Part shown: piece by piece, positions 1-64,000 of the stretch | Numbering within the stretch: the first letter of the stretch is position 1 | Layout of the letters: every line of letters starts with the position of its first letter | DNA from: Clostridia bacterium | GTDB taxonomy: Bacteria > Bacillota > Clostridia > Christensenellales > CAG-138 | Length of the DNA stretch: 64,000 nucleotides | NCBI GenBank assembly: GCA_045603585.1 | Contig: JAZUMK010000013.1 | Span: 45,914 to 109,913, forward strand | Reading direction: 5' to 3' | The notes under the pieces: model-generated | The model's input: the letters and a program-made list of their open reading frames with translations, nothing else | Database searches by the model: none | What the model was told of the DNA's origin: nothing | Translations under genes and position numbers: made by a program

Positions 1-1
1 A

Positions 2-112
2 AATATTACCCTGATGAATGCCTGCACGTACGAAGATAAAAATATGTTCTTTTCACACCGAAGGGACAAGGGTATAACCGGCTCCATGGCCGCCTTTATC
101 ACGCTGGTATAA
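2..112 (+). CDS. 3' end of a YfiH/PgeF (DUF152, laccase-domain) family protein; the 5' part lies outside the window
   Basis: Frame-2 translation ...NACTYEDKNMFFSHRRDKGITGSMAAFITLV* resembles the typical C-terminus of this family (CT..FFSYRRD..TGR). Confidence 0.45.
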   Translation, partial: NITLMNACTYEDKNMFFSHRRDKGITGSMAAFITLV

Positions 113-134
113 TCACCAATAATTGCTTGCAATG

Positions 135-178
135 AACGTCCCCTTTTGTGCCATGCTAGGGTAAAAGGGGACGTTTTT
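135..178 (+). terminator. Rho-independent terminator
   Basis: Perfect 13-bp stem AACGTCCCCTTTT / AAAAGGGGACGTT (135-147 / 163-175) running into a T-run. Confidence 0.7.
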
Positions 179-757
179 ATGCCTGAATATATTGCAATAA
201 TCATATGTGTTTTTATACTTGCCGCCACAGGCGGGCTGAAAGCCGTGTGCGGTGCCGTGGGAATAAGCCTGTTCGGAGTGTGCTATACTCTGATATGCGT
301 TATTGCCATGTCTGTATTTTATATAAGAATAGGCGTGGAAATAAGCATAAATCTCGGCGCGGCAGTTTTGATATGCCTGCCGGGAGCGCTGATGAAAAAG
401 CAAAACAGCGAGGCTTATGGGGTCGGTGCGGTGATGCTTACGGCAATAATGATCGCCCTGCTGAAGCATCGGGGGATGATGTATGGGGCGGACAGCGGTT
501 TGCTGTGCGGCCTTATGGCGGGAGCTTCGGCGTTGGCGATGTGGGATAATCCCGTATGCGCAGTTTGCTCAGCGGGGTGCATACCGGTGATCGTATCCGT
601 CATTGGTTCCTTTTTATCCCTTGCATTTTCCGGATACGCCGCTGTGGAAATAGGACATGATACAATAGCTGCCCAGCTTATTGCTTTAAGCATAAGCTTT
701 GCCGTAATCTGGATACGCAGCCTGCAGCCCCAAAATGCTCCGGCAGAAAAAAACTGA
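179..757 (+). CDS. Hypothetical polytopic membrane protein
   Basis: Hydrophobic ORF (MPEYIAIIICVFILAATGG...) with several predicted TM segments. ATG 179 was chosen within track ORF 146..757. The start lies immediately after a terminator, so expression is uncertain. Confidence 0.5.
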   Translation: MPEYIAIIICVFILAATGGLKAVCGAVGISLFGVCYTLICVIAMSVFYIRIGVEISINLGAAVLICLPGALMKKQNSEAYGVGAVMLTAIMIALLKHRGMMYGADSGLLCGLMAGASALAMWDNPVCAVCSAGCIPVIVSVIGSFLSLAFSGYAAVEIGHDTIAAQLIALSISFAVIWIRSLQPQNAPAEKN

Positions 758-773
758 ATATAAGACATTTTTT

Positions 774-803
774 AACCGCCGTTATACATCGGCGGTTTTG
801 TGT
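774..803 (+). terminator. Rho-independent terminator
   Basis: Stem AACCGCCG / CGGCGGTT with an 8-nt loop, followed by TTTTGTGTT. Confidence 0.6.
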
Positions 804-831
804 TATACCTATGAACTATTTCATAGGTATA
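804..831. promoter_or_regulatory. Perfect 12-bp inverted repeat just upstream of the spoIIIAA RBS
   Basis: TATACCTATGAA (804-815), a 4-nt spacer, then TTCATAGGTATA (820-831). The GGAGGA RBS follows at about 840. Confidence 0.4.
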
Positions 832-852
832 TATAGAAACGGAGGACAAGGT

Positions 853-1695
853 ATGGAGCGGAGCTGTCTTAATGTACTGCCAAGGGGAATAAAAGAGCGG
901 GTAAGCGAGCTGCTCAGGCAGGATGATGAGGAAATCAGAATATCGGCAGACAGGCCGGTCCTGATTATGGGGCAAAGCAGGAGAAAGCTGGATATCATCA
1001 CCACGGCAAAAGACTGCGAGGACCTGCTGGAACTTATATGCGGTCATTCCGTATTTGCCCATGAGGAGGAGCTGAAGGGTGGGTATATCACCCTTGAAGA
1101 TGGCTCCCGCGTAGGTATGGCGGGGAAAATGACAGCGGCAGGCATGACCATGCCCCATAGCTTTAATATACGTATCGCCAGACAGGTAAATGGAGCGGCG
1201 GATGGTTTTTTAAGGCACATTCTGCAGGGCGGACTGCATAGTGCGCTGCTGGTATCAGAGCCAGGGGCCGGTAAAACAACGGTGCTGAGAGATACGGCGA
1301 GACAGCTTTCGGGATTGGGATATAAGGTGGGAATAGCGGATGAGCGGGGGGAAATATCAGCCCCGGTAAAAGGCATACCGGAGCTTGACGTGGGATACGG
1401 AGACGTGATATGCGGCTGCGGCAAGGCGGTGGGCATGACAATGCTGATACGGGGGATGTCGCCGGAGGTACTGATAACCGACGAGATAGCGGCCGATGAG
1501 GACGCAGCCGCGATATTGGATGCATCTGCATGCGGAGTAAAGGTTATAGCCAGCGCCCATGGCAGCGGCAGCGGCATACTTAAAAGGCCGGGCATAAGCA
1601 GAGCGATACAGGAAGGCGCATTTGAGAAGATCCTGCTGCTGAAAGCAGAGTATGGCAGCAGAAGCATATCTGACATAACCGGGGAGGTATTATGA
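853..1695 (+). CDS. spoIIIAA: Stage III sporulation protein AA (ATPase)
   Basis: Walker A motif EPGAGKTTVLRD, first gene of an eight-gene spoIIIA-ordered operon. GGAGGA RBS precedes ATG 853. Confidence 0.9.
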   Translation: MERSCLNVLPRGIKERVSELLRQDDEEIRISADRPVLIMGQSRRKLDIITTAKDCEDLLELICGHSVFAHEEELKGGYITLEDGSRVGMAGKMTAAGMTMPHSFNIRIARQVNGAADGFLRHILQGGLHSALLVSEPGAGKTTVLRDTARQLSGLGYKVGIADERGEISAPVKGIPELDVGYGDVICGCGKAVGMTMLIRGMSPEVLITDEIAADEDAAAILDASACGVKVIASAHGSGSGILKRPGISRAIQEGAFEKILLLKAEYGSRSISDITGEVL

Positions 1696-2192
1696 GGATA
1701 ATGGGAGGATTGGCGGCCTTTATAATATGCATGCTTATGGGCTGGGGCAAGGCTTCGGCTTTTAAGATGAGGGAAGATATCATGTTTGCCTTTTCCGCAG
1801 ATATACAGGCATTGGCCGTGGAAATGGAATACCGCCCCCGCAATATAAAGGACATGGTGTGCATGCTTGAACAAAGCAGCCTGAATGAATTCTGGCGGAT
1901 GTTTTCCGATGGGATAGATGCTTCCCAAAGCGCGGAACAGGCATGGCGGCATGCAGTGCAGGAGTATAAGGGATTTGATGTGCTGAATAACGATGAACGT
2001 TTGCTTATAGCGGAGGCGGGCCGCCTGATGGGACGGCAGAATATGCAGGACTGTATAAGCTCATTGAAACAGCGAAGCATTGAGGCGGCAAAGCGGGCGG
2101 AAAGGATAAATTGCGAATGTGCAGGCAAGGGAATGATATACCGCAGGCTGGGCCTGCTGGGGGGGCTTGCCGTTATGCTGCTGATTGTATAG
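1692..2192 (+). CDS. spoIIIAB: Stage III sporulation protein AB
   Basis: Operon position, ~166 aa, N-terminal TM segment, and an ATGA start/stop overlap with spoIIIAA. Confidence 0.85.
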   Translation: MRIMGGLAAFIICMLMGWGKASAFKMREDIMFAFSADIQALAVEMEYRPRNIKDMVCMLEQSSLNEFWRMFSDGIDASQSAEQAWRHAVQEYKGFDVLNNDERLLIAEAGRLMGRQNMQDCISSLKQRSIEAAKRAERINCECAGKGMIYRRLGLLGGLAVMLLIV

Positions 2193-2202
2193 GAGGATGG
2201 GG

Positions 2203-2400
2203 ATGGATATTGAACTGGTATTGCGTATTGCAGGCATAGGAATATTGGTAGCCGTGATATGCCAGCTGCTTAAACAGACAGGGCGGGATGACATTGCAAT
2301 GCTTGCTGCCCTTGCCGCATTGGTACTTACTCTGAGCCTTGTGGTTGGAGAAATAGGGCAGCTGCTTGATCAGGTAAAGCGCATATTCGGGCTTTACTGA
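2203..2400 (+). CDS. spoIIIAC: Stage III sporulation protein AC
   Basis: Small two-TM protein MDIELVLRIAGIGILVAVICQLLKQTGRDD... typical of SpoIIIAC. AGGAGG RBS lies upstream. Confidence 0.85.
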   Translation: MDIELVLRIAGIGILVAVICQLLKQTGRDDIAMLAALAALVLTLSLVVGEIGQLLDQVKRIFGLY

Positions 2401-2795
2401 TGGAAACAGATATGCTGAAGCTTTCGGCTGTTGCGATTATCGCTCTGTGTGCCGTGCTGATACTGAGAAAGTATCGGGAGGAGCTTGCCATGCAGGTTGG
2501 CCTTGCTGCGGGAATAGTTATACTGTCAATGGCGGTAAAAACCGCAGGGGAAATATCCTCAATGGCCAACGGCATGATGGAAAGATACGGATTGGATCCT
2601 TTGGGGATGAAATCAGTAGCAAAGATGATCGGCATTGCGTATATAGCTCAGTTCAGCGCGGATACGTGCAGGGATTGCGGAGAAAGCTCTCTTGCAGGGA
2701 AGGTGGAGCTGGCAGGCAGATTGATGATGGTCACGGCGGCAATTCCCCTGATAACATCCACCGTGGAAGCAATAGGAGGGCTTATGGGACAATGA
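2400..2795 (+). CDS. spoIIIAD: Stage III sporulation protein AD
   Basis: 131-aa multi-TM protein in the SpoIIIAD position. Its start overlaps the spoIIIAC stop. Confidence 0.85.
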   Translation: METDMLKLSAVAIIALCAVLILRKYREELAMQVGLAAGIVILSMAVKTAGEISSMANGMMERYGLDPLGMKSVAKMIGIAYIAQFSADTCRDCGESSLAGKVELAGRLMMVTAAIPLITSTVEAIGGLMGQ

Positions 2796-3904
2796 AATGG
2801 ACAATATTGCTGCTGATGCTCATTTTGCTGCCGGGTATTGCAATGGCGGAGGAAGTGATAAGCGTACCGGCGGTGGAATACGATATAAGCCAATGGGAGC
2901 AGGCATGGCAGAATTTGCCGCTGGAGGTAAAAAGCTTGTTTGGCGGTATGTCAATAGGGCAGATACTGGAAAGCTATCGCAGCGGTGCAGCAGGAATAAT
3001 TGACGTACAGGGGATAAAAAAAGCGTTTTTATATGGTTTTAAAGAGGCCTTTGGAGCAATAGGGGCGCTGATTGGAGCGGCAATTATCATGGGATTGCTG
3101 GATATAATAATTGGCGGCAAAGAGGGGATAGGGGAAATGCTGCTGTTTTGTATAATGGGGCTTTGCATATCATCCATTACAAAGGCGGTATACAGCCAAT
3201 TTTCACAGGCTGCGGAAACCGTGAACGGAATATCCAGAATAACCGAGATGACCTCACCTGTGATGATGACACTTGTGGCTGCCTGCGGCTCTGCAAAGAC
3301 AGCCGCATCCTTGCCCGGGATAATATTGCTATGCAACGCCATAACAAATGGATTTAAAAAACTGGTTATGCCGCTGATACCAATAATGTGCGGGTTTACG
3401 GCGGCATCCTGTATAACAGGACAGGGACAGCTGAAAGCCATGGCAGATCTGTTGAAAAGCGTGATTAAATGGAGCATGGGAATGGCATTTGCGTTTTTTC
3501 TGGGGTCGGTCAGCATACGCAGCCTTAATGCATCCGGGCTGGACAGGGCGGGAATCAAAGCGATAAAGTACGCATTTGACAAATCCGTTCCTGTGGTGGG
3601 CGGTATGATATCCGGGACCTACGACGGTCTGCTGGCGGGGGCGGTGGTTTTAAAGAACGCGGCCGGCACCGCAGCGGTAATTTTGCTGATATTGTCTGCG
3701 CTGACTCCCGGGATAGCAATGCTGTCCACCATATTTGCGCTGAAGATCACCGGGGCGGTTTGCGGACTGTTTTCGGATAAGCGGATATCCGGAATGCTGG
3801 AAGGAGCTGCGGAAAGCTGTACATATATGTTTGCGGTTGCGGCAACGGCGGCGCTGATGAATCTTATAACCATATCCGCAACGCTTATTGCATCGGGGAT
3901 ATAA
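2792..3904 (+). CDS. spoIIIAE: Stage III sporulation protein AE
   Basis: MKWTILLLMLILLPGIAMA signal sequence followed by a polytopic membrane domain. ATG 2792 overlaps the spoIIIAD stop. The upstream part of track ORF 2447..3904 is an out-of-gene extension. Confidence 0.85.
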   Translation: MKWTILLLMLILLPGIAMAEEVISVPAVEYDISQWEQAWQNLPLEVKSLFGGMSIGQILESYRSGAAGIIDVQGIKKAFLYGFKEAFGAIGALIGAAIIMGLLDIIIGGKEGIGEMLLFCIMGLCISSITKAVYSQFSQAAETVNGISRITEMTSPVMMTLVAACGSAKTAASLPGIILLCNAITNGFKKLVMPLIPIMCGFTAASCITGQGQLKAMADLLKSVIKWSMGMAFAFFLGSVSIRSLNASGLDRAGIKAIKYAFDKSVPVVGGMISGTYDGLLAGAVVLKNAAGTAAVILLILSALTPGIAMLSTIFALKITGAVCGLFSDKRISGMLEGAAESCTYMFAVAATAALMNLITISATLIASGI

Positions 3905-3906
3905 GC

Positions 3907-4080
3907 ATGGATACCATAAACAATACTGCGATAAAAATAGTTGCGCTTTTTTCATGGGTCTGCATATTAAAGCTTATGCTGCCGGTCGGCACGATGAAGC
4001 GCAGCGCGGCAAAAGCTGTGGACATAGCAGCTATGCTGTCCCTCATAAGAATAATATCGGGAGTACTGCCAAATGGCTGA
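3907..4080 (+). CDS. spoIIIAF: Very short SpoIIIAF-like membrane protein (57 aa)
   Basis: Below the track's apparent ~60-aa size floor, so absent from it. Translation MDTINNTAIKIVALFSWVCILKLMLPVGTMKRSAAKAVDIAAMLSLIRIISGVLPNG* resembles the SpoIIIAF N-terminal TM region and occupies the AF slot. Confidence 0.55.
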   Translation: MDTINNTAIKIVALFSWVCILKLMLPVGTMKRSAAKAVDIAAMLSLIRIISGVLPNG

Positions 4081-4633
4081 AGAGAGAAGAAAACCAATAA
4101 TAGAAAAATTAGCGCTGAAGCTCAAGCAAAACAAAAAGCTGGAGCTTGGGGTTTACGGCGGTCTTGCGCTGCTTTGCCTGCTGCTTTGCATACCGGAGCG
4201 GAATGAAAGAAACGAGGCTGAGCTTCAGCCTGCGGCAGCCGCAGCGGAGGAGGATGAGCTGGAGCGGCGGCTGATGGATACGCTCAGCTGCGTGCGGGGA
4301 GCGGGCAGGGTAAAGGTGATGATAACCTACGATACCGGCACGGAAATCGTACCTGCCATGAATACCGATGTAACCTCCAGCGTAAGCGTATCCGGAGAAA
4401 ATCAGACGCTTACCGAGTCATCCTCTCCGATTACTGCTTATCAAGATGGAGAAAATCAGGCAATAGTTCTTATGGAAAAGCAGCCTGTGGTAAGGGGCGT
4501 TATTGTTGTGGCGCAGGGAGCCGCGGATATATCCGTAAGGCTGAAGCTTCAGGCTGCGGTGCAGGCAGTATTGGGAGTAGAGGCTGATAAGGTGGAGGTT
4601 TTGGAAATGGGAATGCAGGAAATGGAGGATTGA
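4073..4633 (+). CDS. spoIIIAG: Stage III sporulation protein AG
   Basis: N-terminal TM segment, acidic linker, and the C-terminal ...VVRGVIVVAQGAADISVRLKLQAAVQAVLGVEADKVEV typical of SpoIIIAG. Confidence 0.85.
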   Translation: MAEERRKPIIEKLALKLKQNKKLELGVYGGLALLCLLLCIPERNERNEAELQPAAAAAEEDELERRLMDTLSCVRGAGRVKVMITYDTGTEIVPAMNTDVTSSVSVSGENQTLTESSSPITAYQDGENQAIVLMEKQPVVRGVIVVAQGAADISVRLKLQAAVQAVLGVEADKVEVLEMGMQEMED

Positions 4634-4637
4634 CAAA

Positions 4638-5141
4638 ATGAAGCTTATCAAAAAGTATCTGGTGCTGGCGGTTGTGGCGGTGCTGTTTGCCGGGGCTTTT
4701 GTGCTGAACATTATGGCAAACGGAGACAGTACTGAAAGTGAAGCCGATGTATTTGAGGAAGCTATGGCTGAGGATGCAGAGCAGACCGTACCCGCAGATT
4801 ACTTTGAAACCTTTCGCAAGGACAGGGAGGAGGTAAGAAAGCTGGAGATGGAATACCTTGACGAGGTGATTGCCGCATCCGCTTCGGATCAGGAGACCCT
4901 TGGAGATGCGCAAAAGCAAAAGCTTGCATTGGTGGATAATATGGAGAAGGAATTTACCATAGAAAGCATGATAAAGGCCAAGGGCTTTGAGGATGCGGCG
5001 GTAACCTTCCATTCGGGAACGGTAAACGTGGTAGTAAAGTGCAGCGAGCTTAATGAGGGTCAGGTGGCCCAGATATTGGATATCGTCAAAAAGGAAACGG
5101 GGGAGCCGGCCAGGAATATCAAGGTTATGGCAGGACAATAA
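4638..5141 (+). CDS. spoIIIAH: Stage III sporulation protein AH
   Basis: N-terminal TM segment, YFETFRKDREE... region, last gene of the operon. Confidence 0.85.
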   Translation: MKLIKKYLVLAVVAVLFAGAFVLNIMANGDSTESEADVFEEAMAEDAEQTVPADYFETFRKDREEVRKLEMEYLDEVIAASASDQETLGDAQKQKLALVDNMEKEFTIESMIKAKGFEDAAVTFHSGTVNVVVKCSELNEGQVAQILDIVKKETGEPARNIKVMAGQ

Positions 5142-5231
5142 TGTATAAAATGCAAATAAATAAGTATTCGCTATGCATGAAAGACAAAATCTGGTATAAT
5201 ATCATCAGAAAAGTATAAGGAGGCATATGTC

Positions 5232-5651
5232 ATGGCAACTGAAGAAATCATTTCCATGGAGACCATCGATATACAGGGCGGCAAGATCACCTTTGCTCCC
5301 GAAGTAATCGCCACCATCGCCAGCCTTGCTGCCAATGAGGTAGAGGGCATTGAAGGCATGAGCGGTACTGTTGTAGAAGGCATCACCGGTATGCTCAACA
5401 AAAAGAACATCACCAAGGGCATCAAGGTTGAAATAAACGAAGATACCGCCGTTATAGACGTTAACGTTATCCTCAAATATGGATATAAGATCCACGAGGT
5501 ATCTATTGCCCTGCAGAAGAATATCAAGACCACCATCGAAAACATGACCGGCCTTAATGTTGCTGCGGTCAATGTGTTTGTTCAGTCCATCGCCTTTGAT
5601 AAGCCTGAAAAGAGCGAAGTAAAGCCCAAGGCAGAGGCAGAGATCGAATAA
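5232..5651 (+). CDS. Asp23/Gls24-family alkaline shock protein
   Basis: GKITFAPEVIATIASLAANEVEGI motif. AAGGAGG RBS lies 8 nt upstream. Confidence 0.85.
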   Translation: MATEEIISMETIDIQGGKITFAPEVIATIASLAANEVEGIEGMSGTVVEGITGMLNKKNITKGIKVEINEDTAVIDVNVILKYGYKIHEVSIALQKNIKTTIENMTGLNVAAVNVFVQSIAFDKPEKSEVKPKAEAEIE

Positions 5652-5688
5652 CAACAGCAAAAACATACACAAGAAAGGTATCATACCT

Positions 5689-6237
5689 ATGAAACCAAGG
5701 ATAATTGACAGGCTGCTGCTCATACTGCTGATGCTGGCAATTTTTGCGCTGGGTCTTGGCTTGCTGGCCATTTCTCTGGGCTTTGTTCCTATGAACATAG
5801 TAACGGATATAGTATCCTTCCCCTATCAGAGTGCCCGTAACGGCTGGATAACGGCAGGCGTTGGCCTGGTGCTCGTGCTTTGGGCCGTAAGGATGATAAT
5901 CGGCTTTAACAGGCGCGCAAGGAAAACCGGCCCCGCTACCGCCATAATCGCAAAAACCGAATTTGGCACCTCCACCATCACTTTGGCTGCCATTGACGAA
6001 ATGGTAAGGAGGCATTGCTCCGCAAACGAAAAGATCCTCAAGCAGGACAGCATGATATCCGTAAAGGATAACAACCTTGTGATAAACCTCAAGCTCAATC
6101 TTGCAGAGGATGCAAACGTGCCCGAGACCACCGCTGCCCTCCGCGAAAGCCTTACCGCATATATCCAAAACCTTACCGGCATAAAGGTTGGGGATATCAG
6201 CATGATGGTATCCACCCTGCCCGAACAGCAGGCATAA
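5689..6237 (+). CDS. amaP: Alkaline shock response membrane anchor protein (AmaP-like)
   Basis: N-terminal TM helices plus a soluble domain, in the canonical Asp23-AmaP-DUF2273 order. Confidence 0.7.
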   Translation: MKPRIIDRLLLILLMLAIFALGLGLLAISLGFVPMNIVTDIVSFPYQSARNGWITAGVGLVLVLWAVRMIIGFNRRARKTGPATAIIAKTEFGTSTITLAAIDEMVRRHCSANEKILKQDSMISVKDNNLVINLKLNLAEDANVPETTAALRESLTAYIQNLTGIKVGDISMMVSTLPEQQA

Positions 6238-6257
6238 CCTATCAGGAGAGTACATAA

Positions 6258-6476
6258 ATGGAAGAACTTAAGGCATTGTTAAAGGAATACAAGTGGCGCC
6301 TTATCGGCATAGTGGCAGGCATAGTGCTGGCCGTACTGCTGTTTACAATAGGCTTATGGCGTACTCTGCTGCTGTTTGCGCTGGTAGCCCTGTGCTATGT
6401 GGTAGGCCGTCATCTGGATAACGGCGGCAAGGAAGAACTGGACAAGGCTATAAGCAGTCTGTTCAGAAAGAAATAA
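6258..6476 (+). CDS. Small integral membrane protein (DUF2273-like)
   Basis: 72 aa with two TM segments. Third member of the asp23 cluster. Confidence 0.65.
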   Translation: MEELKALLKEYKWRLIGIVAGIVLAVLLFTIGLWRTLLLFALVALCYVVGRHLDNGGKEELDKAISSLFRKK

Positions 6477-6492
6477 CGCCAAGAGGTATAAA

Positions 6493-6918
6493 ATGAGCAG
6501 AAAGACCGCGCGCGAAGTTGCCATGAAGCTTGCTTTTGCAAGGATGTTTGATGGCGAATGCGAAGAAAGTTATCAGGATGTGCTGGACAAGTCCGGCATA
6601 AGTGAAGCCCCCACCCAGGAGGATCTCTGCTATTCTCAGGAGGTTCTTAAGGGCATTGAGGAACATGTGGCTGATATAGATTCCCTTATAGACGAGCTTG
6701 CCATAGGCTGGCGCATAGAGCGCATGCCCAAGGTGGATTTGTCTGTGCTTCGTGTTGCCATATATGAGATGGTATACAGGAAGGATATCCCCTATGGAGT
6801 ATCCATAAACGAGGCTGTTGAGCTTGCAAAGCAGTTTGGCGGCGAGCGTTCCTCCGCATATATCAACGGTATGCTTGGTACTCTTGCCAAGCGTCTGGAA
6901 GGCGAGGCTTCTAAGTAG
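6493..6918 (+). CDS. nusB: Transcription antitermination factor NusB
   Basis: MSRKTAREVAMKLAFA... N-terminus, ~140 aa, conserved position upstream of folD. Confidence 0.9.
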   Translation: MSRKTAREVAMKLAFARMFDGECEESYQDVLDKSGISEAPTQEDLCYSQEVLKGIEEHVADIDSLIDELAIGWRIERMPKVDLSVLRVAIYEMVYRKDIPYGVSINEAVELAKQFGGERSSAYINGMLGTLAKRLEGEASK

Positions 6919-6958
6919 TCCTCGTATTTGGCGCGGACTGAAATATTGCAGTATGCTG

Positions 6959-6995
6959 AGCATCGTCTACGATACAGGGGACGATGCTTTGTATT
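6959..6995 (+). terminator. Rho-independent terminator after nusB
   Basis: 9-bp stem AGCATCGTC / GACGATGCT followed by TTTGTATT. Confidence 0.55.
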
Positions 6996-7028
6996 GAAAA
7001 GAGAAAAACATACAGAAGGAAAAAACAA

Positions 7029-7874
7029 ATGGGAAAGATAATCGACGGAAGAGCAGTTGCCGCAGAGGCCTGCACAAGTATAAATAGCAGGGTAGAGGCC
7101 CTTGTGGAGAATGGCGTGCAGCCCTGCCTTGCAGTTGTTCTGGTAGGCGATAATCCTGCATCCCGCGCTTACGTTGGCATGAAGGAAAAGAAAGCTGCAG
7201 AGCTTGGCATAAAGACCGTAGGCCATAAGCTTGCTGCGGATACCGCCGAAGCTGACCTGATAGCCCTTATTCATCAGCTTAATGAGGATGATTCTGTTCA
7301 TGGTATACTGGTTCAGCTGCCCCTTCCCGGACATATATCTGAGGAACGGGTGCTGCTGAATATTTCTCCCAAAAAGGACGTGGACGGCCTTCATCCCGAA
7401 AATGCAGGCATGCTGCTTACAGGCAGGGAGGGCTTTATTCCCTGTACTCCCAAGGGCTGCGTTATGCTGGTTGAAAGCACCGGAATGGATATCGGCGGCA
7501 AGCATTGCGTGGTTATCGGCAGAAGCAATATCGTAGGCAAGCCTGCGGCGCTGCTGATGCTTGCAAAGAATGCCACCGTTACCATGTGCCATTCCAGAAC
7601 CAAGGATCTTGGCGATTATACCAAAAAGGCCGATATTCTTATCTCCGCTGTTGGCGTGCCCAATCTTGTAACGGCGGATATGATAAAGCCCGGCGCGGTG
7701 GTTATAGACGTTGCACAGTGCCGCGTTGACGGTGCATGGAGAGGAGATGTGGACTTTGAGGCCGCTTTGGAAGTGGCGTCCCATATTACCCCTGTTCCCG
7801 GCGGCGTAGGCCCCATGACCATAGCTATGCTGATGGAAAATACTGTGGAGGCGGCAGAAAAGACCCTTGATTGA
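7029..7874 (+). CDS. folD: Bifunctional methylenetetrahydrofolate dehydrogenase/cyclohydrolase
   Basis: MGKIIDGRAVAAE..., ...HGILVQLPLP..., ...PGGVGPMTIAMLMENT motifs. Confidence 0.95.
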   Translation: MGKIIDGRAVAAEACTSINSRVEALVENGVQPCLAVVLVGDNPASRAYVGMKEKKAAELGIKTVGHKLAADTAEADLIALIHQLNEDDSVHGILVQLPLPGHISEERVLLNISPKKDVDGLHPENAGMLLTGREGFIPCTPKGCVMLVESTGMDIGGKHCVVIGRSNIVGKPAALLMLAKNATVTMCHSRTKDLGDYTKKADILISAVGVPNLVTADMIKPGAVVIDVAQCRVDGAWRGDVDFEAALEVASHITPVPGGVGPMTIAMLMENTVEAAEKTLD

Positions 7875-9075
7875 TAACGGCTACAGGTTTACTGTATCTC
7901 AGCTGAATGAATACGCAAACAGTCTGCTCAAAAGCGACAGCCTTTTGAGCCATGTTTGCGTATGCGGCGAAATAAGCGGCTTCAAGCGCCATTCCTCCGG
8001 ACATCTGTATTTTTCGCTGAAGGATGAGGGAGCCCTTATCCGCTGCGTAATGTTCAGGCAGAATGCATTTGCGCTGGATTTTTCCCCGCAGGATGGCCAG
8101 TCTGTGCTGATATACGGCAGCGTATCCATATATGCAAAGGATGGACAGTATCAGCTGTATGTGAATGCTATGGAGCGTCAGGGCGAGGGCGAACTGTATC
8201 GCCGCTTTATGCTGATGAAGACCCGCCTTGAGGCAAAGGGGTATTTTGCTCAGGAGCATAAAAAGCCAATACCCTATTTGCCCAAGTGCATAGGCGTAAT
8301 AACTTCCCCCACGGGAGCCGCAATACAGGACATAATAAACATAACCCGCAGACGCTTCCCCACAATGAACATACTGCTATATCCCGTAAGGGTACAGGGA
8401 GAGGGGGCAGCGGTGGAGATCGCCGAAGCTGTCAATGCCATGAACCGCATGAAAAAAGCGGACGTTCTGATAGTTGGCAGAGGCGGCGGAAGCATGGAAG
8501 ACCTATGGCCCTTCAATGAAGAAATCGTTGCAAAGGCCATATTTGAAAGCGAAATTCCTGTAGTAAGCGCCGTCGGTCACGAAACGGATTTTTCCATATC
8601 CGATTTTACCGCGGATTTGCGTGCGCCAACTCCTTCTGCTGCGGCGGAGCTGTGCGTTCCGGAATATGAGCGGCTGTATGGCGAGATCCTTGGCGCCCAA
8701 AGCTATATTTCAGAGCGCTGCCACAAGGAAATGGATTCACTTAAGCAGCAGCTTTCCGGCATACGGGATTCTGCGGCGTTCTCAATGACAAGGCACAGGG
8801 CGGAGCTGCTGAAGCAGGGGATAAAAGCCCGGCAGGAAAGCATGGGTATGGCTGTTCGCTCAGAGATAATCAATGCGCTTCATTCCATTGAAAAGCAGCA
8901 GTCGAGGCTCAGCGCCCTTTCTCCTGAAGCAGTGCTGGAGCGTGGTTACAGCCTTATCCGGCAGCATGGTGAATTTATAGGCAGCGCAGAGGAGCTGCAG
9001 GAAAATCAGCGGGCTTTGCTTATCATGAAGGACGGCAAAGCGGATATTACAATAGACAGCGTAAGCAGAGGATAA
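7867..9075 (+). CDS. xseA: Exodeoxyribonuclease VII large subunit
   Basis: FTVSQLNEYANSLL OB-fold N-terminus and GRGGGSMEDLWPFNEE motif. Uses a TTG start overlapping the folD stop. Confidence 0.9.
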   Translation: MIDNGYRFTVSQLNEYANSLLKSDSLLSHVCVCGEISGFKRHSSGHLYFSLKDEGALIRCVMFRQNAFALDFSPQDGQSVLIYGSVSIYAKDGQYQLYVNAMERQGEGELYRRFMLMKTRLEAKGYFAQEHKKPIPYLPKCIGVITSPTGAAIQDIINITRRRFPTMNILLYPVRVQGEGAAVEIAEAVNAMNRMKKADVLIVGRGGGSMEDLWPFNEEIVAKAIFESEIPVVSAVGHETDFSISDFTADLRAPTPSAAAELCVPEYERLYGEILGAQSYISERCHKEMDSLKQQLSGIRDSAAFSMTRHRAELLKQGIKARQESMGMAVRSEIINALHSIEKQQSRLSALSPEAVLERGYSLIRQHGEFIGSAEELQENQRALLIMKDGKADITIDSVSRG

Positions 9076-9079
9076 CAGT

Positions 9080-9283
9080 ATGGCAAAAAAGGAACTTACA
9101 TTCGAGCAGGCAAAGGAAAAACTGGACGGTATCGTTGAAAAGCTGTCCTCCGGCAATTTGCCCATAGATCAGATGGTAAAGCTGTATGAAGAGGGCGCGG
9201 AGCTTTCCAGGCATTGCCTGAGCTTGCTTGAGGCATATGAGGCCAGGCTGGATCAGGTGGACAAGTTTCTTATGGAGGGATAG
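9080..9283 (+). CDS. xseB: Exodeoxyribonuclease VII small subunit
   Basis: 67 aa, FEQAKEKLDGIVEKLSSGNLPIDQMVKLYEEG. Confidence 0.9.
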   Translation: MAKKELTFEQAKEKLDGIVEKLSSGNLPIDQMVKLYEEGAELSRHCLSLLEAYEARLDQVDKFLMEG

Positions 9284-9285
9284 CT

Positions 9286-10170
9286 GTGGGATTTGCTGAA
9301 GAAACCAGAGAATACCGTGAAGTGATAGAATCTGCCCTGAGCGGATACATGGCAAATTGTGGAGCGCCCCGGCAGCTTCATGAGGCCATGGAATACAGCC
9401 TCAAGGCAGGGGGCAAGCGGCTTCGCCCTGTGCTGACCCTTTATACCTGCAATATGCTGGGCGGGGATTATCGCCGCGCAGTTCCTTATGCCTGTGCATT
9501 GGAGATGATCCATACATATTCCCTTATTCACGATGACCTTCCCTGCATGGATGACGACGATTTCCGCAGGGGCAGACCCTCAAACCATAAGGTGTTCGGC
9601 GAAGCAAATGCTGTATTGGCAGGAGACGGCCTGCTGTCATATGCGTTTGATATAATGCTGAATGCGGCAAAGACAGACCTTAGCGAAAACGCGATAAACG
9701 CAGCCCTTGCAGTTTCAAAGGGCGCAGGCGTAAGCGGGATGGTTGCAGGGCAGGTAATTGACCTGGCTTCTGAAACCGCGGAAAATACCGGAATCGATGA
9801 ACTGCGCTTTATTCAGGCCAACAAGACAGCGGCCATGATAAAGGCCGCAATACTTGCGGGCGCACATATTGCAGGCGCAAATCAGGAACAGCTTGCTGCC
9901 CTTGGCCAATTCGGTGAAGCTTATGGCGCGCTGTTCCAGATGACGGATGATATCTTGGATGTTGAGGGGGACTTTGAAGGCATGGGCAAGACCCTCGGCA
10001 AGGATCTGGAGGAGAATAAGCTTACATACATCTCCCTGTACGGAATGGATAAAGCCAAGGAACTGGCATGCCGGACGGCAGATAAAGCTGTAGAAGCCAT
10101 AGAAATATTCGGAGAAGGAGCGGCGCTGTTAAGGGATCTTGCAATAAGCTGCCTCAGCCGCCGCAGCTGA
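9286..10170 (+). CDS. ispA: Polyprenyl (farnesyl/geranylgeranyl) diphosphate synthase
   Basis: Two Asp-rich motifs, LIHDDLPCMDDDDFRRG and QMTDDILD. GTG start. Confidence 0.9.
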   Translation: MGFAEETREYREVIESALSGYMANCGAPRQLHEAMEYSLKAGGKRLRPVLTLYTCNMLGGDYRRAVPYACALEMIHTYSLIHDDLPCMDDDDFRRGRPSNHKVFGEANAVLAGDGLLSYAFDIMLNAAKTDLSENAINAALAVSKGAGVSGMVAGQVIDLASETAENTGIDELRFIQANKTAAMIKAAILAGAHIAGANQEQLAALGQFGEAYGALFQMTDDILDVEGDFEGMGKTLGKDLEENKLTYISLYGMDKAKELACRTADKAVEAIEIFGEGAALLRDLAISCLSRRS

Positions 10171-10190
10171 TATAATGAACAATCAGCCCC

Positions 10191-10442
10191 ATGGATGAAG
10201 ATATGCTGCAGCGCATTGGCAGGGCAGCCAAGATAATAATTACCGTGGAGGATGGCCTGGCCAGCGGAGGAATGGGCAGCAAAATTACAGAGCGTTTTTC
10301 GGGCAGAGTAAAGGTTATCCGTATAGGCATCGGAGAGGATCCCGTGCAGCAGGCCTCTCCAAAGGAGCAGGATGTATTCTGCGGTATGGATGAAGAAAGC
10401 ATTAAAAGGGTGATAAGCCTTGCGATGGAGGAAGTTAAATGA
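10191..10442 (+). pseudogene. dxs: Remnant of 1-deoxy-D-xylulose-5-phosphate synthase: only the last ~80 codons remain
   Basis: The 83-aa ORF ...IIITVEDGLASGGMGSKITERF...VIRIGIGEDPVQQASPKEQDVFCGMDEESIKRVI matches the extreme C-terminus of Dxs and sits in the dxs slot between ispA and tlyA. No SD sequence is present. Confidence 0.75.
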
Positions 10443-11245
10443 GCGGAGTAAGAGCGGATATAAGGCTTGTGGAGCTTGGCCTTGCACCGAGCAGGGAAAA
10501 GGCACGTTCCCTTATAATGGCAGGGGAGGTATATCTGGATACTGCCAGAATCGATAAACCCGGAGCATCCGTGCCGGAAGATTGCGTTCTTACGGTTAAG
10601 GAGCAGGCCATTCCATTTGTCAGCCGCGGCGGATTGAAGCTGGATAAGGCGGTAAGAAAGTATGGCCTGTCTTTGCAGGACAAGGTGGCCATGGATATCG
10701 GCGCATCCACTGGCGGGTTTACAGACTGCATGCTGCAGAACGGCGCGGCAAAGGTATATGCCATAGACGTTGGATACGGCCAGCTGGATTGGAAGCTGAG
10801 AAATGATCCAAGGGTAGTTGTAATGGAACGCACCAATGCCCGCAATATGGAGCCGGCCTGGTTTGCAGAACAGCCTGAATTTGCCTCCATCGATGTTTCT
10901 TTTATATCCGTTAAGCTGATACTGCCGGGCATGTATGCAAGCCTTAAAGAGGGCTCAAAGGCAGTTGTGCTGGTAAAGCCTCAGTTTGAAGCCGGCAGAG
11001 GCAAGGTGGGAAAAAACGGAGTTGTCCGCGAAAAGGAGACCCACAGGCAGGTTGTGGAGGAAACGGCGCTGTTTGCTCAGAGCCTTGGCTTTGCTGTGGA
11101 GCAGGTGGATTATTCTCCCATTACAGGCCCGAAGGGCAATATTGAATTTTTGCTGGTGCTTTGTAAAAATGCCTCAGAACAGCAGGATAATATTGCAGAA
11201 TGGGTAAAAAAAGTTGTTGATTATGCTCATGAAGAACTGGATTGA
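10439..11245 (+). CDS. tlyA: TlyA-family rRNA (cytidine-2'-O)-methyltransferase
   Basis: S4 domain RADIRLVELGLAPSREKARSLIMAG followed by the FtsJ-like motif DIGASTGGFTDC. Confidence 0.9.
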   Translation: MSGVRADIRLVELGLAPSREKARSLIMAGEVYLDTARIDKPGASVPEDCVLTVKEQAIPFVSRGGLKLDKAVRKYGLSLQDKVAMDIGASTGGFTDCMLQNGAAKVYAIDVGYGQLDWKLRNDPRVVVMERTNARNMEPAWFAEQPEFASIDVSFISVKLILPGMYASLKEGSKAVVLVKPQFEAGRGKVGKNGVVREKETHRQVVEETALFAQSLGFAVEQVDYSPITGPKGNIEFLLVLCKNASEQQDNIAEWVKKVVDYAHEELD

Positions 11246-11288
11246 TGCATTAATATTCCAAAATTATATAAAATTTTCACATTTTGTC

Positions 11289-11318
11289 TTGAAAAATGTT
11301 GATTAAAGGGCATATAAT
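11289..11318 (+). promoter_or_regulatory. Putative sigma-A-type promoter for nadK
   Basis: TTGAAA (11289-11294), an 18-nt spacer, then TATAAT (11313-11318). Confidence 0.45.
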
Positions 11319-11346
11319 ATATGAAAGGGTAATTACGGCATAAAAT

Positions 11347-12168
11347 ATGCGAGTAAACAGTATCGGCATATTTACAAATCCCAGCAATGACGGTGCGCTG
11401 GATGCAGTGCAGGCAATACGCCTTGCGGCTTCGGTGCGCGGCATTTCCTGCTACATTGACAAGTCTTTGCAGGATATCGATCAATTTCAAGGCTTAGAAA
11501 CCACAGAAACCAATACTCCCGATTTAATGATAGCTATGGGTGGAGACGGTACAATACTTAGGGCGGCAAATTATGTCGCAGATAAGGGCGTACCGCTTCT
11601 TGGTATCAACTTTGGCAGGATAGGCTTTCTCAGCGAAATAAATGTGGATAACTTTTCCGATGCTATCGATGCCATACGCCGGGATAACTTCATCTTTGAT
11701 AAATGCATGATGCTGGCCTGCAGTATTAACGGCGGCGAGCCCATACACTGTCTCAACGAGGCCGTGCTGTATCGCAAGGATTTTTCCGGCGTGGTTTCCA
11801 TAAATGTAAACATCAACGGCGCAGATGCTGGCACGGTTTCCTGCGATGGATTGATAGTCAGCACCCCCACCGGTGCAACGGGATATTCCATCTCAGCAGG
11901 CGGTCCCATAATAGCTCCCGGTATAGATGCAGATATTATTACCCCTATCTGCCCCCATACCTTAAGCTTCAGGCCCATAATCGCCCCGCCGGATTCCAAT
12001 GTTCGTCTCACATTAAATCAGGAAGGCTTTTTGGCAATGGACGGCATAAATACCGTCAGGGTATTGCCTTCGGATGTGATAAATATCACCCGCAGCGGTC
12101 AAAGCGTCAGCTTTGTTCGGCTGGGCGAGAGGAATCTGTTCCAGCTTATACGAAACAAGCTGTCCTGA
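11347..12168 (+). CDS. nadK: NAD kinase
   Basis: GGDGTILRAA motif and the typical length. Confidence 0.9.
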   Translation: MRVNSIGIFTNPSNDGALDAVQAIRLAASVRGISCYIDKSLQDIDQFQGLETTETNTPDLMIAMGGDGTILRAANYVADKGVPLLGINFGRIGFLSEINVDNFSDAIDAIRRDNFIFDKCMMLACSINGGEPIHCLNEAVLYRKDFSGVVSINVNINGADAGTVSCDGLIVSTPTGATGYSISAGGPIIAPGIDADIITPICPHTLSFRPIIAPPDSNVRLTLNQEGFLAMDGINTVRVLPSDVINITRSGQSVSFVRLGERNLFQLIRNKLS

Positions 12169-12246
12169 TGATAAGCCCCCAATATTACAGAATGCAATTA
12201 TTTCACATATAATCGCAGATGAAATACCCTTATGGAGGAGCACAGC

Positions 12247-12699
12247 ATGAAATCCGCAAGACAGACAATGATTCTTGAACTGATCGACCAGTATGATATA
12301 GATACTCAGGACGAACTTGCTTCTATGCTCAAAGCCCGTGGTTTGAAGGTCACACAGGCCACGGTATCCAGGGATATCAAAGATCTCAGGCTTATCAAAG
12401 TGCTGTCTGATGACGGCGCTTACAAGTATGCAACTGTGGATAAGGCAGAGGCAGACCTTAAGGACAGGTTTATCAATATTTTTGCCCATTCTGTAATTTC
12501 CATGGCAGCAACAGGAAATCTCGTTGTGGTAAAAACCATCCCCGGAACTGCCAGCGCCGCAGCGGAGGCCATCGACTCCATGCGCATGGATGAGGTGGTA
12601 GGTACGATAGCCGGCGATAATTCCATATTTATTGCGGTCAAGGATTCCACAGATACCGCCGAGCTTATCAAGCGGTTTCAGGCAATGCTTAAATTTTAA
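12247..12699 (+). CDS. argR: Arginine repressor
   Basis: MKSARQTMILELIDQYDIDTQDELASMLKARGLKVTQATVSRDIKDL wHTH domain and GTIAGDNSIF C-terminal domain. GGAGGAG RBS lies 6 nt before ATG 12247. Confidence 0.9.
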   Translation: MKSARQTMILELIDQYDIDTQDELASMLKARGLKVTQATVSRDIKDLRLIKVLSDDGAYKYATVDKAEADLKDRFINIFAHSVISMAATGNLVVVKTIPGTASAAAEAIDSMRMDEVVGTIAGDNSIFIAVKDSTDTAELIKRFQAMLKF

Positions 12700-12714
12700 A
12701 ACGTTGGAGAATTA

Positions 12715-14412
12715 ATGCTAAACAGGTTATCCATAAAAAACGTCGCTCTGATAGAGCGGCTGAATATTGAATTTGATGATGGATTTAACGTGCTGACCGG
12801 TGAAACCGGCGCCGGAAAATCCATTATTATTGATGCGGTAAATCTTGTTCTTGGCGAGCGCGCCAGCAAGGAACTTATTAAAAGCGGCGCAGAAAAGGCA
12901 TCGGTTGAGGCGGAGTTTGATATTGCCCGCATACCGGCCGTTAAGCGCATGCTGGAAGAAAACGAACTGGATGGGGATGACAGCCTTTTTATATCCCGCG
13001 ACCTTTCTGTTTCCGGCAAAAACGTATGCCGCATAAACGGCACCCTTGTAAATCTTGCGACCCTCAAGCAGATAACAGACCTGCTTGTGGATGTGCATGG
13101 TCAGCATGAGCATCAATCGCTGCTCAGCCAGAATAAGCATATAAACTTTCTGGATTCCTTTGACCATGAGGCAATCGACGGCATCAGGGCAAATGTTCGT
13201 GAGCTTTACAGCGAATACCGCAGGGTGAAGGACGCTATGCTCAGCGGCTTTTCCTCAGAGGATGAGCGGGCCAGAGAGATGGATATATTGCGCTATCAGA
13301 TCGGGGAAATCCAAAAGGCGGGATTGTCCTGCGACGAAGAAGCTGCTCTCAGTGAAGAAAAAGACGTTTTGATGAACGCAGAGCGTATTATGGCGGCGCT
13401 TCAGGAAAGCTGCGAAGCCATAATGGGAGACAACGGTGCCGTTGACCTTATGAAATCCGCATCCGGCAGTATGGATGGAATTTCCTGCTTTTCCGCAGAA
13501 TATTCCGATGCAGCCAAACGCCTGGAAGAGGCATTCTATGCCGTTCAGGATATGGGCTACGTCATAAGGGATATGAGAAACTCCTTTGAGTTTGACCCTG
13601 CACGTATAGACGAAATACAGCAGCGGCTGGAAGTGTATTCTGCAATTAAGAAAAAGTATGGCCCCGATATAGAGGATGTGAACAGCTTCCTTGAAAAGGC
13701 TCAGCTTCGCCTCGAAGAGCTGGATAATGCGGCTCAAATGCGGGAAACACTGGAAAAAGAGCTGAACCGGATAAGCACAAAGTACATTGAGGCCGCATCA
13801 ACCCTTACTGCTGCGCGAAAAAGTGCCGCCGGGGAGCTTGCAAAGGAGCTTCTGTTGCAGCTAAAAGACCTTGGCATGGAAAAGGCCCGCTTTGATGTTG
13901 GCTTTGAAAGAATTGAAACATTCGGCGCAAACGGCATGGATAAGGTGGAATTTATGATGTCTGCCAATCCCGGCGAAGCGCTCAAGCCATTGGAAAAGGT
14001 GGCATCCGGCGGTGAAATGTCCCGAATCATGCTGGCGTTTAAAGCCATTGCTGCCAGAGCAGATTCCATTCCCACGCTGATATTCGATGAAATCGATACA
14101 GGCATAAGCGGCCGCATCGCTTCTGTGGTGGGCGGGAAAATGGTAAATATTTCGGACTCACATCAGGTGCTGTGCGTTACTCATCTGCCCCAGATCGCGG
14201 CTCTTGCAGACGCCCACTTTATGGTGGAAAAGAGCGACGATGGAGAGCATACCAAAACGGATATGCGAAGGCTGTCCCTTGAGGAGCGGTATGAATATCT
14301 TGCCCGCATGATGGACGGCGCTCAGAGTTCTTCCTTTGCCTATGACCATGCAAAAGAGCTTATTTCTGCATCTGAGGCGGATAAGGCCAAGCGAAGAAAG
14401 CAAAATTCATAG
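12715..14412 (+). CDS. recN: DNA repair protein RecN
   Basis: GETGAGKSIIIDA Walker A motif, coiled-coil middle region, ASGGEMSRIMLA signature, LIFDEIDTGISG. Confidence 0.95.
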   Translation: MLNRLSIKNVALIERLNIEFDDGFNVLTGETGAGKSIIIDAVNLVLGERASKELIKSGAEKASVEAEFDIARIPAVKRMLEENELDGDDSLFISRDLSVSGKNVCRINGTLVNLATLKQITDLLVDVHGQHEHQSLLSQNKHINFLDSFDHEAIDGIRANVRELYSEYRRVKDAMLSGFSSEDERAREMDILRYQIGEIQKAGLSCDEEAALSEEKDVLMNAERIMAALQESCEAIMGDNGAVDLMKSASGSMDGISCFSAEYSDAAKRLEEAFYAVQDMGYVIRDMRNSFEFDPARIDEIQQRLEVYSAIKKKYGPDIEDVNSFLEKAQLRLEELDNAAQMRETLEKELNRISTKYIEAASTLTAARKSAAGELAKELLLQLKDLGMEKARFDVGFERIETFGANGMDKVEFMMSANPGEALKPLEKVASGGEMSRIMLAFKAIAARADSIPTLIFDEIDTGISGRIASVVGGKMVNISDSHQVLCVTHLPQIAALADAHFMVEKSDDGEHTKTDMRRLSLEERYEYLARMMDGAQSSSFAYDHAKELISASEADKAKRRKQNS

Positions 14413-14443
14413 CATTAAATACACCCTTATTACAAATCATAAA

Positions 14444-14480
14444 CACTGTGGGCTTAGTCCACGGTGTTTTATTTTGTTTT
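14444..14480 (+). terminator. Rho-independent terminator after recN
   Basis: Stem CACTGTGG / CCACGGTG (one G-U pair) followed by TTTTATTTTGTTTT. Confidence 0.6.
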
Positions 14481-14493
14481 AAGGCGGATGTAT

Positions 14494-15714
14494 ATGAAAG
14501 AAAGAATGAAAAGCAGATATACAAGATGCATGGGCGTAATGCTGTGCATCGGATTGCTGTGCTTTAATTCAGGGGAGCAGATGAGCTATATCCGCAGCCT
14601 GCCGGATAAATTAACGCTGCAGCAGCTGGAGGAGCTAAAGGAGTGTGCGGATGGCCCCATTGGGCTGAGAGCTGGAGAAAGCCAACAAGTGGCAGGGGAT
14701 ATGTCTGAAAATTTATCAGACAATACCGTCAATGTCACATTGATGGGCATCCCAATCAGGCAGATGGTGGTATCTGCAAACAGCGATTTACGCCTTATGC
14801 CGGGCGGGGTGCCCATAGGCGTTTCAATATATACGGACGGAGTATTGGTGGTAGGCCTGGGCAGCGTAAAGGAAATGGAAAATATTTGCCCTGCTGCAGA
14901 TGGGGGGATAAAGGCAGGGGACGTGATAGTTTCGGTAAATGGAGAAGAGCTTGAGGATTCGCTGCATTTGAGCAGATTATGTTCGGCAGGCGGAGAGCTT
15001 AATATGACAATACGGCGGAATAATCAAATATCTTATCATACCGTGACACCAATATACGATGATGAGGCTGAGGCTTATCTTGCAGGAATGTGGGTCAGGG
15101 ACAGTACATCAGGCATTGGCACGCTGTCATATTGGGATATGCAAAGCGGGCGGTACGGTGCGCTGGGGCATCCCATTACGGATTCGGATACAGGCTCAGT
15201 AATAGACGTAAAGGATGGCAGCGTAATAAAATCCAACATTATCGGGGTATCTGCCGGTTCAAACGGTTCGCCGGGTGAAGTGATAGGCTCTTTTTCCTCC
15301 AACGGAGAAAAGTGGGGGGATATAGATATAAATTGCGAATTCGGCATTTACGGTGATGCTTCCGGCATGCCCGATAATCCCATTTATCCGGATGGCCTGC
15401 CAATCGGAAGGGCGGAGGAGGTTTACATAGGAGAGGCGGAAATACTCTGCACCGTAACGGATGGCGGGATTTCTGCATATGAGTGTGAAATTGTAAAGCT
15501 GTTTCCAAAGGACGAATCCGGCAGCAAGGGCATTGTGCTGAAGGTCACATCTTCGGAGCTTATCCAAATAACCGGCGGAATTGTGCAGGGCATGAGCGGC
15601 AGTCCGATTATTCAGGACGGCAAACTGGTGGGAGCGGTGACCCATGTGCTGGTGAATGATCCGACCAGAGGGTATGGGATTTTTATAGAAAATATGCTAG
15701 ATGCAGCAGGGTAA
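14494..15714 (+). CDS. spoIVB: SpoIVB peptidase (S55)
   Basis: PDZ-like [25 protein letters not shown] (His) and [37 protein letters not shown] (Ser). ATG 14494 (or 14488) follows the recN terminator. Confidence 0.9.
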   Translation: [406 protein letters not shown]

Positions 15715-15718
15715 AAGC

Positions 15719-15749
15719 ATGGCAGGGGCAGAAAGCCCCTGCCATTTTA
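15719..15749 (+). terminator. Rho-independent terminator after spoIVB
   Basis: 11-bp perfect stem ATGGCAGGGGC / GCCCCTGCCAT, 5-nt loop, TTTT tail. Confidence 0.8.
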
Positions 15750-15758
15750 GTTTACTAT

Positions 15759-15812
15759 AAAAGTGCAACTTCAAGTTGCACTTTTGCAAAAGTAGGTTGG
15801 TAGCATTAATAT
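15759..15812 (+). promoter_or_regulatory. Overlapping palindromes (candidate operator) fused to a sigma-A-type promoter for the XRE gene
   Basis: 13-bp arms AAAAGTGCAACTT-C-AAGTTGCACTTTT (15759-15785) overlap the 14-bp palindrome ACTTTTGCAAAAGT (15780-15793). TTGCAA (15784-15789), 17 nt, TAATAT (15807-15812). Confidence 0.5.
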
Positions 15813-15853
15813 GCTTTCTGCCTTAAAATTAAGACACCAAAGGAGGTGTTCAT

Positions 15854-16393
15854 ATGAGTTTTTCAGAAAATCTAAAACAAATCAGAAAAGAACATCATCT
15901 GTCTCAGGAAGAATTGGCGGAACTGCTGGATGTAAGCCGACAGGCTGTTTCAAAATGGGAGCAGGGACAGGGATATCCGGAAGTGGAAAAATTGCTGGTA
16001 CTGTCTTCTCAATTAAACATTTCGTTGGATGCGCTTATGTCCAATGAGATCGGCTGCGATCGTGGCTCAAAAGGTACAAACGTAACGGGCTCAATTGTTA
16101 TTACTTCTCCTCATGAGAACGTGATTGCAACCTGTTACAAGGTAGCTGCATCCGGCAAAATGCGTGGCGGAAAAAATTCTCCGCAGTATATATTGTTCGG
16201 TGTTGATCGAGGCGGTTCGAATTTCTGGGGAGAACCGACTACGTTTCTGGGGTGGTATGCCAGCGAAGAACAGATCTCAAAAGAAATTGCAGAAATTTAT
16301 AGAGCGATTTCGCAGGGGGTTCCAACTTATACACTGCAATTTAGCGCAAAGACTCAGCGCCGTTGGGCAAGTGTAAAGATAGTTGAAGAATGA
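15854..16393 (+). CDS. XRE-family HTH transcriptional regulator with an uncharacterised C-terminal domain
   Basis: N-terminus LKQIRKEHHLSQEELAELLDVSRQAVSKWEQGQGYPEVEKLLVLSSQLNISLDALM. The gene looks AT-richer than its flanks. Confidence 0.85.
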   Translation: MSFSENLKQIRKEHHLSQEELAELLDVSRQAVSKWEQGQGYPEVEKLLVLSSQLNISLDALMSNEIGCDRGSKGTNVTGSIVITSPHENVIATCYKVAASGKMRGGKNSPQYILFGVDRGGSNFWGEPTTFLGWYASEEQISKEIAEIYRAISQGVPTYTLQFSAKTQRRWASVKIVEE

Positions 16394-16427
16394 CTAAAAC
16401 TGTTGTCCCTAATGACAATCATCCGTG

Positions 16428-16535
16428 TCGGGCTCACCCATCATTTAGAATGGGAAACTGGTGGGTGCCGTTACTCACGTGCTGGTGAATGATCCGACGA
16501 GAGGGTATGGGATTTATATTGAAAATATGCTTTAG
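16428..16535 (+). pseudogene. Orphan, decayed copy of the spoIVB 3' end
   Basis: Translates as [34 protein letters not shown], collinear with codons at 15595-15699 of the intact gene (~80% nt identity by hand alignment). It has an internal TAG. Confidence 0.8.
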
Positions 16536-16553
16536 GCAACGGGGGGGATGATT

Positions 16554-16583
16554 TTGCAGGGAAGGTTTGCCCCTGCAATTTTC
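16554..16583 (+). terminator. Terminator following the spoIVB remnant, related to the one at 15719-15749
   Basis: Stem TTGCAGGG / CCCTGCAA followed by TTTT. It shares the GCAGGG...CCCTGC core with the spoIVB terminator. Confidence 0.6.
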
Positions 16584-16650
16584 CATGTTTGTATGATACA
16601 ATAGTATTGCTTGATTATTGTATTTAGAGGACAAAACAGGAGCGCTGCCT

Positions 16651-17292
16651 ATGAAAATATTGGTAACAGGCTTTGAGCCGTTTGACGGAGAAAAGATAAA
16701 TCCTTCACAGCAAATTGTACACCGTCTGGTAGCACCGGAAGGTACAAGCCTTATAAAGGCAATTTTGCCGGTGGAATTTACAGGGGCTGCCGCGCAGTTG
16801 TGCACGCTGCTTGGGGGGCATAATCCGGATGCGGTGCTGTCCATTGGCCAGGCAGGAGGGCGTGCGGAAATCAGCATTGAGCGCGTTGCCATCAATATAG
16901 ACTGTGTAAAAAGTTCTGACGGCAGCGACCTGCTGCCGGATAATGCGGGGAATATGCCCGTTGATAAACCTATTGAATTGGATGGCCCGGCGGCATATTT
17001 TACAACGCTGCCCATGTGGGAGATAGTGGAAGCTATACGGCAAAACGGTATACCTGCTGCTGTTTCCAATTCTGCAGGTACATTTGTCTGCAATCATGTT
17101 ATGTATGTTAGCCTGCATCAGGCTGCTGTGCATTACCCAAGCATGAAGGCAGGTTTTATCCATGTGCCATTTTTACCTGAACAAATTATTAATAAAGATG
17201 AGCGGCATAGGCCGGCGGCCATGTCCATTGACGATATGGTTTCGGCATTGCAAACAGCACTGGAAGTGTTGGCAAAGGGCTGGGAAAAGTGA
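16651..17292 (+). CDS. pcp: Pyroglutamyl-peptidase I (pyrrolidone-carboxylate peptidase)
   Basis: MKILVTGFEPFDGEKINPS..., ...SNSAGTFVCNHVMY (Cys nucleophile), ...GFIHVP. Confidence 0.9.
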   Translation: MKILVTGFEPFDGEKINPSQQIVHRLVAPEGTSLIKAILPVEFTGAAAQLCTLLGGHNPDAVLSIGQAGGRAEISIERVAINIDCVKSSDGSDLLPDNAGNMPVDKPIELDGPAAYFTTLPMWEIVEAIRQNGIPAAVSNSAGTFVCNHVMYVSLHQAAVHYPSMKAGFIHVPFLPEQIINKDERHRPAAMSIDDMVSALQTALEVLAKGWEK

Positions 17293-17392
17293 CGATACAA
17301 ATCAAAGCAGGAGTGCTTGCTTCTGCTTTTTTGGTTGCATATGCTATCATATATAAAGGATCACATTGAAATGCTACAAACAGAGGCGTTCC

Positions 17393-18007
17393 ATGATAGA
17401 TAAGGAAAATATATGGGATAAGCTATTAAAAGTAAAAACAACCGGCCGGGATGATTCCAACTCCGACCAGTACCGTTATCCCTATGAGCCAACGCCGTAC
17501 AGCGTTTTGGAGCGATTGGCCAACAGCGGTTTTATCGGCAAAAAAGATGTGGTACTGGACTATGGCTGCGGCAAGGGACGCGTAGATTTTTTTCTGTCCT
17601 ATCAGACCAAAGCGGCTGCCGTGGGAATTGAATACGACGAACGGATTTACAGCAGCGCCACAGAAAATCAGAAGACTGCCCTTTCCAGAACAAGGACGAA
17701 ATTTGTGCTTGCGAGAGCGGAAGCGTATGAAGTGCCCGAGCAAGTGAACAGATTTTATTTCTTCAATCCCTTTTCTGTGGAGATACTGCATAAGGTCATT
17801 GCGAGAATACTTGATTCCTATTATGAAAATCCAAGGGAGGCCTTCTTGTTCTTCTATTATCCATCCGAGGAGTATGTTTCGTATCTGATGACAGTGGATG
17901 AACTGGAATTTTACGAAGAGATACCTTGCGGCGATTTATTCCAGGGGGATGACCCGAGGGAAAGGATCTTGATTTTTTTATTGCCTTATAAGAATGATGT
18001 ATCCTGA
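17393..18007 (+). CDS. Class I SAM-dependent methyltransferase
   Basis: VVLDYGCGKGRVDFFL motif I. AGAGG RBS precedes ATG 17393. Confidence 0.7.
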   Translation: MIDKENIWDKLLKVKTTGRDDSNSDQYRYPYEPTPYSVLERLANSGFIGKKDVVLDYGCGKGRVDFFLSYQTKAAAVGIEYDERIYSSATENQKTALSRTRTKFVLARAEAYEVPEQVNRFYFFNPFSVEILHKVIARILDSYYENPREAFLFFYYPSEEYVSYLMTVDELEFYEEIPCGDLFQGDDPRERILIFLLPYKNDVS

Positions 18008-18034
18008 AAGAAGTGTAAATAATACGGCAATATA

Positions 18035-18066
18035 AAAGGCAGGGGATAATCCCTGCCTTTGGTTTT
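18035..18066. terminator. Bidirectional terminator between convergent genes
   Basis: 10-bp perfect stem AAAGGCAGGG / CCCTGCCTTT with A/T-rich runs on both sides. Confidence 0.75.
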
Positions 18067-18072
18067 AAACGT

Positions 18073-19056
18073 TTATTGCAGCGGCTGCACCTTCAAAAGG
18101 GCTGCCTTTGTTTTTTCATCTGCAAAGGAGGCTTCTATGGCATAGTTGTTCATCCGTACGATATCTTCATCCGTAAAGCCCATTCTGCGGCAAAGGTCGT
18201 ATTCCTTTTCAAGGTCGGTATCCAGCACCGTAAGGTTGTCGGTATTTACCGTGACACGTGCGCCTTTTTTATACAGCACATACAATGGGTGTGTCTGGTC
18301 GCAGGAGAGACCGTATTCGTAGGAAAGGCTGCTGTCGGGACACATTTCCAGCGTTACTTTGCGGGCGATCACCTGCTGGGTCAAGGCGGGGTCAAGAGCG
18401 GCCTGATAGCCGTGGCCTATGCGGGAGGTGCCGTATTTAAGGGCTTCGCCAACGGTGAATTCACTGTGGGTTGTGGCGGGGATGCCAAGGAAGCGGGCCA
18501 GCTCAAAAATATCTGCAAATTCGGGCATGCGTTCCTCATAGCCGGCCATATCCACAGCGCAAACGCCCTTGCCGAGATATTTGGCGGCAAGGCGTACGGT
18601 TTCCATGTTTTCCGCGTGATTTTCGGCAGGGTCGCAATGGTTCATGGCGCATAGAATCAGCCCGGCTTTCAGTGCGGCGCAGTTATGCAAGCCTTCGTTA
18701 AGCCCCTGAATGGCGGCCAATACAGCATCTTCCTGTGTCATGCCGCCATTTAGATGGTATTGAGGGGCAAAGCGCAGCTCGGCATAGATCAATCCTTCTT
18801 TATCCAGCCGCTCCACCAGCTCCCGGGTGATACGGCAAATTCCTTCGGGAGTCTGCATCACCCTGAGGGGAGGATCGAATGTAAGAAAATCCGGATCGTA
18901 CTCACCCTCGGGAATTGTCATGGAGTGCCGTATTTCATCAAGCGACATATCACATTCCGGATGAATATTGTATTTGCGTGCAAGCTCAAAAACCGTCTCA
19001 GGCTTTGCGGAGCCGTCAATATGCAGATGTAGATCTGTTTTATTGAGTATTTTCAT
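18073..19056 (-). CDS. add: Adenosine deaminase family protein
   Basis: DLHLHIDGS metal-binding start, ...GHGY..., ...VTVNTDN... motifs. 327 aa. Confidence 0.85.
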   Translation of the reverse strand: MKILNKTDLHLHIDGSAKPETVFELARKYNIHPECDMSLDEIRHSMTIPEGEYDPDFLTFDPPLRVMQTPEGICRITRELVERLDKEGLIYAELRFAPQYHLNGGMTQEDAVLAAIQGLNEGLHNCAALKAGLILCAMNHCDPAENHAENMETVRLAAKYLGKGVCAVDMAGYEERMPEFADIFELARFLGIPATTHSEFTVGEALKYGTSRIGHGYQAALDPALTQQVIARKVTLEMCPDSSLSYEYGLSCDQTHPLYVLYKKGARVTVNTDNLTVLDTDLEKEYDLCRRMGFTDEDIVRMNNYAIEASFADEKTKAALLKVQPLQ

Positions 19057-19209
19057 AATTTATCCTCCCAGTATGGGTATATAACAATTATACAACAGGG
19101 GAGCATTTTACCCAAGGCAGATAATTAACAAATGGCCTTTTTTACTATACAAGTAAATATCTGTTTGATAATATAGATATCATCAGGCAAATCTATTAAG
19201 GTAAAAAAC

Positions 19210-19971
19210 ATGGGAAAGATAAAACGAAACAGCATCATCAAAAGAATAATAATCATGACTGCATTTGCGGCATTGATCAGTGTATTTTCCGGATGCGGTA
19301 GCAATACCTGTCGGGTGGATTATTGCGGCCAGGAAGCGCTTTACAGAGGTCATAAAGAACGGTATGAGCCGGGTGAGCAGGTTGAGTTTTATTATAAGCG
19401 CAGCGATTCGGACGGGGAGTATACCTTCTTTCTGGGCGAAAAACAGATTGTTCCGGTGCCGTACAGTGAAGATGAAGATATTATATGGTTTGTAATGCCG
19501 GATAAAGAGGTTAAGCTTGAGCGGGTCAAAAACAGCGAAATAAAGGCGGAGCATATGGTTGGGCGCGATATTCTGCTGGTGAATTATTATAGGGAAACCG
19601 TGGCTGCCGCAGATGGGGACGGCTATTTTGAGATGGTGCTCAGCACGACAGAAGAGGCAGATAAAGCCGCGCTCAATGTATATCGCAAAGACGAGGGAGA
19701 GGATGAAACCTGCAGAAGCTATATAGTCCCCTTTGAAGCTGTTGAGAGGTGCTATCAGGCAATTATAGAGAGCGATATGCGGGGATGGAATGAGCTAGAA
19801 AACTCAATTAGTGCTGACGGAGCATTGACGGTATGCAAATTCAGGTTTGGCGATACTGTGCTGCGTATCACATCGGAATCCATGCCTGCGGATGGAGAGG
19901 CTGCCCTGGATAATATCAGGGAGATAATGTCTGGATATATGCAGGATGCGTATTTTGCAGGCGAATGGTAA
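19210..19971 (+). CDS. Hypothetical lipoprotein
   Basis: Signal peptide with lipobox ...LISVFSGC. No recognisable domain. Confidence 0.6.
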   Translation: MGKIKRNSIIKRIIIMTAFAALISVFSGCGSNTCRVDYCGQEALYRGHKERYEPGEQVEFYYKRSDSDGEYTFFLGEKQIVPVPYSEDEDIIWFVMPDKEVKLERVKNSEIKAEHMVGRDILLVNYYRETVAAADGDGYFEMVLSTTEEADKAALNVYRKDEGEDETCRSYIVPFEAVERCYQAIIESDMRGWNELENSISADGALTVCKFRFGDTVLRITSESMPADGEAALDNIREIMSGYMQDAYFAGEW

Positions 19972-20010
19972 TAAGTTTATAACTCAAGCAAGAGGGACGG
20001 AGCAAAAGCT

Positions 20011-20742
20011 ATGAAAAAGCTGTATAAAAAAGAACCCATATGGTTTGCGGTATTGTGGATAGTTATATATGTGGTATGCTTCAGCGCGGCGGATGGAATA
20101 TCCGAAAGCATGGGCATGCCCAAACTCATTACGGCATTGGTTGGATTGCTGCTGTCCATCATGCTTATCGGATTTATCAGGCGGGAAGGCCTGACGGAGC
20201 ATTTTGGTCTGTGCGGGTTTAAGGGAAACAAAAGGGACTTTCTCTTTTTTATTCCGTTGATAGTTATTTCTTCGGTTAATCTGTGGAATGGGCTGCAGCT
20301 TCAGTGTTCTGCGACTGAAGCGGCATTGGGCGTAATCAGTATGTGCTTTGTGGCGATCCTGGAGGAAGTTATCTTCCGCGGATTGCTTTTTAAAGGCATG
20401 AGCGAGGATAACCTGAAGATCGCGGTTATTGTTTCATCACTTACATTCGGCTTCGGGCATATAGTAAATCTGCTGCTGGGTGAGCCGATATTTGAAACGC
20501 TGCTGCAGCTCGTTTATGCTTCTGCCGTTGGTTTTTGCTTTACTGCGGTATTTATTGCCGGAGGCAGCGTTATACCCTGTATCCTTTCTCATGCAGCGGT
20601 AAATTGTTTCAGTATTTTTGCGGTTCAGCCTTCTGACGGAGGGATTGTGCTTATAGCGGCTGTGCAGACAGTTGTCAGCACACTGTACGGCGTATGGCTG
20701 CTGAAAAGGCACAGCGCTGCAAATAAGCAAACTTCAGCATAA
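20011..20742 (+). CDS. CPBP-family intramembrane glutamic endopeptidase (CAAX protease/Abi-like)
   Basis: Motifs AILEEVIFRGLLF and FGFGH.... Confidence 0.8.
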   Translation: MKKLYKKEPIWFAVLWIVIYVVCFSAADGISESMGMPKLITALVGLLLSIMLIGFIRREGLTEHFGLCGFKGNKRDFLFFIPLIVISSVNLWNGLQLQCSATEAALGVISMCFVAILEEVIFRGLLFKGMSEDNLKIAVIVSSLTFGFGHIVNLLLGEPIFETLLQLVYASAVGFCFTAVFIAGGSVIPCILSHAAVNCFSIFAVQPSDGGIVLIAAVQTVVSTLYGVWLLKRHSAANKQTSA

Positions 20743-20826
20743 TATGGCGGTTTGTCGCTTACAGTGGTATTATATAAAAAAATACAGCTTTTGCCGTTTC
20801 TGTATCAAACGTCAGCAAGGAGATAT

Positions 20827-21507
20827 ATGAAAAAGACGTTTTATTCGGAGATGGCTTATTTTATTGGCATAATCCTGCTTGCGCTGGGCACGGCAATGAT
20901 GGAGCAGGCGAATTTCGGCATGTCCATGGTGGTTGCACCGGCATATCTGCTTCATTTGAAGGTATCGGAAACATTCTCGTTTTTCTCATTCGGCATGGCG
21001 GAGTATGTATTGCAGGGCGTGCTGCTGATAATCATGTCGCTGGTATTGAGACGATTTAAAAAGGCCTATCTTTTTTCCTTTATTACCGCGGTATTTTACG
21101 GTTTTGCGCTGGATGCCATGCTGAGCCTGATGGGGTATGTGCAAAGCGACGGAATGGCGCTGAGGGTGTTTTTCTACATAGGGGGCATGATAGTATGCGC
21201 CATCGGTATAGCGATGCTGTTTCATACCTATATACCTCTTGAAGCATACGAGATGTTTGTTAAAGAGGTGTCCGCAAAAATAGGGATGGATATCAATAAA
21301 TTCAAAACCATTTACGATTGCACAAGCTGCGCCATAGCGGTAATAATGTCATTTGCGTTCTTTGGCTTTGGACAATTTGAAGGGGTAAAACTGGGCACCG
21401 TGCTGTGTGCATTGGTAAACGGATGGATGATAGGCCAATGCTCAAAACGGCTTGAGCAGCTGTTTGAGTTTACAGACGGCACAAAGCTGGCGGAATTTTT
21501 CAGGTAG
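20827..21507 (+). CDS. Polytopic membrane protein (YczE/DUF6198-like)
   Basis: MKKTFYSEMAYFIGIILLALGTAMMEQANFGMSMVVAPAY... AGGAGA RBS precedes ATG 20827. Confidence 0.55.
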   Translation: MKKTFYSEMAYFIGIILLALGTAMMEQANFGMSMVVAPAYLLHLKVSETFSFFSFGMAEYVLQGVLLIIMSLVLRRFKKAYLFSFITAVFYGFALDAMLSLMGYVQSDGMALRVFFYIGGMIVCAIGIAMLFHTYIPLEAYEMFVKEVSAKIGMDINKFKTIYDCTSCAIAVIMSFAFFGFGQFEGVKLGTVLCALVNGWMIGQCSKRLEQLFEFTDGTKLAEFFR

Positions 21508-21605
21508 CCGCATAAAAATTAACGTTCCGGTTGGAAAGAGATGGAAAAAGTGGTAAAATATATATGATGATAATCTGAATAAAAATGATAACGGAAGGGC
21601 TGCCT

Positions 21606-22376
21606 ATGAAAATTCTTATTGCAAAGGAACATAGCGCATACTGCCACGAGCTGGCAGACTATTTGGGCAAAATGTCAATATTTGATATTATGCCCTTTGC
21701 CCATGACGGATATCAGACAATACAGAATATCGCCATCGAAAAGCCCGACGTATTGCTGCTGGATGCGGTACTTCCCAATATGGATGGTATAGGCGTACTG
21801 AAAAAGCTGAATGCCATGAGATTATCAGAGGGAATACGTATACTGGTAATGGCTCCCTTCAAGGATGATGAAATGATAGATAAGCTGATGAGGCTTGGCG
21901 CACTGTACGTAATACAGCTTCCTGCGGTGCCTTCTCAGGTATTCAGCCGGATTGTGGATTTTGCCATAGATGACGATTTAGTCAGAAAAGAAGCAGAGGA
22001 AAGAAAAGAGAACAATCGTACAGAGCTGAGGGATAAGGTAATAACAAATTACTTTTATGCCATAAGAGCGCCTCTCAATCTCCTGGGATACAAACTGGCA
22101 AGGGCTGCGGTGACCTATTGCGTGGATAATTACAATGCTCAGCCATACATAACCAAAGAAGTATATCCCTTTGTTGCAGAGCTTTTTAATTCCACTCCAA
22201 AGCAGGTGGAACGAAATATCCGCACATTCATCGAAGCCACGTGGCAGCGGGGCGATATGGAAAACATAAACAAGCTTTTCGGATACTCCGTCAGCCAGCA
22301 TAAGGGACGTCCTACCAATAAAGAGTTTATCGCGTTGCTTACAGAGCGCAGCGTTATGCGCATCCGCCAAGGTTAG
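21606..22376 (+). CDS. spo0A: Spo0A-family sporulation regulator with an atypical receiver domain
   Basis: The C-terminal domain ITKEVYPFVAELFNSTPKQVERNIRTFIEATWQRGDMENINKLFGYSVSQHKGRPTNKEFIALL is a clear Spo0A_C domain. The N-terminal receiver fold keeps LLLDAVLPNMDG. Confidence 0.85.
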   Translation: MKILIAKEHSAYCHELADYLGKMSIFDIMPFAHDGYQTIQNIAIEKPDVLLLDAVLPNMDGIGVLKKLNAMRLSEGIRILVMAPFKDDEMIDKLMRLGALYVIQLPAVPSQVFSRIVDFAIDDDLVRKEAEERKENNRTELRDKVITNYFYAIRAPLNLLGYKLARAAVTYCVDNYNAQPYITKEVYPFVAELFNSTPKQVERNIRTFIEATWQRGDMENINKLFGYSVSQHKGRPTNKEFIALLTERSVMRIRQG

Positions 22377-22441
22377 CAGTTGTAATTTATACTCCCTGCG
22401 TGTCATAGTTTATTATAAACTGGACATGCGGGGGGTTATTT

Positions 22442-22927
22442 ATGAAGGGCATAAAAAGCAGATGGTATATAGTGTGCTTTGCCGCCATAATGGGCTTTAC
22501 CGCCGGGGCGGCAACGGCATTGAATCCGGAATATCTGGAAGCGGCATTTAATGCAATGGGTGAAGTGCAGGGGAGCGTTCTGCTGAGCCTTGCGCTTTTG
22601 AGTATGCTGTGGAATACGGCTCTTTACAGCTTTTGCAGAATTTTTTCCGGTAAAGGCGGTATTGCGCTGTCTGTTTTTGCGGTGTGGCTTAAGGCTGTGC
22701 TGATGGGGCTTTTTTGCAGGGGGCTGTGGGCAAATATCAGGGGCATCAACGTATTGCTGATACTGCTTACGGTATTTGGCGGAGTTTGTATATGCCTTGG
22801 TATGATAATGGACAGGGAGGAAACGAAAGATAAACATAAAGCGCTTGCGGTTTGGCTTTGCGGAGTAACTGCTGAGGGGATAATCATTCCTTCCGCCGTA
22901 AGAACATGGGCGCTTATATTCAACTGA
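22442..22927 (+). CDS. Hypothetical membrane protein
   Basis: 161 aa with 4-5 hydrophobic segments. No motif recognised. Confidence 0.5.
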   Translation: MKGIKSRWYIVCFAAIMGFTAGAATALNPEYLEAAFNAMGEVQGSVLLSLALLSMLWNTALYSFCRIFSGKGGIALSVFAVWLKAVLMGLFCRGLWANIRGINVLLILLTVFGGVCICLGMIMDREETKDKHKALAVWLCGVTAEGIIIPSAVRTWALIFN

Positions 22928-23004
22928 ATTGACTGCCCGGCAGGCGGAATGGTAAAATCAATATACACACAGCAATCAAATCTAACGAAAGGTATATAAA
23001 AGTA

Positions 23005-24177
23005 ATGTCAGATAAAAGAGCAATAGTTATCGTAATAGACAGCGCAGGTATAGGTGCATTGCCGGATGCTGCAGAGTTTGGCGATGAAGGCGCGCATACT
23101 TTTGGCAATATATACAAGACACGGGGCAGGCTGGAGATCCCCAATATGAGGGAGCTGGGCATAGCCGCAATAGAAGATGCCCGCCTTGAACCCTTTGAAG
23201 GGGAGATACAGGGCTGCTATGGCCGCGCGGCCGAAATGACCAAGGCGAAGGATACAACCTGCGGCCATTGGGAAATGACCGGCATAATCATGGAGGAACC
23301 CTTCAGAACATATCCTAACGGCTTTCCTCCACATATTATGGATGCTTTTGAGCAGGCCGTTGGCAGGGGGACCCTTGGCAACAAAGTCGCATCCGGCACT
23401 GCGATAATTCAGGAGCTGGGCGATGAGCATATTGCCACAGGCAAGCCTATCGTTTATACCTCTGCAGACAGCGTATTTCAGATAGCCGCCCATGAGGATG
23501 TGATCCCCCTTGAGGAGCTTTACTCCATGTGTGAAAAGGCACGCGCCCTGCTTAAGGGCAAGGATCTGGTTGGCCGCGTAATAGCCCGTCCCTTTATTAC
23601 AGGCGAAAAAGAATACGTTCGTACCGAAAACCGCAAGGATTACGCCATTCCACCCATCGAGGATACCATTCTGGATGGATTGGTTGCCAAGGGATATGAA
23701 ACCGTTGCCGTGGGCAAAATCGAGGATATCTTCTTTAAGCGCGGGATCACTACAGTAAACCATACCAAAAACAATCCTGACGGAATCGAGGCAACCATTG
23801 AATACATAAAGGCAGGCACAGGCGATTTCATATTCACAAATCTGGTGGATACCGATATGCTGTATGGCCATCGAAATGACGTTGAGGGCTATGCGCAGTC
23901 TCTGGAAGCCTTTGACGCAAAGCTGCCGGAAATAACCGCAGCAATGAAGGATGGCGATATACTTATCGTTACTGCGGACCATGGCTGCGATCCCGCATAT
24001 CCAGGAACCGATCACACCCGCGAATACATTCCCATACTGGTATGGGGCAAAAACGTGAAGAAGGGTGTATCTCTTGGCACAAGGGAGACCTTTGCGGATA
24101 TAGGCAGCACGGTATTTGAATACCTTACCGGAGAGCCCTGGAGCACAGGAAAATCCTTCCTCAGCGAAATAATTTAA
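23005..24177 (+). CDS. deoB: Phosphopentomutase
   Basis: VIVIDSAGIGALPDAAEFGDEGAHT..., ...TADHGCDP.... Confidence 0.95.
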   Translation: MSDKRAIVIVIDSAGIGALPDAAEFGDEGAHTFGNIYKTRGRLEIPNMRELGIAAIEDARLEPFEGEIQGCYGRAAEMTKAKDTTCGHWEMTGIIMEEPFRTYPNGFPPHIMDAFEQAVGRGTLGNKVASGTAIIQELGDEHIATGKPIVYTSADSVFQIAAHEDVIPLEELYSMCEKARALLKGKDLVGRVIARPFITGEKEYVRTENRKDYAIPPIEDTILDGLVAKGYETVAVGKIEDIFFKRGITTVNHTKNNPDGIEATIEYIKAGTGDFIFTNLVDTDMLYGHRNDVEGYAQSLEAFDAKLPEITAAMKDGDILIVTADHGCDPAYPGTDHTREYIPILVWGKNVKKGVSLGTRETFADIGSTVFEYLTGEPWSTGKSFLSEII

Positions 24178-24194
24178 TAATAACGCAATATCGG

Positions 24195-24234
24195 CCTCCT
24201 TTGCCTAATAGACATATACATAAGGCAAAGGAGG
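24195..24234 (+). promoter_or_regulatory. Hairpin that pairs an anti-SD sequence with the SD of the downstream gene; it may also act as the deoB terminator
   Basis: Perfect 12-bp stem CCTCCTTTGCCT (24195-24206) / AGGCAAAGGAGG (24223-24234). The 3' arm contains the AAGGAGG RBS for ATG 24242. Confidence 0.5.
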
Positions 24235-24241
24235 TCTTATT

Positions 24242-25378
24242 ATGCTGAAAAAGTGTATTTGCACAGCGGTGGCAGCTGTTATGCTATTGGGATTCAACGT
24301 GGCCTATGCTGAGGAATATCCTGTGGATATAAGCGGAATAAAAGCGGCTGTAGTAATAGAGCAAACCGGCAGCCAGGTGATAATGGAGCATAATGCCGAT
24401 GAGAGGATGGACACAGGCGGGTTATCCAGACTGCCTGTTTTATTGGCGGTATGCAATAAAATAGACAGCGGGGCAGTGGCTCTGACCGACATCATAACTG
24501 TAAGCGCAGCGGCGGCAAAAGTCAGCGGACCTACGGCGTTTCTGGAGGAATACGAACAGATGCAAGTATCTGCGCTGCTGAAGGCGGCGGTTATGATATG
24601 CGCGGGGGATGCAATATACGCCCTTGGGGAGGGAATTTACGGCTCTGCCGAGGCGTGTGTGCTCGCGGTTAACAATACCATGGCAGATATGGGAATAGAT
24701 GTGAATTGTGCCGATTTAACAGGAAGCGGGATAAGCTTTTCTGCAAATGAAATTGCAATGATAGGCGCCGCACTTATGAAAAGCCAGAGCTTTATGCTGT
24801 ACAGCGGCTTATATTATGACAGCATAGAACATTCGGACGGGCGTACGACGGAACTGGCAAGCTCTAACAAGCTGCTGAAAAGCTGCGTTGGAACAAACGG
24901 AGTGGGAACGGGATCATCCGCTTCAGCGGGATATTGCGGGGTTTTTTCGGTGAAGAGGGGAAATACCGGCTATGTATGTGCTGTGCTTGGGGCGCAGAAT
25001 TCATCACGACGGGCAGAGAAGGCTCAGAGTATGCTGGAATATGCATTTGCCGCATATGATGCTAAGCTTCTTGCATCGGAGGGGGAGGTAATAGAGCAAA
25101 GCATCCCCGTAAAATCCGGAACGGTGTCTCGGATTGCTCTTGCTGCAAAGGAAACAACGGTTGCCCTTATACCGAAAAATGCCAAGCTGGAAGAGAAGCG
25201 GGATGTACCCGAAATATTGGAAGCGCCTGTAAGCAAGGGCGCGGTTGTTGGCAGTATTACATACCTGCTGGATGGAGAAACCATGGGCAAAGTAGAGCTT
25301 GTCAGCGCAGAGGGGGTGGAGCGGGCGAAAGTGATGGACTATGCCAGAATGTTTCTTCTCCAATGGGTGCATTGCTAA
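24242..25378 (+). CDS. D-alanyl-D-alanine carboxypeptidase (PBP5/S11) homolog with degenerate active-site motifs
   Basis: Signal peptide and overall collinearity with S11 carboxypeptidases, but SxxK is SRLP, SxN is AGD and KTG is GTG. Confidence 0.7.
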   Translation: MLKKCICTAVAAVMLLGFNVAYAEEYPVDISGIKAAVVIEQTGSQVIMEHNADERMDTGGLSRLPVLLAVCNKIDSGAVALTDIITVSAAAAKVSGPTAFLEEYEQMQVSALLKAAVMICAGDAIYALGEGIYGSAEACVLAVNNTMADMGIDVNCADLTGSGISFSANEIAMIGAALMKSQSFMLYSGLYYDSIEHSDGRTTELASSNKLLKSCVGTNGVGTGSSASAGYCGVFSVKRGNTGYVCAVLGAQNSSRRAEKAQSMLEYAFAAYDAKLLASEGEVIEQSIPVKSGTVSRIALAAKETTVALIPKNAKLEEKRDVPEILEAPVSKGAVVGSITYLLDGETMGKVELVSAEGVERAKVMDYARMFLLQWVHC

Positions 25379-25383
25379 GTTTG

Positions 25384-25412
25384 TTGCATAGTTTTTCCGG
25401 ATGACGTATAAT
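25384..25412 (+). promoter_or_regulatory. Putative sigma-A-type promoter
   Basis: TTGCAT (25384-25389), 17 nt, TATAAT (25407-25412). Confidence 0.5.
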
Positions 25413-25438
25413 AAACCTAATTATAAACATCGGGAGAC

Positions 25439-26116
25439 ATGCATTTGTTAAGTAGTATTTTTTCCGGTTCAGCCGGTTCTTTCATAATGGAATTACTGTA
25501 CAGGATGCCTGCAATACTTGTTGCGCTGGCATTCCATGAATGGGCTCACGCCTATGCGGCATACCGTTTGGGCGACCCTACGGCGTTTAATTTTGGCCGA
25601 ATGACGCTTAATCCGCTGGCACATATAGATCCCTGGGGATTTGTAATGCTTGCGCTGTTCCGCTTTGGCTGGGCAAAGCCTGTGCCTATAAATCCACGTC
25701 ATTTTAAAAATCCAAGGCGGGATGAAATAATCGTAGGCCTTGCAGGCGTTGTGACCAATCTGCTGTTGGCCTTTGCGGCAATGGGCGTATTTTATGGCAT
25801 CGCGGCCACTGTAGGTCTTAGAAATGCGGCGCTGAATACCATCATTTACTATTTTTACTTTATCAATCTCAGCCTTTGCGTATTCAATCTGCTGCCCATT
25901 CCTCCGCTGGATGGATATCAGGTATTTTCCACTCTGCTTGCCCGCAAAGTGGGCCTGAAGCCATTCCTTTTCCTTGAAAGGTATGGCTTTATGATACTGG
26001 TGATACTGTTGGCAACAGGAACCCTGAGCGGCATTATGTCTGTGGCGGTAAATTGGCTGATGAATGGCATGATTGCCATATACAACGGGCTTTTCGGCCT
26101 TATTGGATTGATTTAA
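25439..26116 (+). CDS. Site-2 protease family (M50) membrane metalloprotease
   Basis: HEWAHAYAA (HExxH) in a TM helix and a downstream LLPIPPLDG motif. Confidence 0.8.
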   Translation: MHLLSSIFSGSAGSFIMELLYRMPAILVALAFHEWAHAYAAYRLGDPTAFNFGRMTLNPLAHIDPWGFVMLALFRFGWAKPVPINPRHFKNPRRDEIIVGLAGVVTNLLLAFAAMGVFYGIAATVGLRNAALNTIIYYFYFINLSLCVFNLLPIPPLDGYQVFSTLLARKVGLKPFLFLERYGFMILVILLATGTLSGIMSVAVNWLMNGMIAIYNGLFGLIGLI

Positions 26117-26881
26117 ATGAGCTACGAAGTAAAACTTTCCCGCTTTGAGGGGCCGCTTGATCTGCTGCTTCACCTTATCGAGCAGGCAGAGGTGGATATA
26201 AAGGACATATTCATATCCGAGATCACATCACAATATCTGGAGTACATGAACCAGATAGATGAGCTGGATATGGACACCGCCAGCGAGTTTTTGACTATGG
26301 CGGCAACATTGGTATACATAAAATCCCGTTCTCTGCTGCCTCGTCCGCCAAAGGAAAACGCAGAGGAAGAGGAAGACCCGGCAGAGGCTCTTATCCGTCA
26401 GCTGCGTGAATACAGGGCTGCAAAGGAAGCGGGAGAAAAGCTTGCGGAATTATTAAAAGCAGCAAGCGGCGTATACTCAAAGCTTCCAGAGGAATTTGCC
26501 TTGCCTCCACAGGAGATAAACTGGGAAGAATCCTCCACCCAGAGCCTGCTTCGTGCCTTTACAGAGCTTATGGACAGGCGCCGCATGGAGCGCGCCAACG
26601 CCATAGATAAGCAGGAAGTGATGAATGATCAGTTTACCATACGCCGCCAGCTGGTAAAGATAAGGGACAGGCTGAGGGAGAAAAAGACACTTCGGTTTGA
26701 AGCCCTGTTTGACGAAGACGCATCCAAGATAGAGATGATAGTCACATTTATGTCTCTGCTGGATATGCTTATGCGGGGCGAAATAACCATAAAGCAGTCC
26801 GCGCCGTATGAGCCCATAAATATAACCGCCCTTAATATTCGGGAAGATGATGAAGATGCCGAATATATGGACGAGCAGTAA
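26117..26881 (+). CDS. scpA: Segregation and condensation protein A
   Basis: FEGPLDLLLHLIEQAEVDIKDIFISEIT N-terminus. Confidence 0.9.
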   Translation: MSYEVKLSRFEGPLDLLLHLIEQAEVDIKDIFISEITSQYLEYMNQIDELDMDTASEFLTMAATLVYIKSRSLLPRPPKENAEEEEDPAEALIRQLREYRAAKEAGEKLAELLKAASGVYSKLPEEFALPPQEINWEESSTQSLLRAFTELMDRRRMERANAIDKQEVMNDQFTIRRQLVKIRDRLREKKTLRFEALFDEDASKIEMIVTFMSLLDMLMRGEITIKQSAPYEPINITALNIREDDEDAEYMDEQ

Positions 26882-26892
26882 GGATGAAGTAA

Positions 26893-27435
26893 ATGCAGGA
26901 TACACGTTTTTCCGCAATAGAATGCATATTGTTTGTTTCCGGTGAGCCGGTGTCTATAGTTCAGCTTCAGCGGGCGCTGGATATGACCGGCATAGAGATC
27001 AATGCCGTCATTCAGCAGATGGAGGAGCTTTACCGCACAGAGGAGCGAGGCGTACAGCTGTATATTACCGATGATACTGTGCAGCTGGTATCCAACCGCA
27101 AGTATGCAAACTATGTTGAAGAGCTGCTTCAGCCTGCCCAGACAAAGAGCTTTTCTCAGGCCATGCTGGAAACTCTCTCCATAATCGCCTATCGTCAGCC
27201 TGTTACCCGTTCTGATATAGAGGCTGTGCGCGGGGTAAGGTGCGATTATTCCGTCAGCCAGCTTTTAAAGCTGGGCCTTATTCAGGAAATGGGCCGCAAG
27301 GATTCTGTTGGCAGACCTATGACTTTCGGCACCACGGATGCATTTCTTCGTCAGTTTGGCATACATTCCATTGAGGAACTTCCGGAGTACGGAGCTTTTG
27401 CAGAAGAGGAAAGCGAAGACTTGCCGGAAGAATAA
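26893..27435 (+). CDS. scpB: Segregation and condensation protein B
   Basis: IECILFVSGEPVSI..., ...LSIIAYRQPVTRSDIEAVRGV..., ...GRPMTFGTTDAFL. Confidence 0.9.
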   Translation: MQDTRFSAIECILFVSGEPVSIVQLQRALDMTGIEINAVIQQMEELYRTEERGVQLYITDDTVQLVSNRKYANYVEELLQPAQTKSFSQAMLETLSIIAYRQPVTRSDIEAVRGVRCDYSVSQLLKLGLIQEMGRKDSVGRPMTFGTTDAFLRQFGIHSIEELPEYGAFAEEESEDLPEE

Positions 27436-27468
27436 TAAAAATACCATATCTTCCAAATACTAAGAGCC

Positions 27469-28011
27469 ATGATCAGCGTGGCTCTTTATATTTTGTCTGC
27501 ATCCGCCCTGCTTTTATTGACAGGGGCAAGGATAAAATTCAGACTGCTTGTGGAATTGCGGCAGGCCCGGCTCAATGTTGAAGCGGGGATTTTTTTCGGT
27601 GCGCTGAAGCTGAAGGGAGATGCGGTGGCCTGCTGGTTTCCCTTTACGCTGTATGTGAACGGAAAACCACATTCCCTGCCCAAACGCAAGCAGAAAACAT
27701 CATTGCCGCGGCATATATGGAAGGGGACCGAATTCAGCAGGCTGAACATTTCTTCGTCGGTCGGCATAAAGGATGACGGAGCGGCAAGCGTGGTATTTTC
27801 GGGTATATTGCGGGAGGGATTGCGCGCTGCTGCGCAGCTTTTGGCTCCGCATGAGCTGTCTGTCGGTTCAACGCCCGTATTCAGCCATAATACTTTTTGG
27901 CTGGAATTGGAAGGCATAGCAAGGCTGCATCCTACGCAGATTATTTGTGCCGTCATACGGCAAAAAATATCCAAAATGCGGAAGGGGAAAGAGCATGACG
28001 CATCCTGTTGA
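27469..28011 (+). CDS. DUF2953/YtfI-like sporulation-associated protein
   Basis: N-terminal TM segment. Sits immediately upstream of and overlaps the ytfJ/gerW-like gene, as in other Firmicutes. Confidence 0.55.
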   Translation: MISVALYILSASALLLLTGARIKFRLLVELRQARLNVEAGIFFGALKLKGDAVACWFPFTLYVNGKPHSLPKRKQKTSLPRHIWKGTEFSRLNISSSVGIKDDGAASVVFSGILREGLRAAAQLLAPHELSVGSTPVFSHNTFWLELEGIARLHPTQIICAVIRQKISKMRKGKEHDASC

Positions 28012-28453
28012 AAACATAATGAAAACCACAATGGAACAGCTTAAAGCAATGGCGGATGTAAACACCATAGTGGGCAATCCCATACTTACGGCGGGGGAAA
28101 CCATGATATTGCCCGTATCAAAGCTGTCCATGGGATTTATATCCGGCGGCGGAGAATACGGCTCTGAGAAAAAGCTTACGCCCATACAAAGGAGCGCAGA
28201 GGAGATGAAGGAATACAGCAGCTATCCTTTTGCCGGGGCGGCTGTTGCCGGAATGACAATTACACCGCTGGCATTTTTGTCGGTAAATAACGGATGTGTA
28301 AAGGTTATGCCTGCGGATTATGATACGACCTTTGACAGGGCGGTGGAGATGCTTCCCGAGCTTATCGGCACCATGGAGCAGGCGCTGAAAAACAGCATAA
28401 AAAGCTGTAAATGCGGCGAAGAAGATGATTCGAAGAGCAGCAGTGACCAATGA
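27995..28453 (+). CDS. ytfJ: GerW/YtfJ-family sporulation protein
   Basis: MEQLKAMADVNTIVGNPILTAGETMILPVSKLSMGFISGGGEYG. Confidence 0.8.
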   Translation: MTHPVENIMKTTMEQLKAMADVNTIVGNPILTAGETMILPVSKLSMGFISGGGEYGSEKKLTPIQRSAEEMKEYSSYPFAGAAVAGMTITPLAFLSVNNGCVKVMPADYDTTFDRAVEMLPELIGTMEQALKNSIKSCKCGEEDDSKSSSDQ

Positions 28454-29562
28454 GCCGGAAAAAAAGAGGGATACTGTGGCTGATATGTATCATAATTGCC
28501 GTATTTCCGGTATGGGCATATGCGGTCGATACTTCTGCACAGAGCGCAATACTTATAGAGGCCCAAACAGGCAAGGTACTGTATGCGCATAATGCCCACG
28601 AAAGGCTTCCCATGGCAAGCACCACAAAGATAATGACAGCGATGGTAGCATTGGAGCATGGAAACATGGAGGATATCGTGACGGCGGATGCCAGCGCATA
28701 CGGAACAGAAGGCTCCAGCATATATCTGCATCTTGAAGAAGAGATAAGCCTGAAAGACCTGCTGTACGGACTTATGCTGTCATCGGGAAACGATGCTGCT
28801 GTTGCCATAGCTGTGCATATAGGCGGGGGAACACGGACTTTTGCGGACATGATGAACAAAAAAGCCATGGAGCTGGGGGCATACAATACCAATTTTGTAA
28901 CGCCCAACGGGCTGCATGATGAGCAGCACTATACCACCGCATATGACCTTGCCCGCATAGCCGCTGCGGCAATGAAAAATCCGAATTTCCGCGAGATAGT
29001 ATCAACGGAATATTACAGGGCGGAAACGGGGGAGGTTGCCCGAACGTTTAAAAATAAAAACCGCATACTGTGGGAATATGCGGGCGGCACAGGGATAAAG
29101 ACAGGCTATACAAAGGCCGCAGGGAAATGCCTTGTGTTTTCCGCGGAGCAGGCCGGCATGGAATTGATAGGGGTAGTGCTTAATTGTCCGGATATGTTTC
29201 CGGATGCAGAGAAAATACTGGATTACGGCTTTGAAAACTATGAAACTGCTGAAATGGTGAAAGCGGGAAGTATTGTGGCCCGCGTATCCGTGTCCGGCGG
29301 CGAAAAAAGCCTATTGGAACTTACAACTGCGCAGGATATAATAGTACCAGTACAAAAAGACAGCTCTGCCACATACAGAACCAGGGTGGTCACCGAGGAA
29401 AACATATCCGCTCCGGTATATAAGGGTGAAAGCCTGGGCTATGTGGAAATACTGGATGGAAATGCCTTGCTGATGCGGTATCAGCTGGTTGCCGCCGAGG
29501 ATATACCCGATGCGGGTATAAGCTACTATTTTAACAGAATCTTAAGACGTTTTGCCGCATAA
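28450..29562 (+). CDS. dacB: D-alanyl-D-alanine carboxypeptidase (S11), catalytic motifs intact
   Basis: MASTTKIMT (SxxK), SGNDAA (SxN), IKTGYTKAAGKC (KTG). Position between scpB/ytfJ and rluB matches Bacillus dacB. Confidence 0.85.
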   Translation: MSRKKRGILWLICIIIAVFPVWAYAVDTSAQSAILIEAQTGKVLYAHNAHERLPMASTTKIMTAMVALEHGNMEDIVTADASAYGTEGSSIYLHLEEEISLKDLLYGLMLSSGNDAAVAIAVHIGGGTRTFADMMNKKAMELGAYNTNFVTPNGLHDEQHYTTAYDLARIAAAAMKNPNFREIVSTEYYRAETGEVARTFKNKNRILWEYAGGTGIKTGYTKAAGKCLVFSAEQAGMELIGVVLNCPDMFPDAEKILDYGFENYETAEMVKAGSIVARVSVSGGEKSLLELTTAQDIIVPVQKDSSATYRTRVVTEENISAPVYKGESLGYVEILDGNALLMRYQLVAAEDIPDAGISYYFNRILRRFAA

Positions 29563-29585
29563 CAGGCGGCGGTGGGGGTATAAAT

Positions 29586-30293
29586 ATGCGTTTGCAGAAA
29601 TTCATGGCGGATGCTGGAGTTGCGTCCAGAAGAAAGTGTGAAGAATATATTTCAGCAGGACGGGTAAAGGTAAATGGCACAGTTGCTGAAATAGGATGCA
29701 CAGTAGAGCCCGGTGATACGGTTGAATTTGACGGCAAACTGCTGACGGCAGATAAGCAGCGCATAGTTATAATGCTTAACAAACCTCAGGGTGTGGTTTG
29801 CACCTGCAGCGATCCGGAGGGCCGCAGGACGGTTGTTGATTACGTTAAGGAGCTGCCTTTCAGGCTGTATAACGTTGGCCGTCTGGATTATGACTCCGAG
29901 GGGCTGATATTGCTTACCAATGACGGAGAGCTGGCATATCGCATGACACATCCAAAGTTTGAGATGGATAAGACTTATCATGTGGTATGCAGCGGAACCA
30001 TTACAGAGCGGGACATTTCCCGCCTGCAGAGCGGCATAACGCTGGATGATGGAGTTACATCCCCTGCAGAGGTGGCCAATGTACGTATTCGCCGGGACAA
30101 TAAATCCGAGCTGGATATTACCATACACGAAGGGCGAAACAGGCAGGTGCGCCGCATGATATCCGCAGTGGGAAAGGACACGCTGCTGCTGAGAAGAATA
30201 AAAGAAGGACCGCTGGAGCTTGCAGACCTTAAAACAGGCCAGTGGCGGTATCTTACAGAGCAGGAAATCAAGGCCCTGAATCCGGTTGAATAA
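29586..30293 (+). CDS. rluB: Pseudouridine synthase (RsuA/RluB family)
   Basis: S4 domain MRLQKFMADAGVASRRKCEEYI and catalytic NVGRLDYDSEGLILLTNDG. Confidence 0.9.
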   Translation: MRLQKFMADAGVASRRKCEEYISAGRVKVNGTVAEIGCTVEPGDTVEFDGKLLTADKQRIVIMLNKPQGVVCTCSDPEGRRTVVDYVKELPFRLYNVGRLDYDSEGLILLTNDGELAYRMTHPKFEMDKTYHVVCSGTITERDISRLQSGITLDDGVTSPAEVANVRIRRDNKSELDITIHEGRNRQVRRMISAVGKDTLLLRRIKEGPLELADLKTGQWRYLTEQEIKALNPVE

Positions 30294-30332
30294 CCGGCCG
30301 GAGCTTTGCCATAAGCGAATATAATATATAAT

Positions 30333-30368
30333 GCCCCGCTTAACGTCAATAGTTATCAGCGGGGCTTT
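30333..30368 (+). terminator. Probable terminator after rluB
   Basis: 8-bp GC-rich stem GCCCCGCT / AGCGGGGC with a 17-nt loop, followed by TTTGATATT. Confidence 0.5.
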
Positions 30369-30505
30369 GATATTGCTATTTTTTCAACATTAAGGTACAA
30401 TTATACAAAAATGGGGGAACAGTGGGTGACTTGAAATCCACGGATTTCCGCATAAGCTTGTATTATAGCTTTTTTATTAGTCACATCTTTCATTATTGAT
30501 AATTC

Positions 30506-30811
30506 ATGAAGGGAGGAACACTTAAATTGACAAACGTTAGCCCCGTATTCGTACTGCTGTTGGGCTTGGGAACTGTGTTTTTTGGCCTTTTCTGCCTTAT
30601 AGTTCTCACCAAGCTTATGAGCAAGGCTCTTGGCGAAGGAAAAGAAGCGGCCGTAAAGGCGGCGCCCGCCGCTGCTGCCGCTCCTGTACAGGCAGCTGCT
30701 CCTGACGTAGCGGACCGCAAGGCTTTTGATGCAGCCATTGCCGCAGCCATTGCCACTTTTATGGGCGGAGAGCTCCAGGGTCTCAGAATCCGCAGCATCA
30801 AGAAGGTCTAA
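30506..30811 (+). CDS. oadG: OadG-family small membrane subunit of a Na+-translocating decarboxylase
   Basis: A single N-terminal TM segment (VFVLLLGLGTVFFGLFCLIVL) followed by an Ala/Pro-rich tail. The true start may be TTG 30527, which follows a GGGAGGA RBS. Confidence 0.7.
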   Translation: MKGGTLKLTNVSPVFVLLLGLGTVFFGLFCLIVLTKLMSKALGEGKEAAVKAAPAAAAAPVQAAAPDVADRKAFDAAIAAAIATFMGGELQGLRIRSIKKV

Positions 30812-30847
30812 AAACATTATTATCGAATATTATTGGAGGAAATTATA

Positions 30848-31216
30848 ATGCGTAAGTTTCTGGTAAACGTAAACGGTACTTCCTACGAAGTTGAAGTAGA
30901 AGAGATCGCCGCAGGCGCAGCACCCGCCGCTGCTCCCGCTCCTGTTGCAGCACCTGCTCCCGCTCCTGTTGCAGCACCCGCACCCGCTGCCGCTCCCGCT
31001 GGTGCCGCAGGCGTAACCGCTCCCATGCCCGGCAACATTCTTGACGTTAAGGTCAAGGTTGGCGATGTTGTAAACGAGAACACCGTAGTTGTTATTCTCG
31101 AGGCCATGAAGATGGAAAACGAGATCTTTGCCGGCGCAAACGGCAAGGTTACCGCTGTTAACGTAGTTAAGGGTGCAACTGTAAACTCCGGCGACGTTCT
31201 GGTAGTTATCGGCTAA
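30848..31216 (+). CDS. Free-standing biotin carboxyl carrier (biotinyl domain) subunit
   Basis: Biotinylation motif EAMKMENEI and a long Ala/Pro linker. GGAGGA RBS precedes ATG 30848. Confidence 0.9.
   Translation: MRKFLVNVNGTSYEVEVEEIAAGAAPAAAPAPVAAPAPAPVAAPAPAAAPAGAAGVTAPMPGNILDVKVKVGDVVNENTVVVILEAMKMENEIFAGANGKVTAVNVVKGATVNSGDVLVVIG
30932..30979 (+). repeat. Two tandem 24-nt units encoding the (APAPVAAP)x2 linker
   Basis: GCTCCCGCTCCTGTTGCAGCACCT is repeated directly with one mismatch, inside the BCCP coding sequence. Confidence 0.8.
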
Positions 31217-31257
31217 TCTCCTATGCAGTAAAGATAATAATGGAAAGGAGACAGTAG

Positions 31258-32430
31258 ATGAACTACATCGAACCTATCAAGGATTTCATTGGTTCAACCG
31301 GCTTTGCGCTTATTGGCGAGAATCCTCTCAATCTGGTAATGATCGCCGTAGCTTGCCTGTTGTTGTACCTTGCAATAGTTAAAAAATACGAGCCCTTGCT
31401 GCTGGTACCTATCGCATTCGGTATGCTGCTCACCAATCTTCCCGGAGCAGGTCTGTTCCACAATGAGCTTTACGCAGGCGGCCATGTTAATTGGGCTGCA
31501 TTCAGCGAAGAGGCAGGTCTTATTGACTATCTCTATCTTGGTGTAAAGCTGGGCATTTATCCTTCACTCATCTTTATGGGTGTAGGCGCTATGACAGACT
31601 TTGGTCCCCTCATCGCCAACCCCAAGAGCCTGCTGCTGGGCGCTGCCGCTCAGCTGGGCATCTTTGTTGCCTTCTTTGGCGCGCTGCTGCTGGGCTTTAC
31701 TAATCCTCAGGCTGCTTCCATCGGTATTATCGGCGGTGCAGACGGTCCTACCGCAATATACGTTACCTCTCAGCTGGCCGGTGACCTGCTTGGTCCCATT
31801 GCAGTTGCGGCATACTCCTATATGGCCCTGGTTCCTGTTATCCAGCCTCCCATCATGAAGGCGCTGACCACAAAGAAGGAGCGTATGGTAGTGATGGAGC
31901 AGCTCAGGCCTGTATCCAAGAAGGAAAAGATCATTTTCCCCATCGTATGCACCATCTTCGTATCTCTGCTGCTGCCCTCCGCTGCTCCCCTTATCGGCCT
32001 GCTTATGCTGGGCAACCTGTTTAAGGAGTGCGGCGTTACCGAGCGTCTCTGCAAGACCGCTCAGAACGAGCTGATGAATATCGTTACTATCTTCCTGGGC
32101 GTATCCGTTGGCGCTACCGCTACTGCAGAAGCTTTCCTTAACTGGCAGACCATCGGCATCTTTGTAATGGGCGTATGCGCGTTCGGCTTTGGTACCGCAG
32201 GCGGCGTATTGCTTGGCAAGCTCATGTATGTGCTTTCCGGCGGCAAGATCAATCCCCTTATCGGTTCCGCAGGCGTATCTGCCGTTCCCATGGCAGCCCG
32301 CGTATCCCAGGTGGTTGGTCAGAAGGAAAACCCCAAGAACTTCCTGCTCATGCACGCTATGGGCCCCAACGTGGCAGGCGTTATCGGTTCTGCGATCGCA
32401 GCCGGCGTATTCCTTGCCCTCTTCCAGTAA
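31258..32430 (+). CDS. oadB: Na+-translocating decarboxylase beta subunit
   Basis: 390-aa polytopic membrane protein with OadB/GcdB/MmdB-type motifs (GADGPTAIY..., ...[12 protein letters not shown]). Confidence 0.9.
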
Positions 32431-32444
32431 TAGGAGGTTAACCT

Positions 32445-33893
32445 ATGGCTAAAAAATTGATGATAACCGATACCATACTGCGCGATGCTCACCAGTCTCA
32501 GGCTGCCACCCGAATGAGGGTGGAGGATATGCTTCCCGCCTGCGAAATTCTGGACAGCATCGGCTACTACTCCCTGGAATGCTGGGGCGGCGCAACCTTT
32601 GACAGCTGCCTTCGCTTCCTCAATGAGGACCCCTGGGAAAGGCTACGCAAGCTTAAGAAGGCTCTGCCCAATACCAAGCTGCAGATGCTTTTCCGCGGCC
32701 AGAATATACTGGGCTACAAGCACTATGCAGACGACGTAGTTGAGCAGTTCTGCCGCAAGGCGATTGAAAACGGTATTGACGTAGTACGTATATTTGACGC
32801 ACTCAACGACGTACGCAATCTGGAATCCGCCATCAAGTACACCAAGAAGTACGGCGGAATCTGTGAGCCTGCTATCAGCTATACCATCAGCCCTGTACAT
32901 AACGAGGACTATTTCGTAAAGCTGGCCAAGGAGCTGGTTCAGATGGGCGCAGACAATATCTGCATTAAGGACATGGCAAACCTGCTGCTGCCTTATGATG
33001 CATACTCTCTGGTAAAGCGTCTTAAGGAAGAAGTGGATGTACCCATCCATCTGCACACCCACAACACCACCGGTACCGGCGACATGACTTACCTCATGGC
33101 CATGCAGGCCGGCGTAGATATCGTAGACTGCGCTCTGTCTCCTCTGGCAAACGGTACTGCACAGCCTGCCACCGAGGCTCTGGTTGCCACCCTTAAGGGA
33201 ACCGAGCATGATACCGGCTATGACCTTGAAAAGCTTGCTCAGGCCGCCAAGCACTTCCGCGGCGTTGCCAACAAGCTCAAGGAGCAGGGCAGCCTGGATC
33301 CCAAGGTACTCAACGTTGATACCAACACCCTGATTTATCAGGTTCCAGGCGGCATGCTTTCCAACCTTATCAGCCAGCTGAAGCAGGCCAATAAGGAAGA
33401 AAAGTACTACGACGTTCTTGCTGAGATCCCCGTAGTTCGCAAGGACTTCGGCTATCCTCCCCTTGTAACTCCTTCCAGCCAGATAGTTGGTACTCAGGCC
33501 GTATTTAACGTACTGATGGGTCGCTATAAGACCTTTACCAAGGAATCCAAGGCAGTTCTGGCCGGCGAATACGGCGCACTGCCCGGCGAGGTAAACGAAG
33601 AAGTACGCCGCATGGCTATCGGCGATAAGCAGCCTATAACCTGCCGTCCCGCCGATCTGCTTACTCCCGAGCTCGAGAAGTACGAGCAGGAAGTAAAGGA
33701 AATGGGCTACTACGAGCAGGAAGAGGACGTACTGAGCTACGCTCTGTTCCCCCAGGTAGCACAGAAGTTCTTCGAAGCCCGCAAGGCCGCCAAGGAAGCT
33801 CCTGCCGCTCCCGCAGCAGCCCCCGTAGCGGCGGCGGTGCCTGCCGATCCCAACAAGGTTTACAACCTGTATGTTGAGGACGTTACCATCTAA
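32445..33893 (+). CDS. oadA: Oxaloacetate decarboxylase alpha subunit, carboxyltransferase domain only (no biotinyl domain)
   Basis: ITDTILRDAHQSQAATRM..., HLHTHNTTGTG (HMGL-like/5S carboxyltransferase). The C-terminus is an Ala/Pro tail with no MKM motif. Confidence 0.85.
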   Translation: MAKKLMITDTILRDAHQSQAATRMRVEDMLPACEILDSIGYYSLECWGGATFDSCLRFLNEDPWERLRKLKKALPNTKLQMLFRGQNILGYKHYADDVVEQFCRKAIENGIDVVRIFDALNDVRNLESAIKYTKKYGGICEPAISYTISPVHNEDYFVKLAKELVQMGADNICIKDMANLLLPYDAYSLVKRLKEEVDVPIHLHTHNTTGTGDMTYLMAMQAGVDIVDCALSPLANGTAQPATEALVATLKGTEHDTGYDLEKLAQAAKHFRGVANKLKEQGSLDPKVLNVDTNTLIYQVPGGMLSNLISQLKQANKEEKYYDVLAEIPVVRKDFGYPPLVTPSSQIVGTQAVFNVLMGRYKTFTKESKAVLAGEYGALPGEVNEEVRRMAIGDKQPITCRPADLLTPELEKYEQEVKEMGYYEQEEDVLSYALFPQVAQKFFEARKAAKEAPAAPAAAPVAAAVPADPNKVYNLYVEDVTI

Positions 33894-33915
33894 CTTAACG
33901 CATAATAAAATAAAC

Positions 33916-33938
33916 AGCGGACGGCTCAGCCGTCCGCT
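33916..33938. terminator. Bidirectional terminator between convergent oadA and the CotH gene
   Basis: 10-bp perfect stem AGCGGACGGC / GCCGTCCGCT with a 3-nt loop, flanked by A-rich and T-rich runs. Confidence 0.8.
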
Positions 33939-33955
33939 ATTTGTATGTTTAATTA

Positions 33956-36900
33956 TTATTGAACAGCATCAGCAGGGAAGGAAGCTGTGGCTTTTGTTTT
34001 CCATTCTTCCATCTGGGCGTCAGTAAAGCCGAATTCCTTCTGGAGATAGTTCAGCGCATGGCTCTGCCGCTTTTCAAGACAGTCCCGCAGCTCCTTTACG
34101 CTGCTTTTCCATGCGGATACGCTGGAAGGCATACCCCAGCGTTTGATGTGGCGGGCCATTTCGGGTTCCATGGTGGTTACCATCTCGTCAAGAATGCCTG
34201 TTACACGCTCTGGATTGAAGTAATTCAGCGCCACGTAGACGTATCTTTCACCAAAGGCATTGCACCAGCCGGCATTTTTTCTAAGGCCAACGTACAGGTC
34301 CATATTAGTAATGGAGCCATCCTTGGATGGTATCCCCTCGGGATTAAAATAGCTGGGGAGTATGTTGCGGGTGGGATTGGATGCGCTGAAGGCAAGATCC
34401 AAATCGTAATATATCGGCCGCCATTTTATGGTATAGTCCTCAGTTCGCCAATATTTTTGATTGAACATGTCGCCATTGGCAAAGTATGTCTGGGCAATGA
34501 GGTAATCGGTGAAATAATCCACATCGACCCACTGGATGAATTCCTGATATTTTGCATCTGATGAGGTGTCTTCCTCAAGGCCATATTTGCGAACCCTGTA
34601 AAAATCGGTACGGGTGCCCGCAAGGGGAGTTTCGTTGCGGCGTATGATGTTTACGCTGTCCGGATCAACGCCGTAATGCGTTGCCAGATAATCCTCGTTC
34701 TGGTTTTCGTTCAGGTCGTACAGTCCCCAGTATTGGCCGTTTATATAGACGATTACGGGGCGGGTATGAATGTAGTCAAGGTTAAGCCCTTCGACGCATT
34801 TGCTGTAAAAGGAATCCCTGAGACGGGCCTTGGAGGCATCCTGACCGGAATTTCTCACCGCAATTGAGGTATACTCGGTAACGTCGTTTCCGGGGAAAAA
34901 CTGATAGCCGGTGGAGCTTTGACCGTAGCCGCCGCGGAGGAAAATGGACAGGGATTTCTGCCGCATGGTAAGGGTGGAGGCGCCGTTTACCCTAAGGCCG
35001 CAAGGGAATTGGGTACCCAGCAGACCGTCAGCTTCGTAGTATTCGCAGTATCCTTCCCGCTCAACCTTTTGCCACCTGTCCGTAACGGAATATACTTCAT
35101 CGAAAGCAGTGCTGTCTATGGAGAGACATACCACAGGAAGGGTGTGAGGCTCTTCAAAGAGGAAGGTTGCGGCGGCGGTATCGCTTTGCAGCAGGCCGTC
35201 AGCAACCGCAATAGCCTTAACGGGGGTATTTTTTGATATTGTCAAAGGAGCGGTATACTGGGTGGATTCCACGGTGGGTTTGCTGCCGTCAGTGGTGTAG
35301 TATATCTTTGCATCAGGGGTGAGGCTGCTGATGGACAACTGGAAGGAATCCTTGTGATACAGGGTATTGTCGGAAAAGATAGGGGATGATGTAAAGCTGC
35401 GGTATGCAGAGGCTGTGTTGGCCTTTCCCTTGGTTGGAGAGGAGAAAAATACCCTTTCGGGGTTGCCCTCAACACGTCCTGAGGTCACACCATAGCGCAG
35501 AACGCCTGTTTCAAATATATCCTTAATATTTCCGTCTTCATCGGTGAGAATGAGGGTGTCACCGGTGGCGGATATATTAAAGGGCGCCGAAACGCCCGAT
35601 GTGGATGAGGTTGTGGCGGATATGGAAGCATATTCTCCGGAGGAAATTTTAAATGAGGGGAATGTGAATTTATCCGGCTGGTTTGGATCGTCGGTAAGGT
35701 GCCAGCCCTCAAGATTTATGGACTCACCGGATGAATTATGCAGCTCTATCCAGTCTGTGCCGTCGCTTTTTGCGGCTTTAACTGCTGCAACTTCGCTTAT
35801 ATATACTGAGGAAAGCTTGGTTACGGAAGCATCGGCAGCGTTGGGGAAAGCATGGGTGGTATTTGCCGCGCCGGGGGTGGGGCTTGCATAATAGTAAAGC
35901 TGACCGTCAGACCCTAGGCCAAAGGAGACGTTTTCCCCTATTGCGTGATCAAGCTCAATAAGGTCGTAAGTCATAGTGGCGGTATCTGTAAGCATCAGCT
36001 GATTTTCCGTGCGGGACAGGGAGAAGGAGGTATGAAGCTCACCGTCAGAGGTTTGGTTGCCGGAGAGGAAGACCACCTTATATTCGCCCGGCTCAATGGA
36101 AACTTCGGGGAAATGCCACTTAAAGGGATCATCCGGATTATCCGACAGGCAGTAACTGCTCAGGGATACTGCACTCGAGGAAGCGTTATAAAGTTCCACC
36201 CAGGGAGAGCGGTCGCCATAGAAATCGCGGATGCTGTATTCGTTAAACTTGAGAAGTTCGTTTATCCGTACAGCGGCAGTGGAGTCCATGGCAGATAAGG
36301 TAAGGGAATCAAATGTTATGGCGGAGTTATCATCTGCAGGGGTAGGGAAGGCGGTATAAGTATCCGGACCCACTACGGAAATGCCGGGATATACTGGATT
36401 TGTCCAGTTTATCATGGAGATGATGCTGCCTGTGCCGTTTGCAAGGGCAAGGGCGCTGTCTGCGCTGCCAAGGCGGAAGGACGCATGCATTTCACCGTTG
36501 TCGGTGGAATCTTCGCCGGAAAGATAGATTATTGCATACTGGCCGGGTTGGATCGAGGCAGCGGGCAGTCTCCACTTGGAAGGCTCTGCGATCGAATCCG
36601 AAAGGTAATAATCCGAAAGGGTTATGCTTTCAGAAGAGATATTTTTTATTTCAGCCCAGGAGTAATAGCTTCCGTCTGCAGACTGGAAGGTAGATACGTT
36701 TTCGGGCATTACTTCGGTTATGACCAGAGCGTTGTCTGAGGACATGATGGAAAGGCTGTCTTCAGAGGAAAGGAAGATATCGGTATTGTTTTCACCATTG
36801 GGGGTGGGGGAACTGCAATAGCCGTAGCTGCCTTGGGATGATCTTGCGTAGGAAACGTCGCTGACCAGCTCAGGTATTTCAAGCTGCTGCATCACGTTGT

Positions 36901-37303
36901 AATATGGGTCCACAAGGTATAATAATTCGCCGCTTTTGGAAAGGCCGAAACCGGTACAGAGCAGGCCTTCATCACCTTCGTATTTGGCTGCAAATACCGT
37001 GATATAACCTCCTGCGGGAATGGATACGGCAGGGAAAACCCATTTGTGTGGATCCTTAAGATTATCTGTAAGGCCATAGCCTTCCAAATCCACGGGCACG
37101 CTGCCGGGATTATACAGCTCGATCCAGTCCGGACTGCCAAGCACATCGTCCAGCAGAGAAAAGGAATTTGAAGAAACCACCTCGTTGATGTAAATATCAG
37201 AGGCGGAACCGCTGGCAGAGATGCTGCTGCAGCCGGATAAAGCTGTAATCAACAGCGAGCAGATTATAATTGCAAATGCTTTTTTAAAAGAAGAATTAAT
37301 CAT
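33956..37303 (-). CDS. Large lipoprotein: four lamin-tail domains, a chitobiase-C-like domain and a C-terminal CotH kinase-like domain
   Basis: MINSSFKKAFAIIICSLLITALSGC lipobox. Four repeats of the I(N/T/S)E(V/L)...W(I/V)EL(Y/H)N...L...(Y/W).L(T/S)D pattern. AKIYYTTDGSKPT. C-terminal ...RDSFYSKC..YINGQYWGLYDLNENQNEDYL... is CotH-like. The 40 codons upstream in the track ORF are judged non-coding. Confidence 0.8.
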   Translation of the reverse strand: MINSSFKKAFAIIICSLLITALSGCSSISASGSASDIYINEVVSSNSFSLLDDVLGSPDWIELYNPGSVPVDLEGYGLTDNLKDPHKWVFPAVSIPAGGYITVFAAKYEGDEGLLCTGFGLSKSGELLYLVDPYYNVMQQLEIPELVSDVSYARSSQGSYGYCSSPTPNGENNTDIFLSSEDSLSIMSSDNALVITEVMPENVSTFQSADGSYYSWAEIKNISSESITLSDYYLSDSIAEPSKWRLPAASIQPGQYAIIYLSGEDSTDNGEMHASFRLGSADSALALANGTGSIISMINWTNPVYPGISVVGPDTYTAFPTPADDNSAITFDSLTLSAMDSTAAVRINELLKFNEYSIRDFYGDRSPWVELYNASSSAVSLSSYCLSDNPDDPFKWHFPEVSIEPGEYKVVFLSGNQTSDGELHTSFSLSRTENQLMLTDTATMTYDLIELDHAIGENVSFGLGSDGQLYYYASPTPGAANTTHAFPNAADASVTKLSSVYISEVAAVKAAKSDGTDWIELHNSSGESINLEGWHLTDDPNQPDKFTFPSFKISSGEYASISATTSSTSGVSAPFNISATGDTLILTDEDGNIKDIFETGVLRYGVTSGRVEGNPERVFFSSPTKGKANTASAYRSFTSSPIFSDNTLYHKDSFQLSISSLTPDAKIYYTTDGSKPTVESTQYTAPLTISKNTPVKAIAVADGLLQSDTAAATFLFEEPHTLPVVCLSIDSTAFDEVYSVTDRWQKVEREGYCEYYEADGLLGTQFPCGLRVNGASTLTMRQKSLSIFLRGGYGQSSTGYQFFPGNDVTEYTSIAVRNSGQDASKARLRDSFYSKCVEGLNLDYIHTRPVIVYINGQYWGLYDLNENQNEDYLATHYGVDPDSVNIIRRNETPLAGTRTDFYRVRKYGLEEDTSSDAKYQEFIQWVDVDYFTDYLIAQTYFANGDMFNQKYWRTEDYTIKWRPIYYDLDLAFSASNPTRNILPSYFNPEGIPSKDGSITNMDLYVGLRKNAGWCNAFGERYVYVALNYFNPERVTGILDEMVTTMEPEMARHIKRWGMPSSVSAWKSSVKELRDCLEKRQSHALNYLQKEFGFTDAQMEEWKTKATASFPADAVQ

Positions 37304-37446
37304 GCTTTCATTATAACATGTTGAGGTGCATATAACACAAAAAAAGTGAGAATAAACTGTTAATGTGAAGAATAGTTGCTGCTTTTTAATGGCAGCGGAC
37401 TGTGATATACTGTACGGGAACATTTAATGACTAAGGAGATACATTC

Positions 37447-38052
37447 ATGTCAAAGCGCAAAAAGCTAATATTGTGCGTTGCTGCGGCGGTTGTAATAATC
37501 GGCCTTGCCACAGGCGCGTTTACTTTTGGCGATATAATCGGTTCCCTCTTTGGAGACAGGGCGGCTCAGCCGGTTGCTCAGGAACAGATAATCGACTCTG
37601 CCGAATCGGTTCAGCAGGACTTTGAACTGTTGGAAGAGGAATCGGAGCAGATACAGCAGGAAGAGCCGGCGGTTCAGGAACAGCCGGAAGAACAGGCACA
37701 GCAGCCTGCTGTCGACGAAAACGGGACATATACTTCCAAAGAGGATGTGGCGCTGTACATTCACACCTATGGACGCCTGCCCTATAACTTCATCACCAAG
37801 AATGAGGCCAGAGAGCTTGGCTGGGAGGGCGGCTCCGTTGAGGATTATGCGCCGGGATGCAGCATAGGCGGCGACAGATTCGGCAATTACGAAGGCATAC
37901 TGCCTGAAGGCAAAAAATACACCGAATGCGATATAGATACCCTTGGCAAAAAATCCAGAGGAGCAAAGCGGATAGTGTTCTCAAATGACGGCTGCATCTA
38001 CTATACCGACGATCATTATGAAACATTTGAGCTGCTTTACGGGGAGGAATAA
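37447..38052 (+). CDS. Membrane-anchored or secreted barnase-family ribonuclease
   Basis: The C-terminal ~110 aa align with barnase (YIHTYGRLPYNFITKNEARELGW..., GGDRFGNYEGILP, RIVFS, YYTDDHYETF). Equivalents of E73, R83, R87 and H102 are retained. The N-terminus has a TM/signal segment and an acidic Gln/Glu linker. Confidence 0.85.
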   Translation: MSKRKKLILCVAAAVVIIGLATGAFTFGDIIGSLFGDRAAQPVAQEQIIDSAESVQQDFELLEEESEQIQQEEPAVQEQPEEQAQQPAVDENGTYTSKEDVALYIHTYGRLPYNFITKNEARELGWEGGSVEDYAPGCSIGGDRFGNYEGILPEGKKYTECDIDTLGKKSRGAKRIVFSNDGCIYYTDDHYETFELLYGEE

Positions 38053-38055
38053 TTT

Positions 38056-38328
38056 ATGGAGATAATTATTCTGGATGGAAAAAAGATGGTATCCTTTGAT
38101 GAACTGCATGATTACCTTAAAAAGATAATGCGGCTGCCTTCGTATTACGGCCGTAACCTGGATGCTCTGGCGGATTGTCTCAGCGAGCTGGGATCCCATG
38201 TAACGGTTATACTCAACAACGCTGATGCGATGAAGGCAGGCTTGGGAGTGTATGCGAACAGGCTGCTGACTGTTTTTTATGATATTTCATCCGAACCAAA
38301 CGGCTTTAACTTTGTAATCAGTGAATAA
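38056..38328 (+). CDS. Barstar-family ribonuclease inhibitor
   Basis: ...FDELHDYLKKIMRLPSYYGRNLDALADCLSEL matches barstar's ...[27 protein letters not shown]. Confidence 0.85.
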   Translation: MEIIILDGKKMVSFDELHDYLKKIMRLPSYYGRNLDALADCLSELGSHVTVILNNADAMKAGLGVYANRLLTVFYDISSEPNGFNFVISE

Positions 38329-38343
38329 AACATATAAATGCAT

Positions 38344-38375
38344 GCGCCGCCTGATAATCCGGGCGGCGTTTGCGT
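38344..38375 (+). terminator. Terminator after barstar
   Basis: Stem CGCCGCC / GGCGGCG followed by TTTGCGTT. Confidence 0.55.
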
Positions 38376-38525
38376 TGTGACATCATATTTTAAGCATATG
38401 TCCCGCCAATGCAAAATGAATAAGAAAAATATGTGAAATTGCCTGTATTCCATGTGAAAGCAGGCATCATTATGTTATAATTACACTGTACAAATACGAT
38501 TATTCACAGGGAGGTTTAAAATATA

Positions 38526-39218
38526 GTGAGCACTGTTAAAATACTGATTGCAGATGACGACAGAGTAGTACATGAGTCCCTGGGTATATACCTTAAATCC
38601 GAGGGATACGAAACGGTGGACGTATACAACGGAAAGGCGGCGTTGGAAGCATTGGAAAGCGAGAGCGGCATAGCCCTTTGCGTACTGGATATTATGATGC
38701 CGGAAATGTCCGGCCTTGACGTATGCAGAGAAATACGCAAGACCTCCCGGGTGCCTGTGATTATGCTTACTGCAAAGGGTGAGGAAATAGACCGCATACT
38801 GGGCCTTGAGCTTGGCGCGGATGATTACATTGTGAAGCCCTTCAGCCCCCGCGAGGTTGCTGCCCGCGTAAAGGCTGTGCTGCGCCGTACCAATGAGCAG
38901 CAGCAGGCTGCAGACGATGGCTGCGTAAATCATCAGGAATTGGCCATCGACATCAAGAGCTACACCGTAACGCTCCGCGGCGAAAGCATAATCTGCACTC
39001 CCAAGGAGATAGAGATACTTTATATGCTGGCGTCGAATCCCGGTCAGGTATTTACCCGGGAACAGCTGCTCAACCGTGTATGGGGCTATGACTTTGCGGG
39101 AGAGACCCGCACTGTGGATACCCATATCAAGCGCATCAGAGCAAAGCTTGATAATACCGGGCTCAATTGGAGCATCAAGACAATATACGGCGTAGGCTAT
39201 AAGTTTGAGGTTGAATAG
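38526..39218 (+). CDS. OmpR-family response regulator
   Basis: KILIADDD..., LDIMMPEMSG, ...TAKGEE..., KPFSPREV, and a winged-helix C-terminus ...VDTHIKRIRAKL...YGVGYKF. GTG start. Confidence 0.9.
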   Translation: MSTVKILIADDDRVVHESLGIYLKSEGYETVDVYNGKAALEALESESGIALCVLDIMMPEMSGLDVCREIRKTSRVPVIMLTAKGEEIDRILGLELGADDYIVKPFSPREVAARVKAVLRRTNEQQQAADDGCVNHQELAIDIKSYTVTLRGESIICTPKEIEILYMLASNPGQVFTREQLLNRVWGYDFAGETRTVDTHIKRIRAKLDNTGLNWSIKTIYGVGYKFEVE

Positions 39219-39222
39219 TTAA

Positions 39223-41163
39223 ATGAAAAGCGTATTCTTCCGCCGTCTGCTCATAGTAATGGTCATCGTTATGATGATCATTACCTTTGCTGTGGCGCTG
39301 GGCAGCGGTGCGATGGGCGAAAAAATATATGAGAGTATAAAACTGGATGAAATGATGCCCAAGGGACAGGCTGTGGCGAGCATGGTCAATGAGTACAGCC
39401 TTGGCAATATATCCAGCGATACTTTAATTCGCCTTGCGGAAAGCTACGTAAGGGACGAAGAGGCCACCACGATAATATTCAATGCCTATCAGGAAAACGT
39501 GCTTACTGCAAATGCGCCGGAAAATGAAGAATGGAGCTTGAACAGCGATGCGCTTGTAGGTATATATAAGCGGGTTCTTGCAGGGGAAACCGTAAGCGAA
39601 TCAAAGGTTATTGTGGATGGCATGGGCGAGGCGCTTGCGGCAGCCGTACCCATAATAAATTTCAACAATATTACCATAGGCGGCGTTGTTATTCTTCAGC
39701 CCACCCACGCCGTAAGCGAAGCAATGAACTCCATGCGAAGGATGATTTATGCTTTCCTTGGCATAGGTACATTGCTGATGATCAGCATACTCAGCGGATA
39801 TTTCCACTATATCACCGAACCCCTTCATGAAATGTCCGAGGCTGCCATAAAAATGTCAAAGGGAAACTTTGACATAAGGGCAAACGAGGCAGAGGAGGGC
39901 GAGGTCGGTCTTCTTGCAAGGGCGTTGAATAACCTTTGTGAAAATCTTTCCGGCACCATATATCAGCTGCGCTTTGAAAAGGGTCAGCTGGATGAGATAC
40001 TACAAAGCCTGTCCGACGGCGTTGTGGCGATGGACGGCAGTGGGGCCCTTACCCATTACAACGCTGCTATCATGGCCATGTTTGGCGTGGTAAATGTTGA
40101 AAAGCGGCAGGATCTGATAGCGGATCCCATGATATGGAAAGCATTTGACGAGGTATTCATTACCGGCGAATCTCAGTCCATAAATTACCCTGCCGCCGGG
40201 GAAAAGGTGCTGCTGATAAGCGTATCCCCCGTACACAATGACGACGGCACACGCACAGGCGTGGTAGGCCTTTTCAAGGATATTACCGAAATGGAACGCA
40301 CCGAGAAGATGCGCCGCGAGTATGTTGCCAATGTATCCCATGAGCTGCGCACCCCGCTTACGGCAGTGCGCGGGCTGCTAGAGCCTCTTTCGGACGGCAT
40401 GGTAAAGGACGAAGAAAGCAGGCAGCGATATTATAAGATAATGCTCCATGAAGTAATGAGACTGTCGCGGCTTATTACCGATATGCTTACGCTCAGCCGT
40501 CTGCAGGCCGGCACTGAATACATGGAGCTTTCCCGCGTAAACCTTGAGGAGCTTATTAACGACGTTGCGATAAGCTATGCTGCTGCAGCACAGCAGAAGG
40601 GCATATCTCTGGAGGTGGATTGCGTTTCTGCGGTAGATGCCCTTACAGACCCTGACAGGATAGAGCAGGTGCTGGTCATTCTTCTGGATAATGCAATGCA
40701 TTATACTCCGGAGGGAGGAAAGATAACCTTGCGTCTGCGCTCAGGGGATAGGCTGCTGATAAGCGTGGAGGATAATGGCTGCGGGATCCCCGAAAAAGAT
40801 ATTCCTCATATATTTGAGCGCTTTTACAAGGTGGATAAATCCCGCGGCGAGGGCGGTACGGGTCTTGGCCTTTCCATAGCAAGCTATATTATGGAAAAAC
40901 TGGACGAAACCATAACCGTGGAAAGCAAGGTGGGTGAAGGCACCTGCTTTACCTTTACGGTGCGCCGCTATATTTCCAATGCCATTGAGCTTGGGCCCGC
41001 AAATGCAGCGGCAAAGGCAAAGCAAAAGGAAGAAGCTGCTCATCAGTATATGGAGCATTATAATAAGGTTTACGATGCCGATTATGAAGTGGTCAGTTAT
41101 TCTGTCGATGACAAGGGCAAACGGGGAATAAATAAGAAAAAGGACAGACAGGATAAGGTATGA
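39223..41163 (+). CDS. Sensor histidine kinase (extracytoplasmic domain, HAMP, PAS, HisKA, HATPase)
   Basis: H-box VSHELRTPLTAV, N-box LLDNAMHYTP, G-boxes DNGCGIP and GGTGLGLSI. Confidence 0.9.
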   Translation: MKSVFFRRLLIVMVIVMMIITFAVALGSGAMGEKIYESIKLDEMMPKGQAVASMVNEYSLGNISSDTLIRLAESYVRDEEATTIIFNAYQENVLTANAPENEEWSLNSDALVGIYKRVLAGETVSESKVIVDGMGEALAAAVPIINFNNITIGGVVILQPTHAVSEAMNSMRRMIYAFLGIGTLLMISILSGYFHYITEPLHEMSEAAIKMSKGNFDIRANEAEEGEVGLLARALNNLCENLSGTIYQLRFEKGQLDEILQSLSDGVVAMDGSGALTHYNAAIMAMFGVVNVEKRQDLIADPMIWKAFDEVFITGESQSINYPAAGEKVLLISVSPVHNDDGTRTGVVGLFKDITEMERTEKMRREYVANVSHELRTPLTAVRGLLEPLSDGMVKDEESRQRYYKIMLHEVMRLSRLITDMLTLSRLQAGTEYMELSRVNLEELINDVAISYAAAAQQKGISLEVDCVSAVDALTDPDRIEQVLVILLDNAMHYTPEGGKITLRLRSGDRLLISVEDNGCGIPEKDIPHIFERFYKVDKSRGEGGTGLGLSIASYIMEKLDETITVESKVGEGTCFTFTVRRYISNAIELGPANAAAKAKQKEEAAHQYMEHYNKVYDADYEVVSYSVDDKGKRGINKKKDRQDKV

Positions 41164-42050
41164 CTTCCCACGGATGTACGCTGTGTCCGCGCAAATGCAA
41201 TGCGGATAGAATAAATAATATGGGCGCCTGCAATGCGCCCATATTGCCGTATATTGCAAAGGCATCTCTGCATATGTGGGAGGAGCCGTTTATCAGCGGA
41301 GAGCAGGGTTCCGGTACAATATTTTTCTGCGGATGCAATTTAAAATGTGTTTTTTGCCAGAATCACGACATAAGCAACGGTCAGATCGGCAGCGTTGCGG
41401 ATCCGAAGGCCCTTGCGGGTATTATGCTGCGCCTGCAGGATAAAGGCGCCCATAATATTAATCTGGTTTCGCCCGCGCCCTTTGTGCCAGTGATAGCTGA
41501 GGCTGTTGCCGAGGCAAAAAAACAGGGCTTATCCCTGCCCATAGTGTACAATACCAATGCTTATGAAAACGTGGATACACTTAAATGCCTTGAAGGCCTG
41601 GTGGATATTTACCTGCCCGATTTAAAATACGTTGACAGCGCCATTTCCCGCAAGTATTCAGGCGCGGCAGATTACTTTGAGCATGCATCCGGTGCCATTG
41701 ATGAGATGTACCGGCAGAAGGGATTGCTGGCTTTGGATGATAACGGCATGGCGAAAAGCGGCATGGTGATTCGTCATCTTGTGCTGCCGGGTTCAGTGGA
41801 TGAAACAAGACGGGTATTGGATTATATTGCCGGGCATTTTCCAAAGGAAATAAACATTTCTTTAATGAGCCAGTACGTTCCCTTTCACCTTGCCGAAAAG
41901 TATCCTCCGCTGGATCGTCCGTTGCTCAAAAGAGAGTATAAAAGGGCGGTGGAGTATGGGTTTTCTCTTGGGCTGGAAAACATTCTCACACAGGAAATGA
42001 GCTCTGCAACAGCTGCCTATACTCCGGTATTCGACGGAAAATGCGACTAA
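41160..42050 (+). CDS. Radical SAM protein (PflX / activating-enzyme-like)
   Basis: CGCNLKCVFCQN (CxxxCxxC) motif. Its ATG overlaps the kinase stop (ATGA). Confidence 0.8.
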   Translation: MTSHGCTLCPRKCNADRINNMGACNAPILPYIAKASLHMWEEPFISGEQGSGTIFFCGCNLKCVFCQNHDISNGQIGSVADPKALAGIMLRLQDKGAHNINLVSPAPFVPVIAEAVAEAKKQGLSLPIVYNTNAYENVDTLKCLEGLVDIYLPDLKYVDSAISRKYSGAADYFEHASGAIDEMYRQKGLLALDDNGMAKSGMVIRHLVLPGSVDETRRVLDYIAGHFPKEINISLMSQYVPFHLAEKYPPLDRPLLKREYKRAVEYGFSLGLENILTQEMSSATAAYTPVFDGKCD

Positions 42051-42093
42051 ATTGTAAACAGTTGATTATTTGTTAAAAAAGATAAAAATTGTG

Positions 42094-42122
42094 TTGCATA
42101 ATACAATATCTGGTGCTACTAT
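42094..42122 (+). promoter_or_regulatory. Sigma-A-type promoter with an extended -10
   Basis: TTGCAT (42094-42099), 17 nt, TGcTACTAT (42114-42122). Confidence 0.55.
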
Positions 42123-42129
42123 AATAATA

Positions 42130-42301
42130 TAAAGCGAATATATCGAGCTGTCCGGGATTAACAAGCATTCTTCATTGTTTTTCCTCCAAAAATAAACCGA
42201 ACTTTTATCGTTATTTCGCTTGTGCTGGGGGCATCTGCACAAAGCGATTTTCCGGACAGTATATTTGCTGGGAGCTCTGATATTATCAGGGCTCCTTTTT
42301 T
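42130..42301 (+). ncRNA. Candidate ~170-nt structured RNA (independent sRNA or riboswitch-like leader), family not recognised
   Basis: A bipartite ~20-bp closing helix (42133-42142/42260-42269 and 42148-42157/42250-42259). Internal hairpins at 42190-42216 and 42216-42247. A single-stranded UUCCUCC sequence. A strong terminator (11-bp stem 42271-42295 followed by T6). Confidence 0.5.
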
Positions 42302-42343
42302 GCGCTCATGGGGCATAGGAATAATATGGAGGATTCTTTGCCT

Positions 42344-43426
42344 ATGAACAAAAAACAGGTTATTCTGTCCCTTATTATGACGGCGTTGATTTCAGCTTTC
42401 ATGATAGTTTCACCCCGCTATATTGCAATGTCCCGCACCCCACTTACCCAGCATCGTGAAAATACTGTTTCCGAAGGATATCAGGGAATAATAACGGTTT
42501 GGCATATTGTGGGATTTAAACCGTATCAGGGAAGTCTCGGCACATGGATGAGCAATGCCGCCGCGCAGCTGGAAAAATATCACCGCGGGGTTTATTTGCA
42601 GGTGGACAGCATCGATATGGAAGAGTATGAAGCCCGCATTGCAAGGGGAGAGCAACCGGACGTATTCTCTTTTCCTCTGGGCTGTATGTATGCGGAGCAG
42701 CTGTGTGAATTGGAGCTTGAGCTGCCGGAATTGAAGGGAAATACGAAAGAGGCCGGATACCGCGAGGGCAGGCTGTATGCTGTTCCTTATACGGCGTCCG
42801 GATATCTGTTGCTGCACAATCAGAGACTTATGCAGGAGCAGGGAACAGATGCGCAAGGTATGACGGAGATGCTGAAAAGCGGAGCAGTTCCCGCTGCAGG
42901 CGACCCGGTGCAGGCTTGTATTTTCGGCGTTATGGGCGAAATGCTTGTACAGGAGGATTTTATTGAAGAAAGGGCGGTTTCTGCCTTTGTGGATGTACGG
43001 GCAGCGGGCGACCTTGAGCGAAAGGTGCAAAGCGGAAAAGGATTTCCCTTTGAAGTGCTGCCTTGCGGAAATTATACTGACCTTGTGCAGCTGATCGGAG
43101 CAAATGCAAATATTAAGCCTGAAAAGCTGCCGTATGTATACGAACTGATTGAGCTATGCCTGAATACAGATGAACAGCAGCAGCTTGCAGAGATAGGCTT
43201 AATGCCACTATTGGCGGAGATGCAGACAGAAAAAATGGATACAGAGGCAATAAACATGCTTTTTGAGGAGCTTGAAAATATAGCCGTACCAAATAGTTTC
43301 TTATACAAAACATATAGAGAACAGCTGAGGATAAGCGCTGCGGAAGCGATGCGTGGAAGCGTCAGCGCAAAAAAGGATATGGAATTACGCCTCAGAGAAC
43401 TTGTAAGAGGAGCGGTAATAAAGTAA
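42344..43426 (+). CDS. Membrane-anchored extracellular solute-binding-protein-like protein
   Basis: N-terminal TM segment MNKKQVILSLIMTALISAFMIV. ...ITVWHIVGFKPYQGSLGTWMSNAAAQLEKYH...EEYEARIARGEQPDVFSF resembles type-1 SBPs. The start is uncertain (42308, 42326 or 42344). Confidence 0.55.
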   Translation: MNKKQVILSLIMTALISAFMIVSPRYIAMSRTPLTQHRENTVSEGYQGIITVWHIVGFKPYQGSLGTWMSNAAAQLEKYHRGVYLQVDSIDMEEYEARIARGEQPDVFSFPLGCMYAEQLCELELELPELKGNTKEAGYREGRLYAVPYTASGYLLLHNQRLMQEQGTDAQGMTEMLKSGAVPAAGDPVQACIFGVMGEMLVQEDFIEERAVSAFVDVRAAGDLERKVQSGKGFPFEVLPCGNYTDLVQLIGANANIKPEKLPYVYELIELCLNTDEQQQLAEIGLMPLLAEMQTEKMDTEAINMLFEELENIAVPNSFLYKTYREQLRISAAEAMRGSVSAKKDMELRLRELVRGAVIK

Positions 43427-43457
43427 AATAATCATAAGTATACACATGGGAGGAACC

Positions 43458-44372
43458 ATGAAACACGCACTGGAACTTTGCGCCCGCAGGCTTGAAGGGT
43501 GCAAGCTTATAGAAAACGCACCTATGAAGAACTACACTTCCTTCAGAATAGGCGGACCTGCTGATTTGCTGTTTATGCCCCGCAATCGCCAAGAACTGCT
43601 GATGGGGTTTGAAGCGGCAAAGGAAGCAGGACTTCCCCTGGTTGTAATGGGAAACGGAAGCAATATGCTGATAAGCGATCAGGGCATCGATGGCCTTGTT
43701 ATTCGCATTGGTACGGATTTTTCCGGTATTGAATATGACGGATGCATTCAGAAGGTGCTTTCGGGTACCCTTATGTGCCTTGCGGCAAATGATTCGCTGG
43801 ACAATGGCCTTATGGGGCTTGAATGGGCTACAGGCATACCCGGTACGGTTGGCGGCGCTGTTGCAATGAATGCAGGCGCATACGGCGGCGAGATAAAGCA
43901 GGTGCTGAGCAAGGTAGAATGCCTTGTGGATGGCCAGATACAGCAAATTATACCCTCTGATGAAGATATGGCATACAGATACAGCAAATTCTGCGCACCG
44001 GATGTAATCGTACTTTCAGCAGAATTCAGCCTTTTGCCTGATGATGGCGGCGCAAAGGAAAGGGCAAAGGGATATTGTGAGAGCAGATGCACAAAGCAGC
44101 CTCTGTCCTATCCCAGCGCAGGCAGTACGTTTAAGCGCCCTAAGGGACACTTTGCAGGCGCACTTATCGAGCAGGCGGGCCTAAAGGGGCTCAGTGTCGG
44201 CGGCGCACAGGTAAGCACATTGCACGCAGGCTTTGTGATCAATACAGGCGGAGCTACCTGTGATGATGTTTGTACCCTTATGAAAAAGGTGCAGGACGAG
44301 GTATACGGCCGCTTTGGAGTAATGCTGGAGCCTGAAGTAAAAATCATTGGACGAGACGTATGCAGCTTATAA
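43458..44372 (+). CDS. murB: UDP-N-acetylenolpyruvoylglucosamine reductase
   Basis: [17 protein letters not shown]..., [19 protein letters not shown]. The start is 43458 or 43446. Confidence 0.9.
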
Positions 44373-45238
44373 TTCTATCCGGCATGTCAGGGGCCGGCAA
44401 AACCCAGGCGCTGAAAAAATTCGAAGATACCGGATACTTTTGCGTGGATAATCTGCCCAGCGAAATGTGCCGCGGCTTTGTTGAGCTGTGCAGCAGGGCA
44501 ATGCCACCTGTGGAAAAGGCTGCAGTTGTAATAGACAGCAGAGAAACTTTGCTGAACAGCAATCCCAACAGGGCTCTCAGGGAACTGGAAGAAGCGGGGC
44601 TGGATTACAGCATAGTTTTCTTGGATTGCCGCGATCAGATGCTGGAACGCAGATACAATGAAACTCGCAGGCGGCATCCGCTTTCGGAAGATGTGCGAAC
44701 GGGTATTCAGCTGGAACGGGAAAAGCTGGCAAGCCTAAGGGACAGAGCCAGCGTAATAATCGATACCACAGATATGCGCCCTCTGGAGCTTGGTGCGGCC
44801 CTTGAAAGAGAGCTCGGCCTCTGCGGATCAGATTTCAATCTCAGCATAATGAGCTTCGGATATAAGCGGGGCGTGCCCTTTGAAGCGGATATAGTGATGG
44901 ACATGCGTTTTTCCCGCAATCCTTTCTACGATAAAGAACTTCGGGGGCTTTGCGGCAAGGATAAGGCCGTATATGACTATGTGATGGCGGATGCTTCCGT
45001 GACATATCTGATGGACAGTATGGAAAGCATGCTGAATATGCTGATTCCTAAGTTTATTGAGCAGGACAAGCGTCGCCTGGTGGTTGCCTTCGGATGCACC
45101 GGAGGACGGCACCGCTCAGTTTGTGCAGCCGAGGAGCTGAACAGGCGCATGAAGGATAAATACCACACCACCCTTGCCCACAGGGATCTGGTTACCGAGG
45201 GCAGCGATATTCAGGAGAGAACCGGCGAAAGGAGCTGA
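44360..45238 (+). CDS. rapZ: RNase adapter protein RapZ (YvcJ)
   Basis: [33 protein letters not shown] and C-terminal FGCTGGRHRSV. Confidence 0.9.
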   Translation: MQLIILSGMSGAGKTQALKKFEDTGYFCVDNLPSEMCRGFVELCSRAMPPVEKAAVVIDSRETLLNSNPNRALRELEEAGLDYSIVFLDCRDQMLERRYNETRRRHPLSEDVRTGIQLEREKLASLRDRASVIIDTTDMRPLELGAALERELGLCGSDFNLSIMSFGYKRGVPFEADIVMDMRFSRNPFYDKELRGLCGKDKAVYDYVMADASVTYLMDSMESMLNMLIPKFIEQDKRRLVVAFGCTGGRHRSVCAAEELNRRMKDKYHTTLAHRDLVTEGSDIQERTGERS

Positions 45239-45243
45239 AATAT

Positions 45244-46191
45244 TTGTCCTTTTCATCCATAACCAAGGACGAACTGGTAAACAGCTGCAGGCTGACAAAT
45301 ACAGAAGAAAAACGTTCCCTTTTATGCGGCGTTACCCACGCGGCCGGTTCCATGACCCTTGGCCGGGGCGGGGTAGGGCTTAAATACGTTACAGAAAACA
45401 GCAACGTGGCAGCGCTCACAGCAAAGCTTGCCAAGGAGCTTTATTCTGCATCCGCTGTGGTTTCCATCAGCGAGAAGGAAAGGCTTAATGCGGTCAATAC
45501 CGTTGTAAGTCTTTCGGGCGAAGGCGTAATGGATCTGCTTCGGGATGCAGGCTATGCAGTGGAAGGGGACGAGGAGCTGGAACTGGGCCATATACCTTCC
45601 AAGCTTACGGATAACGCGGAAAAAGCAAGGTGTTTTCTTAGAGGTGTGTTTCTTGGGGCAGGCTCTGTAAATGACCCCAATAAGGGCTATCACCTTGAAC
45701 TGGTATGCAAATACGAGCGCTTTGCCCTTGAACTTTGCGAAATTATGGCGGGTCTTGGCATAACGGCGAAGTATTTTCCGAGAAAAACCAGCTATATAGT
45801 TTATATAAAGGACGGAGAGATGGTATCGGATTTCATTACTCTTATCGGAGCTATGAACAGCACCATCGCCTTTGAGGATGCCAGAGTTCTGCGCAGCGTA
45901 AACAACTATATCAACCGTCAGCAAAACTTTGAGGATGCCAATATGAACAAGGCTGCCGCCGCGGCGGCTCAGCAGTTGCTGGATATAGAGACCATACGAG
46001 TGAGCCGCGGTTTGGAAAGCCTGCCGCCTAAGCTTCGAGAAGCGGCAGAGATACGAATAAACAATCCGGAATCTACCTTGGCTGAGATCGCGGAGCTTGC
46101 AGGCATAAGCAAATCCGGCTTTAATCACAGGCTGGCCAAGCTGTCTGTTCTGGCGCAGGAAATTAAGGATCAGGACGGGGGTAATCTATAA
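45244..46191 (+). CDS. whiA: DNA-binding protein WhiA
   Basis: MSFSSITKDEL..., LAGLIDADG-like middle region (FLRGVFLGAGSVNDP), C-terminal HTH ...LAEIAELAGISKSGFNHRLAKL. TTG start after a GAAAGGAG RBS. Confidence 0.9.
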   Translation: MSFSSITKDELVNSCRLTNTEEKRSLLCGVTHAAGSMTLGRGGVGLKYVTENSNVAALTAKLAKELYSASAVVSISEKERLNAVNTVVSLSGEGVMDLLRDAGYAVEGDEELELGHIPSKLTDNAEKARCFLRGVFLGAGSVNDPNKGYHLELVCKYERFALELCEIMAGLGITAKYFPRKTSYIVYIKDGEMVSDFITLIGAMNSTIAFEDARVLRSVNNYINRQQNFEDANMNKAAAAAAQQLLDIETIRVSRGLESLPPKLREAAEIRINNPESTLAEIAELAGISKSGFNHRLAKLSVLAQEIKDQDGGNL

Positions 46192-49100
46192 ATGAGCGGC
46201 TTTACCCATCTGCATGTACATACCCAATACAGCTTATTGGACGGCGCTGCACGCATAAGCGACCTTGTTGCCCGTGCAAAGGAGCTGGGAATGGAAGCCC
46301 TGGCCATAACCGACCATGGGGCAATGTACGGCGTTATTGATTTTTATAAAGAATGCAAAAAGGCAGGCATAAAGCCTTTGCTTGGCATGGAGGCGTATGT
46401 TGCTCCCAATCACCTTGAGAAGAGCGGGCTGCGGGAAAATGCCCATTTGATACTCATATCAAAAAACCTTACCGGATACAGAAACCTTATGCAGCTGTCC
46501 AGCATAGCTTTTCTGGATGGATTCTACTACAGGCCCCGCATCGATTACGAGCTGCTTGAGCAGTATTCCGAGGGGCTTATTTGTCTTTCTGCCTGCCTTG
46601 CAGGCGATATACCTCAGCTGCTGCTTGAAAGACGCTATGAGGATGCATTGGCCCTTGCCGCAAGGCTAAAGGGCATATTTGGCGATGATTTTTATATTGA
46701 GCTGCAGGATCACGGCCTGCCGGAGCAGCGGGAGGTATTGCCCCAGCTTGCAAAGATAGCCGCGGAGCTGAATATAAAAACAGTTGCCACCAACGACGTT
46801 CATTATGTAAGAAAAGAAGACGCTGAATCGCAGGATGTACTGCTTTGCATCCAGACAAACAAAGTGGTAACCGACGAGAACCGCATGAAGATGTCTGCGG
46901 ATGAGTTTTATCTTAAATCCGAAGATGAAATGCGCCTTGCATTGCCCAAATATTCCGAGGCAATTGCAAATACTGCGGAGATAGCGGACAAATGCAGCGT
47001 GGAAATAACCTTCCATGAACAGCACCTGCCGGGATTTACTGCGCCGGATGGGCTTACCAATCTTGAATATCTTACAGAGATATGCCGCAAGGGTTTGGCC
47101 CGAAAGATGCCTGATGCATCAGACGAGGTAAAAGAGCGGCTGGAATACGAAATAAGCGTAATAAATCAGATGGGGTTTGTGGATTACTTCCTCATCGTGT
47201 GGGACTTTGTAAACTTTGCCCATGAAAACGGCATATTTGTAGGCCCCGGCCGAGGAAGCGGCGCGGGAAGCCTTGCCGCATATTCAATGGGCATTACGGA
47301 TACCGACCCAATCAAATACGACCTTATATTCGAGCGTTTTCTTAATCCCGAACGTATATCAATGCCTGACTTTGATATCGATTTCTGTATAGAACGGCGT
47401 CAGGAAGTAATTGATTACGTTGTACATAAATACGGCGCAGACCATGTATGTCAGATAATCACATTCGGTTCCATGGCTGCCCGTTTGGCGGTGCGTGACG
47501 TTGGCCGTGCGCTGGATATGCCCTATGCGGAAGTTGACAGGATAGCCAAGCTTATTCCCAATGCGCTGGGCATGACCCTGACAAAGGCGCTGGAGCTTTC
47601 CACAGAGCTGAAGACCCTTTATGATGGGGATGAAACCGTAAAGAAGCTTATAGATCTTTCGCTTAAGCTGGAAGGCTTGCCGCGCCATGCATCCACCCAT
47701 GCAGCAGGCGTGGTTATATGCGCACAGCCCACAGTGCAGTATGTGCCTCTGCAGCGCAATGAGGATGCCATAACAACTCAGTTCCCAAAAGATACCGTGG
47801 AGGAACTGGGACTGCTTAAGATGGACTTTCTGGGCCTCAGAAACCTCACTGTAATCAGGGATGCCCTTGATTATATCCGTCAGGGCGGCGGGGAGGTGCC
47901 GGATCTTGAGCGGATGAACAACGATGATCCCGCTGTTTATAAAATGATTGCAGAAGGAGATACCGATGGTGTTTTCCAGCTGGAATCCATGGGCATGCGT
48001 CAGTTTATGATGCAGCTTAATCCCGATTGCTTTGAAGACGTTATTGCGGGCATATCCCTTTTCCGCCCCGGTCCAATGGAACAGATACCCAGGTATATTG
48101 CCGGAAAGAATGACAGAAACAACGTTAAATATCTCCACGAAAAGCTTCGCCCGATACTTAGCAAAACCTACGGCTGCATGGTATATCAGGAGCAGGTAAT
48201 GCAGATCGTTCGGGATCTTGCAGGCTATTCCTGGGGACGAAGCGACCTTGTTCGCCCCGCCATGTCCAAGAAAAAGCATGACGTTATGGCCAAGGAGCGG
48301 GAATATTTCATTGACGGCATTGTTGAAGACGGCGTGGTAAAGGTGCCGGGCGCAGTAAGGAATGGCGTAAGCCGCGAAATCGCAAATACCATATTTGACG
48401 AAATGATGGATTTTGCATCCTATGCCTTCAATAAATCACATGCGGCGGCCTATGCGGTGCTTGCATACCGCACCGCATATCTTAAAAAGTATTATCCCGT
48501 GGAGTTTATGACGGCTCTTCTGAACAGCTTTATCGGCAAGGATATGGGCAAGATATCCGAATATGTCAACAGCTGCCGTCAGCATGGCATAGAGGTTTAT
48601 CCACCGGATATAAATAAGAGCCAGGCAAAGTTTTCCGTGGAGAACGGCAGCATTCGCTTTGGATTTGCCGCTATAAAGAATGTCAGCGAAACCGTGACCG
48701 AGCAGATCGCAAGGGAGAGGGAACAGAACGGCCCATTCCGCGATTTTAACGATTTTCTCCGCAGGGGCGAAAGCCTGAATAAGCGCATTGTGGAAGGCCT
48801 GATAAAGGCCGGCTGCTTTGACAGTATGGGCGTAAAGCGCTCTCAGCTGATGCTGGTATACGATCAGGCCATGACATCCGCAGGCAACGACAGAAAGCAG
48901 CGGGCTACCGGCCAGCTTTCTCTGTTTGATATGGCTGGTGCGGATGAAATAGTGGAAGACACCGCCATACCTTTGCCTGATATTGAAGAATACGATCGAA
49001 ACACTCTGCTCAATATGGAGCGTGAGGTAATGGGCATTTACATCAGCGGCCATCCATTGAGCGAATACAGCGAGGAGCTTAAGACCATGGCATCCTGTGC

Positions 49101-49626
49101 GGAGCTTTCTCAGGCGGACGGAACAGGAAGGTATAAGGATAATCAAAAGATTCGTCTGGGCGGCATAATCACCTCAGTCCGAACAAAGCCGGTAAAGAGC
49201 GGCAACGGATTAATGGCATATGCGGTGATTGAAGACCTTACCGGCAGCGTGGAGCTTGCGGCATTCCCATCGGTATTTTCCCGCTGCGCAAGCCGGCTGA
49301 TGGTGGACAGCAAGGTTGCTGTGTCCGGCAAGCTGAACATGCGTGAGGATCAAAACAATACCATTCTGGTGGATGATATAATGCCGCTGGAGAAGTCATC
49401 CTCAATGGGCAAGCTTTACCTCAGGCTGGATATGGGGGATACAAGGATTTTTGACAGGGTGAAAACAGTATTGTCGCGCTTCCCCGGAAACCTGCCTGTA
49501 ATAATGGTGGATTCTGCCACAAGAAAGAGCATGCAGGCTCCCAGAGAATTGTTTATAAATCCTTCAGATGCCGTTATTGACATAATGAAGGAAATGCTTG
49601 GCGAGGAGAACGTAAAGCTGAAATGA
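46192..49626 (+). CDS. dnaE: DNA polymerase III alpha subunit (DnaE type)
   Basis: PHP domain FTHLHVHTQYSLLDGA, ...PDFDIDF..., ...FNKSHAAAYA..., OB-fold C-terminus. 1144 aa. Confidence 0.95.
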   Translation: MSGFTHLHVHTQYSLLDGAARISDLVARAKELGMEALAITDHGAMYGVIDFYKECKKAGIKPLLGMEAYVAPNHLEKSGLRENAHLILISKNLTGYRNLMQLSSIAFLDGFYYRPRIDYELLEQYSEGLICLSACLAGDIPQLLLERRYEDALALAARLKGIFGDDFYIELQDHGLPEQREVLPQLAKIAAELNIKTVATNDVHYVRKEDAESQDVLLCIQTNKVVTDENRMKMSADEFYLKSEDEMRLALPKYSEAIANTAEIADKCSVEITFHEQHLPGFTAPDGLTNLEYLTEICRKGLARKMPDASDEVKERLEYEISVINQMGFVDYFLIVWDFVNFAHENGIFVGPGRGSGAGSLAAYSMGITDTDPIKYDLIFERFLNPERISMPDFDIDFCIERRQEVIDYVVHKYGADHVCQIITFGSMAARLAVRDVGRALDMPYAEVDRIAKLIPNALGMTLTKALELSTELKTLYDGDETVKKLIDLSLKLEGLPRHASTHAAGVVICAQPTVQYVPLQRNEDAITTQFPKDTVEELGLLKMDFLGLRNLTVIRDALDYIRQGGGEVPDLERMNNDDPAVYKMIAEGDTDGVFQLESMGMRQFMMQLNPDCFEDVIAGISLFRPGPMEQIPRYIAGKNDRNNVKYLHEKLRPILSKTYGCMVYQEQVMQIVRDLAGYSWGRSDLVRPAMSKKKHDVMAKEREYFIDGIVEDGVVKVPGAVRNGVSREIANTIFDEMMDFASYAFNKSHAAAYAVLAYRTAYLKKYYPVEFMTALLNSFIGKDMGKISEYVNSCRQHGIEVYPPDINKSQAKFSVENGSIRFGFAAIKNVSETVTEQIAREREQNGPFRDFNDFLRRGESLNKRIVEGLIKAGCFDSMGVKRSQLMLVYDQAMTSAGNDRKQRATGQLSLFDMAGADEIVEDTAIPLPDIEEYDRNTLLNMEREVMGIYISGHPLSEYSEELKTMASCAELSQADGTGRYKDNQKIRLGGIITSVRTKPVKSGNGLMAYAVIEDLTGSVELAAFPSVFSRCASRLMVDSKVAVSGKLNMREDQNNTILVDDIMPLEKSSSMGKLYLRLDMGDTRIFDRVKTVLSRFPGNLPVIMVDSATRKSMQAPRELFINPSDAVIDIMKEMLGEENVKLK

Positions 49627-50984
49627 ACCTTAGACCACCGGTAGAAAAAAACGACGATATAGAGCTGGTAATTACCGCCCTCAGCTCAGAGGGGCAGGGA
49701 ATTGGCCGTATAGATGGGTATACGGTCTTTGTTCCGTATGCTATACTGGGAGAACAGGTACGCGCCCACGTCATTAAGGTTACCTCCGGCTATGCCGTAG
49801 CGAAGCTTACGGAGATTATTAAAAAATCGGACGAACGTACGGAGGATACCTGCCCGGTTTATCCGCGCTGCGGCGGATGTACCCTGCGGCATTTGGCATA
49901 CCCTGCCCAGTTGACGGCAAAAACCAGGCAGGTGCAGGATGCGCTTATTCGCCTTGGCAAGTTTGAAGCTCCCGAAGTTTTGCCCTGCATAGGCATGGAT
50001 GATCCCGAATGTTACCGCAACAAGGGCAGCTTCCCCATGGGCTATGATGAAAACTTCAAGGTGACCCCAGGATTTTTTGCCCAGCGAAGCCACAGGATAA
50101 TTCCAATTTCAGATTGCGCAATTCAGTCCTCCGACGTTATGGCGGTAACCAATGCCGTGGCAGAATGGGCAAATATGTATTCGATTCCGCCCTATGATGA
50201 GACCACCCGCAAGGGCGTACTTCGCCATGCAATGGCAAGAACATCCCATGAAGGCGTGCTTGCGCTGGTCGTAACCTCCGGAAAGCTTCCTCATGTAGAA
50301 GCACTTGTTGAGCTGCTGAGGCAGAAAATTCCAAACCTCACAGGCGTGGTTCACAATATAAACTCCAAGGACACCAATGTTATCCTTGGCGATAAGTTCA
50401 TCACACTGTGGGGAAGCGACAGGCTGAATACCACCATAGCGGGCCATACATTCGGCGCATCCATGGCATCCTTCCTGCAGGTAAATCCTCAGCAGACAGA
50501 GGTGCTGTATGGAAAGGCGCTGGAATATCTGGGCCTTGAAGGCGGGGAACGTGTGGCCGATGTATACTGCGGAATAGGCACAATTACCCTTATGCTGGCA
50601 GAGCATGCGGGCCATGTGACAGGTATAGAATGTGTTCCTGCTGCCATTGCGGATGCAAAGGTAAACGCCAAAAACAACGGCATATCCAATGTGGATTTTA
50701 TATGCGATACAGCGGAAGCTGCTTTGCCCATGCTGGTTGCCGACGGCCTGCGCATTGACGCTGCGGTAATAGACCCGCCCAGAAAGGGCTGCGAAAGGGC
50801 TGCTCTTGATGCACTTGCAGACAGCGGCGTTGAGCGCATAGTATATGTTTCCTGCAATCCTGCCACCATGGCGAGGGACTGCCGCATTCTTGCGGACAGG
50901 GGATATACCCTTGTTAAGGCTCAGCCTGTGGATATGTTCCCGCATACACATCATGTGGAGACTGTTGCACTGCTTACCAGGTGA
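49623..50984 (+). CDS. rlmD: 23S rRNA (uracil-5-)-methyltransferase RlmD/RumA family
   Basis: TRAM domain, CPVYPRCGGC Fe-S motif, DVYCGIGT SAM motif, DPPRKG, YVSCNPAT. Confidence 0.9.
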   Translation: MNLRPPVEKNDDIELVITALSSEGQGIGRIDGYTVFVPYAILGEQVRAHVIKVTSGYAVAKLTEIIKKSDERTEDTCPVYPRCGGCTLRHLAYPAQLTAKTRQVQDALIRLGKFEAPEVLPCIGMDDPECYRNKGSFPMGYDENFKVTPGFFAQRSHRIIPISDCAIQSSDVMAVTNAVAEWANMYSIPPYDETTRKGVLRHAMARTSHEGVLALVVTSGKLPHVEALVELLRQKIPNLTGVVHNINSKDTNVILGDKFITLWGSDRLNTTIAGHTFGASMASFLQVNPQQTEVLYGKALEYLGLEGGERVADVYCGIGTITLMLAEHAGHVTGIECVPAAIADAKVNAKNNGISNVDFICDTAEAALPMLVADGLRIDAAVIDPPRKGCERAALDALADSGVERIVYVSCNPATMARDCRILADRGYTLVKAQPVDMFPHTHHVETVALLTR

Positions 50985-51006
50985 TTTATATTCGGAGGTG
51001 TGCATT

Positions 51007-51258
51007 TTGAAAAAGGCCGTATCATGGATATTTACCATAGCCTTAGCCGTATTTGTGATCGACTGGGGCGTTATGGGGCTGAAGATATTTGATAATGATT
51101 ACAATATAACTGTGGAAGCTTATATAGCTTTAGTCTGCTTTGTGCTGATTTTTATTTGTGCAATGTACAAGATATTCAGCCGAAGCAGATGCAGACACTG
51201 CGGCAAATTCAGATGGACAGACGGAGAATATTGTGCTTATTGCGGAAATAAAGCATAG
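51007..51258 (+). CDS. Small membrane protein with a C-terminal zinc ribbon
   Basis: GGAGGTG RBS lies 6 nt before TTG 51007. Two TM segments are followed by CRHCGKF...CAYCGNK. The upstream part of track ORF 50845..51258 overlaps rlmD and is discounted. Confidence 0.5.
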   Translation: MKKAVSWIFTIALAVFVIDWGVMGLKIFDNDYNITVEAYIALVCFVLIFICAMYKIFSRSRCRHCGKFRWTDGEYCAYCGNKA

Positions 51259-51324
51259 ATATTTCTGCGATTTTCAACAAAAATAACTTTGTTTTATATT
51301 TCATAAAAAAACGGGCGGGGATAC

Positions 51325-51687
51325 ATGATAAATGCTCTGATCGGCCGCAGGTTGGCCAAGGCAATAATTGCCGTAATAATACTGGTGTATTTTATGGCGA
51401 GAACAACCAGCCCTAAAATTATATTTGCCCCATTTCTGGTTTGTGCGTTTGCAAGCATCGGGAAAAATATTGGCTTGTTATTCGGTAAAAAACGATTTGC
51501 TTTATTTTTTGACAGAGTATTCAAAGTAAGCTTTTTTCTGCTTTGGTTCGGTTTTCTTGCCGTTGTTTGTTATTTCATGATAAGAGACGGCAATTACAGG
51601 ATGCTTCCTTTCACATTGCCATTTTGGCTGGCGGGAATCTTTTTTGTAAAAAGGAAATTCACTAAACAAGACAGAAACAGAGAATAA
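51325..51687 (+). CDS. Hypothetical membrane protein
   Basis: 120 aa with 3-4 hydrophobic segments, in an AT-rich context. Confidence 0.45.
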   Translation: MINALIGRRLAKAIIAVIILVYFMARTTSPKIIFAPFLVCAFASIGKNIGLLFGKKRFALFFDRVFKVSFFLLWFGFLAVVCYFMIRDGNYRMLPFTLPFWLAGIFFVKRKFTKQDRNRE

Positions 51688-51739
51688 ATTCCCATATCAA
51701 TTAGACTGACTACTTTTCAAGAAATGCGGAGGATGGCCT

Positions 51740-53425
51740 ATGGCATGGTACGATGAAGCGGTTTTTTATCACATTTATCCACTTGGACTTACAGGAGCGC
51801 CCAAGCAGAATGAATATGGGGAGCCGGTGCATCGTCTGAATACTTTGTATCCCTGGATTTCCCATATAAAAGAAATAGGATGCAATGCGATATATATCGG
51901 GCCGCTGTTTGAGTCTGTGGGCCATGGATATGAAACCACGGATTATAAAAAGCTGGACAGCAGGCTGGGAACAAACGAGGATCTGACCAACTTTGTTGCC
52001 GAATGTCACAAGCAGGGTATACGGGTTATTTTGGACGGAGTATTCAATCATACCGGCCGGGATTTTTTCGCATTTCAGGATATAAAGCGCAACCGGGAAA
52101 ATTCCCAGTATAAAGACTGGTACTGCAATGTGAATTTCTGGGGCAACAATTCCTATAATGACGGATTTTCATATCAGAATTGGGGCGGATATGATCTTCT
52201 GGTTAAATTGAACCAGAGAAATCCTGCGGTTAAGGATTACATTTGTGATGTGATTCGCTTCTGGGTAAGGGAGTTTGACATTGACGGAATTCGCCTGGAT
52301 GCTGCGGATGTGCTGGATTTCGATTATATGAAGGCACTGCGCCATGTGGCAAATGAAGTGAAGCCTGATTTCTGGCTGATGGGAGAGGTTATCCACGGTA
52401 ACTATTCCCGCTGGGCAAATAACGAAACTCTTCATTCCGTAACCAACTACATGCTTCATAAGGCATTGTATTCAGCTCATAACGACCACAATTATTTTGA
52501 GGTTGCCCATACAATCAAATATGTGAGCGGCATGGCCGGGGGCGGATTGAAGCTTTACAGCTTTGTTGATAATCACGATGTAGAACGCATTTATACAAAG
52601 CTCAGCAACAAAGCGCACTATTATCCAATACACATAATGCTGTATACTTTGCCCGGCATACCTTCCCTTTATTACGGCTCAGAGTTTGGCATTGAGGGAA
52701 GAAAGGAACGCTCCTCGGATGATTCCTTAAGGCCTGCTCTGAATTATGAAGATTACAAGGATGCTGTTAAAACCAATTCCTGCACAAAGCTGATTGCAGC
52801 GTTGGGCAAAATACGCAGAAATACTCCTGCGTTATATAATGGCGAATACAAAGAGCTGGAACTGCAAACCACTCATTTTGCATATGCAAGAATGCTTGAT
52901 GGAAAATCCGTAGTTGTCGCAGTAAATAACAGCGACGGCGATGTTCATATGAACCTTGCCTGCGGCAACTCCGCAGAGTATGTGGGCGCGCTGACAGGAG
53001 AACGGGTAAGCGTACAGGGTGGGCGAATCAATGTACGGGTAAAGGCAAACAGCGGTGAGATATGGATTCCCGCAGAGTTTTACGGCGAAAGCTTTGCCCC
53101 GATAAAAGCTGAGGAAATCAAGCCTGTTCCCAAATCCGAGGTGGCGGAGCAGCCCTGCAAGGCCGAGCCTGTAAAAGCCGCGGAAGAACCGGCGCAGGAA
53201 GAAAAGCCAAAGGCTGAGCCTGAATTTATTCCGGAAGAAAAGCAGCCTGCGATAGTTGCCGTGGATTGGAACAAGGCATATGAGGATATGTCTGTGGAAG
53301 AGCTTCAGCAGGCTATACTGGAAAAAATGAGAAGAAACGGCCCTGTAACAGACTATATGCTTGGCACCGTTATGGAAAACAGGCATCACGGTTCATTGGT
53401 AACATGGGTAAGGAGTTTTAATTAA
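51740..53425 (+). CDS. GH13 alpha-amylase-family glycoside hydrolase with a Pro/Glu/Lys-rich C-terminal extension
   Basis: DGVFNHTG, GIRLDAADV, WLMGEVIHG, FVDNHD conserved GH13 regions I-IV. Confidence 0.9.
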   Translation: MAWYDEAVFYHIYPLGLTGAPKQNEYGEPVHRLNTLYPWISHIKEIGCNAIYIGPLFESVGHGYETTDYKKLDSRLGTNEDLTNFVAECHKQGIRVILDGVFNHTGRDFFAFQDIKRNRENSQYKDWYCNVNFWGNNSYNDGFSYQNWGGYDLLVKLNQRNPAVKDYICDVIRFWVREFDIDGIRLDAADVLDFDYMKALRHVANEVKPDFWLMGEVIHGNYSRWANNETLHSVTNYMLHKALYSAHNDHNYFEVAHTIKYVSGMAGGGLKLYSFVDNHDVERIYTKLSNKAHYYPIHIMLYTLPGIPSLYYGSEFGIEGRKERSSDDSLRPALNYEDYKDAVKTNSCTKLIAALGKIRRNTPALYNGEYKELELQTTHFAYARMLDGKSVVVAVNNSDGDVHMNLACGNSAEYVGALTGERVSVQGGRINVRVKANSGEIWIPAEFYGESFAPIKAEEIKPVPKSEVAEQPCKAEPVKAAEEPAQEEKPKAEPEFIPEEKQPAIVAVDWNKAYEDMSVEELQQAILEKMRRNGPVTDYMLGTVMENRHHGSLVTWVRSFN

Positions 53426-53608
53426 TTGACATACCGCGATAATCCGGCCATAGGCCTGATTATAAATAAAAAATTTATAGGAGAACTGCTTTTTGAGAAA
53501 AATCAGCAAAGCAACGGAGAGTGTGGCGTAAACGGGAGGTTTGCGTAAATACATTCTCACACAAACCTCCCGGCATTGAGGTCAACAATCATCAGGAGGG
53601 AAAAAATA

Positions 53609-54235
53609 ATGAGCAAAAATGGCCACATTATTCGTTTGGAAAGAAAAGAAGATCATAGGGAAGTTGAGACCCTTGTAAGGGAAAGTTTCTGGAATGTATA
53701 CCGTCCCGGCTGCCTTGAGCACTATGTGCTGAATCAGCTGCGGGATGATCCTGCGTTTATACCGGAGCTTGATTTTGTTATGGAAAAGGATGGCAGAATA
53801 ATAGGCCAGAATATTTTCATGAGAGCAGCAATCAAGGCGGATGACGGCAGGGATATCCCCATTTTCACCATGGGACCCATCTGTATTTCGCCTGAGCTTA
53901 AGAGGCAGGGATACGGCAAATTACTGCTGGATTATTCTCTGGAAAGGGCGAAGGAACTTGGTGCAGGAGCGGTATGCTTTGAAGGAAACATTGATTTCTA
54001 CGGAAAAAGCGGATTTACCTTTGCAAGGCAATACGGCATACGATATCATGGACTGCCGGAGGGAGCGGATGATTCTTTTTTCCTGTGCAGGGAGCTGATA
54101 CCGGGATATCTTGAAGGAATCACCGGAGAGTATGCCACTCCCCGGGGATACTTTGTGGATGAGCAGGAGGCAGAGGAGTTTGACAAGCTTTTTGCCCCCA
54201 AAGAAAAGCTCAGGCTTCCGGGACAAATCTTCTAA
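53609..54235 (+). CDS. GNAT-family N-acetyltransferase
   Basis: ...RQGYGKLLLDYSLERAKELGA acetyl-CoA-binding motif. AGGAGGG RBS is present. Confidence 0.8.
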   Translation: MSKNGHIIRLERKEDHREVETLVRESFWNVYRPGCLEHYVLNQLRDDPAFIPELDFVMEKDGRIIGQNIFMRAAIKADDGRDIPIFTMGPICISPELKRQGYGKLLLDYSLERAKELGAGAVCFEGNIDFYGKSGFTFARQYGIRYHGLPEGADDSFFLCRELIPGYLEGITGEYATPRGYFVDEQEAEEFDKLFAPKEKLRLPGQIF

Positions 54236-54308
54236 AGTGAACGAATAACAGTTTACCGGCGCACCGTGAAAAAGTGCGCCGGTACAATAAGGAAAGTGAA
54301 GCTTGAAT

Positions 54309-55523
54309 ATGAAAAAAGACGGTCTGCTGTTTCGGTTTAAAAATTCATATCTGGAGGATTCAAAGTATAAGGTATTTCTTATATCTTTGTTGATAACCGG
54401 TTTGTCTTTCGGCCTGTATAAGGGCATGCTGGACAACTTTCTTGCGGAGGTTGTGGGCATGGGTGAAATGGACAGAGGAATTACGGAGTTTTTCAGAGAG
54501 ATACCCGGAATATTGCTGGTGTTTATTCTTGCGGCCTTTTATATGCTGTCCGCAGAGTCGCTGTATAAGATGGGTGCGGTGATTATGCTTGCAGGCATGG
54601 GGATGCATGCTGTACTGCCACCTACAAAGATACTGGCCACATTGGCAATATGCGTGTATTCTTTGGGCGAGCATATTCAGCTGGGAATGAAAAGCACCCT
54701 TGCGCTGAACTACGCAAAGCCGGAGCGGGGCGGAGCAGCATTGGGAGCTCAGACTGCAGTATATCAGGTGGGAACGCTGGCGGGATATCTTGTTATTGTA
54801 ATTGCATTTTCCATGATTGCCGGAGGGCAGCCGTATACGGCTTTCTTTGGCCTTGCTGCGGTGCTTGCTGCAATAAGTATGGGATTTTCCTTTGGTTTAA
54901 GCGGAAAAAGCGAAACCGATAAGAATAAGCGCAGGTTTTATTTCCGCAAAAAATACTCAAAATACTATATGCTGGAAATGTTTTACGGAGCACGCAAGCA
55001 GGTATTCCTTACATTCGGCCCGTATGTGCTGATACTGTTTTACGGGGCAAATGCCGCAACAATAAGCCTGCTGTTTGCCATATCCGCCGTTGCCTGTTTC
55101 TTTGCTTCACCGATTGTAGGCCGCATAATAGATCGCGTTGGCTATAAAACGGTAATGGTTGCGGACACTCTCATTCTTGTGATCGTATGCTTCTTTTATG
55201 GCTTTGCCCATCATCTGTTTTCCATGAAAACCGCATTTATAGTATGCTGTATAAACTATGTTCTGGATTCCGTCATATCTCTGGCATCCATGGCATCAAA
55301 CATGTATGTGAAGGATTTGTCCGACGGGCCGGATGAAATGAAGGCCACAATATCCACAGGCCTTTCTATAAATCATGTTATAACAATATTTATAGCGCTG
55401 TTTGGCGGCTGGATATGGCAGACACTGGGAATAGAACTGTTGTTTATTACTTCTGCGGTATTGGGCCTTTTCAACAGCGCATACGCAGCAACCATTAAGA
55501 CAAGGCAGCAGATCACAGGATAA
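54309..55523 (+). CDS. MFS transporter
   Basis: ~12 TM segments, with a GRIIDRVGYK loop motif between TM helices. Confidence 0.8.
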   Translation: MKKDGLLFRFKNSYLEDSKYKVFLISLLITGLSFGLYKGMLDNFLAEVVGMGEMDRGITEFFREIPGILLVFILAAFYMLSAESLYKMGAVIMLAGMGMHAVLPPTKILATLAICVYSLGEHIQLGMKSTLALNYAKPERGGAALGAQTAVYQVGTLAGYLVIVIAFSMIAGGQPYTAFFGLAAVLAAISMGFSFGLSGKSETDKNKRRFYFRKKYSKYYMLEMFYGARKQVFLTFGPYVLILFYGANAATISLLFAISAVACFFASPIVGRIIDRVGYKTVMVADTLILVIVCFFYGFAHHLFSMKTAFIVCCINYVLDSVISLASMASNMYVKDLSDGPDEMKATISTGLSINHVITIFIALFGGWIWQTLGIELLFITSAVLGLFNSAYAATIKTRQQITG

Positions 55524-55545
55524 ATAATTCTCTGGAGGAAATATC

Positions 55546-55830
55546 ATGAAAAAGGCATATGCGGCAAGCCTGTGCAAAAACGGACTGCTGGGCGGCGGTT
55601 TGTTTCTGGATGAGGAAAAGGCGGCATTTCGCACAGGCAAGATAACAGTGCCTGCAAGGCTAAAAAATCTGGAGCTTTATTACAATAATATCGATAAAAT
55701 AAGCAAAGGCAGCATATTGCTGCTGCCTACTGTGATTTTTAACATGAAGAACGGAGAAGAGTGGCGTTTTGTTGTATTCGGCCGCAATGATTTTATAAAA
55801 AACATCGGCTACTTCGTAAGGGTAAAGTGA
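55546..55830 (+). CDS. Hypothetical small protein
   Basis: 94-aa ORF with a GGAGGA RBS. No motif recognised. Its 3' end overlaps the convergent crp-family gene by 22 nt. Confidence 0.45.
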   Translation: MKKAYAASLCKNGLLGGGLFLDEEKAAFRTGKITVPARLKNLELYYNNIDKISKGSILLLPTVIFNMKNGEEWRFVVFGRNDFIKNIGYFVRVK

Positions 55831-56465
55831 TTTTTACGGTACTTTATCAGCCCGTCATCACGCATTTTACCAAGCTCTTTGGAAAGAGCGGTTCGCTCGA
55901 TATTTAAATAATCCGCAAGCTGCTGCCGGTCAAAGGGAATGTCAAAATCCGTGGAGTACTTCTGAAGGGAGATGCTGTTCAGATAGGACAGCACTCGTCC
56001 GCGGATGGTCTTTGGGGAGGTATGAAAGCTTCGGCCGGAAAGCAGAAGATTTTTCCGGGAGGATATTGTAAGCAGATTTGCGATAAGTTTATATTTCCAT
56101 GGATCTGACGACGCCGAGGAGTGATCCAGCCTGCCTATGCTCAGGAAAAGAATATTGCAGTTTTCATTGGCTCTTACGTCTACCAACAGCACTTCGCCGC
56201 CTGTCATGGCATAGGTTTCAGCAAAGGAGCCGCCTGCCTCAACGTGGCTGAGGATACTGCAGTTCCCCCACAGGTCGTTGTTTTCGATGGTTACGCTTCC
56301 GGACAAAACAAGCCCCATGCTGTCAGTGGTATCACCGGCATGAAGTATCAGCTGACCTTTTTTGTAGTGTTTTTCCCTTGCAGACAGGCTTGTGATGCAT
56401 TGATTCAGTTCGGCATCAGTCATTCCGCGAAAAAGCATCAGATGCTTAAGTTTTTCAAAATCCAT
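55809..56465 (-). CDS. Crp/Fnr-family transcriptional regulator
   Basis: cNMP-binding-like N-terminus (LFRGM...) and C-terminal HTH RQQLADYLNIERTALSKELGKM. ATG at 56465 follows a GGAGA RBS. Confidence 0.85.
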   Translation of the reverse strand: MDFEKLKHLMLFRGMTDAELNQCITSLSAREKHYKKGQLILHAGDTTDSMGLVLSGSVTIENNDLWGNCSILSHVEAGGSFAETYAMTGGEVLLVDVRANENCNILFLSIGRLDHSSASSDPWKYKLIANLLTISSRKNLLLSGRSFHTSPKTIRGRVLSYLNSISLQKYSTDFDIPFDRQQLADYLNIERTALSKELGKMRDDGLIKYRKNHFTLTK

Positions 56466-56485
56466 TTTTGTCTCCAAAATGTTTT

Positions 56486-56509
56486 AATATGTGGTTAAAA
56501 CCACATATT
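56486..56509. promoter_or_regulatory. CRP/FNR-type palindromic operator in the divergent intergenic region
   Basis: AATATGTGGTT-AA-AACCACATATT, with perfect 11-bp arms. The core TGTGG-N6-CCACA resembles the TGTGA-N6-TCACA class. Confidence 0.55.
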
Positions 56510-56563
56510 TTTTATTTGGATTCTACTACAATACATACAACAAAACAAGAGGAGGATAGCTTA

Positions 56564-57283
56564 ATGATTCGCAAAATCATCCATATAGACCAGGAAAAAT
56601 GCAATGGCTGCGGCCTTTGTGCAACTGCGTGCCACGAAGGTGCAATTGATATAATCAACGGCAAGGCACAGCTAACCAGAGAACACTTCTGCGATGGCCT
56701 TGGGGATTGCCTGCCGGCATGCCCCACCGGCGCAATAACCTTTGAGGAGCGGGAAGCGCCTGCATATGATGAGGAAGCTGTAAAGGAGAGCCAGCGCAAA
56801 AAGGCGGCCGAAGGCAATAAGCAGGCCTGTGCGGGCGGCTGCCCAGGGTCAAGGTTTATGAAGCTGGATAATGAGCACAAGGCGGAGGAAACTGCGGTCC
56901 AGGGTGGCGCAAAGCCGGTTTCCCGCCTTACCCAGTGGCCTGTGCAGATAAAGCTGCTGCCTGCCAGGGCGCCCTTCTATGATGGGGCAAAGCTGCTTAT
57001 TGCGGCGGACTGTACCGCCTATGCATACGCAAACATCCATGAGGAATTTATGAAGGGCAAGGTAACTGTCATAGGCTGCCCCAAGCTGGATGATGTGGAT
57101 TACTCCGAAAAGCTTACTGCAATTATTCGGGATAACGACATAAAGAGCGTTACCATTCTCCGCATGGATGTACCCTGCTGCGGCGGCATACAGATGGCAG
57201 CCCAGAAGGCTTTGCAAAACAGCGGCAAGTTCATTCCATGGCAGGTTGTCACCGTATCCAGAGATGGAAGAATACTGGATTAA
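56564..57283 (+). CDS. 4Fe-4S ferredoxin-domain protein
   Basis: CNGCGLCATACHEGAI and CDGLGDCLPACPTGAI cluster motifs. AGAGGAGGA RBS is present. Confidence 0.8.
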   Translation: MIRKIIHIDQEKCNGCGLCATACHEGAIDIINGKAQLTREHFCDGLGDCLPACPTGAITFEEREAPAYDEEAVKESQRKKAAEGNKQACAGGCPGSRFMKLDNEHKAEETAVQGGAKPVSRLTQWPVQIKLLPARAPFYDGAKLLIAADCTAYAYANIHEEFMKGKVTVIGCPKLDDVDYSEKLTAIIRDNDIKSVTILRMDVPCCGGIQMAAQKALQNSGKFIPWQVVTVSRDGRILD

Positions 57284-57302
57284 TACTTGTAATTAAGCGG
57301 AA

Positions 57303-57341
57303 AAGGCTGTGTTTATGTTATGTAAACACGGCCTTTTATTA
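57303..57341 (+). terminator. Rho-independent terminator
   Basis: 13-bp stem AAGGCTGTGTTTA / TAAACACGGCCTT (one G-U pair) followed by TTTTATTATT. Confidence 0.75.
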
Positions 57342-57424
57342 TTGATATTTTCAGGAATAGTAATAAAATAAAACATATAAGGAATTTATTGCACATATAG
57401 GTAATATAAAGGAGATGCTTTATT

Positions 57425-58237
57425 ATGAACCTCCGGGACAATATTCAGAGCATAATTTATGATGTTTTTCGCTCCTGTGCAGGCAATACCGTTTTTCTTG
57501 AGCAGGGAGGCCGCGAGCTTACCATATATGATGAACCGCTGATAGGCTTTGCCGATGCGGATGATGAATTGTTTGATACCTTCAAACGGGAAGATGTAAT
57601 AGGAAAAGGCTTTATGAAGCCGGAAGAATGGCTGAAGGGAGCAAAGTCTGTAATTTCAATATTTCTGCCCTTTACGGAGGATGTTCGCAGCAGCAACAGG
57701 GGTGGAGCGGATCCTTCCGAAGAATGGCTTTATGCAAGGATAGAAGGGCAGGCTTTTATCGCCCGTTTTACGGATGAGGTTGGCAAAGTATTTCAGCAGC
57801 ATGACATAAATAACTGTATACCTACCAATGACAGCCGCTTTGCCGTTGTTAAGGCAGAAGTGGATGAGGATATGCATGTTATCAGCACATGGTCCGAGCG
57901 GCATGCGGCATATGTTTGCGGCCTTGGTACATTTGGAATAACCAGAGGAATCATTACCCGCAAGGGAACAGCAGGGCGCTTTTGCAGTATTATTATCGAC
58001 AGGGCTGTGGAGGCTGATAAACGAGATTATACCGGGGTATATGATTATTGTATTCGCTGCGGTGCATGCGTGGATAAATGTCCCGTAAAGGCGATATCTC
58101 TCGATTTCGGCAAAAAGAACAGCCTGTGCGAAGCGTGGGTAAACAGCACCGGAGAAAGGTTTGCCCCCAGATATGGCTGCGGCAAGTGTCAGCTTGGCGT
58201 GCCCTGCGAAAGCGGTATTCCTTTGAGGCGGAGCTGA
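57425..58237 (+). CDS. 4Fe-4S protein, epoxyqueuosine-reductase/reductive-dehalogenase-like
   Basis: CIRCGACVDKCPVKAI ferredoxin motif near the C-terminus and a further CGKCQLGVPC motif. The family assignment is tentative. Confidence 0.55.
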   Translation: MNLRDNIQSIIYDVFRSCAGNTVFLEQGGRELTIYDEPLIGFADADDELFDTFKREDVIGKGFMKPEEWLKGAKSVISIFLPFTEDVRSSNRGGADPSEEWLYARIEGQAFIARFTDEVGKVFQQHDINNCIPTNDSRFAVVKAEVDEDMHVISTWSERHAAYVCGLGTFGITRGIITRKGTAGRFCSIIIDRAVEADKRDYTGVYDYCIRCGACVDKCPVKAISLDFGKKNSLCEAWVNSTGERFAPRYGCGKCQLGVPCESGIPLRRS

Positions 58238-58238
58238 T

Positions 58239-59147
58239 ATGCAGGATATACTCACAAGGGCGGGAAGCTATGTATTTATAATATTACTTGGCATATTCCT
58301 GAGGAAAATAGGTGTATTTAAAAGAGAAGACTTCAGAGTACTTTCAAACTTAATGGTTAAGGTGACGCTGCCTGCATCCATAGTTTATAACTTTGCCGGT
58401 TCCTCTGTTGATGCTGCATTGCTGCCAATAATGCTGATCGGCCTTATTGGCGGTATTATCTGCATGGGGATAGCCATATTGTTTTACCGCAGGCAAAGCA
58501 AGGAACAGCGGGCCTTTGCGGTTGTGAATCTTGCAGGATACAATATCAGCAATTTTACCTTGCCTTTTTTGCTTGGATTGGTTGGCACAGAGGGTATAAT
58601 GACCACCGGATTGTTTGACGCAGGCAATGCGGCAATTTGCCTTGGCGGGTCCTATGCCGTTGCGGCTATGATCAAGGATGGGACAGGCTTCTCTTTAAAG
58701 AAGATAGGCAAGGCACTTATTAAGATGCCGCCCTTTGTATGCTTTTTGATAATGATGTTTATGAATTCCACCGGGCTGAAATTTCCTGCTCCTGTGCTGT
58801 ATTGTGCAGAAATAATCGGCGGGGCGAATGCGTTCGTGGCTATGCTTATGATAGGCGTAGGCTTCAGCTTTACTCCGGACAGAGAAAAGGTAAACAGCCT
58901 TGCCCGGTGTCTGATCATACGATATGCTTCAGCGGCTGTGCTGGCTGCAGTATGCTGGTTTGTTCTGCCCTACGGCATGGAAATAAAAAAAGCATTGGTA
59001 ATACTTTTCTTCAGCCCCATCGGAGCATCTGCCCCTGCATTTACAGGGATAATCAGGGAGGATGTTGGCCTGTCCAGCATGATAAACTCCGTATCCATAT
59101 TGTGCAGCCTGGTATTCATGGTTGGATTTATGATGATAATGGCCTGA
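58239..59147 (+). CDS. AEC (auxin efflux carrier) family transporter
   Basis: Polytopic membrane protein with N-terminus ...IILLGIFLRKIGVFKREDFRVLSNLMVKVTLPA typical of the AEC family. Confidence 0.75.
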   Translation: MQDILTRAGSYVFIILLGIFLRKIGVFKREDFRVLSNLMVKVTLPASIVYNFAGSSVDAALLPIMLIGLIGGIICMGIAILFYRRQSKEQRAFAVVNLAGYNISNFTLPFLLGLVGTEGIMTTGLFDAGNAAICLGGSYAVAAMIKDGTGFSLKKIGKALIKMPPFVCFLIMMFMNSTGLKFPAPVLYCAEIIGGANAFVAMLMIGVGFSFTPDREKVNSLARCLIIRYASAAVLAAVCWFVLPYGMEIKKALVILFFSPIGASAPAFTGIIREDVGLSSMINSVSILCSLVFMVGFMMIMA

Positions 59148-59241
59148 CGGGTGCTGCATTATTTACATCCAGTTAATGAATTGCGGCGTTCTTCATGATA
59201 TAATTACATTCGTTGAATATCACATGGAGGCTATAGTTTTG

Positions 59242-60117
59242 ATGAAACGCATTATTGCTTTTATATTGGCTGCTGCCTGTATATGTTCCATGGGCACAGT
59301 ATTTGCCTATGAAGCGGGCGAGGCAAGGGCCGTAATAGGCGCAAATCTGGATCAGGAACAGGCTGCGGCAGTTTATAAGGACTTTGGCATTGAACGGGGC
59401 AGCGTAAAGGAAATCATAGTAACCAACGCTGATGAGCGTGAATACCTTGAGGGCCTTGTGGATGAGAAAAAGATAGGCAGCGTTGCGCTGTCCTGTGTAT
59501 ACATCACCATGCTTGAGGAAGGCTCCGGCCTTTCCATCAGCACCAATAATATAAACTGGTGTACCGAGCAGATGTACATAAACGCCCTTACCACCGCCGG
59601 CATAACCGATGCTAAGGTTATGGTTTCCGCTCCCTTTGCTGTATCCGGAACTGCCGCGCTTACCGGCATATATAAGGCCTACGAGGACATTACCGGAAAG
59701 TCTCTTTCAAATATTGCAAAGGCGGTAGGCGTGGAAGAGCTTGTGCTTACAGGTCAGCTTGCGGAGTACATTGGCAGCGAGGAAGCTGCGGCCCTTATAA
59801 ACGAACTTAAGGGCATACTGGATATAACAGAATCAATGTCGGATTCCGATGTAAAGAAGGAGATACGCAAGCTCGCGGATCAGTACAATGTGCAGGTAAC
59901 TGACGGACAGATAGAGCAGATACTGGGCCTTTGCCGCCAGATGGAAAAGCTGGATGTTGCAGAGCTTAAGGAAAAACTTCTTTCCATCACCGAAACCGTG
60001 GAAAAGGCAATGACCGCCAAGGAAAAGGTCAGCGAAACTTTTTCCACCGTAACCGAAAAGGTAACCGACTTTATCGGCAGCGTAACCAATTTTTTCGCAG
60101 GATTGTTTAACAAGTAA
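59242..60117 (+). CDS. Secreted DUF1002-like protein
   Basis: Signal peptide MKRIIAFILAAACICSMGTVFA, then ...VIGANLDQEQAAAVYKDFGIERGSVKEIIVTNADEREYL. Confidence 0.6.
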   Translation: MKRIIAFILAAACICSMGTVFAYEAGEARAVIGANLDQEQAAAVYKDFGIERGSVKEIIVTNADEREYLEGLVDEKKIGSVALSCVYITMLEEGSGLSISTNNINWCTEQMYINALTTAGITDAKVMVSAPFAVSGTAALTGIYKAYEDITGKSLSNIAKAVGVEELVLTGQLAEYIGSEEAAALINELKGILDITESMSDSDVKKEIRKLADQYNVQVTDGQIEQILGLCRQMEKLDVAELKEKLLSITETVEKAMTAKEKVSETFSTVTEKVTDFIGSVTNFFAGLFNK

Positions 60118-60130
60118 AGCACCCACGGCA

Positions 60131-60161
60131 AAAACTCCCGAATTTAATTTGGGAGTTTTTT
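60131..60161 (+). terminator. Rho-independent terminator
   Basis: Stem AAAACTCCC...GGGAGTTTT running into a T-run. Confidence 0.75.
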
Positions 60162-60269
60162 ATTATGTGTTTTCAATAATTTAAAGCTGATGATGCAATT
60201 TGGTTTAAATAGTATTTGGAGATAGGAGCAAATAATGGTACAATATCACAAGAAAGGCAGAGGAAAACA

Positions 60270-61106
60270 ATGTTCGGATATATCCAGCCAAACAAGGACG
60301 AGCTTAGATTCAGAGAATATAACGAATACAGAGCTTATTACTGCGGACTTTGCAAATGCATCGGCCGTGAGTTTGGCGAACACATGAAGCTGGTTTTAAG
60401 CTATGATTGTGCGTTTATTGCTCTGCTGCTGACCGCTATTGCAGGAGTGGAGAATACGCGAAAGTGCCGCTGCGTATACAAGCCCCTTTCGAGGGCGCGG
60501 ATGGCAGCGGTGGAGGATGAATACATTCGCTTTGCCGCTGATATGGATATAATCCTTGCATACTGTAAGCTGGATGATAACTGGCGGGATGATAAAAATC
60601 ACGGCGCAGCAATCGGCAAGGCCGCAATGAAGGGCGCGGTCCAAAAGGCCAAAGAACGCAGACCCGAGCTGTACAAGGCTATATATGAGGGCATTTTGGA
60701 ACTTTCCCGCATAGAGGAAGCGAATACCGCTGAAATAGACCCTCCTGCAGATGCCTTTGCCCGGATGATGAAAAATGCGGCCATGACCGCACCGGTGGAA
60801 GATGCGCACGATCGCATTGCCTTTGGCTATATGCTGTATCATCTTGGCAGATGGGTATATCTTATAGATGCATGGGAAGATAGGGAAAAGGATGCCAGGA
60901 AGGGCAGTTACAATCCCTTCCTTGCGGCAGGAGCCGACAAGGATAGAGCCGAGTTTATTATCAACTGCTCTCTCAACGAAGCTATCAATGCATACGAATT
61001 GCTGGATATCAAGGCACATGAAAGCCTGCTGGATAACATCATAAAAGACGGTTGTCCGCTGAAAAATTCAATGGTACTGGGAGGAAAAGATGATCAATCC
61101 CTATAA
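60270..61106 (+). CDS. DUF5685-like protein
   Basis: MFGYIQPNKDELRFREYNEYRAYYCGLCKCIGREFG N-terminus. Its 3' end overlaps the start of the J-domain gene. Confidence 0.55.
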   Translation: MFGYIQPNKDELRFREYNEYRAYYCGLCKCIGREFGEHMKLVLSYDCAFIALLLTAIAGVENTRKCRCVYKPLSRARMAAVEDEYIRFAADMDIILAYCKLDDNWRDDKNHGAAIGKAAMKGAVQKAKERRPELYKAIYEGILELSRIEEANTAEIDPPADAFARMMKNAAMTAPVEDAHDRIAFGYMLYHLGRWVYLIDAWEDREKDARKGSYNPFLAAGADKDRAEFIINCSLNEAINAYELLDIKAHESLLDNIIKDGCPLKNSMVLGGKDDQSL

Positions 61107-61725
61107 AGTGCTGGGAGTAAGCGAAGGGGCTTCTCAGGAGGAGATAAGGGCTGCTTATTTAAAGATGGTAAAGAAATACCATCCTGATAAGTATACCGAT
61201 TCCGACCTGAAGGAGCTTGCCAATGAAAAGCTGGTTGAGGTGAATGAAGCATACGAAATGCTTACAAAAAAGACCAACAGCTCTTCTTCCCATGCCAGCC
61301 GTGACGGCCAGGGCAGCTACAGCTCCTATGGAGGATATACCGGCACGGGAAACACATATTCCGGCCCATATTCATCAGAATTCAGCCGCGCACGCTCCTT
61401 TATAAATCAGGGCAATCTTCAGGCGGCAAAGGCTGTATTGGATGCCATATCCACCCGCAATGCAGAATGGTATTATCTGTATGGTATAATCTACCTGCGT
61501 CAGGGATGGTATGATAAGGCAAGGGAATATCTTACCATTGCATATCAGCAGAATCCCGGAAATCCCGAATATGCCGCTGCGTATAATTCCATCCGGGGTA
61601 CAGGCGGCGCATATACCCGCAGAACCGGCAATTACGGCGTATATAATTGCGGCGGCCCCTGCGCAATGCTTACAAGCGCCATGTGCTGCAGCTCATTTGG
61701 ATTCCCCGTATGCTTCTGCTGCTGA
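61090..61725 (+). CDS. J-domain protein with a TPR-like region and a Cys-rich hydrophobic C-terminal tail
   Basis: NPYKVLGVSEGASQEEIRAAYLKMVKKYHPDKY (HPD motif). C-terminus ...CGGPCAMLTSAMCCSSFGFPVCFCC. Confidence 0.8.
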   Translation: MINPYKVLGVSEGASQEEIRAAYLKMVKKYHPDKYTDSDLKELANEKLVEVNEAYEMLTKKTNSSSSHASRDGQGSYSSYGGYTGTGNTYSGPYSSEFSRARSFINQGNLQAAKAVLDAISTRNAEWYYLYGIIYLRQGWYDKAREYLTIAYQQNPGNPEYAAAYNSIRGTGGAYTRRTGNYGVYNCGGPCAMLTSAMCCSSFGFPVCFCC

Positions 61726-61814
61726 TAAAAAATTATTATTTATAATGTTAATTGTCTGCGGATGTGGCGATACTATCACTATTGATATTTAAGTGATAGC
61801 GGAGGCACAGGACA

Positions 61815-64000
61815 ATGAAACTGAGAAAATCCAGAATACTGCTGCTTGTGTTAGCCACTGCAGCAGTATTTTTTATGCTCTTTGCAGCGGTGGGCATACT
61901 TGGTATGGACAGCTGGGTCAATTTTGATTTGGAAAGGATCACGGGATGCGACAGAACTTCCGTTATATACGACTGTCACGATAAAGAAATACTCAGCCTT
62001 CATGGTGCTCAGGACAGAACATGGGTAAGCCTGGATGAATTGCCGCCGCATTTGTTGAATGCGTTTATATCCGCAGAAGATGCACGGTTTTACGATCATG
62101 AGGGAGTTGATATTATACGCATTGCCGGAGCCATAATTGCAGATATCAAAGCCGGAGGTTATGTTCAGGGTGCATCCACCATCAGCCAGCAGCTTATAAA
62201 GCTCAGCCACCTTTCCTCCGAAAAGACAATATCCAGAAAAGCCGAGGAAGCGGTGCTTGCGTATCAGATGGAAAGAAGGTGCAGCAAGCAGGATATTCTT
62301 GAGATGTATCTGAACTATGTATACTTCGGCGGAGGGTATTACGGCGTAGAAGCGGCTGCCATGGGATATTTTGGAATACACGCAAAAGAGCTTGATTTGG
62401 CGCAAAGCGCAATGCTGGCGGGGATACTGAAGTCTCCTTCAAGCTATGCGCCCCACATTGATTATGAAGCATCCATAAAAAGGCGAAATAACATATTGAA
62501 TTTAATGAATCAGTATGGATATATTTCGGCAGAGGAGCAGGCCAATGCATCGGCCGAACGCCCGATTATACTTCATGACAATATACAGGAATATTCAGGA
62601 TATTACACCGACGCTGTTGTAAAAAGCGCTGCACAGGCACTGAATATAACTACCGGGGAACTGCTTAAAGGCGGATATCGGATCTATTCTGCCATGGATA
62701 CTGAGCTTCAGCTGTATTGTGAGGAATTGTTCAATAATGACGGCCTTTTCCCTACGGATGACTGCCAGGGGGCGCTGGTTGTACAACGGCCGGAGGATGG
62801 ATTGATATCCGCAATGATAGGCGGACGGGAGCATGAAGGCAATATGGGCCTTAACAGGGCCGTGGATATCAGAAGACAGCCGGGATCTGTAATAAAGCCG
62901 ATTATTTCATACGCTCCTGCCTTTGAGTATCTCAGCTATACCGCTGCTGATATGATACTGGATGAAGAAACGGTATTCGCGGATTATATGCCGTCTAATT
63001 TCGCCGGCAAGTATTACGGCTGGGTCACCATACGGGAAGCTGTTTCAAAATCGCTTAATGTACCGGCAGTAAAAGTGCTTTCAGCGGTAGGGATAGGCAG
63101 AGCCAAGGAATTTGCATCAGCCTGCGGAATAGAGTTTGATACCAGAGATAACAGCCTGGCTTTGGCGCTGGGGGGATTCACATATGGCGTATCTCCCTTG
63201 CAGATTGCGGGAGCGTATTCCTGTTTTGCTTCAGGGGGGCAATACAATACTTCTTCCGTTATCAGGTATATTACTGATTCCGCAGGAAAGGTGCTGTATG
63301 AATACAAGTCAGAAAATAAGCGGGTAATGAGCGAAGAAAACGCCTATATTCTTACCAGTATGCTTAAAAGTGTGGTAACGGAGGGAACAGGGCACAGGTT
63401 GAATACCCTGAATATTCCCATTGCAGGCAAAACCGGGACAGTGGGAACATCGGAAGGCAACAGGGATGCATGGATGGCAAGCTATACGCCGGATTACACA
63501 GCAGTGGTGTGGATGGGGTATGACAGCGATAACCTTGGCAAGCTGCCCGCGGAAGCAACAGGGGGGACCTATCCTGCCATGATGCTGTATGAGCTGTATA
63601 GCTATCTTTATCCCGAAGGAAGCGGCAGCGATTTTATTCGTCCGGAAAGCGTCAAGGAATACAGCCTTGATGCTTACAGCCTGAAAAACCTGCATAAAAC
63701 CGTACTTGCAAATGCTTTTACGCCTGAGCAGAGCAAAATATCCGAGTTTTTTACAGCGGAAACTGCGCCGGAATTTACCACCGGATATTGGGCTATTCCT
63801 GCTGCAGCCCAGAATCTGTCCGCCGAAGCAATCGGAGATACGGTTAATATCACATTTGATTGTCCTGATGATTTCGGGGTGTATTATCTCAATAGGAGAG
63901 ATGACAGAGGAAGGGAGGCCGCGCTGGAATCCTTTAATGGAGCACAGGGGCATATACAGTTTACGGACGAAACTGTATCCGCCGGAGAACGGTATGAATA
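61815..64000 (+). CDS. Class A penicillin-binding protein (PBP1A; glycosyltransferase plus transpeptidase), 3' end outside the window
   Basis: Not in the ORF track because it is open-ended. MKLRKSRILLLVLATAAVFF TM anchor. GT51 motifs ISAEDARFYDHEGVD and GASTISQQL. Transpeptidase motif RQPGSVIKP (SxxK). Confidence 0.85.
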   Translation, partial: MKLRKSRILLLVLATAAVFFMLFAAVGILGMDSWVNFDLERITGCDRTSVIYDCHDKEILSLHGAQDRTWVSLDELPPHLLNAFISAEDARFYDHEGVDIIRIAGAIIADIKAGGYVQGASTISQQLIKLSHLSSEKTISRKAEEAVLAYQMERRCSKQDILEMYLNYVYFGGGYYGVEAAAMGYFGIHAKELDLAQSAMLAGILKSPSSYAPHIDYEASIKRRNNILNLMNQYGYISAEEQANASAERPIILHDNIQEYSGYYTDAVVKSAAQALNITTGELLKGGYRIYSAMDTELQLYCEELFNNDGLFPTDDCQGALVVQRPEDGLISAMIGGREHEGNMGLNRAVDIRRQPGSVIKPIISYAPAFEYLSYTAADMILDEETVFADYMPSNFAGKYYGWVTIREAVSKSLNVPAVKVLSAVGIGRAKEFASACGIEFDTRDNSLALALGGFTYGVSPLQIAGAYSCFASGGQYNTSSVIRYITDSAGKVLYEYKSENKRVMSEENAYILTSMLKSVVTEGTGHRLNTLNIPIAGKTGTVGTSEGNRDAWMASYTPDYTAVVWMGYDSDNLGKLPAEATGGTYPAMMLYELYSYLYPEGSGSDFIRPESVKEYSLDAYSLKNLHKTVLANAFTPEQSKISEFFTAETAPEFTTGYWAIPAAAQNLSAEAIGDTVNITFDCPDDFGVYYLNRRDDRGREAALESFNGAQGHIQFTDETVSAGERYE

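Follow-up and report, generated by a model that had tools for sequence, protein, structure and literature searches.

The 3' end of spoIVB in the window (the whole 64-kb stretch of DNA that was analyzed) appears to hold a small gene cassette, which is probably one of many that stack at this position in gut spore-formers and that are moved by serine recombinases of larger islands elsewhere. The segment from 15595 to 16427 is read here, with good though not full confidence, as an 833-bp nonautonomous gene cassette that was inserted by conservative site-specific recombination at a TG dinucleotide of spoIVB, likely through the action in trans of a triplet of large serine recombinases (LSRs). In order, the cassette consists of a spare spoIVB tail, a terminator, its own promoter/operator, a gene for an XRE regulator, and a 27-nt end motif. 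The features of the locus are as follows.

14494 to 15714, plus strand: spoIVB, intact, 406 amino acids (aa), of which the last 120 nt are the putatively cassette-borne tail
15571 to 15594, plus strand: putative attL host-side half-site (B arm), ending in the ATG Met codon; proposed exchange dinucleotide TG at 15593 to 15594
15595 to 15714, plus strand: T1, the putative replacement spoIVB tail, from the catalytic Ser codon to the stop, predicted to be cassette borne
15719 to 15749, plus strand: intrinsic terminator after T1, formed by a GC-rich stem of 11 bp and a T run and belonging to the conserved module of the cassettes
15760 to 15784, plus strand: perfect palindrome of 25 nt, AAAGTGCAACTTCAAGTTGCACTTT, the likely operator of the XRE regulator, which overlaps the promoter of the cassette
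15854 to 16393, plus strand: cargo gene for an XRE-family regulator, 179 aa (Pfam HTH_3, E = 1.7e-16)
16394 to 16427, plus strand: P arm, the conserved cassette end motif and putative attP-derived half of attR, with its core at 16401 to 16427 (TGTTGTCCCTAATGACAATCATCCGTG) and the proposed exchange TG at 16426 to 16427
16428 to 16544, plus strand: T2, a displaced older spoIVB tail, probably native and now a pseudogene fragment, with stops at 16446 to 16448 and 16533 to 16535
16545 to 16572, plus strand: degenerate terminator after T2, with a 7-bp stem (TGCAGGG/CCCTGCA) and TTTT, not called by the terminator scan

The predicted SpoIVB protein matched Pfam family Peptidase_S55 over profile positions 2 to 210 of 210 (E = 2.2e-79) and also contained a PDZ domain. 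A reading of the locus from sequence alone (here called the sequence-only reading) had proposed that foreign DNA supplied a replacement 3' end and left a scar resembling an attL/attR pair, and this full-length match supports it. A skin-like intervening element of a sporulation gene was rejected as a candidate, since spoIVB is intact and its S55 match full length with the element in place. A recognizable att pair bounds the cassette (B-T junction, 15571 to 15714; P-T junction, 16394 to 16544), and the interior holds one cargo gene, the XRE regulator, without genes for integration or transfer. Between the tail copies, the GC content was 43.2%, versus 48.3% for the window. As the sequence-only reading had stated, no integrase is left nearby: tblastn with an LSR query gave no match within the 64 kb. 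Further att remnants were not found between the displaced tail and spo0A (16545 to 21584; nhmmer with P-T and P-only profiles), and no known RNA families were detected in the 14- to 18-kb region of the window at an E value of ≤0.1.

Gene order in the window (nadK-argR-recN-spoIVB) was the same as in two relatives, L084 and L002. Empty sites, for which the earlier reading had suggested looking in relatives, were present in three related genomes (L002, L226, and L227), with spo0A ~100 nt downstream of spoIVB. The cassette itself was common to the window and L084, at a divergence like that of the hosts, and because this relative has the same cassette, the window copy looks old, and vertical inheritance in common with L084 is probable. 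What this means in practice for the window is limited: it has an old cassette that is probably immobile, together with the decaying remnant of a gene.

The two copies of the spoIVB tail (15595 to 15699 and 16428 to 16532) aligned without gaps (blastn, E = 1.4e-25; E = 1e-23 against the whole window), and blastn found no third copy in the window. The last ~35 codons had been said to recur with about 21 differences in 105 nt, mostly synonymous; the count was exactly 21 of 105, and a recount returned the same three exceptions (CAG>TAG, D>N, and F>Y). Two Ser codons changed class between the copies (AGC>TCG and AGT>TCA). By the Nei-Gojobori method, with the stop codon left out, dS was 0.89, dN was 0.094, and dN/dS was 0.11, values indicative of divergence of the tail copies under purifying selection. 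T2 contained two premature stops and was 70.9% identical to the T2 of L084, versus 81% for T1, 86.5% for the XRE gene, and 78 to 86% for functional parts overall, which indicates that T2 evolves faster than the functional parts. The stops, the lower identity, and the degenerate terminator bear out the earlier suggestion that the displaced native end is decaying, and T2 of the window should be treated as a decaying gene fragment and not annotated as a gene.

Two direct-orientation copies of a gene 3' end, ~0.8 kb apart, could in principle have arisen without any insertion, by an ancient tandem duplication of the end of spoIVB or as the template and variable repeats of a diversity-generating retroelement. 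This explanation is highly improbable given the empty sites in relatives, the horizontal mobility of the intervening DNA, and mismatches that are not adenine specific and lie in a catalytic, invariant region. The retroelement was rejected separately: the differing bases of the second copy were T, C, G, and A without pattern, and no reverse transcriptase-like ORF was evident among those listed nearby (ORFs of the 12- to 20-kb region of the window, only four of which were scanned against Pfam).

The terminators after the two copies, described previously as related, were related only in part, because the hairpin after the second copy is weak. Terminator 1 formed a strong hairpin (15719 to 15745; 11 bp, −27.1 kcal/mol, z = −4.8), and hairpins of the GACAGGGGC...GCCCCTGTC type followed most tails compared in other loci, as they do T1. 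The hairpin after T2 (16545 to 16567) was no better than shuffled sequence (z = −0.78).

The sequence-only reading correctly described the segment between the copies as AT richer, with a palindrome and one XRE gene, but overlooked the conserved 27-nt motif at 16401 to 16427, which directly abuts the upstream side of the second copy. The window motif has one mismatch to the 22-mer form of the motif (0.01 chance matches expected), and a profile of 101 other motif-plus-tail sites matched the window at 16394 to 16543 (E = 2.7e-40). The motif or a variant of it preceded every nongenic tail in nine loci retrieved by protein similarity. In a metagenome scan that used the motif alone, a query that carries no spoIVB information, a spoIVB tail directly followed the motif at 110 of 128 testable sites, with a truncated tail at 10 more. 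Loci L086 to L205 were retrieved with the motif itself, and motif conservation among them is inflated because the motif was the search query.

Homology between the copies had been placed as starting abruptly inside the codons for the catalytic GxSGSP, and it begins directly after the TG of the Met codon, with GGCATG upstream in the first copy and TCCGTG in the second. The codon before the tail was ATG in 117 of 118 genic copies (base −3, A) and GTG in 105 of 117 motif-preceded copies (base −3, G), with TG invariant at both types of junction. The arms to the left of the TG, B arm and P motif, were unrelated, and the ratio of AGY to TCN Ser codons did not differ between the two kinds of junction. 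Right-hand identity ended exactly at the GTG in three pairs of cassettes that were 97 to 99.8% identical and lay in unrelated contexts. These patterns place the exchange point at the TG that is invariant in the GMSGSP Met codon, with TG as the putative cleavage dinucleotide. By eye, the consensus of the P-T junction suggested a possible dyad symmetry, TAAT-N12-TG-N12-ATTA, with 10 of 25 positions symmetric.

Under the proposed mechanism, a cassette in circular form would have an attP in which TG links the motif (P arm) to a tail (T), and in the chromosomal attB, TG would link the host arm (B) to the host's own tail. Recombination at this dinucleotide would fuse the 5' part of the host spoIVB in frame to the cassette tail, so that the SpoIVB protease would remain intact; the tail 3' of the junction (T1) would therefore be part of the incoming cassette. 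The previous tail would be displaced downstream behind the P arm (16428 to 16544), where it would then decay. The products, B-T and P-T, would be of the same types as the substrates, so that the site could take up further cassettes, and the arrays at other loci would thereby be explained. The evidence for this mechanism is comparative; neither a circular form nor a pair of empty and occupied alleles from one strain turned up among the sequences. The attP and attB sites would have the right half-site in common, which is unusual for serine integrases.

Homologous recombination alone, with the tails serving as portable homology for Campbell-type insertion or replacement by RecA once DNA has been taken up and without a dedicated recombinase, would account for the mosaic tails and for the patchy homogenization of copies within one locus (L016, L036, and L056). 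It would also account for the left boundaries of shared cassettes, which lay at variable points inside the tail (approximately nt 20, 45 to 50, or 80) and not at TG, so that a model of site-specific exchange has to assume gene conversion or homologous exchange between tails as an additional step. However, Campbell insertion would leave cassette sequence in the tail beyond the motif, whereas identity ends at the GTG, and neither a 27-nt motif that is unrelated to host sequence and conserved across cassettes with unrelated cargo nor the LSR genes that abut the motif would be explained. Tails of different hosts, moreover, like all tails compared, are only ~80% identical over 120 nt and would be a poor RecA substrate. 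Homologous recombination as the sole process is thus unlikely, and the earlier suggestion of a cassette swapped in by this route holds for the mosaic left boundaries but not for the sharp right boundary at TG.

Site-specific exchange would need an enzyme, and the gene found most commonly directly upstream of the motif encoded an LSR (~17 loci, with the gene ending ~10 nt before the motif). A full triplet of LSR genes (~550, 570, and 530 aa) was in view in 10 or 11 of these ~17 loci, with the Pfam domains Resolvase, Recombinase, and Zn_ribbon_recom in all three proteins, and the arrangement of triplet and motif recurred in L214 to L225. Some motif-linked LSR loci lay in islands of >21 kb with BREX genes, and some triplets adjoined sequence that was tail-like over 22 nt only. 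A two-step walk toward the left end of an island, >21 kb upstream of the last recombinase, found no tail; because this end was never reached, a replacement tail on the islands is deduced from the small cassettes. The likely enzyme would be the LSR triplet of the big islands, which terminate in a P-T junction of the same kind, and we infer that these LSRs catalyze the exchange and mobilize recombinase-less cassettes in trans. The window copy was rejected as an LSR integrative element in its own right, since it encodes no LSR; in related loci, LSR triplets end ~10 nt before the motif.

The cargo protein comprises an N-terminal HTH and an uncharacterized, beta-rich C-terminal domain of 110 aa that had no match in Pfam, NCBIfam, or PHROGs. 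Its AlphaFold2 model had a pLDDT of 91, and Foldseek comparison to the PDB returned essentially matches to the HTH domain only. More than 100 homologues with 83 to 94% identity were found, mostly on contigs of only ~1 kb. The palindrome, which folds as a hairpin (z = −4.2), was conserved ahead of the XRE gene at 11 of 12 XRE loci (L210 excepted) and was seen nowhere else in >200 loci; the XRE protein may repress its own promoter, with the palindrome as its operator. A role as a regulator of the LSR islands received no support, given that the palindrome occurred only upstream of XRE genes and the HTH was 32 to 34% identical to those of island regulators.

The XRE cassette was located after spoIVB in at least six different gene neighborhoods. 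XRE proteins were 84 to 87% identical between hosts whose SpoIVB bodies were only 33 to 36% identical, and the cassette boundaries were constant, with the XRE gene starting 151 nt past the spoIVB stop and the motif lying 7 nt past the XRE stop. These observations bear on the possibility that a large island integrated once and that deletions left the XRE gene alone (classical CIME formation), the XRE unit never having moved. The host-like divergence of the window and L084 cassettes, the decay of attR in several lineages, and the existence of islands with the same attR are what such an in-place relic would leave behind, but it would be hard put to explain a same-boundary XRE cassette in hosts with 33 to 42% SpoIVB-body identity, at first or later array positions. 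In addition, no XRE homologue of >34% identity and no operator palindrome occurred in the island sequence read (island left ends not seen), and other recombinase-less cassettes were 97 to 99.8% identical in unrelated contexts; there is thus little likelihood that the XRE unit is such a relic. The sequence-only reading had envisaged a stripped-down relic or a recombined cassette: the lack of a recombinase stands, and the one-off in-place relic gives way to membership in a large family of recombinase-less cassettes.

Across this family, the sequences compared indicate a unit of tail, terminator, promoter, cargo, and motif. There were 58 distinct recombinase-less cassettes (315 to 3,460 bp; median, 971 bp), the cargo of which matched 55 Pfam families in all, and arrays held up to five motif sites. 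Cassettes occurred on both strands (41 minus and 39 plus) and had their own extended −10 elements. The genes upstream of spoIVB varied between hosts, and none was a recombinase.

Pseudo-SCC elements, composite islands, and CIMEs come closest to the spoIVB cassette system, which is a variant of that kind. The Ccr large serine recombinases move SCC, pseudo-SCC, and composite islands, which occupy the 3' end of orfX/rlmH (PMC6243372). Both systems have a conserved gene that stays intact although serine recombinases act on its 3' end (putatively so for spoIVB), recombinase-less elements (pseudo-SCC) at the same site, tandem stacking with repeated att sites in between, and more than one recombinase paralogue (PMC6243372). 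In contrast to SCC, which has a shared core of ~15 nt, the spoIVB target lies at the catalytic serine, ~120 nt within the coding sequence, and each element must therefore bring a 120-nt replacement tail and terminator; the spoIVB units are tiny (median, ~1 kb; in most cases a single gene under its own promoter), whereas SCC elements are several to tens of kilobases; and spoIVB islands have three recombinases and SCC one or two (PMC6243372). The hosts of the spoIVB system, which is described here from sequence comparison, are gut Clostridia.

CIMEs and tandem accretion are described at ICE and IME att sites, such as the fda 3' end in Streptococcus thermophilus (PMC5704250). The likeness lies in attL/attR-flanked elements whose integration and transfer genes were lost or never present, in accretion at the same site, and in a duplicated gene end that keeps the target gene intact (PMC5704250). 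The classical cases in that review use tyrosine integrases, however, and CIMEs are described as products of decay in place (PMC5704250), whereas the spoIVB units are near-identical across unrelated hosts and array positions, which suggests that the recombinase-less units move as such. Serine integrase triplets of Firmicutes ICEs likewise consist of three consecutive LSR genes at the extremity of the element by the att site and act site specifically inside a protein-coding gene, but their targets (mutT, traG, and hsdM) are disrupted, with direct repeats of 2 to 8 bp left (PMC4701971), whereas spoIVB is restored by a 120-nt replacement end. The literature searched contained no report that brought spoIVB together with serine recombinase, or with both integrase and attB, and none that named it as a triplet target.

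The arrays also resemble integrons, though in logic only. Small, mostly single-gene, recombinase-less cassettes with very diverse cargo are arrayed at one chromosomal site, a conserved recombination site ends each cassette, and insertion adjoins a fixed platform site. Unlike integrons, the spoIVB system lacks both an IntI tyrosine recombinase and an attC hairpin site, its putative recombinase is unlinked to the platform, and its cassettes carry their own promoters in both orientations. An integron proper was rejected for the locus on similar grounds: no recombinase lies upstream of spoIVB, the cassettes have their own promoters and lie on both strands, and the repeated unit consists of a coding tail and a terminator rather than an attC. 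Classical integrons are essentially not known from Gram-positive anaerobes.

A broader proposal is put forward tentatively, as plausible but somewhat short of probable: that the region of the spoIVB catalytic-Ser codon in gut Clostridia is an integron-like platform for serine-recombinase cassettes, with B-T in the role of attI and P-T in that of attC. Promoter-bearing, recombinase-less cassettes of ~0.3 to 3.5 kb would be captured, stacked, excised, and exchanged among distant spore-formers, with LSR triplets acting in trans from unlinked BREX islands and the spare module from catalytic serine to stop serving as the insertion ticket. If this mechanism is true, Gram-positive anaerobes would have their own cassette-array system of integron-like logic, built on serine recombinases, the target of which would be the catalytic core of a sporulation checkpoint protease whose gene is repaired by a portable gene end. 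The clustering of accessory genes in the spoIVB-spo0A interval of gut spore-formers would be explained, as would the fragmentation of metagenome assemblies at the spoIVB locus, where most XRE-cassette contigs are ~1 kb. Natural att sites and triple recombinases that reuse one site repeatedly would also be of interest for iterative genome integration.

A plasmid search returned a match limited to the HTH part of the XRE protein, at ~75%. A phage origin was rejected: the 22-nt motif had no exact match in 2.9 million viral contigs, and blastn against phage records matched the tail only. The three records labeled "Bacteriophage sp." that were inspected (MT835504, MT835737, and MT835614) are bacterial nadK-argR-recN-spoIVB-spo0A fragments, not phage.

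The sequence-only reading had taken the region 3' of spoIVB for an attL/attR-like insertion scar, in which a duplicated spoIVB end brackets a small XRE cassette. The region carried nadK, argR, and recN, followed by these features:

14494-15714, spoIVB
15595-15699, end of spoIVB, genic copy
15787-15853, 5' leader of the XRE gene
15854-16393, XRE-family gene
16401-16427, cassette end motif, abutting the displaced copy
16428-16532, second (displaced) copy of the spoIVB end, 3' of the XRE gene and followed by pcp
16545-21584, interval between the displaced copy and spo0A
21585-22376, spo0A

Ungapped comparison of the two spoIVB ends gave 21 mismatches in 105 nt, and the pair matched significantly by BLASTN (E = 1.4e-25), with no third copy found in the window. 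Codon by codon, the divergence was mostly synonymous, as had been claimed: in 13 codons the difference was confined to the third position, two Ser codons had switched class (AGC>TCG and AGT>TCA), and the nonsynonymous differences were CAG>TAG, D>N, and F>Y. Values of dS (0.89) and dN/dS (0.11; Nei-Gojobori) indicated that both ends were under protein-level constraint while diverging. Terminators had been described behind both copies; a strong one was found 3' of the genic copy (z = -4.8), but only a weak hairpin followed the second (z = -0.8). The cassette interior was AT-richer, as described (43.2% GC versus 48.3% in the window).

Loci with spoIVB from 80 species-representative genomes and loci encoding close XRE homologues (L numbers) were compared with the window. 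Extra copies of the tail (catalytic Ser codon of GMSGSP to the stop) were present in 7 of the 80 species loci, with a maximum of four tails per locus. Almost every nongenic tail was preceded by aaaTGTTGTCCCTAATGACAATCACTCGTG, abutting the Ser codon of GMSGSP. The window motif had one mismatch to the motif 22-mer (0.01 chance matches expected), and a profile from 101 other motif-plus-tail sites matched window positions 16394-16543 (E = 2.7e-40) and, elsewhere in the window, the genic tail only. Scanning metagenome contigs with a 21-nt motif-only pattern yielded 120 loci, in which the spoIVB tail directly followed the motif at 110 of 128 testable sites; the others had a truncated tail (10/128) or unrelated sequence (8/128). 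The association of motif and tail was unbiased because the pattern held no spoIVB sequence, and motif conservation within these loci is inflated, the loci having been retrieved by motif. In a few loci, displaced tails followed variant motifs, TGTTGTCACTTATTAATATCAATGGTG and TGTTGTCCCCTATTGACAACAGTC[AG]TG (L016, ~9350-9375; L036, ~5912-5938; L056 [L056-2], ~8848-8874), which suggests further recombinase lineages sharing the TG junction. After the motif and GTG, other loci carried TGCGGATCACCAATCATACAACAACAATCC... (L214, L215, and L217, 11601-11720; L219, 8878-9000; also L135 and L116), which was tail-like for the first ~22 nt only; the next ~88 nt were conserved and unrelated to spoIVB, and contexts then differed (IS3-family transposase gene, tRNA). 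These loci may represent a tail-less variant or a secondary site.

Immediately before the tail, genic copies had the codon ATG (117 of 118), and copies preceded by the motif mostly had GTG (105 of 117). TG was invariant at both junction types, and the ratio of AGY to TCN serine codons after each was the same. Left of TG, host arm and motif were unrelated; right of TG, the tail was found in all copies. For three near-identical cassette pairs from unrelated contexts (L115/L183, 99.8%; L005/L185, 98.7%; L081/L180, 96.9%), right-hand identity ended exactly after GTG. Serine recombinases work by conservative exchange at a central dinucleotide, and so sharp a junction is what such exchange at TG would give. 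Exchange there implies a mobile unit made up of tail, terminator, cargo, and motif; such a unit would insert at TG and leave behind its motif a tail belonging to the previous occupant. The left limit of shared identity lay inside the tail (~nt 45-50 or 80), and homogenization among tails of one locus was patchy; to account for this, a further step of homologous exchange or of gene conversion between tandem tails has to be assumed.

Large serine recombinases (LSRs) formed the largest clusters among ORFs just 5' of the motif. An LSR gene ended ~10 nt before the motif in ~17 loci, and in 10 to 11 of these a complete triplet was in view (~550, 570, and 530 aa), all three proteins containing the Pfam domains Resolvase, Recombinase, and Zn_ribbon_recom. 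The same arrangement was present in six further long contigs. Islands ending in triplet and motif reached >21 kb upstream in long contigs L220 to L225 (e.g., L220, 1-21524), with the left end beyond the sequence read, and carried a BREX system (PglX-like methyltransferase, PglZ, and BrxL), an Mrr-like nuclease, a Y-family polymerase, an ImmA/XRE pair, and a MazF-like toxin. The triplets most likely operate the site; its enzymology, mobilization in trans, and the left-end structure of the islands we infer. In a second element class, a single LSR gene (535 to 558 aa) stopped ~25 nt short of a partial spoIVB tail beginning at the T-H-V codons (L090, ~2643-4350; L184, ~3344; L199, 4094-5870; L057, 7637), implying a putative second attachment site ~45 to 50 nt into the tail, used by a different recombinase family.

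Complete units without recombinases numbered 68 (58 distinct) and measured 315 to 3,460 bp (median, 971 bp). A single ORF (≥70 aa) was present in 39 of the 58 distinct cassettes, on either strand, and sequences 3' of the terminators resembled, by reading, extended -10 promoters. The 58 representative ORFs matched 55 Pfam families in all, including XRE, GNAT, AraC, RhuM, YhcG nuclease, BspA-type LRR, and VanZ; a CHAP domain was found separately. The largest array contained five motif sites (locus L172). The small units are a cassette population, not isolated wrecks. Many unrelated cassettes shared a ~40-nt stretch with a short hairpin (CCATGYA...GTGCATGGCTGTTTTGCACCTGAAAAAA) just 5' of the motif (e.g., L140, 108-147; L182, 1196-1235; L185, 3749-3788; L192, 931-970), which the XRE cassette lacked.

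More than 100 homologues of the XRE protein were found at 83 to 94% identity, mostly on ~1-kb contigs, as would be expected if tail repeats fragment assemblies; wherever contigs were longer, the gene lay 3' of spoIVB, in six or more distinct gene neighborhoods. XRE proteins of L081 and L085 were 87% and 84% identical to that of the window, versus 33% and 35.5% for the SpoIVB body without tail, which indicates that the cassette has traveled between only very distantly related hosts and kept its boundaries. Motif or displaced tail has since been lost in several lineages (L085, L206, L210, and L213). Identities between window and L084 (recN, 85.5%; spoIVB body, 78%; genic tail, 81%; XRE, 86.5%; motif, 85%; displaced tail, 71%) look like vertical inheritance with a decaying displaced tail and a cassette old in the window lineage. 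Relatives had empty sites: spo0A lay ~100 nt after spoIVB in L002, the closest of the species representatives that have long flanks, and just after it in L226 and L227. The repeat described in the sequence-only reading is confirmed and its insertion-scar interpretation is supported; the window itself holds an old, probably immobile cassette, and the gene end displaced by it is decaying. The native SpoIVB C terminus of L002 was divergent (...NDAKCGYCIYAWWMNSVCGKLP; 7107-7236). Occupied loci of very different hosts shared a canonical C terminus (85 to 95% identity over the last 40 aa; 33 to 42% over the rest of SpoIVB), and mobile tails may be homogenizing this end across lineages. L226 (MT835504.1), L227 (MT835737.1), and L228 (MT835614.1), from human fecal viromes, are labeled "Bacteriophage sp." in GenBank; they were rejected as phage genomes, being ordinary bacterial chromosome fragments, with the order nadK-argR-recN-spoIVB in L226 and L228.

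The interest of the window element lies in the cassette-stacking site it reveals beyond the window, which appears to be undescribed and widespread in gut spore-formers; no literature linking spoIVB to such elements was found. Among known systems, the staphylococcal SCC family comes closest: its serine recombinases target the 3' end of orfX and leave the gene intact, the pseudo-SCC elements carry no recombinase, and elements can line up in tandem as composite islands (PMC6243372). Conceptually equivalent are CIMEs and the accretion of elements at ICE/IME att sites (PMC5704250). The serine integrase triplets known from Firmicutes ICEs are described as disrupting their targets and leaving 2- to 8-bp repeats (PMC4701971), and serine-recombinase IMEs as disrupting dispensable genes (PMC5704250). 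In contrast to these systems, the target in spoIVB lies 120 nt within the coding sequence, where the catalytic serine is encoded; every element brings a replacement tail and terminator, and the units are of miniature size and carry promoters of their own. In their logic the arrays resemble integrons, but IntI and attC are absent.

The XRE protein consisted of an N-terminal HTH and a beta-rich C-terminal domain, confidently modeled (pLDDT 91); no family or fold assignment was found for the latter, nor any link between the protein and island regulation. A 25-nt perfect palindrome overlapping the XRE promoter was conserved upstream of XRE genes only, which points to autoregulation. The leader (15787-15853) was conserved across hosts and contained a second small palindrome (GCATTAATATGC) and a hairpin pairing with the ribosome-binding region (GACACC...GGTGTT); extra regulation by these elements is possible.

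The displaced tail and spo0A were separated by ~5 kb (~100 nt in empty-site relatives), containing pcp, a methyltransferase gene, an adenosine deaminase gene (minus strand), and three more ORFs. A search of 16545-21584 for att remnants found none, and the interval may be older cargo with eroded sites. Homologues of the methyltransferase (71 to 82% aa identity) were also located 3' of the arrays in L081 and L084.

Follow-up and report, generated by a model that had tools for sequence, protein, structure and literature searches.

It is, to our knowledge, taken as universal that endospore formation is triggered by phosphorylation of Spo0A, and the presence of spo0A serves to predict sporulation in gut MAGs. 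The locus described here raises the question of how such a regulator works when its gene stands at the usual chromosomal place and most of the phosphorylation pocket of its receiver domain has been replaced. We analysed a stretch of 64,000 nucleotides from a Clostridia bacterium (hereafter the window), in which a spo0A gene with a degenerate pocket had been noticed from the sequence. The original prediction was that its product may be a pseudo-receiver, regulated by something other than a canonical phosphorelay or orphan kinases, or alternatively a minor paralog of a canonical spo0A located elsewhere in the genome. The features of the locus are listed in Table 1.

Results

Domains and family assignment

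The gene encodes the architecture of the Spo0A family, a receiver fused to a Spo0A_C domain, and both parts scored above the Pfam cutoffs: Response_reg (PF00072) with 48 bits over residues 3-113, and Spo0A_C (PF08769) with 104.2 bits (E = 4.5e-30) over profile positions 1-102 of 104. In the original prediction the C-terminal domain had been described as a textbook Spo0A_C domain. In phmmer searches against solved structures, the receiver matched those of Spo0A (1dz3, 9phz and 5wq0), and the C-terminal domain matched the Spo0A structures 1lq1 and 1fc3 with E about 1e-21 (6e-22 for 1lq1). The recognition helix reads QVERNIRTFIE, compared with RVERAIRHAIE in B. subtilis, and E-R-x-I-R is retained. 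Identity to B. subtilis Spo0A is about 25% in the receiver and about 41% in the C-terminal domain. The C-terminal part of the B. subtilis sequence that served for the numbering is consistent with the alignment to 1lq1, and the receiver calls are consistent with that to 1dz3. The window protein reached 179.5 bits with the equivalog model TIGR02875 (positions 4-254 of 262), below the cutoff of 200 bits, and a member of the KE clade defined below is labelled by NCBI merely as a 'Spo0A C-terminal domain-containing protein'.

Chromosomal place and neighbours

The genes in the window are arranged in the order spoIIIAA-AH, two asp23 genes, nusB, folD, xseA, ispA, a dxs remnant, tlyA, nadK and argR, followed by recN, spoIVB, a 6-kb insert, spo0A, a membrane gene, deoB, dac, an M50 peptidase gene, scpA, scpB, ytfJ and dac. 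A tblastn map of the synteny was made from 36 loci of the species-representative genome collection and seven metagenome contigs. The order nadK-argR-recN-spoIVB-spo0A-(membrane gene)-deoB-dac-scpAB was common to about 40 related loci, whether their pocket was canonical or not. When six-frame translations of the window and 44 loci (about 770 kb) were searched with the Spo0A_C HMM, exactly one such region was found in each and no second one in any of them. Because the classic order is shared by all the related loci and each has one Spo0A_C region, the window gene is a positional ortholog of spo0A and not a stray copy. The ancestral position, together with the single Spo0A_C region in the window and in the fetched flanks, disfavours the minor paralog that had been considered as an alternative.

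The membrane protein gene directly downstream has orthologs at the same place in the KE, L038, L040, L005-L008 and L012-L013 loci. Neither its product nor those of four orthologs gave a Pfam match even at E = 1, and its identification as SpoIIM was rejected on this account.

No histidine kinase is encoded within 15 kb on either side of spo0A. The only one in the window (39223-41163) has an OmpR-type regulator of its own as partner. The window spo0A, with no adjacent kinase, is an orphan, and so are canonical spo0A genes. In its putative promoter, the two hexamers and the TG do not vary among five KE-core loci (the window and L001-L004), and the surrounding intergenic DNA diverges. The 0A box TGTCGAA was absent from the window (0 compared with 3.9 expected), outside which the classic target operons lie, and the relaxed form TGNCGAA occurred 28 times compared with 31 expected, with none in the conserved promoter region.

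The window lineage still carries sporulation genes, namely the spoIIIA operon, spoIVB and ytfJ. SpoIVB is a sporulation-only protease. Its catalytic Ser and His motifs, GMSGSP and GALGH, are kept in the window and in L002, L040 and L043, and the dN/dS of spoIVB is 0.09-0.17 within the clade, with saturated dS.

Table 1. Position and basis of the features of the spo0A locus in the window.
Feature	Position	Strand	Basis and remarks
spoIIIA operon: AA, AB, AC, AD, AE, two unassigned ORFs, AH	811..5141	+	
recN, in the conserved nadK-argR-recN-spoIVB-spo0A synteny	12715..14412	+	
spoIVB, ancestral upstream neighbour of spo0A	14464..15714	+	Pfam S55, 266.7 bits; alignment to 9lnf
Putative sigma-70-type promoter with extended -10, TTGGAA-17-TGgTAAAAT	21531..21559	+	consensus scan; about 47 nt before the start codon
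spo0A ortholog with remodelled receiver pocket	21606..22376	+	256 aa and stop; GGAAGGG ribosome-binding site 6 nt upstream
REC domain, residues 1-120, (beta-alpha)5 fold	21606..21965	+	Pfam PF00072, AF2 model
Codons K7-E8 (aag gaa), in place of the Mg2+-binding pair D10-D11	21624..21629	+	phmmer, multiple alignments
Codon D53 (gat), phospho-acceptor Asp kept	21762..21764	+	phmmer, multiple alignments
Codon A83 (gct), at the Thr/Ser position	21852..21854	+	phmmer, multiple alignments
Codons V102-I-Q-L105: Val at the aromatic switch, Leu at the conserved Lys	21909..21920	+	alignments
Charged, fast-evolving linker, residues 121-142	21966..22031	+	pLDDT 55-69; dN/dS 0.17-0.77
Spo0A_C DNA-binding/activation domain, residues 143-256	22032..22373	+	Pfam PF08769
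Conserved multi-pass membrane protein gene directly 3' of spo0A	22442..22927	+	orthologs at the same place
ytfJ sporulation gene	27947..28453	+	Pfam Spore_YtfJ, 75.4 bits

Phosphorylation pocket of the receiver

The pocket residues are numbered after B. subtilis Spo0A (D10, D11, D56, T86 and K108). The phmmer alignment with 1dz3 placed KILIAKEHSA over KVCIADDNRE, ILVMAPF over VIMLTAF and YVIQLP over YFILKP, with no gap in these stretches. When more than 200 homologs were aligned with MAFFT and hmmalign, the residue calls did not change. The window protein, with K7, E8, D53, A83 and L105, lacks the complete pocket through which canonical Spo0A is activated by phosphorylation. Four residues of the quintet are replaced and the acceptor Asp alone is kept. 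This is what had been read by hand in the original prediction, with K-E at the acidic pair, A at the Thr, L at the Lys and the phosphorylatable Asp as the sole survivor. The profile alignments do not restore canonical D/D/T/K residues at any of these places, and misalignment as the cause of the odd pocket was rejected. Position 8 is still acidic, throughout the KE clade (E or D), and judging from the alignments one direct Mg2+ ligand may survive there. The window protein has V102 at the aromatic switch position, which precedes that of the Lys by three residues; F or Y stands there in 95 of 135 relatives. Within the same window, the OmpR-type regulator (38526-39218) has the full DD/D/T/K set, and the normal pocket of this second regulator indicates that the change is specific to the spo0A gene. 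In C. difficile Spo0A, the substitutions D10A, D11A, S86A and K108A each lead to severe sporulation defects, and D10A significantly reduces dimerisation (bioRxiv 10.1101/2022.02.07.479450).

Fixation, selection and fold in the KE clade

A word-indexed search recovered 15 sequences with 66-99% identity, in all of which the pocket consists of K-E or K-D, then Asp, Ser or Ala, and Leu; in this identity range at least 16 distinct sequences share it, and the pocket of a 43%-identical branch (P0016/17) reads KEDSM. Chance or a sequence error does not account for such a distribution. The substitutions are thus fixed in a clade of orthologs, the KE clade, in which K7 and D53 are invariant, the 43% branch included. 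Position 83 is Ser in 13 of 16 members, Ala being restricted to the sub-branch of the window, P0001 and L001. The members are animal-gut "Clostridia bacterium" MAGs and their nearest named relatives are Christensenellaceae MAGs. In an exhaustive HMMER search of 1.8 billion representatives, the KE core formed one cluster at 50% identity (P0011).

The window and L001 are the only pair in which dS is not saturated (dS about 0.8), and in this comparison the receiver has a dN/dS of 0.11 and the C-terminal domain one of 0.06. Both domains of this Spo0A are under purifying selection, with dN/dS around 0.1; these values and the intact frames led us to reject a pseudogene or decay. The AF2 model has a mean pLDDT of 86, with 80-96 in the receiver blocks, and its receiver superposes on the Spo0A-N structures 1qmp and 5wq0 at 1.3-1.4 Å (TM 0.85-0.92), where the rmsd differences between matches to the 'active' and the 'inactive' conformation are trivial. 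With the fold kept and essential pocket residues missing, the window protein resembles the atypical response regulators. Because the pocket is clade-wide, selection is purifying, the fold is kept and the promoter is invariant, we regard this as a maintained and expressed gene.

Wider relatives and sister lineages

Among the nearest representatives, 135 of 150 align at all six positions, and in this sample, in which relatives of the divergent query are over-represented and some members may be paralogs, 70 pockets are canonical ([DE]DD[ST]K), 14 are without the Asp and 25 are without the Lys. Where a Lys is found at position 10 or 11, K108 is absent in all five 50%-identity clusters, compared with 20 of the 130 others, and these five represent about two independent events.

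The related loci differ in the same residues. The pocket is DDDSK in L007-L011 and L020, DDDSM in L012-L015 and L024, NDDTM, HDDTL or NSDTM in L023-L032, GDDSL and TDDSM in L005 and L006 ('Christensenellaceae bacterium' MAGs), and KEDS/A-L in the window clade. Two sister lineages, which came next after the KE core among the best hits of the exhaustive search, lack the acceptor: P0033 (locus L040) has KDNTS, with the Asp changed to Asn, and P0059 (L043) has KNGTS, with the Asp changed to Gly. Compared at the level of aligned pockets, the wider relatives present a graded erosion, from DDDSK over DDDSM, N/G/T-DDS(M/L) and KEDS/A-L to KDNTS/KNGTS.

Both sister genes are positional orthologs, flanked by an intact spoIVB and by deoB; ytfJ is present in L040 as well. 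The two loci share 63-67% identity with the window in recN and 86% in scpB, and the corresponding values for L005 are 57% and 74%. In NJ trees of recN, spoIVB, argR and nadK (1375 columns, 200 bootstraps), the KE core was grouped with L040 and L043 at a bootstrap of 100%; with L005 added the value was 82%, and with both L005 and L006 it was 86%. The DDDSM and NDDTM loci formed a clade at 100%. The tree of the flanking genes and the pockets of the sisters together indicate that Lys10 with the loss of K108 was ancestral to the group, here called the K10 clade, and that one branch then lost the Asp. The 90% cluster of P0033 comprises 1351 sequences, as would be expected of an abundant organism.

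Discussion

A receiver that is probably independent of phosphorylation

On balance, we lean towards the view that the window protein is an atypical Spo0A ortholog, probably phosphorylation-independent and comparable to WhiI. The pseudo-receiver of the original prediction is the best reading of a pocket that purifying selection accompanies throughout a clade, that is altered at the four positions needed in C. difficile Spo0A, and that has Asp-less sisters, although a rewired site of E8, D53 and K7 could also work. In the mechanism that we propose, K7 would occupy the former metal site and pair with D53 and E8, like Lys13 in the constitutively active mutant CheY D13K, and Mg2+-dependent phosphotransfer would be absent. 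Such a pairing would explain why K7 and D53 are invariant despite the lost Mg2+ chemistry. The receiver would be kept as a dimerisation or regulatory module that serves the Spo0A_C DNA-binding domain, and the activity would be set by transcription from the gene's own conserved sigma-70-type promoter, by a protein partner, or by both, and not by a phosphorelay or orphan kinases. The Asp-less sisters keep the gene and spoIVB, so D56 appears to be dispensable in the K10 background. More tentatively, and with less confidence than in the case of the window protein, we suggest that the K10 clade of gut Clostridia starts sporulation with an unphosphorylated Spo0A. The input from a phosphorelay or kinases, held to be universal, would then have given way to control by the expression level, by a protein partner, or by a ligand of a receiver in which an internal Lys-Asp pair acts as a lock.

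It is possible, but we think unlikely, that the pocket was rewired and D53 is still phosphorylated by kinases or acetyl phosphate, perhaps with altered kinetics. In this arrangement, the positive charge of the pocket would have been relocated: the beta5-alpha5 loop lost it (K to L105), the beta1-alpha1 loop gained it (D to K7), and E8 and D53 would remain as the two direct metal ligands. The positions of D10 and K108 touch in canonical receivers, and the amino group of K7 could therefore replace that of Lys108. The invariance of D53 and of the D-x-x-x-P-x-x-D-G loop in the KE clade, the E or D at position 8 and the prevailing Ser at position 83 would all suit a working site, as would the coupling of Lys10/11 with the loss of K108, few as the independent events are, and the three acids that the DDDSM relatives all retain. 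However, the sisters with K10 and without K108 have lost the acceptor Asp and yet keep the gene and spoIVB. The window protein has moreover lost the Thr and the aromatic switch (A83 and V102), and in L005 and L006 a Lys is missing from both sites. Furthermore, CheY D13K cannot be phosphorylated because of the Lys among its active-site acids.

We consider it improbable that sporulation is run by a canonical spo0A at another place in the genome and that the window gene is a divergent extra copy with a side role. Paralogs of spo0A do occur in some Clostridiales, metagenomes hold many Spo0A-like proteins with incomplete pockets, and the TIGR02875 score lies under its cutoff. However, the ancestral recN-spoIVB-spo0A-deoB position is occupied in every related locus, canonical or degenerate, by the one Spo0A_C region that the locus contains. 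A recent duplicate would be expected to have a near canonical relative, but among the 1.8 billion representatives the canonical Spo0A proteins did not exceed about 38% identity. In a survey of 118 Spo0A-positive genomes, which also documents the paralogs, 107 had one copy, ten had two (all of them Clostridiales) and one had three (10.1101/2022.02.25.481979). Very improbable, in our opinion, is a relic in a lineage that no longer sporulates, in which the pocket decays for want of selection on phosphorylation control, with a protein that drifts or was co-opted for non-sporulation regulation. Cultured Christensenella species are described as non-spore-forming, but a potential to sporulate has been proposed for related MAGs (PMC11536998). 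In accordance with a relic, Spo0A has evolved faster than the flanking genes: between the window and L040, identity is 67% in recN, 33% in the receiver and 49% in the C-terminal domain. Such a relic is hard to reconcile with the low dN/dS of both domains and a frame that is intact across a deep clade, with a spoIVB that keeps its catalytic motifs under purifying selection in the same clade, and with the intact spoIIIA operon and ytfJ.

Comparison with known systems

Canonical Spo0A proteins (B. subtilis, G. stearothermophilus and C. difficile; 1QMP/1DZ3 and 1LQ1/1FC3) have in common with the window protein the two domains, the recN-spoIVB place, the fold and the acceptor Asp. They are unlike it in the pocket, where the window protein has K, E, A and L at four quintet positions and V at the aromatic switch. 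Perhaps the closest parallel to an atypical, probably phosphorylation-independent Spo0A is WhiI of Streptomyces, which is without the conserved Lys and one adjacent Asp and is thought to be phosphorylation-independent (PMC4125116). WhiI is an orphan that controls a sporulation programme, and the window protein, an orphan too and an ortholog of a developmental master regulator, has losses of the same kind. However, WhiI has a NarL-type output instead of Spo0A_C, forms a heterodimer with BldM, and belongs to another phylum with another kind of sporulation, and the window protein has gained a Lys inside the pocket. GlnR, JadR1 and BldM are further atypical response regulators with degenerate pockets.

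The aspartate-less receivers (ALR, PMC4395418) are defined by the replacement of the acceptor Asp. The sisters P0033 (Asn) and P0059 (Gly) fit this definition, whereas the window protein keeps the Asp and is not an ALR. The ALR sisters show the direction in which the window lineage is heading. CheY D13K, in use as a phosphorylation-independent active form, likewise has a Lys among the active-site acids beside the acceptor Asp, but the Lys of the window protein is at the equivalent of D12 and not of D13. CheY D13K is also a laboratory mutant, whereas the window protein is a product of natural evolution that has in addition lost the equivalents of K109 and Y106. The spo0A paralogs of Clostridiales (Galperin et al. 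2022) are divergent members of the Spo0A family too, but they are extra copies beside a canonical gene; the window spo0A is at the ancestral locus, with no other copy in the window or the related loci. In the literature searched, which was covered in part, we found no description of Spo0A orthologs with a degenerate, Asp-less or phosphorylation-independent receiver.

Implications for sporulation in gut Clostridia

Sporulation in the window lineage may start without the classic phosphorylation signal. If this is true, another mechanism would decide on sporulation in these bacteria, searches for their kinases would be misdirected, and predictors of sporulation that rely on the presence of genes would need a check of the pocket. 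Among the members of the K10 clade would then be a very abundant organism with an Asp-less Spo0A. Confirmation by biochemistry would come as a surprise to sporulation specialists; at present the case is built on sequences from uncultured organisms. The graded series of pockets is a natural experiment in which a phospho-switch appears to have been dismantled and the regulator kept, and it supplies concrete proteins in which this process can be followed.

Changes in the Spo0A receiver pocket

Loss of pocket residues in Spo0A was also found in lineages other than the KE core clade (the window and its close relatives, with Lys-Glu at the place of D10-D11; B. subtilis numbering throughout). In two sister lineages, the syntenic orthologs P0033 and P0059 had lost the phospho-acceptor Asp itself (see table), and in both cases the neighboring spoIVB was intact. 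Judging by the 1351 member sequences in the 90% cluster of P0033, the organism carrying this protein is common in sequenced samples. At the same locus in L005, L006, L012-L015 and L023-L032, Lys was replaced by Met in two separate clades and D10 by Asn, His, Gly or Thr. These losses, and that in L033, are independent, and the Spo0A pocket seems to have eroded repeatedly in this order rather than once. Proteins P0034, P0036, P0041, P0072 and P0092 (390-450 aa) had three or four Spo0A_C matches in tandem and no alignable receiver pocket, an arrangement that is unusual for the family.

Coordinates of the features compared (pocket letters, residues at D10, D11, D56, T86 and K108)
Feature	Locus	Position	Strand	Remark
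P0033, syntenic Spo0A ortholog	L040	10001-10786		Asn at phospho-acceptor Asp place
P0059, syntenic Spo0A ortholog	L042-L044			Gly at phospho-acceptor Asp place
Spo0A, same locus	L033	3771-4481		pocket DS-G-A-K (Asp to Gly)
Multi-pass membrane protein gene	window	22442-22927	+	3' of spo0A
Same place	L038	2366-2875
Same place	L040	10865-11374
Same place	L005	10840-11397
Same place	L007	10828-11433
Insertion between spoIVB and spo0A	window	15854-21507		4-6 kb across KE core clade
dxs C-terminal remnant, 83 aa	window	10191-10442	+	matches residues 528-612 of 612-aa dxs, same place in L040
Two ORFs between spoIIIAE and spoIIIAH	window	3888-4633	+	place where spoIIIAF, spoIIIAG expected

Genomic setting of spo0A

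In all relatives outside the KE core, spoIVB ended about 100 bp upstream of spo0A. The insertion in the KE core, which contains genes for an HTH regulator, a pyroglutamyl peptidase, a methyltransferase, an adenosine deaminase (- strand), an unknown ORF, a CAAX protease and DUF6198, therefore severs spo0A from any spoIVB read-through, and spo0A would be transcribed from its own conserved predicted promoter. The perfect 0A box TGTCGAA was absent from both strands of the 64-kb window (3.9 expected from shuffles), and the relaxed form TGNCGAA occurred at chance level (28 vs 31 expected).

Downstream, spo0A was always followed in this group of lineages by a gene whose product is a multi-pass membrane protein. 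This protein is 160-210 aa long and ends in a conserved ...EG(I/V)(I/M)IP... motif. A guessed identity as SpoIIM was unsupported, as a Pfam search gave no match even at E = 1.

Other genes in the window

The two ORFs at the spoIIIAF/spoIIIAG place had no Pfam match, and these genes are either highly divergent or replaced. Elsewhere, a 1154-aa protein (33956-37423, - strand) combined four lamin-tail domains and a chitobiase/Fn3-associated domain with a CotH kinase domain at its C-terminus, and genes for a barnase-like ribonuclease and a barstar inhibitor lay side by side (37447-38328, + strand). The dxs remnant was flanked by ispA and tlyA, and its shortening is either a genuine deletion or an assembly fault. 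If the deletion is real, the organism would require another DXP synthase or route.

Follow-up and report, generated by a model that had tools for sequence, protein, structure and literature searches.

In the 64-kb stretch of DNA that was analysed (the window), a spacer of 290 nt follows a radical-SAM gene with its stop codon at 42050 and precedes the gene for a membrane-anchored SBP_bac_8-like protein (hereafter SBP-like), which starts with ATG at 42344. The spacer houses a predicted RNA gene, and the order of the genes at the locus is WalK-like HK, radical SAM, the RNA, SBP-like, murB, rapZ and whiA. Of these genes murB is essential. Christensenellales are heritable, health-associated gut bacteria, and to our knowledge essentially no RNA regulators have been described for them. 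spoIIIA genes were also observed to be present in the organism.

Upstream of the predicted RNA, on the + strand, a putative promoter is formed by the -35 element TTGCAT (42094-42099) and, 17 nt past it, the extended -10 element TG-c-TACTAT (42114-42122). This is the promoter that had been named in the original prediction, and its key positions were invariant when 22 homologues were aligned. Before the RNA, the columns that never varied were the TTG of the -35, the TG at -15/-14 and the TA..AT of the -10; the sequence between the two elements was variable and their distance constant. A simple consensus promoter scan did not list this promoter, because TTGCAT matches TTGACA at just three of six positions. 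On sequence grounds the conserved columns are those expected of an extended -10 promoter of the sigma-A type, and a high promoter strength is plausible given the A-rich tract upstream of the -35. Transcription would start ~7 nt past the -10 and end in the U-tract of an intrinsic terminator, which predicts an RNA of ~170 nt (42129-42301, + strand). Having its own promoter and its own intrinsic terminator, the gene would be expected to yield a discrete small transcript.

The minimum free energy (MFE) of 42128-42305 was -60.8 kcal/mol compared with -39.5 ± 4.1 kcal/mol for dinucleotide shuffles (z = -5.25), and 0 of 200 shuffles folded as well. The minus strand folded worse, with a z of -3.78. 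All elements of the original prediction were found where it had placed them or within 1-2 nt. From the z of the fold and the presence of these elements we concluded that the observation was correct and beyond chance.

Two helices close the structure, as expected from the ~20-bp bipartite closing helix that had been proposed. The outer helix P1 (9 bp, 42133-42141 with 42261-42269) and the inner helix P2 (11 bp, 42147-42157 with 42250-42260, with the core CUGUCCGG at 42148-55) are both part of the MFE structure, and their 3' strands follow each other directly (42250-42269). P2 covaries strongly. P1 is clade-variable: it was kept in the near group, where an A-U pair is replaced by G·U in L008, and in distant groups its place is taken by a 5' hairpin or by different short pairings on the outside. 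It was not included in the model that was tested for covariation. The MFE structures of 22 homologues shared one layout, in which the closing helix is followed by an unstructured arm and a local 3' hairpin. In the window this hairpin, P4, spans 42216-42247 and carries the G-rich loop GGGGGCA (42227-33), which conforms to a loop motif RGGGCAR that is conserved across the groups. Of the two inner hairpins predicted at first, P4 was borne out by strong compensatory changes, and the other (42190-42216) was not conserved in other groups. An additional hairpin, P3, between the A-rich strand after P2 and the U-rich stretch further downstream was considered and rejected, with energies of -0.4 to -7.5 kcal/mol, a mean z of -1.2 and no counterpart in the far group. 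P3 shows no covariation because its 3' strand is invariant, and it was retained merely as a weak optional element of the predicted structure. The terminator scan placed the intrinsic terminator at 42270-42301, with a 12-bp stem (42270-96) that has six G-C pairs and a 3-nt loop, followed by T6; it had earlier been described as an 11-bp stem at 42271-42301.

Homologues were collected in two ways. The family of the SBP-like protein comprises 40 clusters, and its protein alignment led to 59 loci in species-representative genomes, most of which are MAGs carrying the label Clostridia, Christensenellaceae, Christensenella sp. or Candidatus Pelethousia. The element was found in 27 of these 59 loci by profile search. 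The spacer had diverged less than the protein: it was 94, 92, 90 and 88% identical at the nucleotide level in loci whose SBP-like proteins shared 79, 67, 69 and 66% of their amino acids, and a 35-nt core was still ~89% identical where the SBP-like protein was just 38% identical. Independently of gene context, metagenome contigs were scanned with the core as a DNA pattern. Among the 120 stretches returned ~45 were genuine copies; most of the remaining matches were ordinary gene starts on the opposite strand (e.g. of MKK... lipoproteins) and were discarded as false positives, not kept as targets. Together, genome and metagenome contigs gave ~31 distinct homologues. The 32 SBP-like loci that are more distant have this operon as well, and they gave neither a match to the covariance model described below nor the core motif; where the radical-SAM gene was adjacent in such loci the gap was merely ~100-130 nt. 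Judging from these searches, the RNA is restricted to a sub-clade of Christensenellales-like gut Clostridia.

A covariance model (R1) was built from seven mid-group sequences with a structure set by hand, and the 31 distinct homologues were realigned to it. The model matched the window RNA with 75 bits (E = 1.7e-14). In the resulting alignment, which is fitted to the model and has to be read as such, 95.3% of the cells formed standard pairs, compared with 72.9 ± 0.9% after shuffling and 37-49% when the partners were slid along as a control. Changes on both sides were seen for 27 of the 29 pairs, and 0 of 500 shuffles reached any of these measures. For P2, 99.6% of the cells were paired and seven of eight pairs changed on both sides (e.g. 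CG to UA and back), the L073 group having GGGUCGU/ACGACCC. All ten modelled pairs of P4 changed on both sides, with 85.8% of the cells paired. For the terminator, which was present in all 31 homologues and followed by a U-tract in 30 of them, the values were 98.2% and 10 of 11 pairs. The covariation of P2 and of the terminator was also seen independently of the model (MAFFT/RNAalifold). Compensatory changes among homologues had been suggested as a check on the proposed helices, and they supported P2, the 42216-47 hairpin and the terminator. The terminator alone contains ~33 G·U cells, which would become C·A mismatches if the minus strand folded. The G·U-rich helices, the better fold of the + strand, the promoter and the U-tract led us to conclude that the + strand is the RNA strand.

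The RNA could not be assigned to a described family. At the gathering score no Rfam 15 model matched anywhere in the 64-kb window, and none matched in 13 homologous loci. When the region 41950-42450 was searched at E<=10 with permissive filters, three chance-level matches were returned, none of which overlapped the RNA sensibly. This Rfam search was the check proposed along with the first description of the element, which had found no family to place it in, and that description still holds. The RNA showed no similarity to phage and plasmid records, and in a literature search we found no relevant murB-associated RNA motif or Christensenellaceae sRNA. We are therefore dealing, with very little doubt as to its existence, strand, structure and conservation, with a genuine RNA family that is new relative to Rfam 15. 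It combines strong covariation with a fixed site between a WalRK-like cell-wall two-component system (TCS) and murB-rapZ-whiA, and the alignment and the covariance model can be used for annotation.

A divergent 6S RNA, or another housekeeping RNA that the Rfam models fail to recognise, would have features in common with it: a size of ~170 nt, 5' and 3' ends joined in a long closing stem, and a conserved and probably strong promoter. A 6S RNA, however, has a central bubble and a terminal stem between its 5' and 3' halves, and the RNA studied here has neither; its 3' half is a local hairpin that can be dispensed with, as in L015. No 6S match was obtained even at E<=10 with permissive filters, and the restriction to a sub-clade, with absence from related lineages, is unlike a housekeeping RNA. 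The poor fit to 6S RNA had already been pointed out in the original prediction, and we regard this identity as extremely improbable.

Between P2 and P4 lies the core of the RNA, UCUUCAU-UGUUUUU-CCUCCAA (42169-42189, + strand), which is the complement of a Shine-Dalgarno sequence (SD), a spacer and AUG AAG. CUUCAU is located at 42170-75 and CCUCC at 42183-87, with (U)UCCUCC beginning at 42181. Both CUUCAU and (U)UCCUCC were unchanged in all homologues. The U-rich spacer between them measured 6-10 nt, so that the spacing of the core varied solely inside the range typical of the distance from SD to AUG. Its reverse complement, GGAGGAAAAACA-AUG-AAG, reads as a textbook initiation region. The core was never lost in any homologue and was kept even in L015, which lacks the P4 hairpin. 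From the partition function, mean unpaired probabilities of 0.65 for CUUCAU, 0.84 for CCUCC and 0.18 for the spacer were obtained; the U-run before CCUCC was predicted to be weakly paired to the A-rich strand after P2, and CUUCAU and CCUCC to be accessible. By this prediction the core is a conserved and accessible single-stranded seed, as an sRNA would be expected to have. An unpaired, anti-SD-like C-rich stretch, the salient feature of the RNA, had correctly been noticed before, but its extension to the anti-start-codon CUUCAU had been missed.

Since the complement of the core is a textbook initiation region, we tested whether the minus strand could encode a small ORF or type I toxin with the conserved ribosome-binding site GGAGGAAAAACA-AUG-AAG, to which the + RNA would be the antisense. 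An SD-AUG spacing of 6-10 nt is like that of real genes, and the core pattern does match many ordinary gene starts elsewhere. The reading frames behind this start, however, were 4-80 codons long and shifted frame between close relatives, and in the window the ORF has five codons (MKNAC*). No conserved small ORF on the opposite strand, as a type I toxin-antitoxin pair would have, was thus found, its length and frame both varying. What is conserved also follows helices, the second strand of which is found 110 nt away and beyond the ORF, and it is the + strand that has the promoter and the U-tract terminator and that folds better; the G·U cells of the terminator stand against a minus-strand product as well. 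We consider a minus-strand gene hardly credible.

The explanation that we favour, with middling confidence, is an independently transcribed base-pairing sRNA whose anti-SD and anti-AUG seed would occlude initiation regions. Given that its core exactly complements a ribosome start site, the RNA most likely turns off the translation of other messages. According to this model the + strand would be transcribed from the extended -10 sigma-A-type promoter up to the strong terminator of the RNA gene itself. The closing helix, made up of the variable P1 and the conserved P2, encloses a long and mostly unstructured 5' arm together with the stable P4, and the arm presents CUUCAU-N6-10-CCUCC in a form predicted to be accessible, an anti-start-codon and an anti-Shine-Dalgarno element at ribosome-like spacing. 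The seed could then pair in trans with the SD GGAGG(A) and the AUG AAG of one or more mRNAs and so block the binding of the 30S subunit. The terminator would in addition limit transcription from the RNA promoter into SBP-like-murB-rapZ-whiA, and likewise read-in from the upstream WalRK-like/radical-SAM operon.

Targets for such a seed were searched for in several ways. In the 64-kb window nothing within three mismatches of the core complement was found except the antisense of the RNA itself, and the start regions of the SBP-like, murB, rapZ, radical-SAM and HK genes showed no consistent complementarity to the core. murB was a promising candidate in the L005-L008 group (GGAGGAAnnAUGAAG) and failed in the mid and far groups. 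Just one further GGAGG-N-AUGAAG was found in the window, at the start of a spoIIIAH-like gene (4624-4643), and it was judged to be coincidental. Rankings from duplex-energy scans were dominated by non-specific matches and did not discriminate. No specific target was thus found within the ~64-kb window and the homologous loci of 7-15 kb, and the trans-acting model therefore rests on the architecture of the RNA. A stretch of 20 nt that is invariant over deep divergence would also need an equally invariant target, which speaks against the sRNA reading.

Another argument against the sRNA reading comes from the near-perfect synteny with the downstream operon. Genuine copies share site and strand, downstream of the WalRK-like TCS and radical-SAM genes, apart from a few exceptions. 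L015, L021/L013 and L166 lack an adjacent radical-SAM gene, and there the RNA remains beside the SBP-like gene, as a cis element would. All genuine copies but one, including those found independently of context, directly precede SBP-like–murB–rapZ–whiA on the same strand. The exception is L078, in which the RNA has remained beside the radical-SAM gene, with a terminator that lacks a U-tract; a convergent gene comes next, and because of this the L078 RNA is not a leader. In L014 short palindromes take the place of the RNA gene, while the spacer and the operon persist.

This arrangement would also suit a cis-acting leader or attenuator of SBP-like-murB-rapZ-whiA in which passage of the terminator depends on a factor. 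This factor, which would set the level of read-through, could be a protein such as RapZ, WhiA or an antiterminator, or else a metabolite like a peptidoglycan precursor. The anti-SD element could in addition mask the downstream SD in read-through transcripts. Such core:SD pairing is a pseudoknot and lies beyond RNAfold, which makes the thermodynamic test uninformative. The start region of the SBP-like gene is complementary to the core just as a generic SD would be, which argues against a leader. The architecture, with its closing helix and the terminator after it, is reminiscent of riboswitch leaders; the separation of RNA and operon in L078 and L014 again speaks against a leader. An aptamer-like domain would moreover have to tolerate the loss of P4 (L015) and the indels that bring the core spacing to 6-10 nt.

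The behaviour of the terminator bears on this more directly. It had originally been proposed that 42140-49 could pair with the 5' arm of the terminator as an antiterminator; this pairing exists in the window and its near relatives only and has no conserved counterpart. When transcripts were cut before the 3' arm of the terminator, the 5' arm was unpaired in 20 of 31 homologues, and its other partners were scattered. Forbidding the terminator cost 10-22 kcal/mol with no compensating structure, and the terminator probability stayed at 0.8-1.0 when one of the two P2 strands, or all of the 5' end, was blocked. Among the 31 homologues no conserved antiterminator overlapping a sensor was found, as the expression platform of a riboswitch would require. 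With an insulated terminator and no conserved antiterminator, an RNA-intrinsic OFF or ON riboswitch of the classical kind is not supported. Of the two alternatives first put forward for the element, the riboswitch-like OFF leader has thus lost ground, since the terminator stays formed, its 5' arm has no consistent partner, and neither the antiterminator nor the first hairpin is conserved. More support goes to the other alternative, an independent sRNA with a C-rich seed.

For the expression of the downstream operon, the short sequence from the terminator to the SBP-like SD is of interest. It contains the conserved box GCATAGGAAT (42313-42322, + strand), a candidate for a separate -10-like element of this operon. 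In nearly all loci a GCATAnnnT(A) box was found 8-20 nt upstream of the SBP-like SD, and a similar box precedes murB. The GCATA box was retained in L014, in which the RNA gene is gone, and TTGCAT was present 19 nt upstream of it in L019, L055, L014 and L009. In sequence the box resembles a -10 element, whether read as TAnnnT or as the CATAnnnTA of mother-cell sigma factors; CATAnnnTA is the consensus of such factors in B. subtilis. A conserved -10-like box downstream of the terminator speaks against a leader. The distance from terminator to start is 42 nt in the window, with no recognisable -35, and ~40-125 nt across the loci. Because no -35 is evident in these 42 nt, read-through from the RNA promoter may still contribute to the expression of the operon, and because murB is essential, some read-through or another promoter is required. 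Both points are in keeping with a cis-acting leader, and an operon that may depend on read-through counts against the sRNA. Taking all of this into account, we regard the factor-dependent leader as the chief rival of the sRNA, possible but rather doubtful. Should action in cis prove right, an essential peptidoglycan gene would be under a factor-dependent attenuator of a new kind.

The position of the RNA two genes upstream of rapZ, conserved and in the same orientation, raises the question of a protein partner. RapZ of E. coli is an sRNA-binding adaptor for GlmZ/GlmY in the control of cell-envelope precursors (PMC7073468, PMC7525490). The RNA might bind or sequester a protein, for example as a partner of RapZ and a functional analogue of GlmZ/GlmY. 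The core and the RGGGCAR loop, both single-stranded and invariant, would fit recognition by a protein, and on this reading they would be contacted by it instead of the core serving as a seed for pairing. On the other hand, rapZ was present in all ~50 related operons, including those without the RNA; the Rfam models for GlmZ and GlmY were not matched and the architecture is unlike that of GlmZ; and the core, as an exact complement of an initiation region, points to pairing between RNAs. We hold a function in binding protein to be improbable.

Returning to the base-pairing sRNA, a more specific form of it can be imagined, in which the RNA acts as an initiation-site clamp. CCUCC and a CAU anticodon-like triplet, 6-10 nt apart, would imitate the two features by which a 30S subunit recognises an mRNA and would grip the SD and the AUG of a target without complementarity in the spacer. 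As no such complementarity is needed, this would explain why the drift in spacing is limited to the SD-AUG range. As the post-transcriptional arm of a cell-wall module (WalRK-like TCS and murB-rapZ-whiA), the RNA could then be the component that the RapZ pathway of Gram-positives has long been missing. We offer this idea as a speculation that is unlikely to be right. If the RNA acts in trans, it would provide a first handle on post-transcriptional control in Christensenellales and possibly on the role of RapZ homologues in Firmicutes.

Among known systems, terminating riboswitches and attenuators also lie directly before an operon, on its strand, and likewise have a covarying closing helix, a terminator and a short spacer. 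They differ in having a competing antiterminator, whereas the RNA described here has none and its terminator is insulated from the upstream domain. Indels in the core, the loss of a whole hairpin in L015 and the separation of RNA and operon in some lineages are likewise unlike riboswitches.

GlmZ acts on glmS as an activator, through an anti-antisense mechanism, and its gene is not next to rapZ. The GlmZ/GlmY-RapZ system of Enterobacteria resembles the present case in that a small RNA is tied to genes for cell-envelope precursors, here by physical proximity to a rapZ homologue (PMC7073468), and in that a single-stranded pairing region is followed by a terminator. Unlike GlmZ, the seed described here appears repressive in design (anti-SD and anti-AUG), rapZ also occurs without the RNA, and the GlmZ_SraJ and GlmY_tke1 models were not matched.

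RsaE/RoxS, FsrA and the hairpins of S. aureus RNAIII are base-pairing sRNAs of low-GC Gram-positives with C-rich anti-SD seeds. Such anti-SD sRNAs of Firmicutes are independently transcribed, have a length of ~100-500 nt and an intrinsic terminator, and their C-rich motifs block initiation at the SD of the target. The RNA described here is alike in kind and not homologous to them, sharing neither sequence nor structure, and their Rfam models were not matched. Their seeds consist of repeated CCC/UCCC loops, whereas here CCUCC, the exact core of the 16S anti-SD, is combined with the anti-start-codon CUUCAU 6-10 nt upstream. In contrast to RsaE/RoxS, FsrA and RNAIII, the seed lies inside a loop that is closed by a long covarying helix, and the locus is fixed beside a cell-wall operon.

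Upstream of the RNA (window 38526-42050 region) lie a response regulator and a histidine kinase, whose best matches among the NCBIfam models were to WalR(YycF)/MtrA and WalK, respectively, all with scores below the equivalog cut-offs. The stop codon of the kinase is overlapped (ATGA) by a radical-SAM activase-like gene, and the synteny of this trio with the RNA holds at almost every locus. Downstream, the gene for a membrane-anchored SBP_bac_8-like protein (window 42344-43426), which received no NCBIfam assignment and is not flanked by ABC-transporter genes, is located directly 5' of murB-rapZ-whiA. This arrangement is kept across many Clostridia (the window and the homologous loci L001-L059), whether the RNA is present or absent. 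The mechanically called ORF starts of the SBP-like gene (42308-42346) and murB (43446-43460) are probably too far upstream; ATG 42344, with the Shine-Dalgarno (SD) sequence GGAGGA at 42329-34, is a more likely start for the SBP-like gene than 42308, and ATG 43458 with the SD GGGAGGAA is more likely for murB.

Within the spacer of the RNA promoter a near-palindrome was found (CACAATATATGGTG; in the window ACAATATCTGGTG, 42103-42115). The promoter spacers of L017, L023, L027 and L029 carry it too, and it is common to three groups that are divergent otherwise. A dimeric regulator may use the near-palindrome as an operator that overlaps the promoter of the RNA.

Two natural variants of the RNA were also observed. 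On the complete chromosome OY762936.1 the RNA variant entirely lacks the 3' hairpin P4 (L015:2809-2946). In L078 (1840-2000) a convergent membrane-protein gene comes after the RNA variant, whose terminator stem lacks a U-tract. At L014 (60-300), a locus that is otherwise similar to L019, the RNA gene is replaced by five short GC-rich palindromic hairpins, e.g. gccgccccttaaggggcagc and aaccgcccgttcgacgggcggttt; these palindromes could have arisen through insertion of a repeat element, or through an artefact of the assembly at a contig end.

SpoIIIAG- and SpoIIIAH-like genes, called by eye from the translations and not by family search, are present in the window (4073-5141), so that the organism probably forms spores. 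The start of the spoIIIAH-like gene (GGAGGATTGACAAAATGAAG, 4624-4643) is the sole other GGAGG-N-ATGAAG site within the window.

A GCATAnnnT(A) box, GCATAGGAAT in the window (42313-42322), is kept 8-20 nt 5' of the SBP-like gene's SD, both in the window and at the equivalent positions in L001-L055, and a similar box, CATAAGTATACA, is located upstream of murB (~43430-43443). In L019, L055, L014 and L009 TTGCAT was found 19 nt 5' of the GCATAnnnT(A) box. This box resembles a -10 element and may belong to the mother-cell sigma type, CATAnnnTA.
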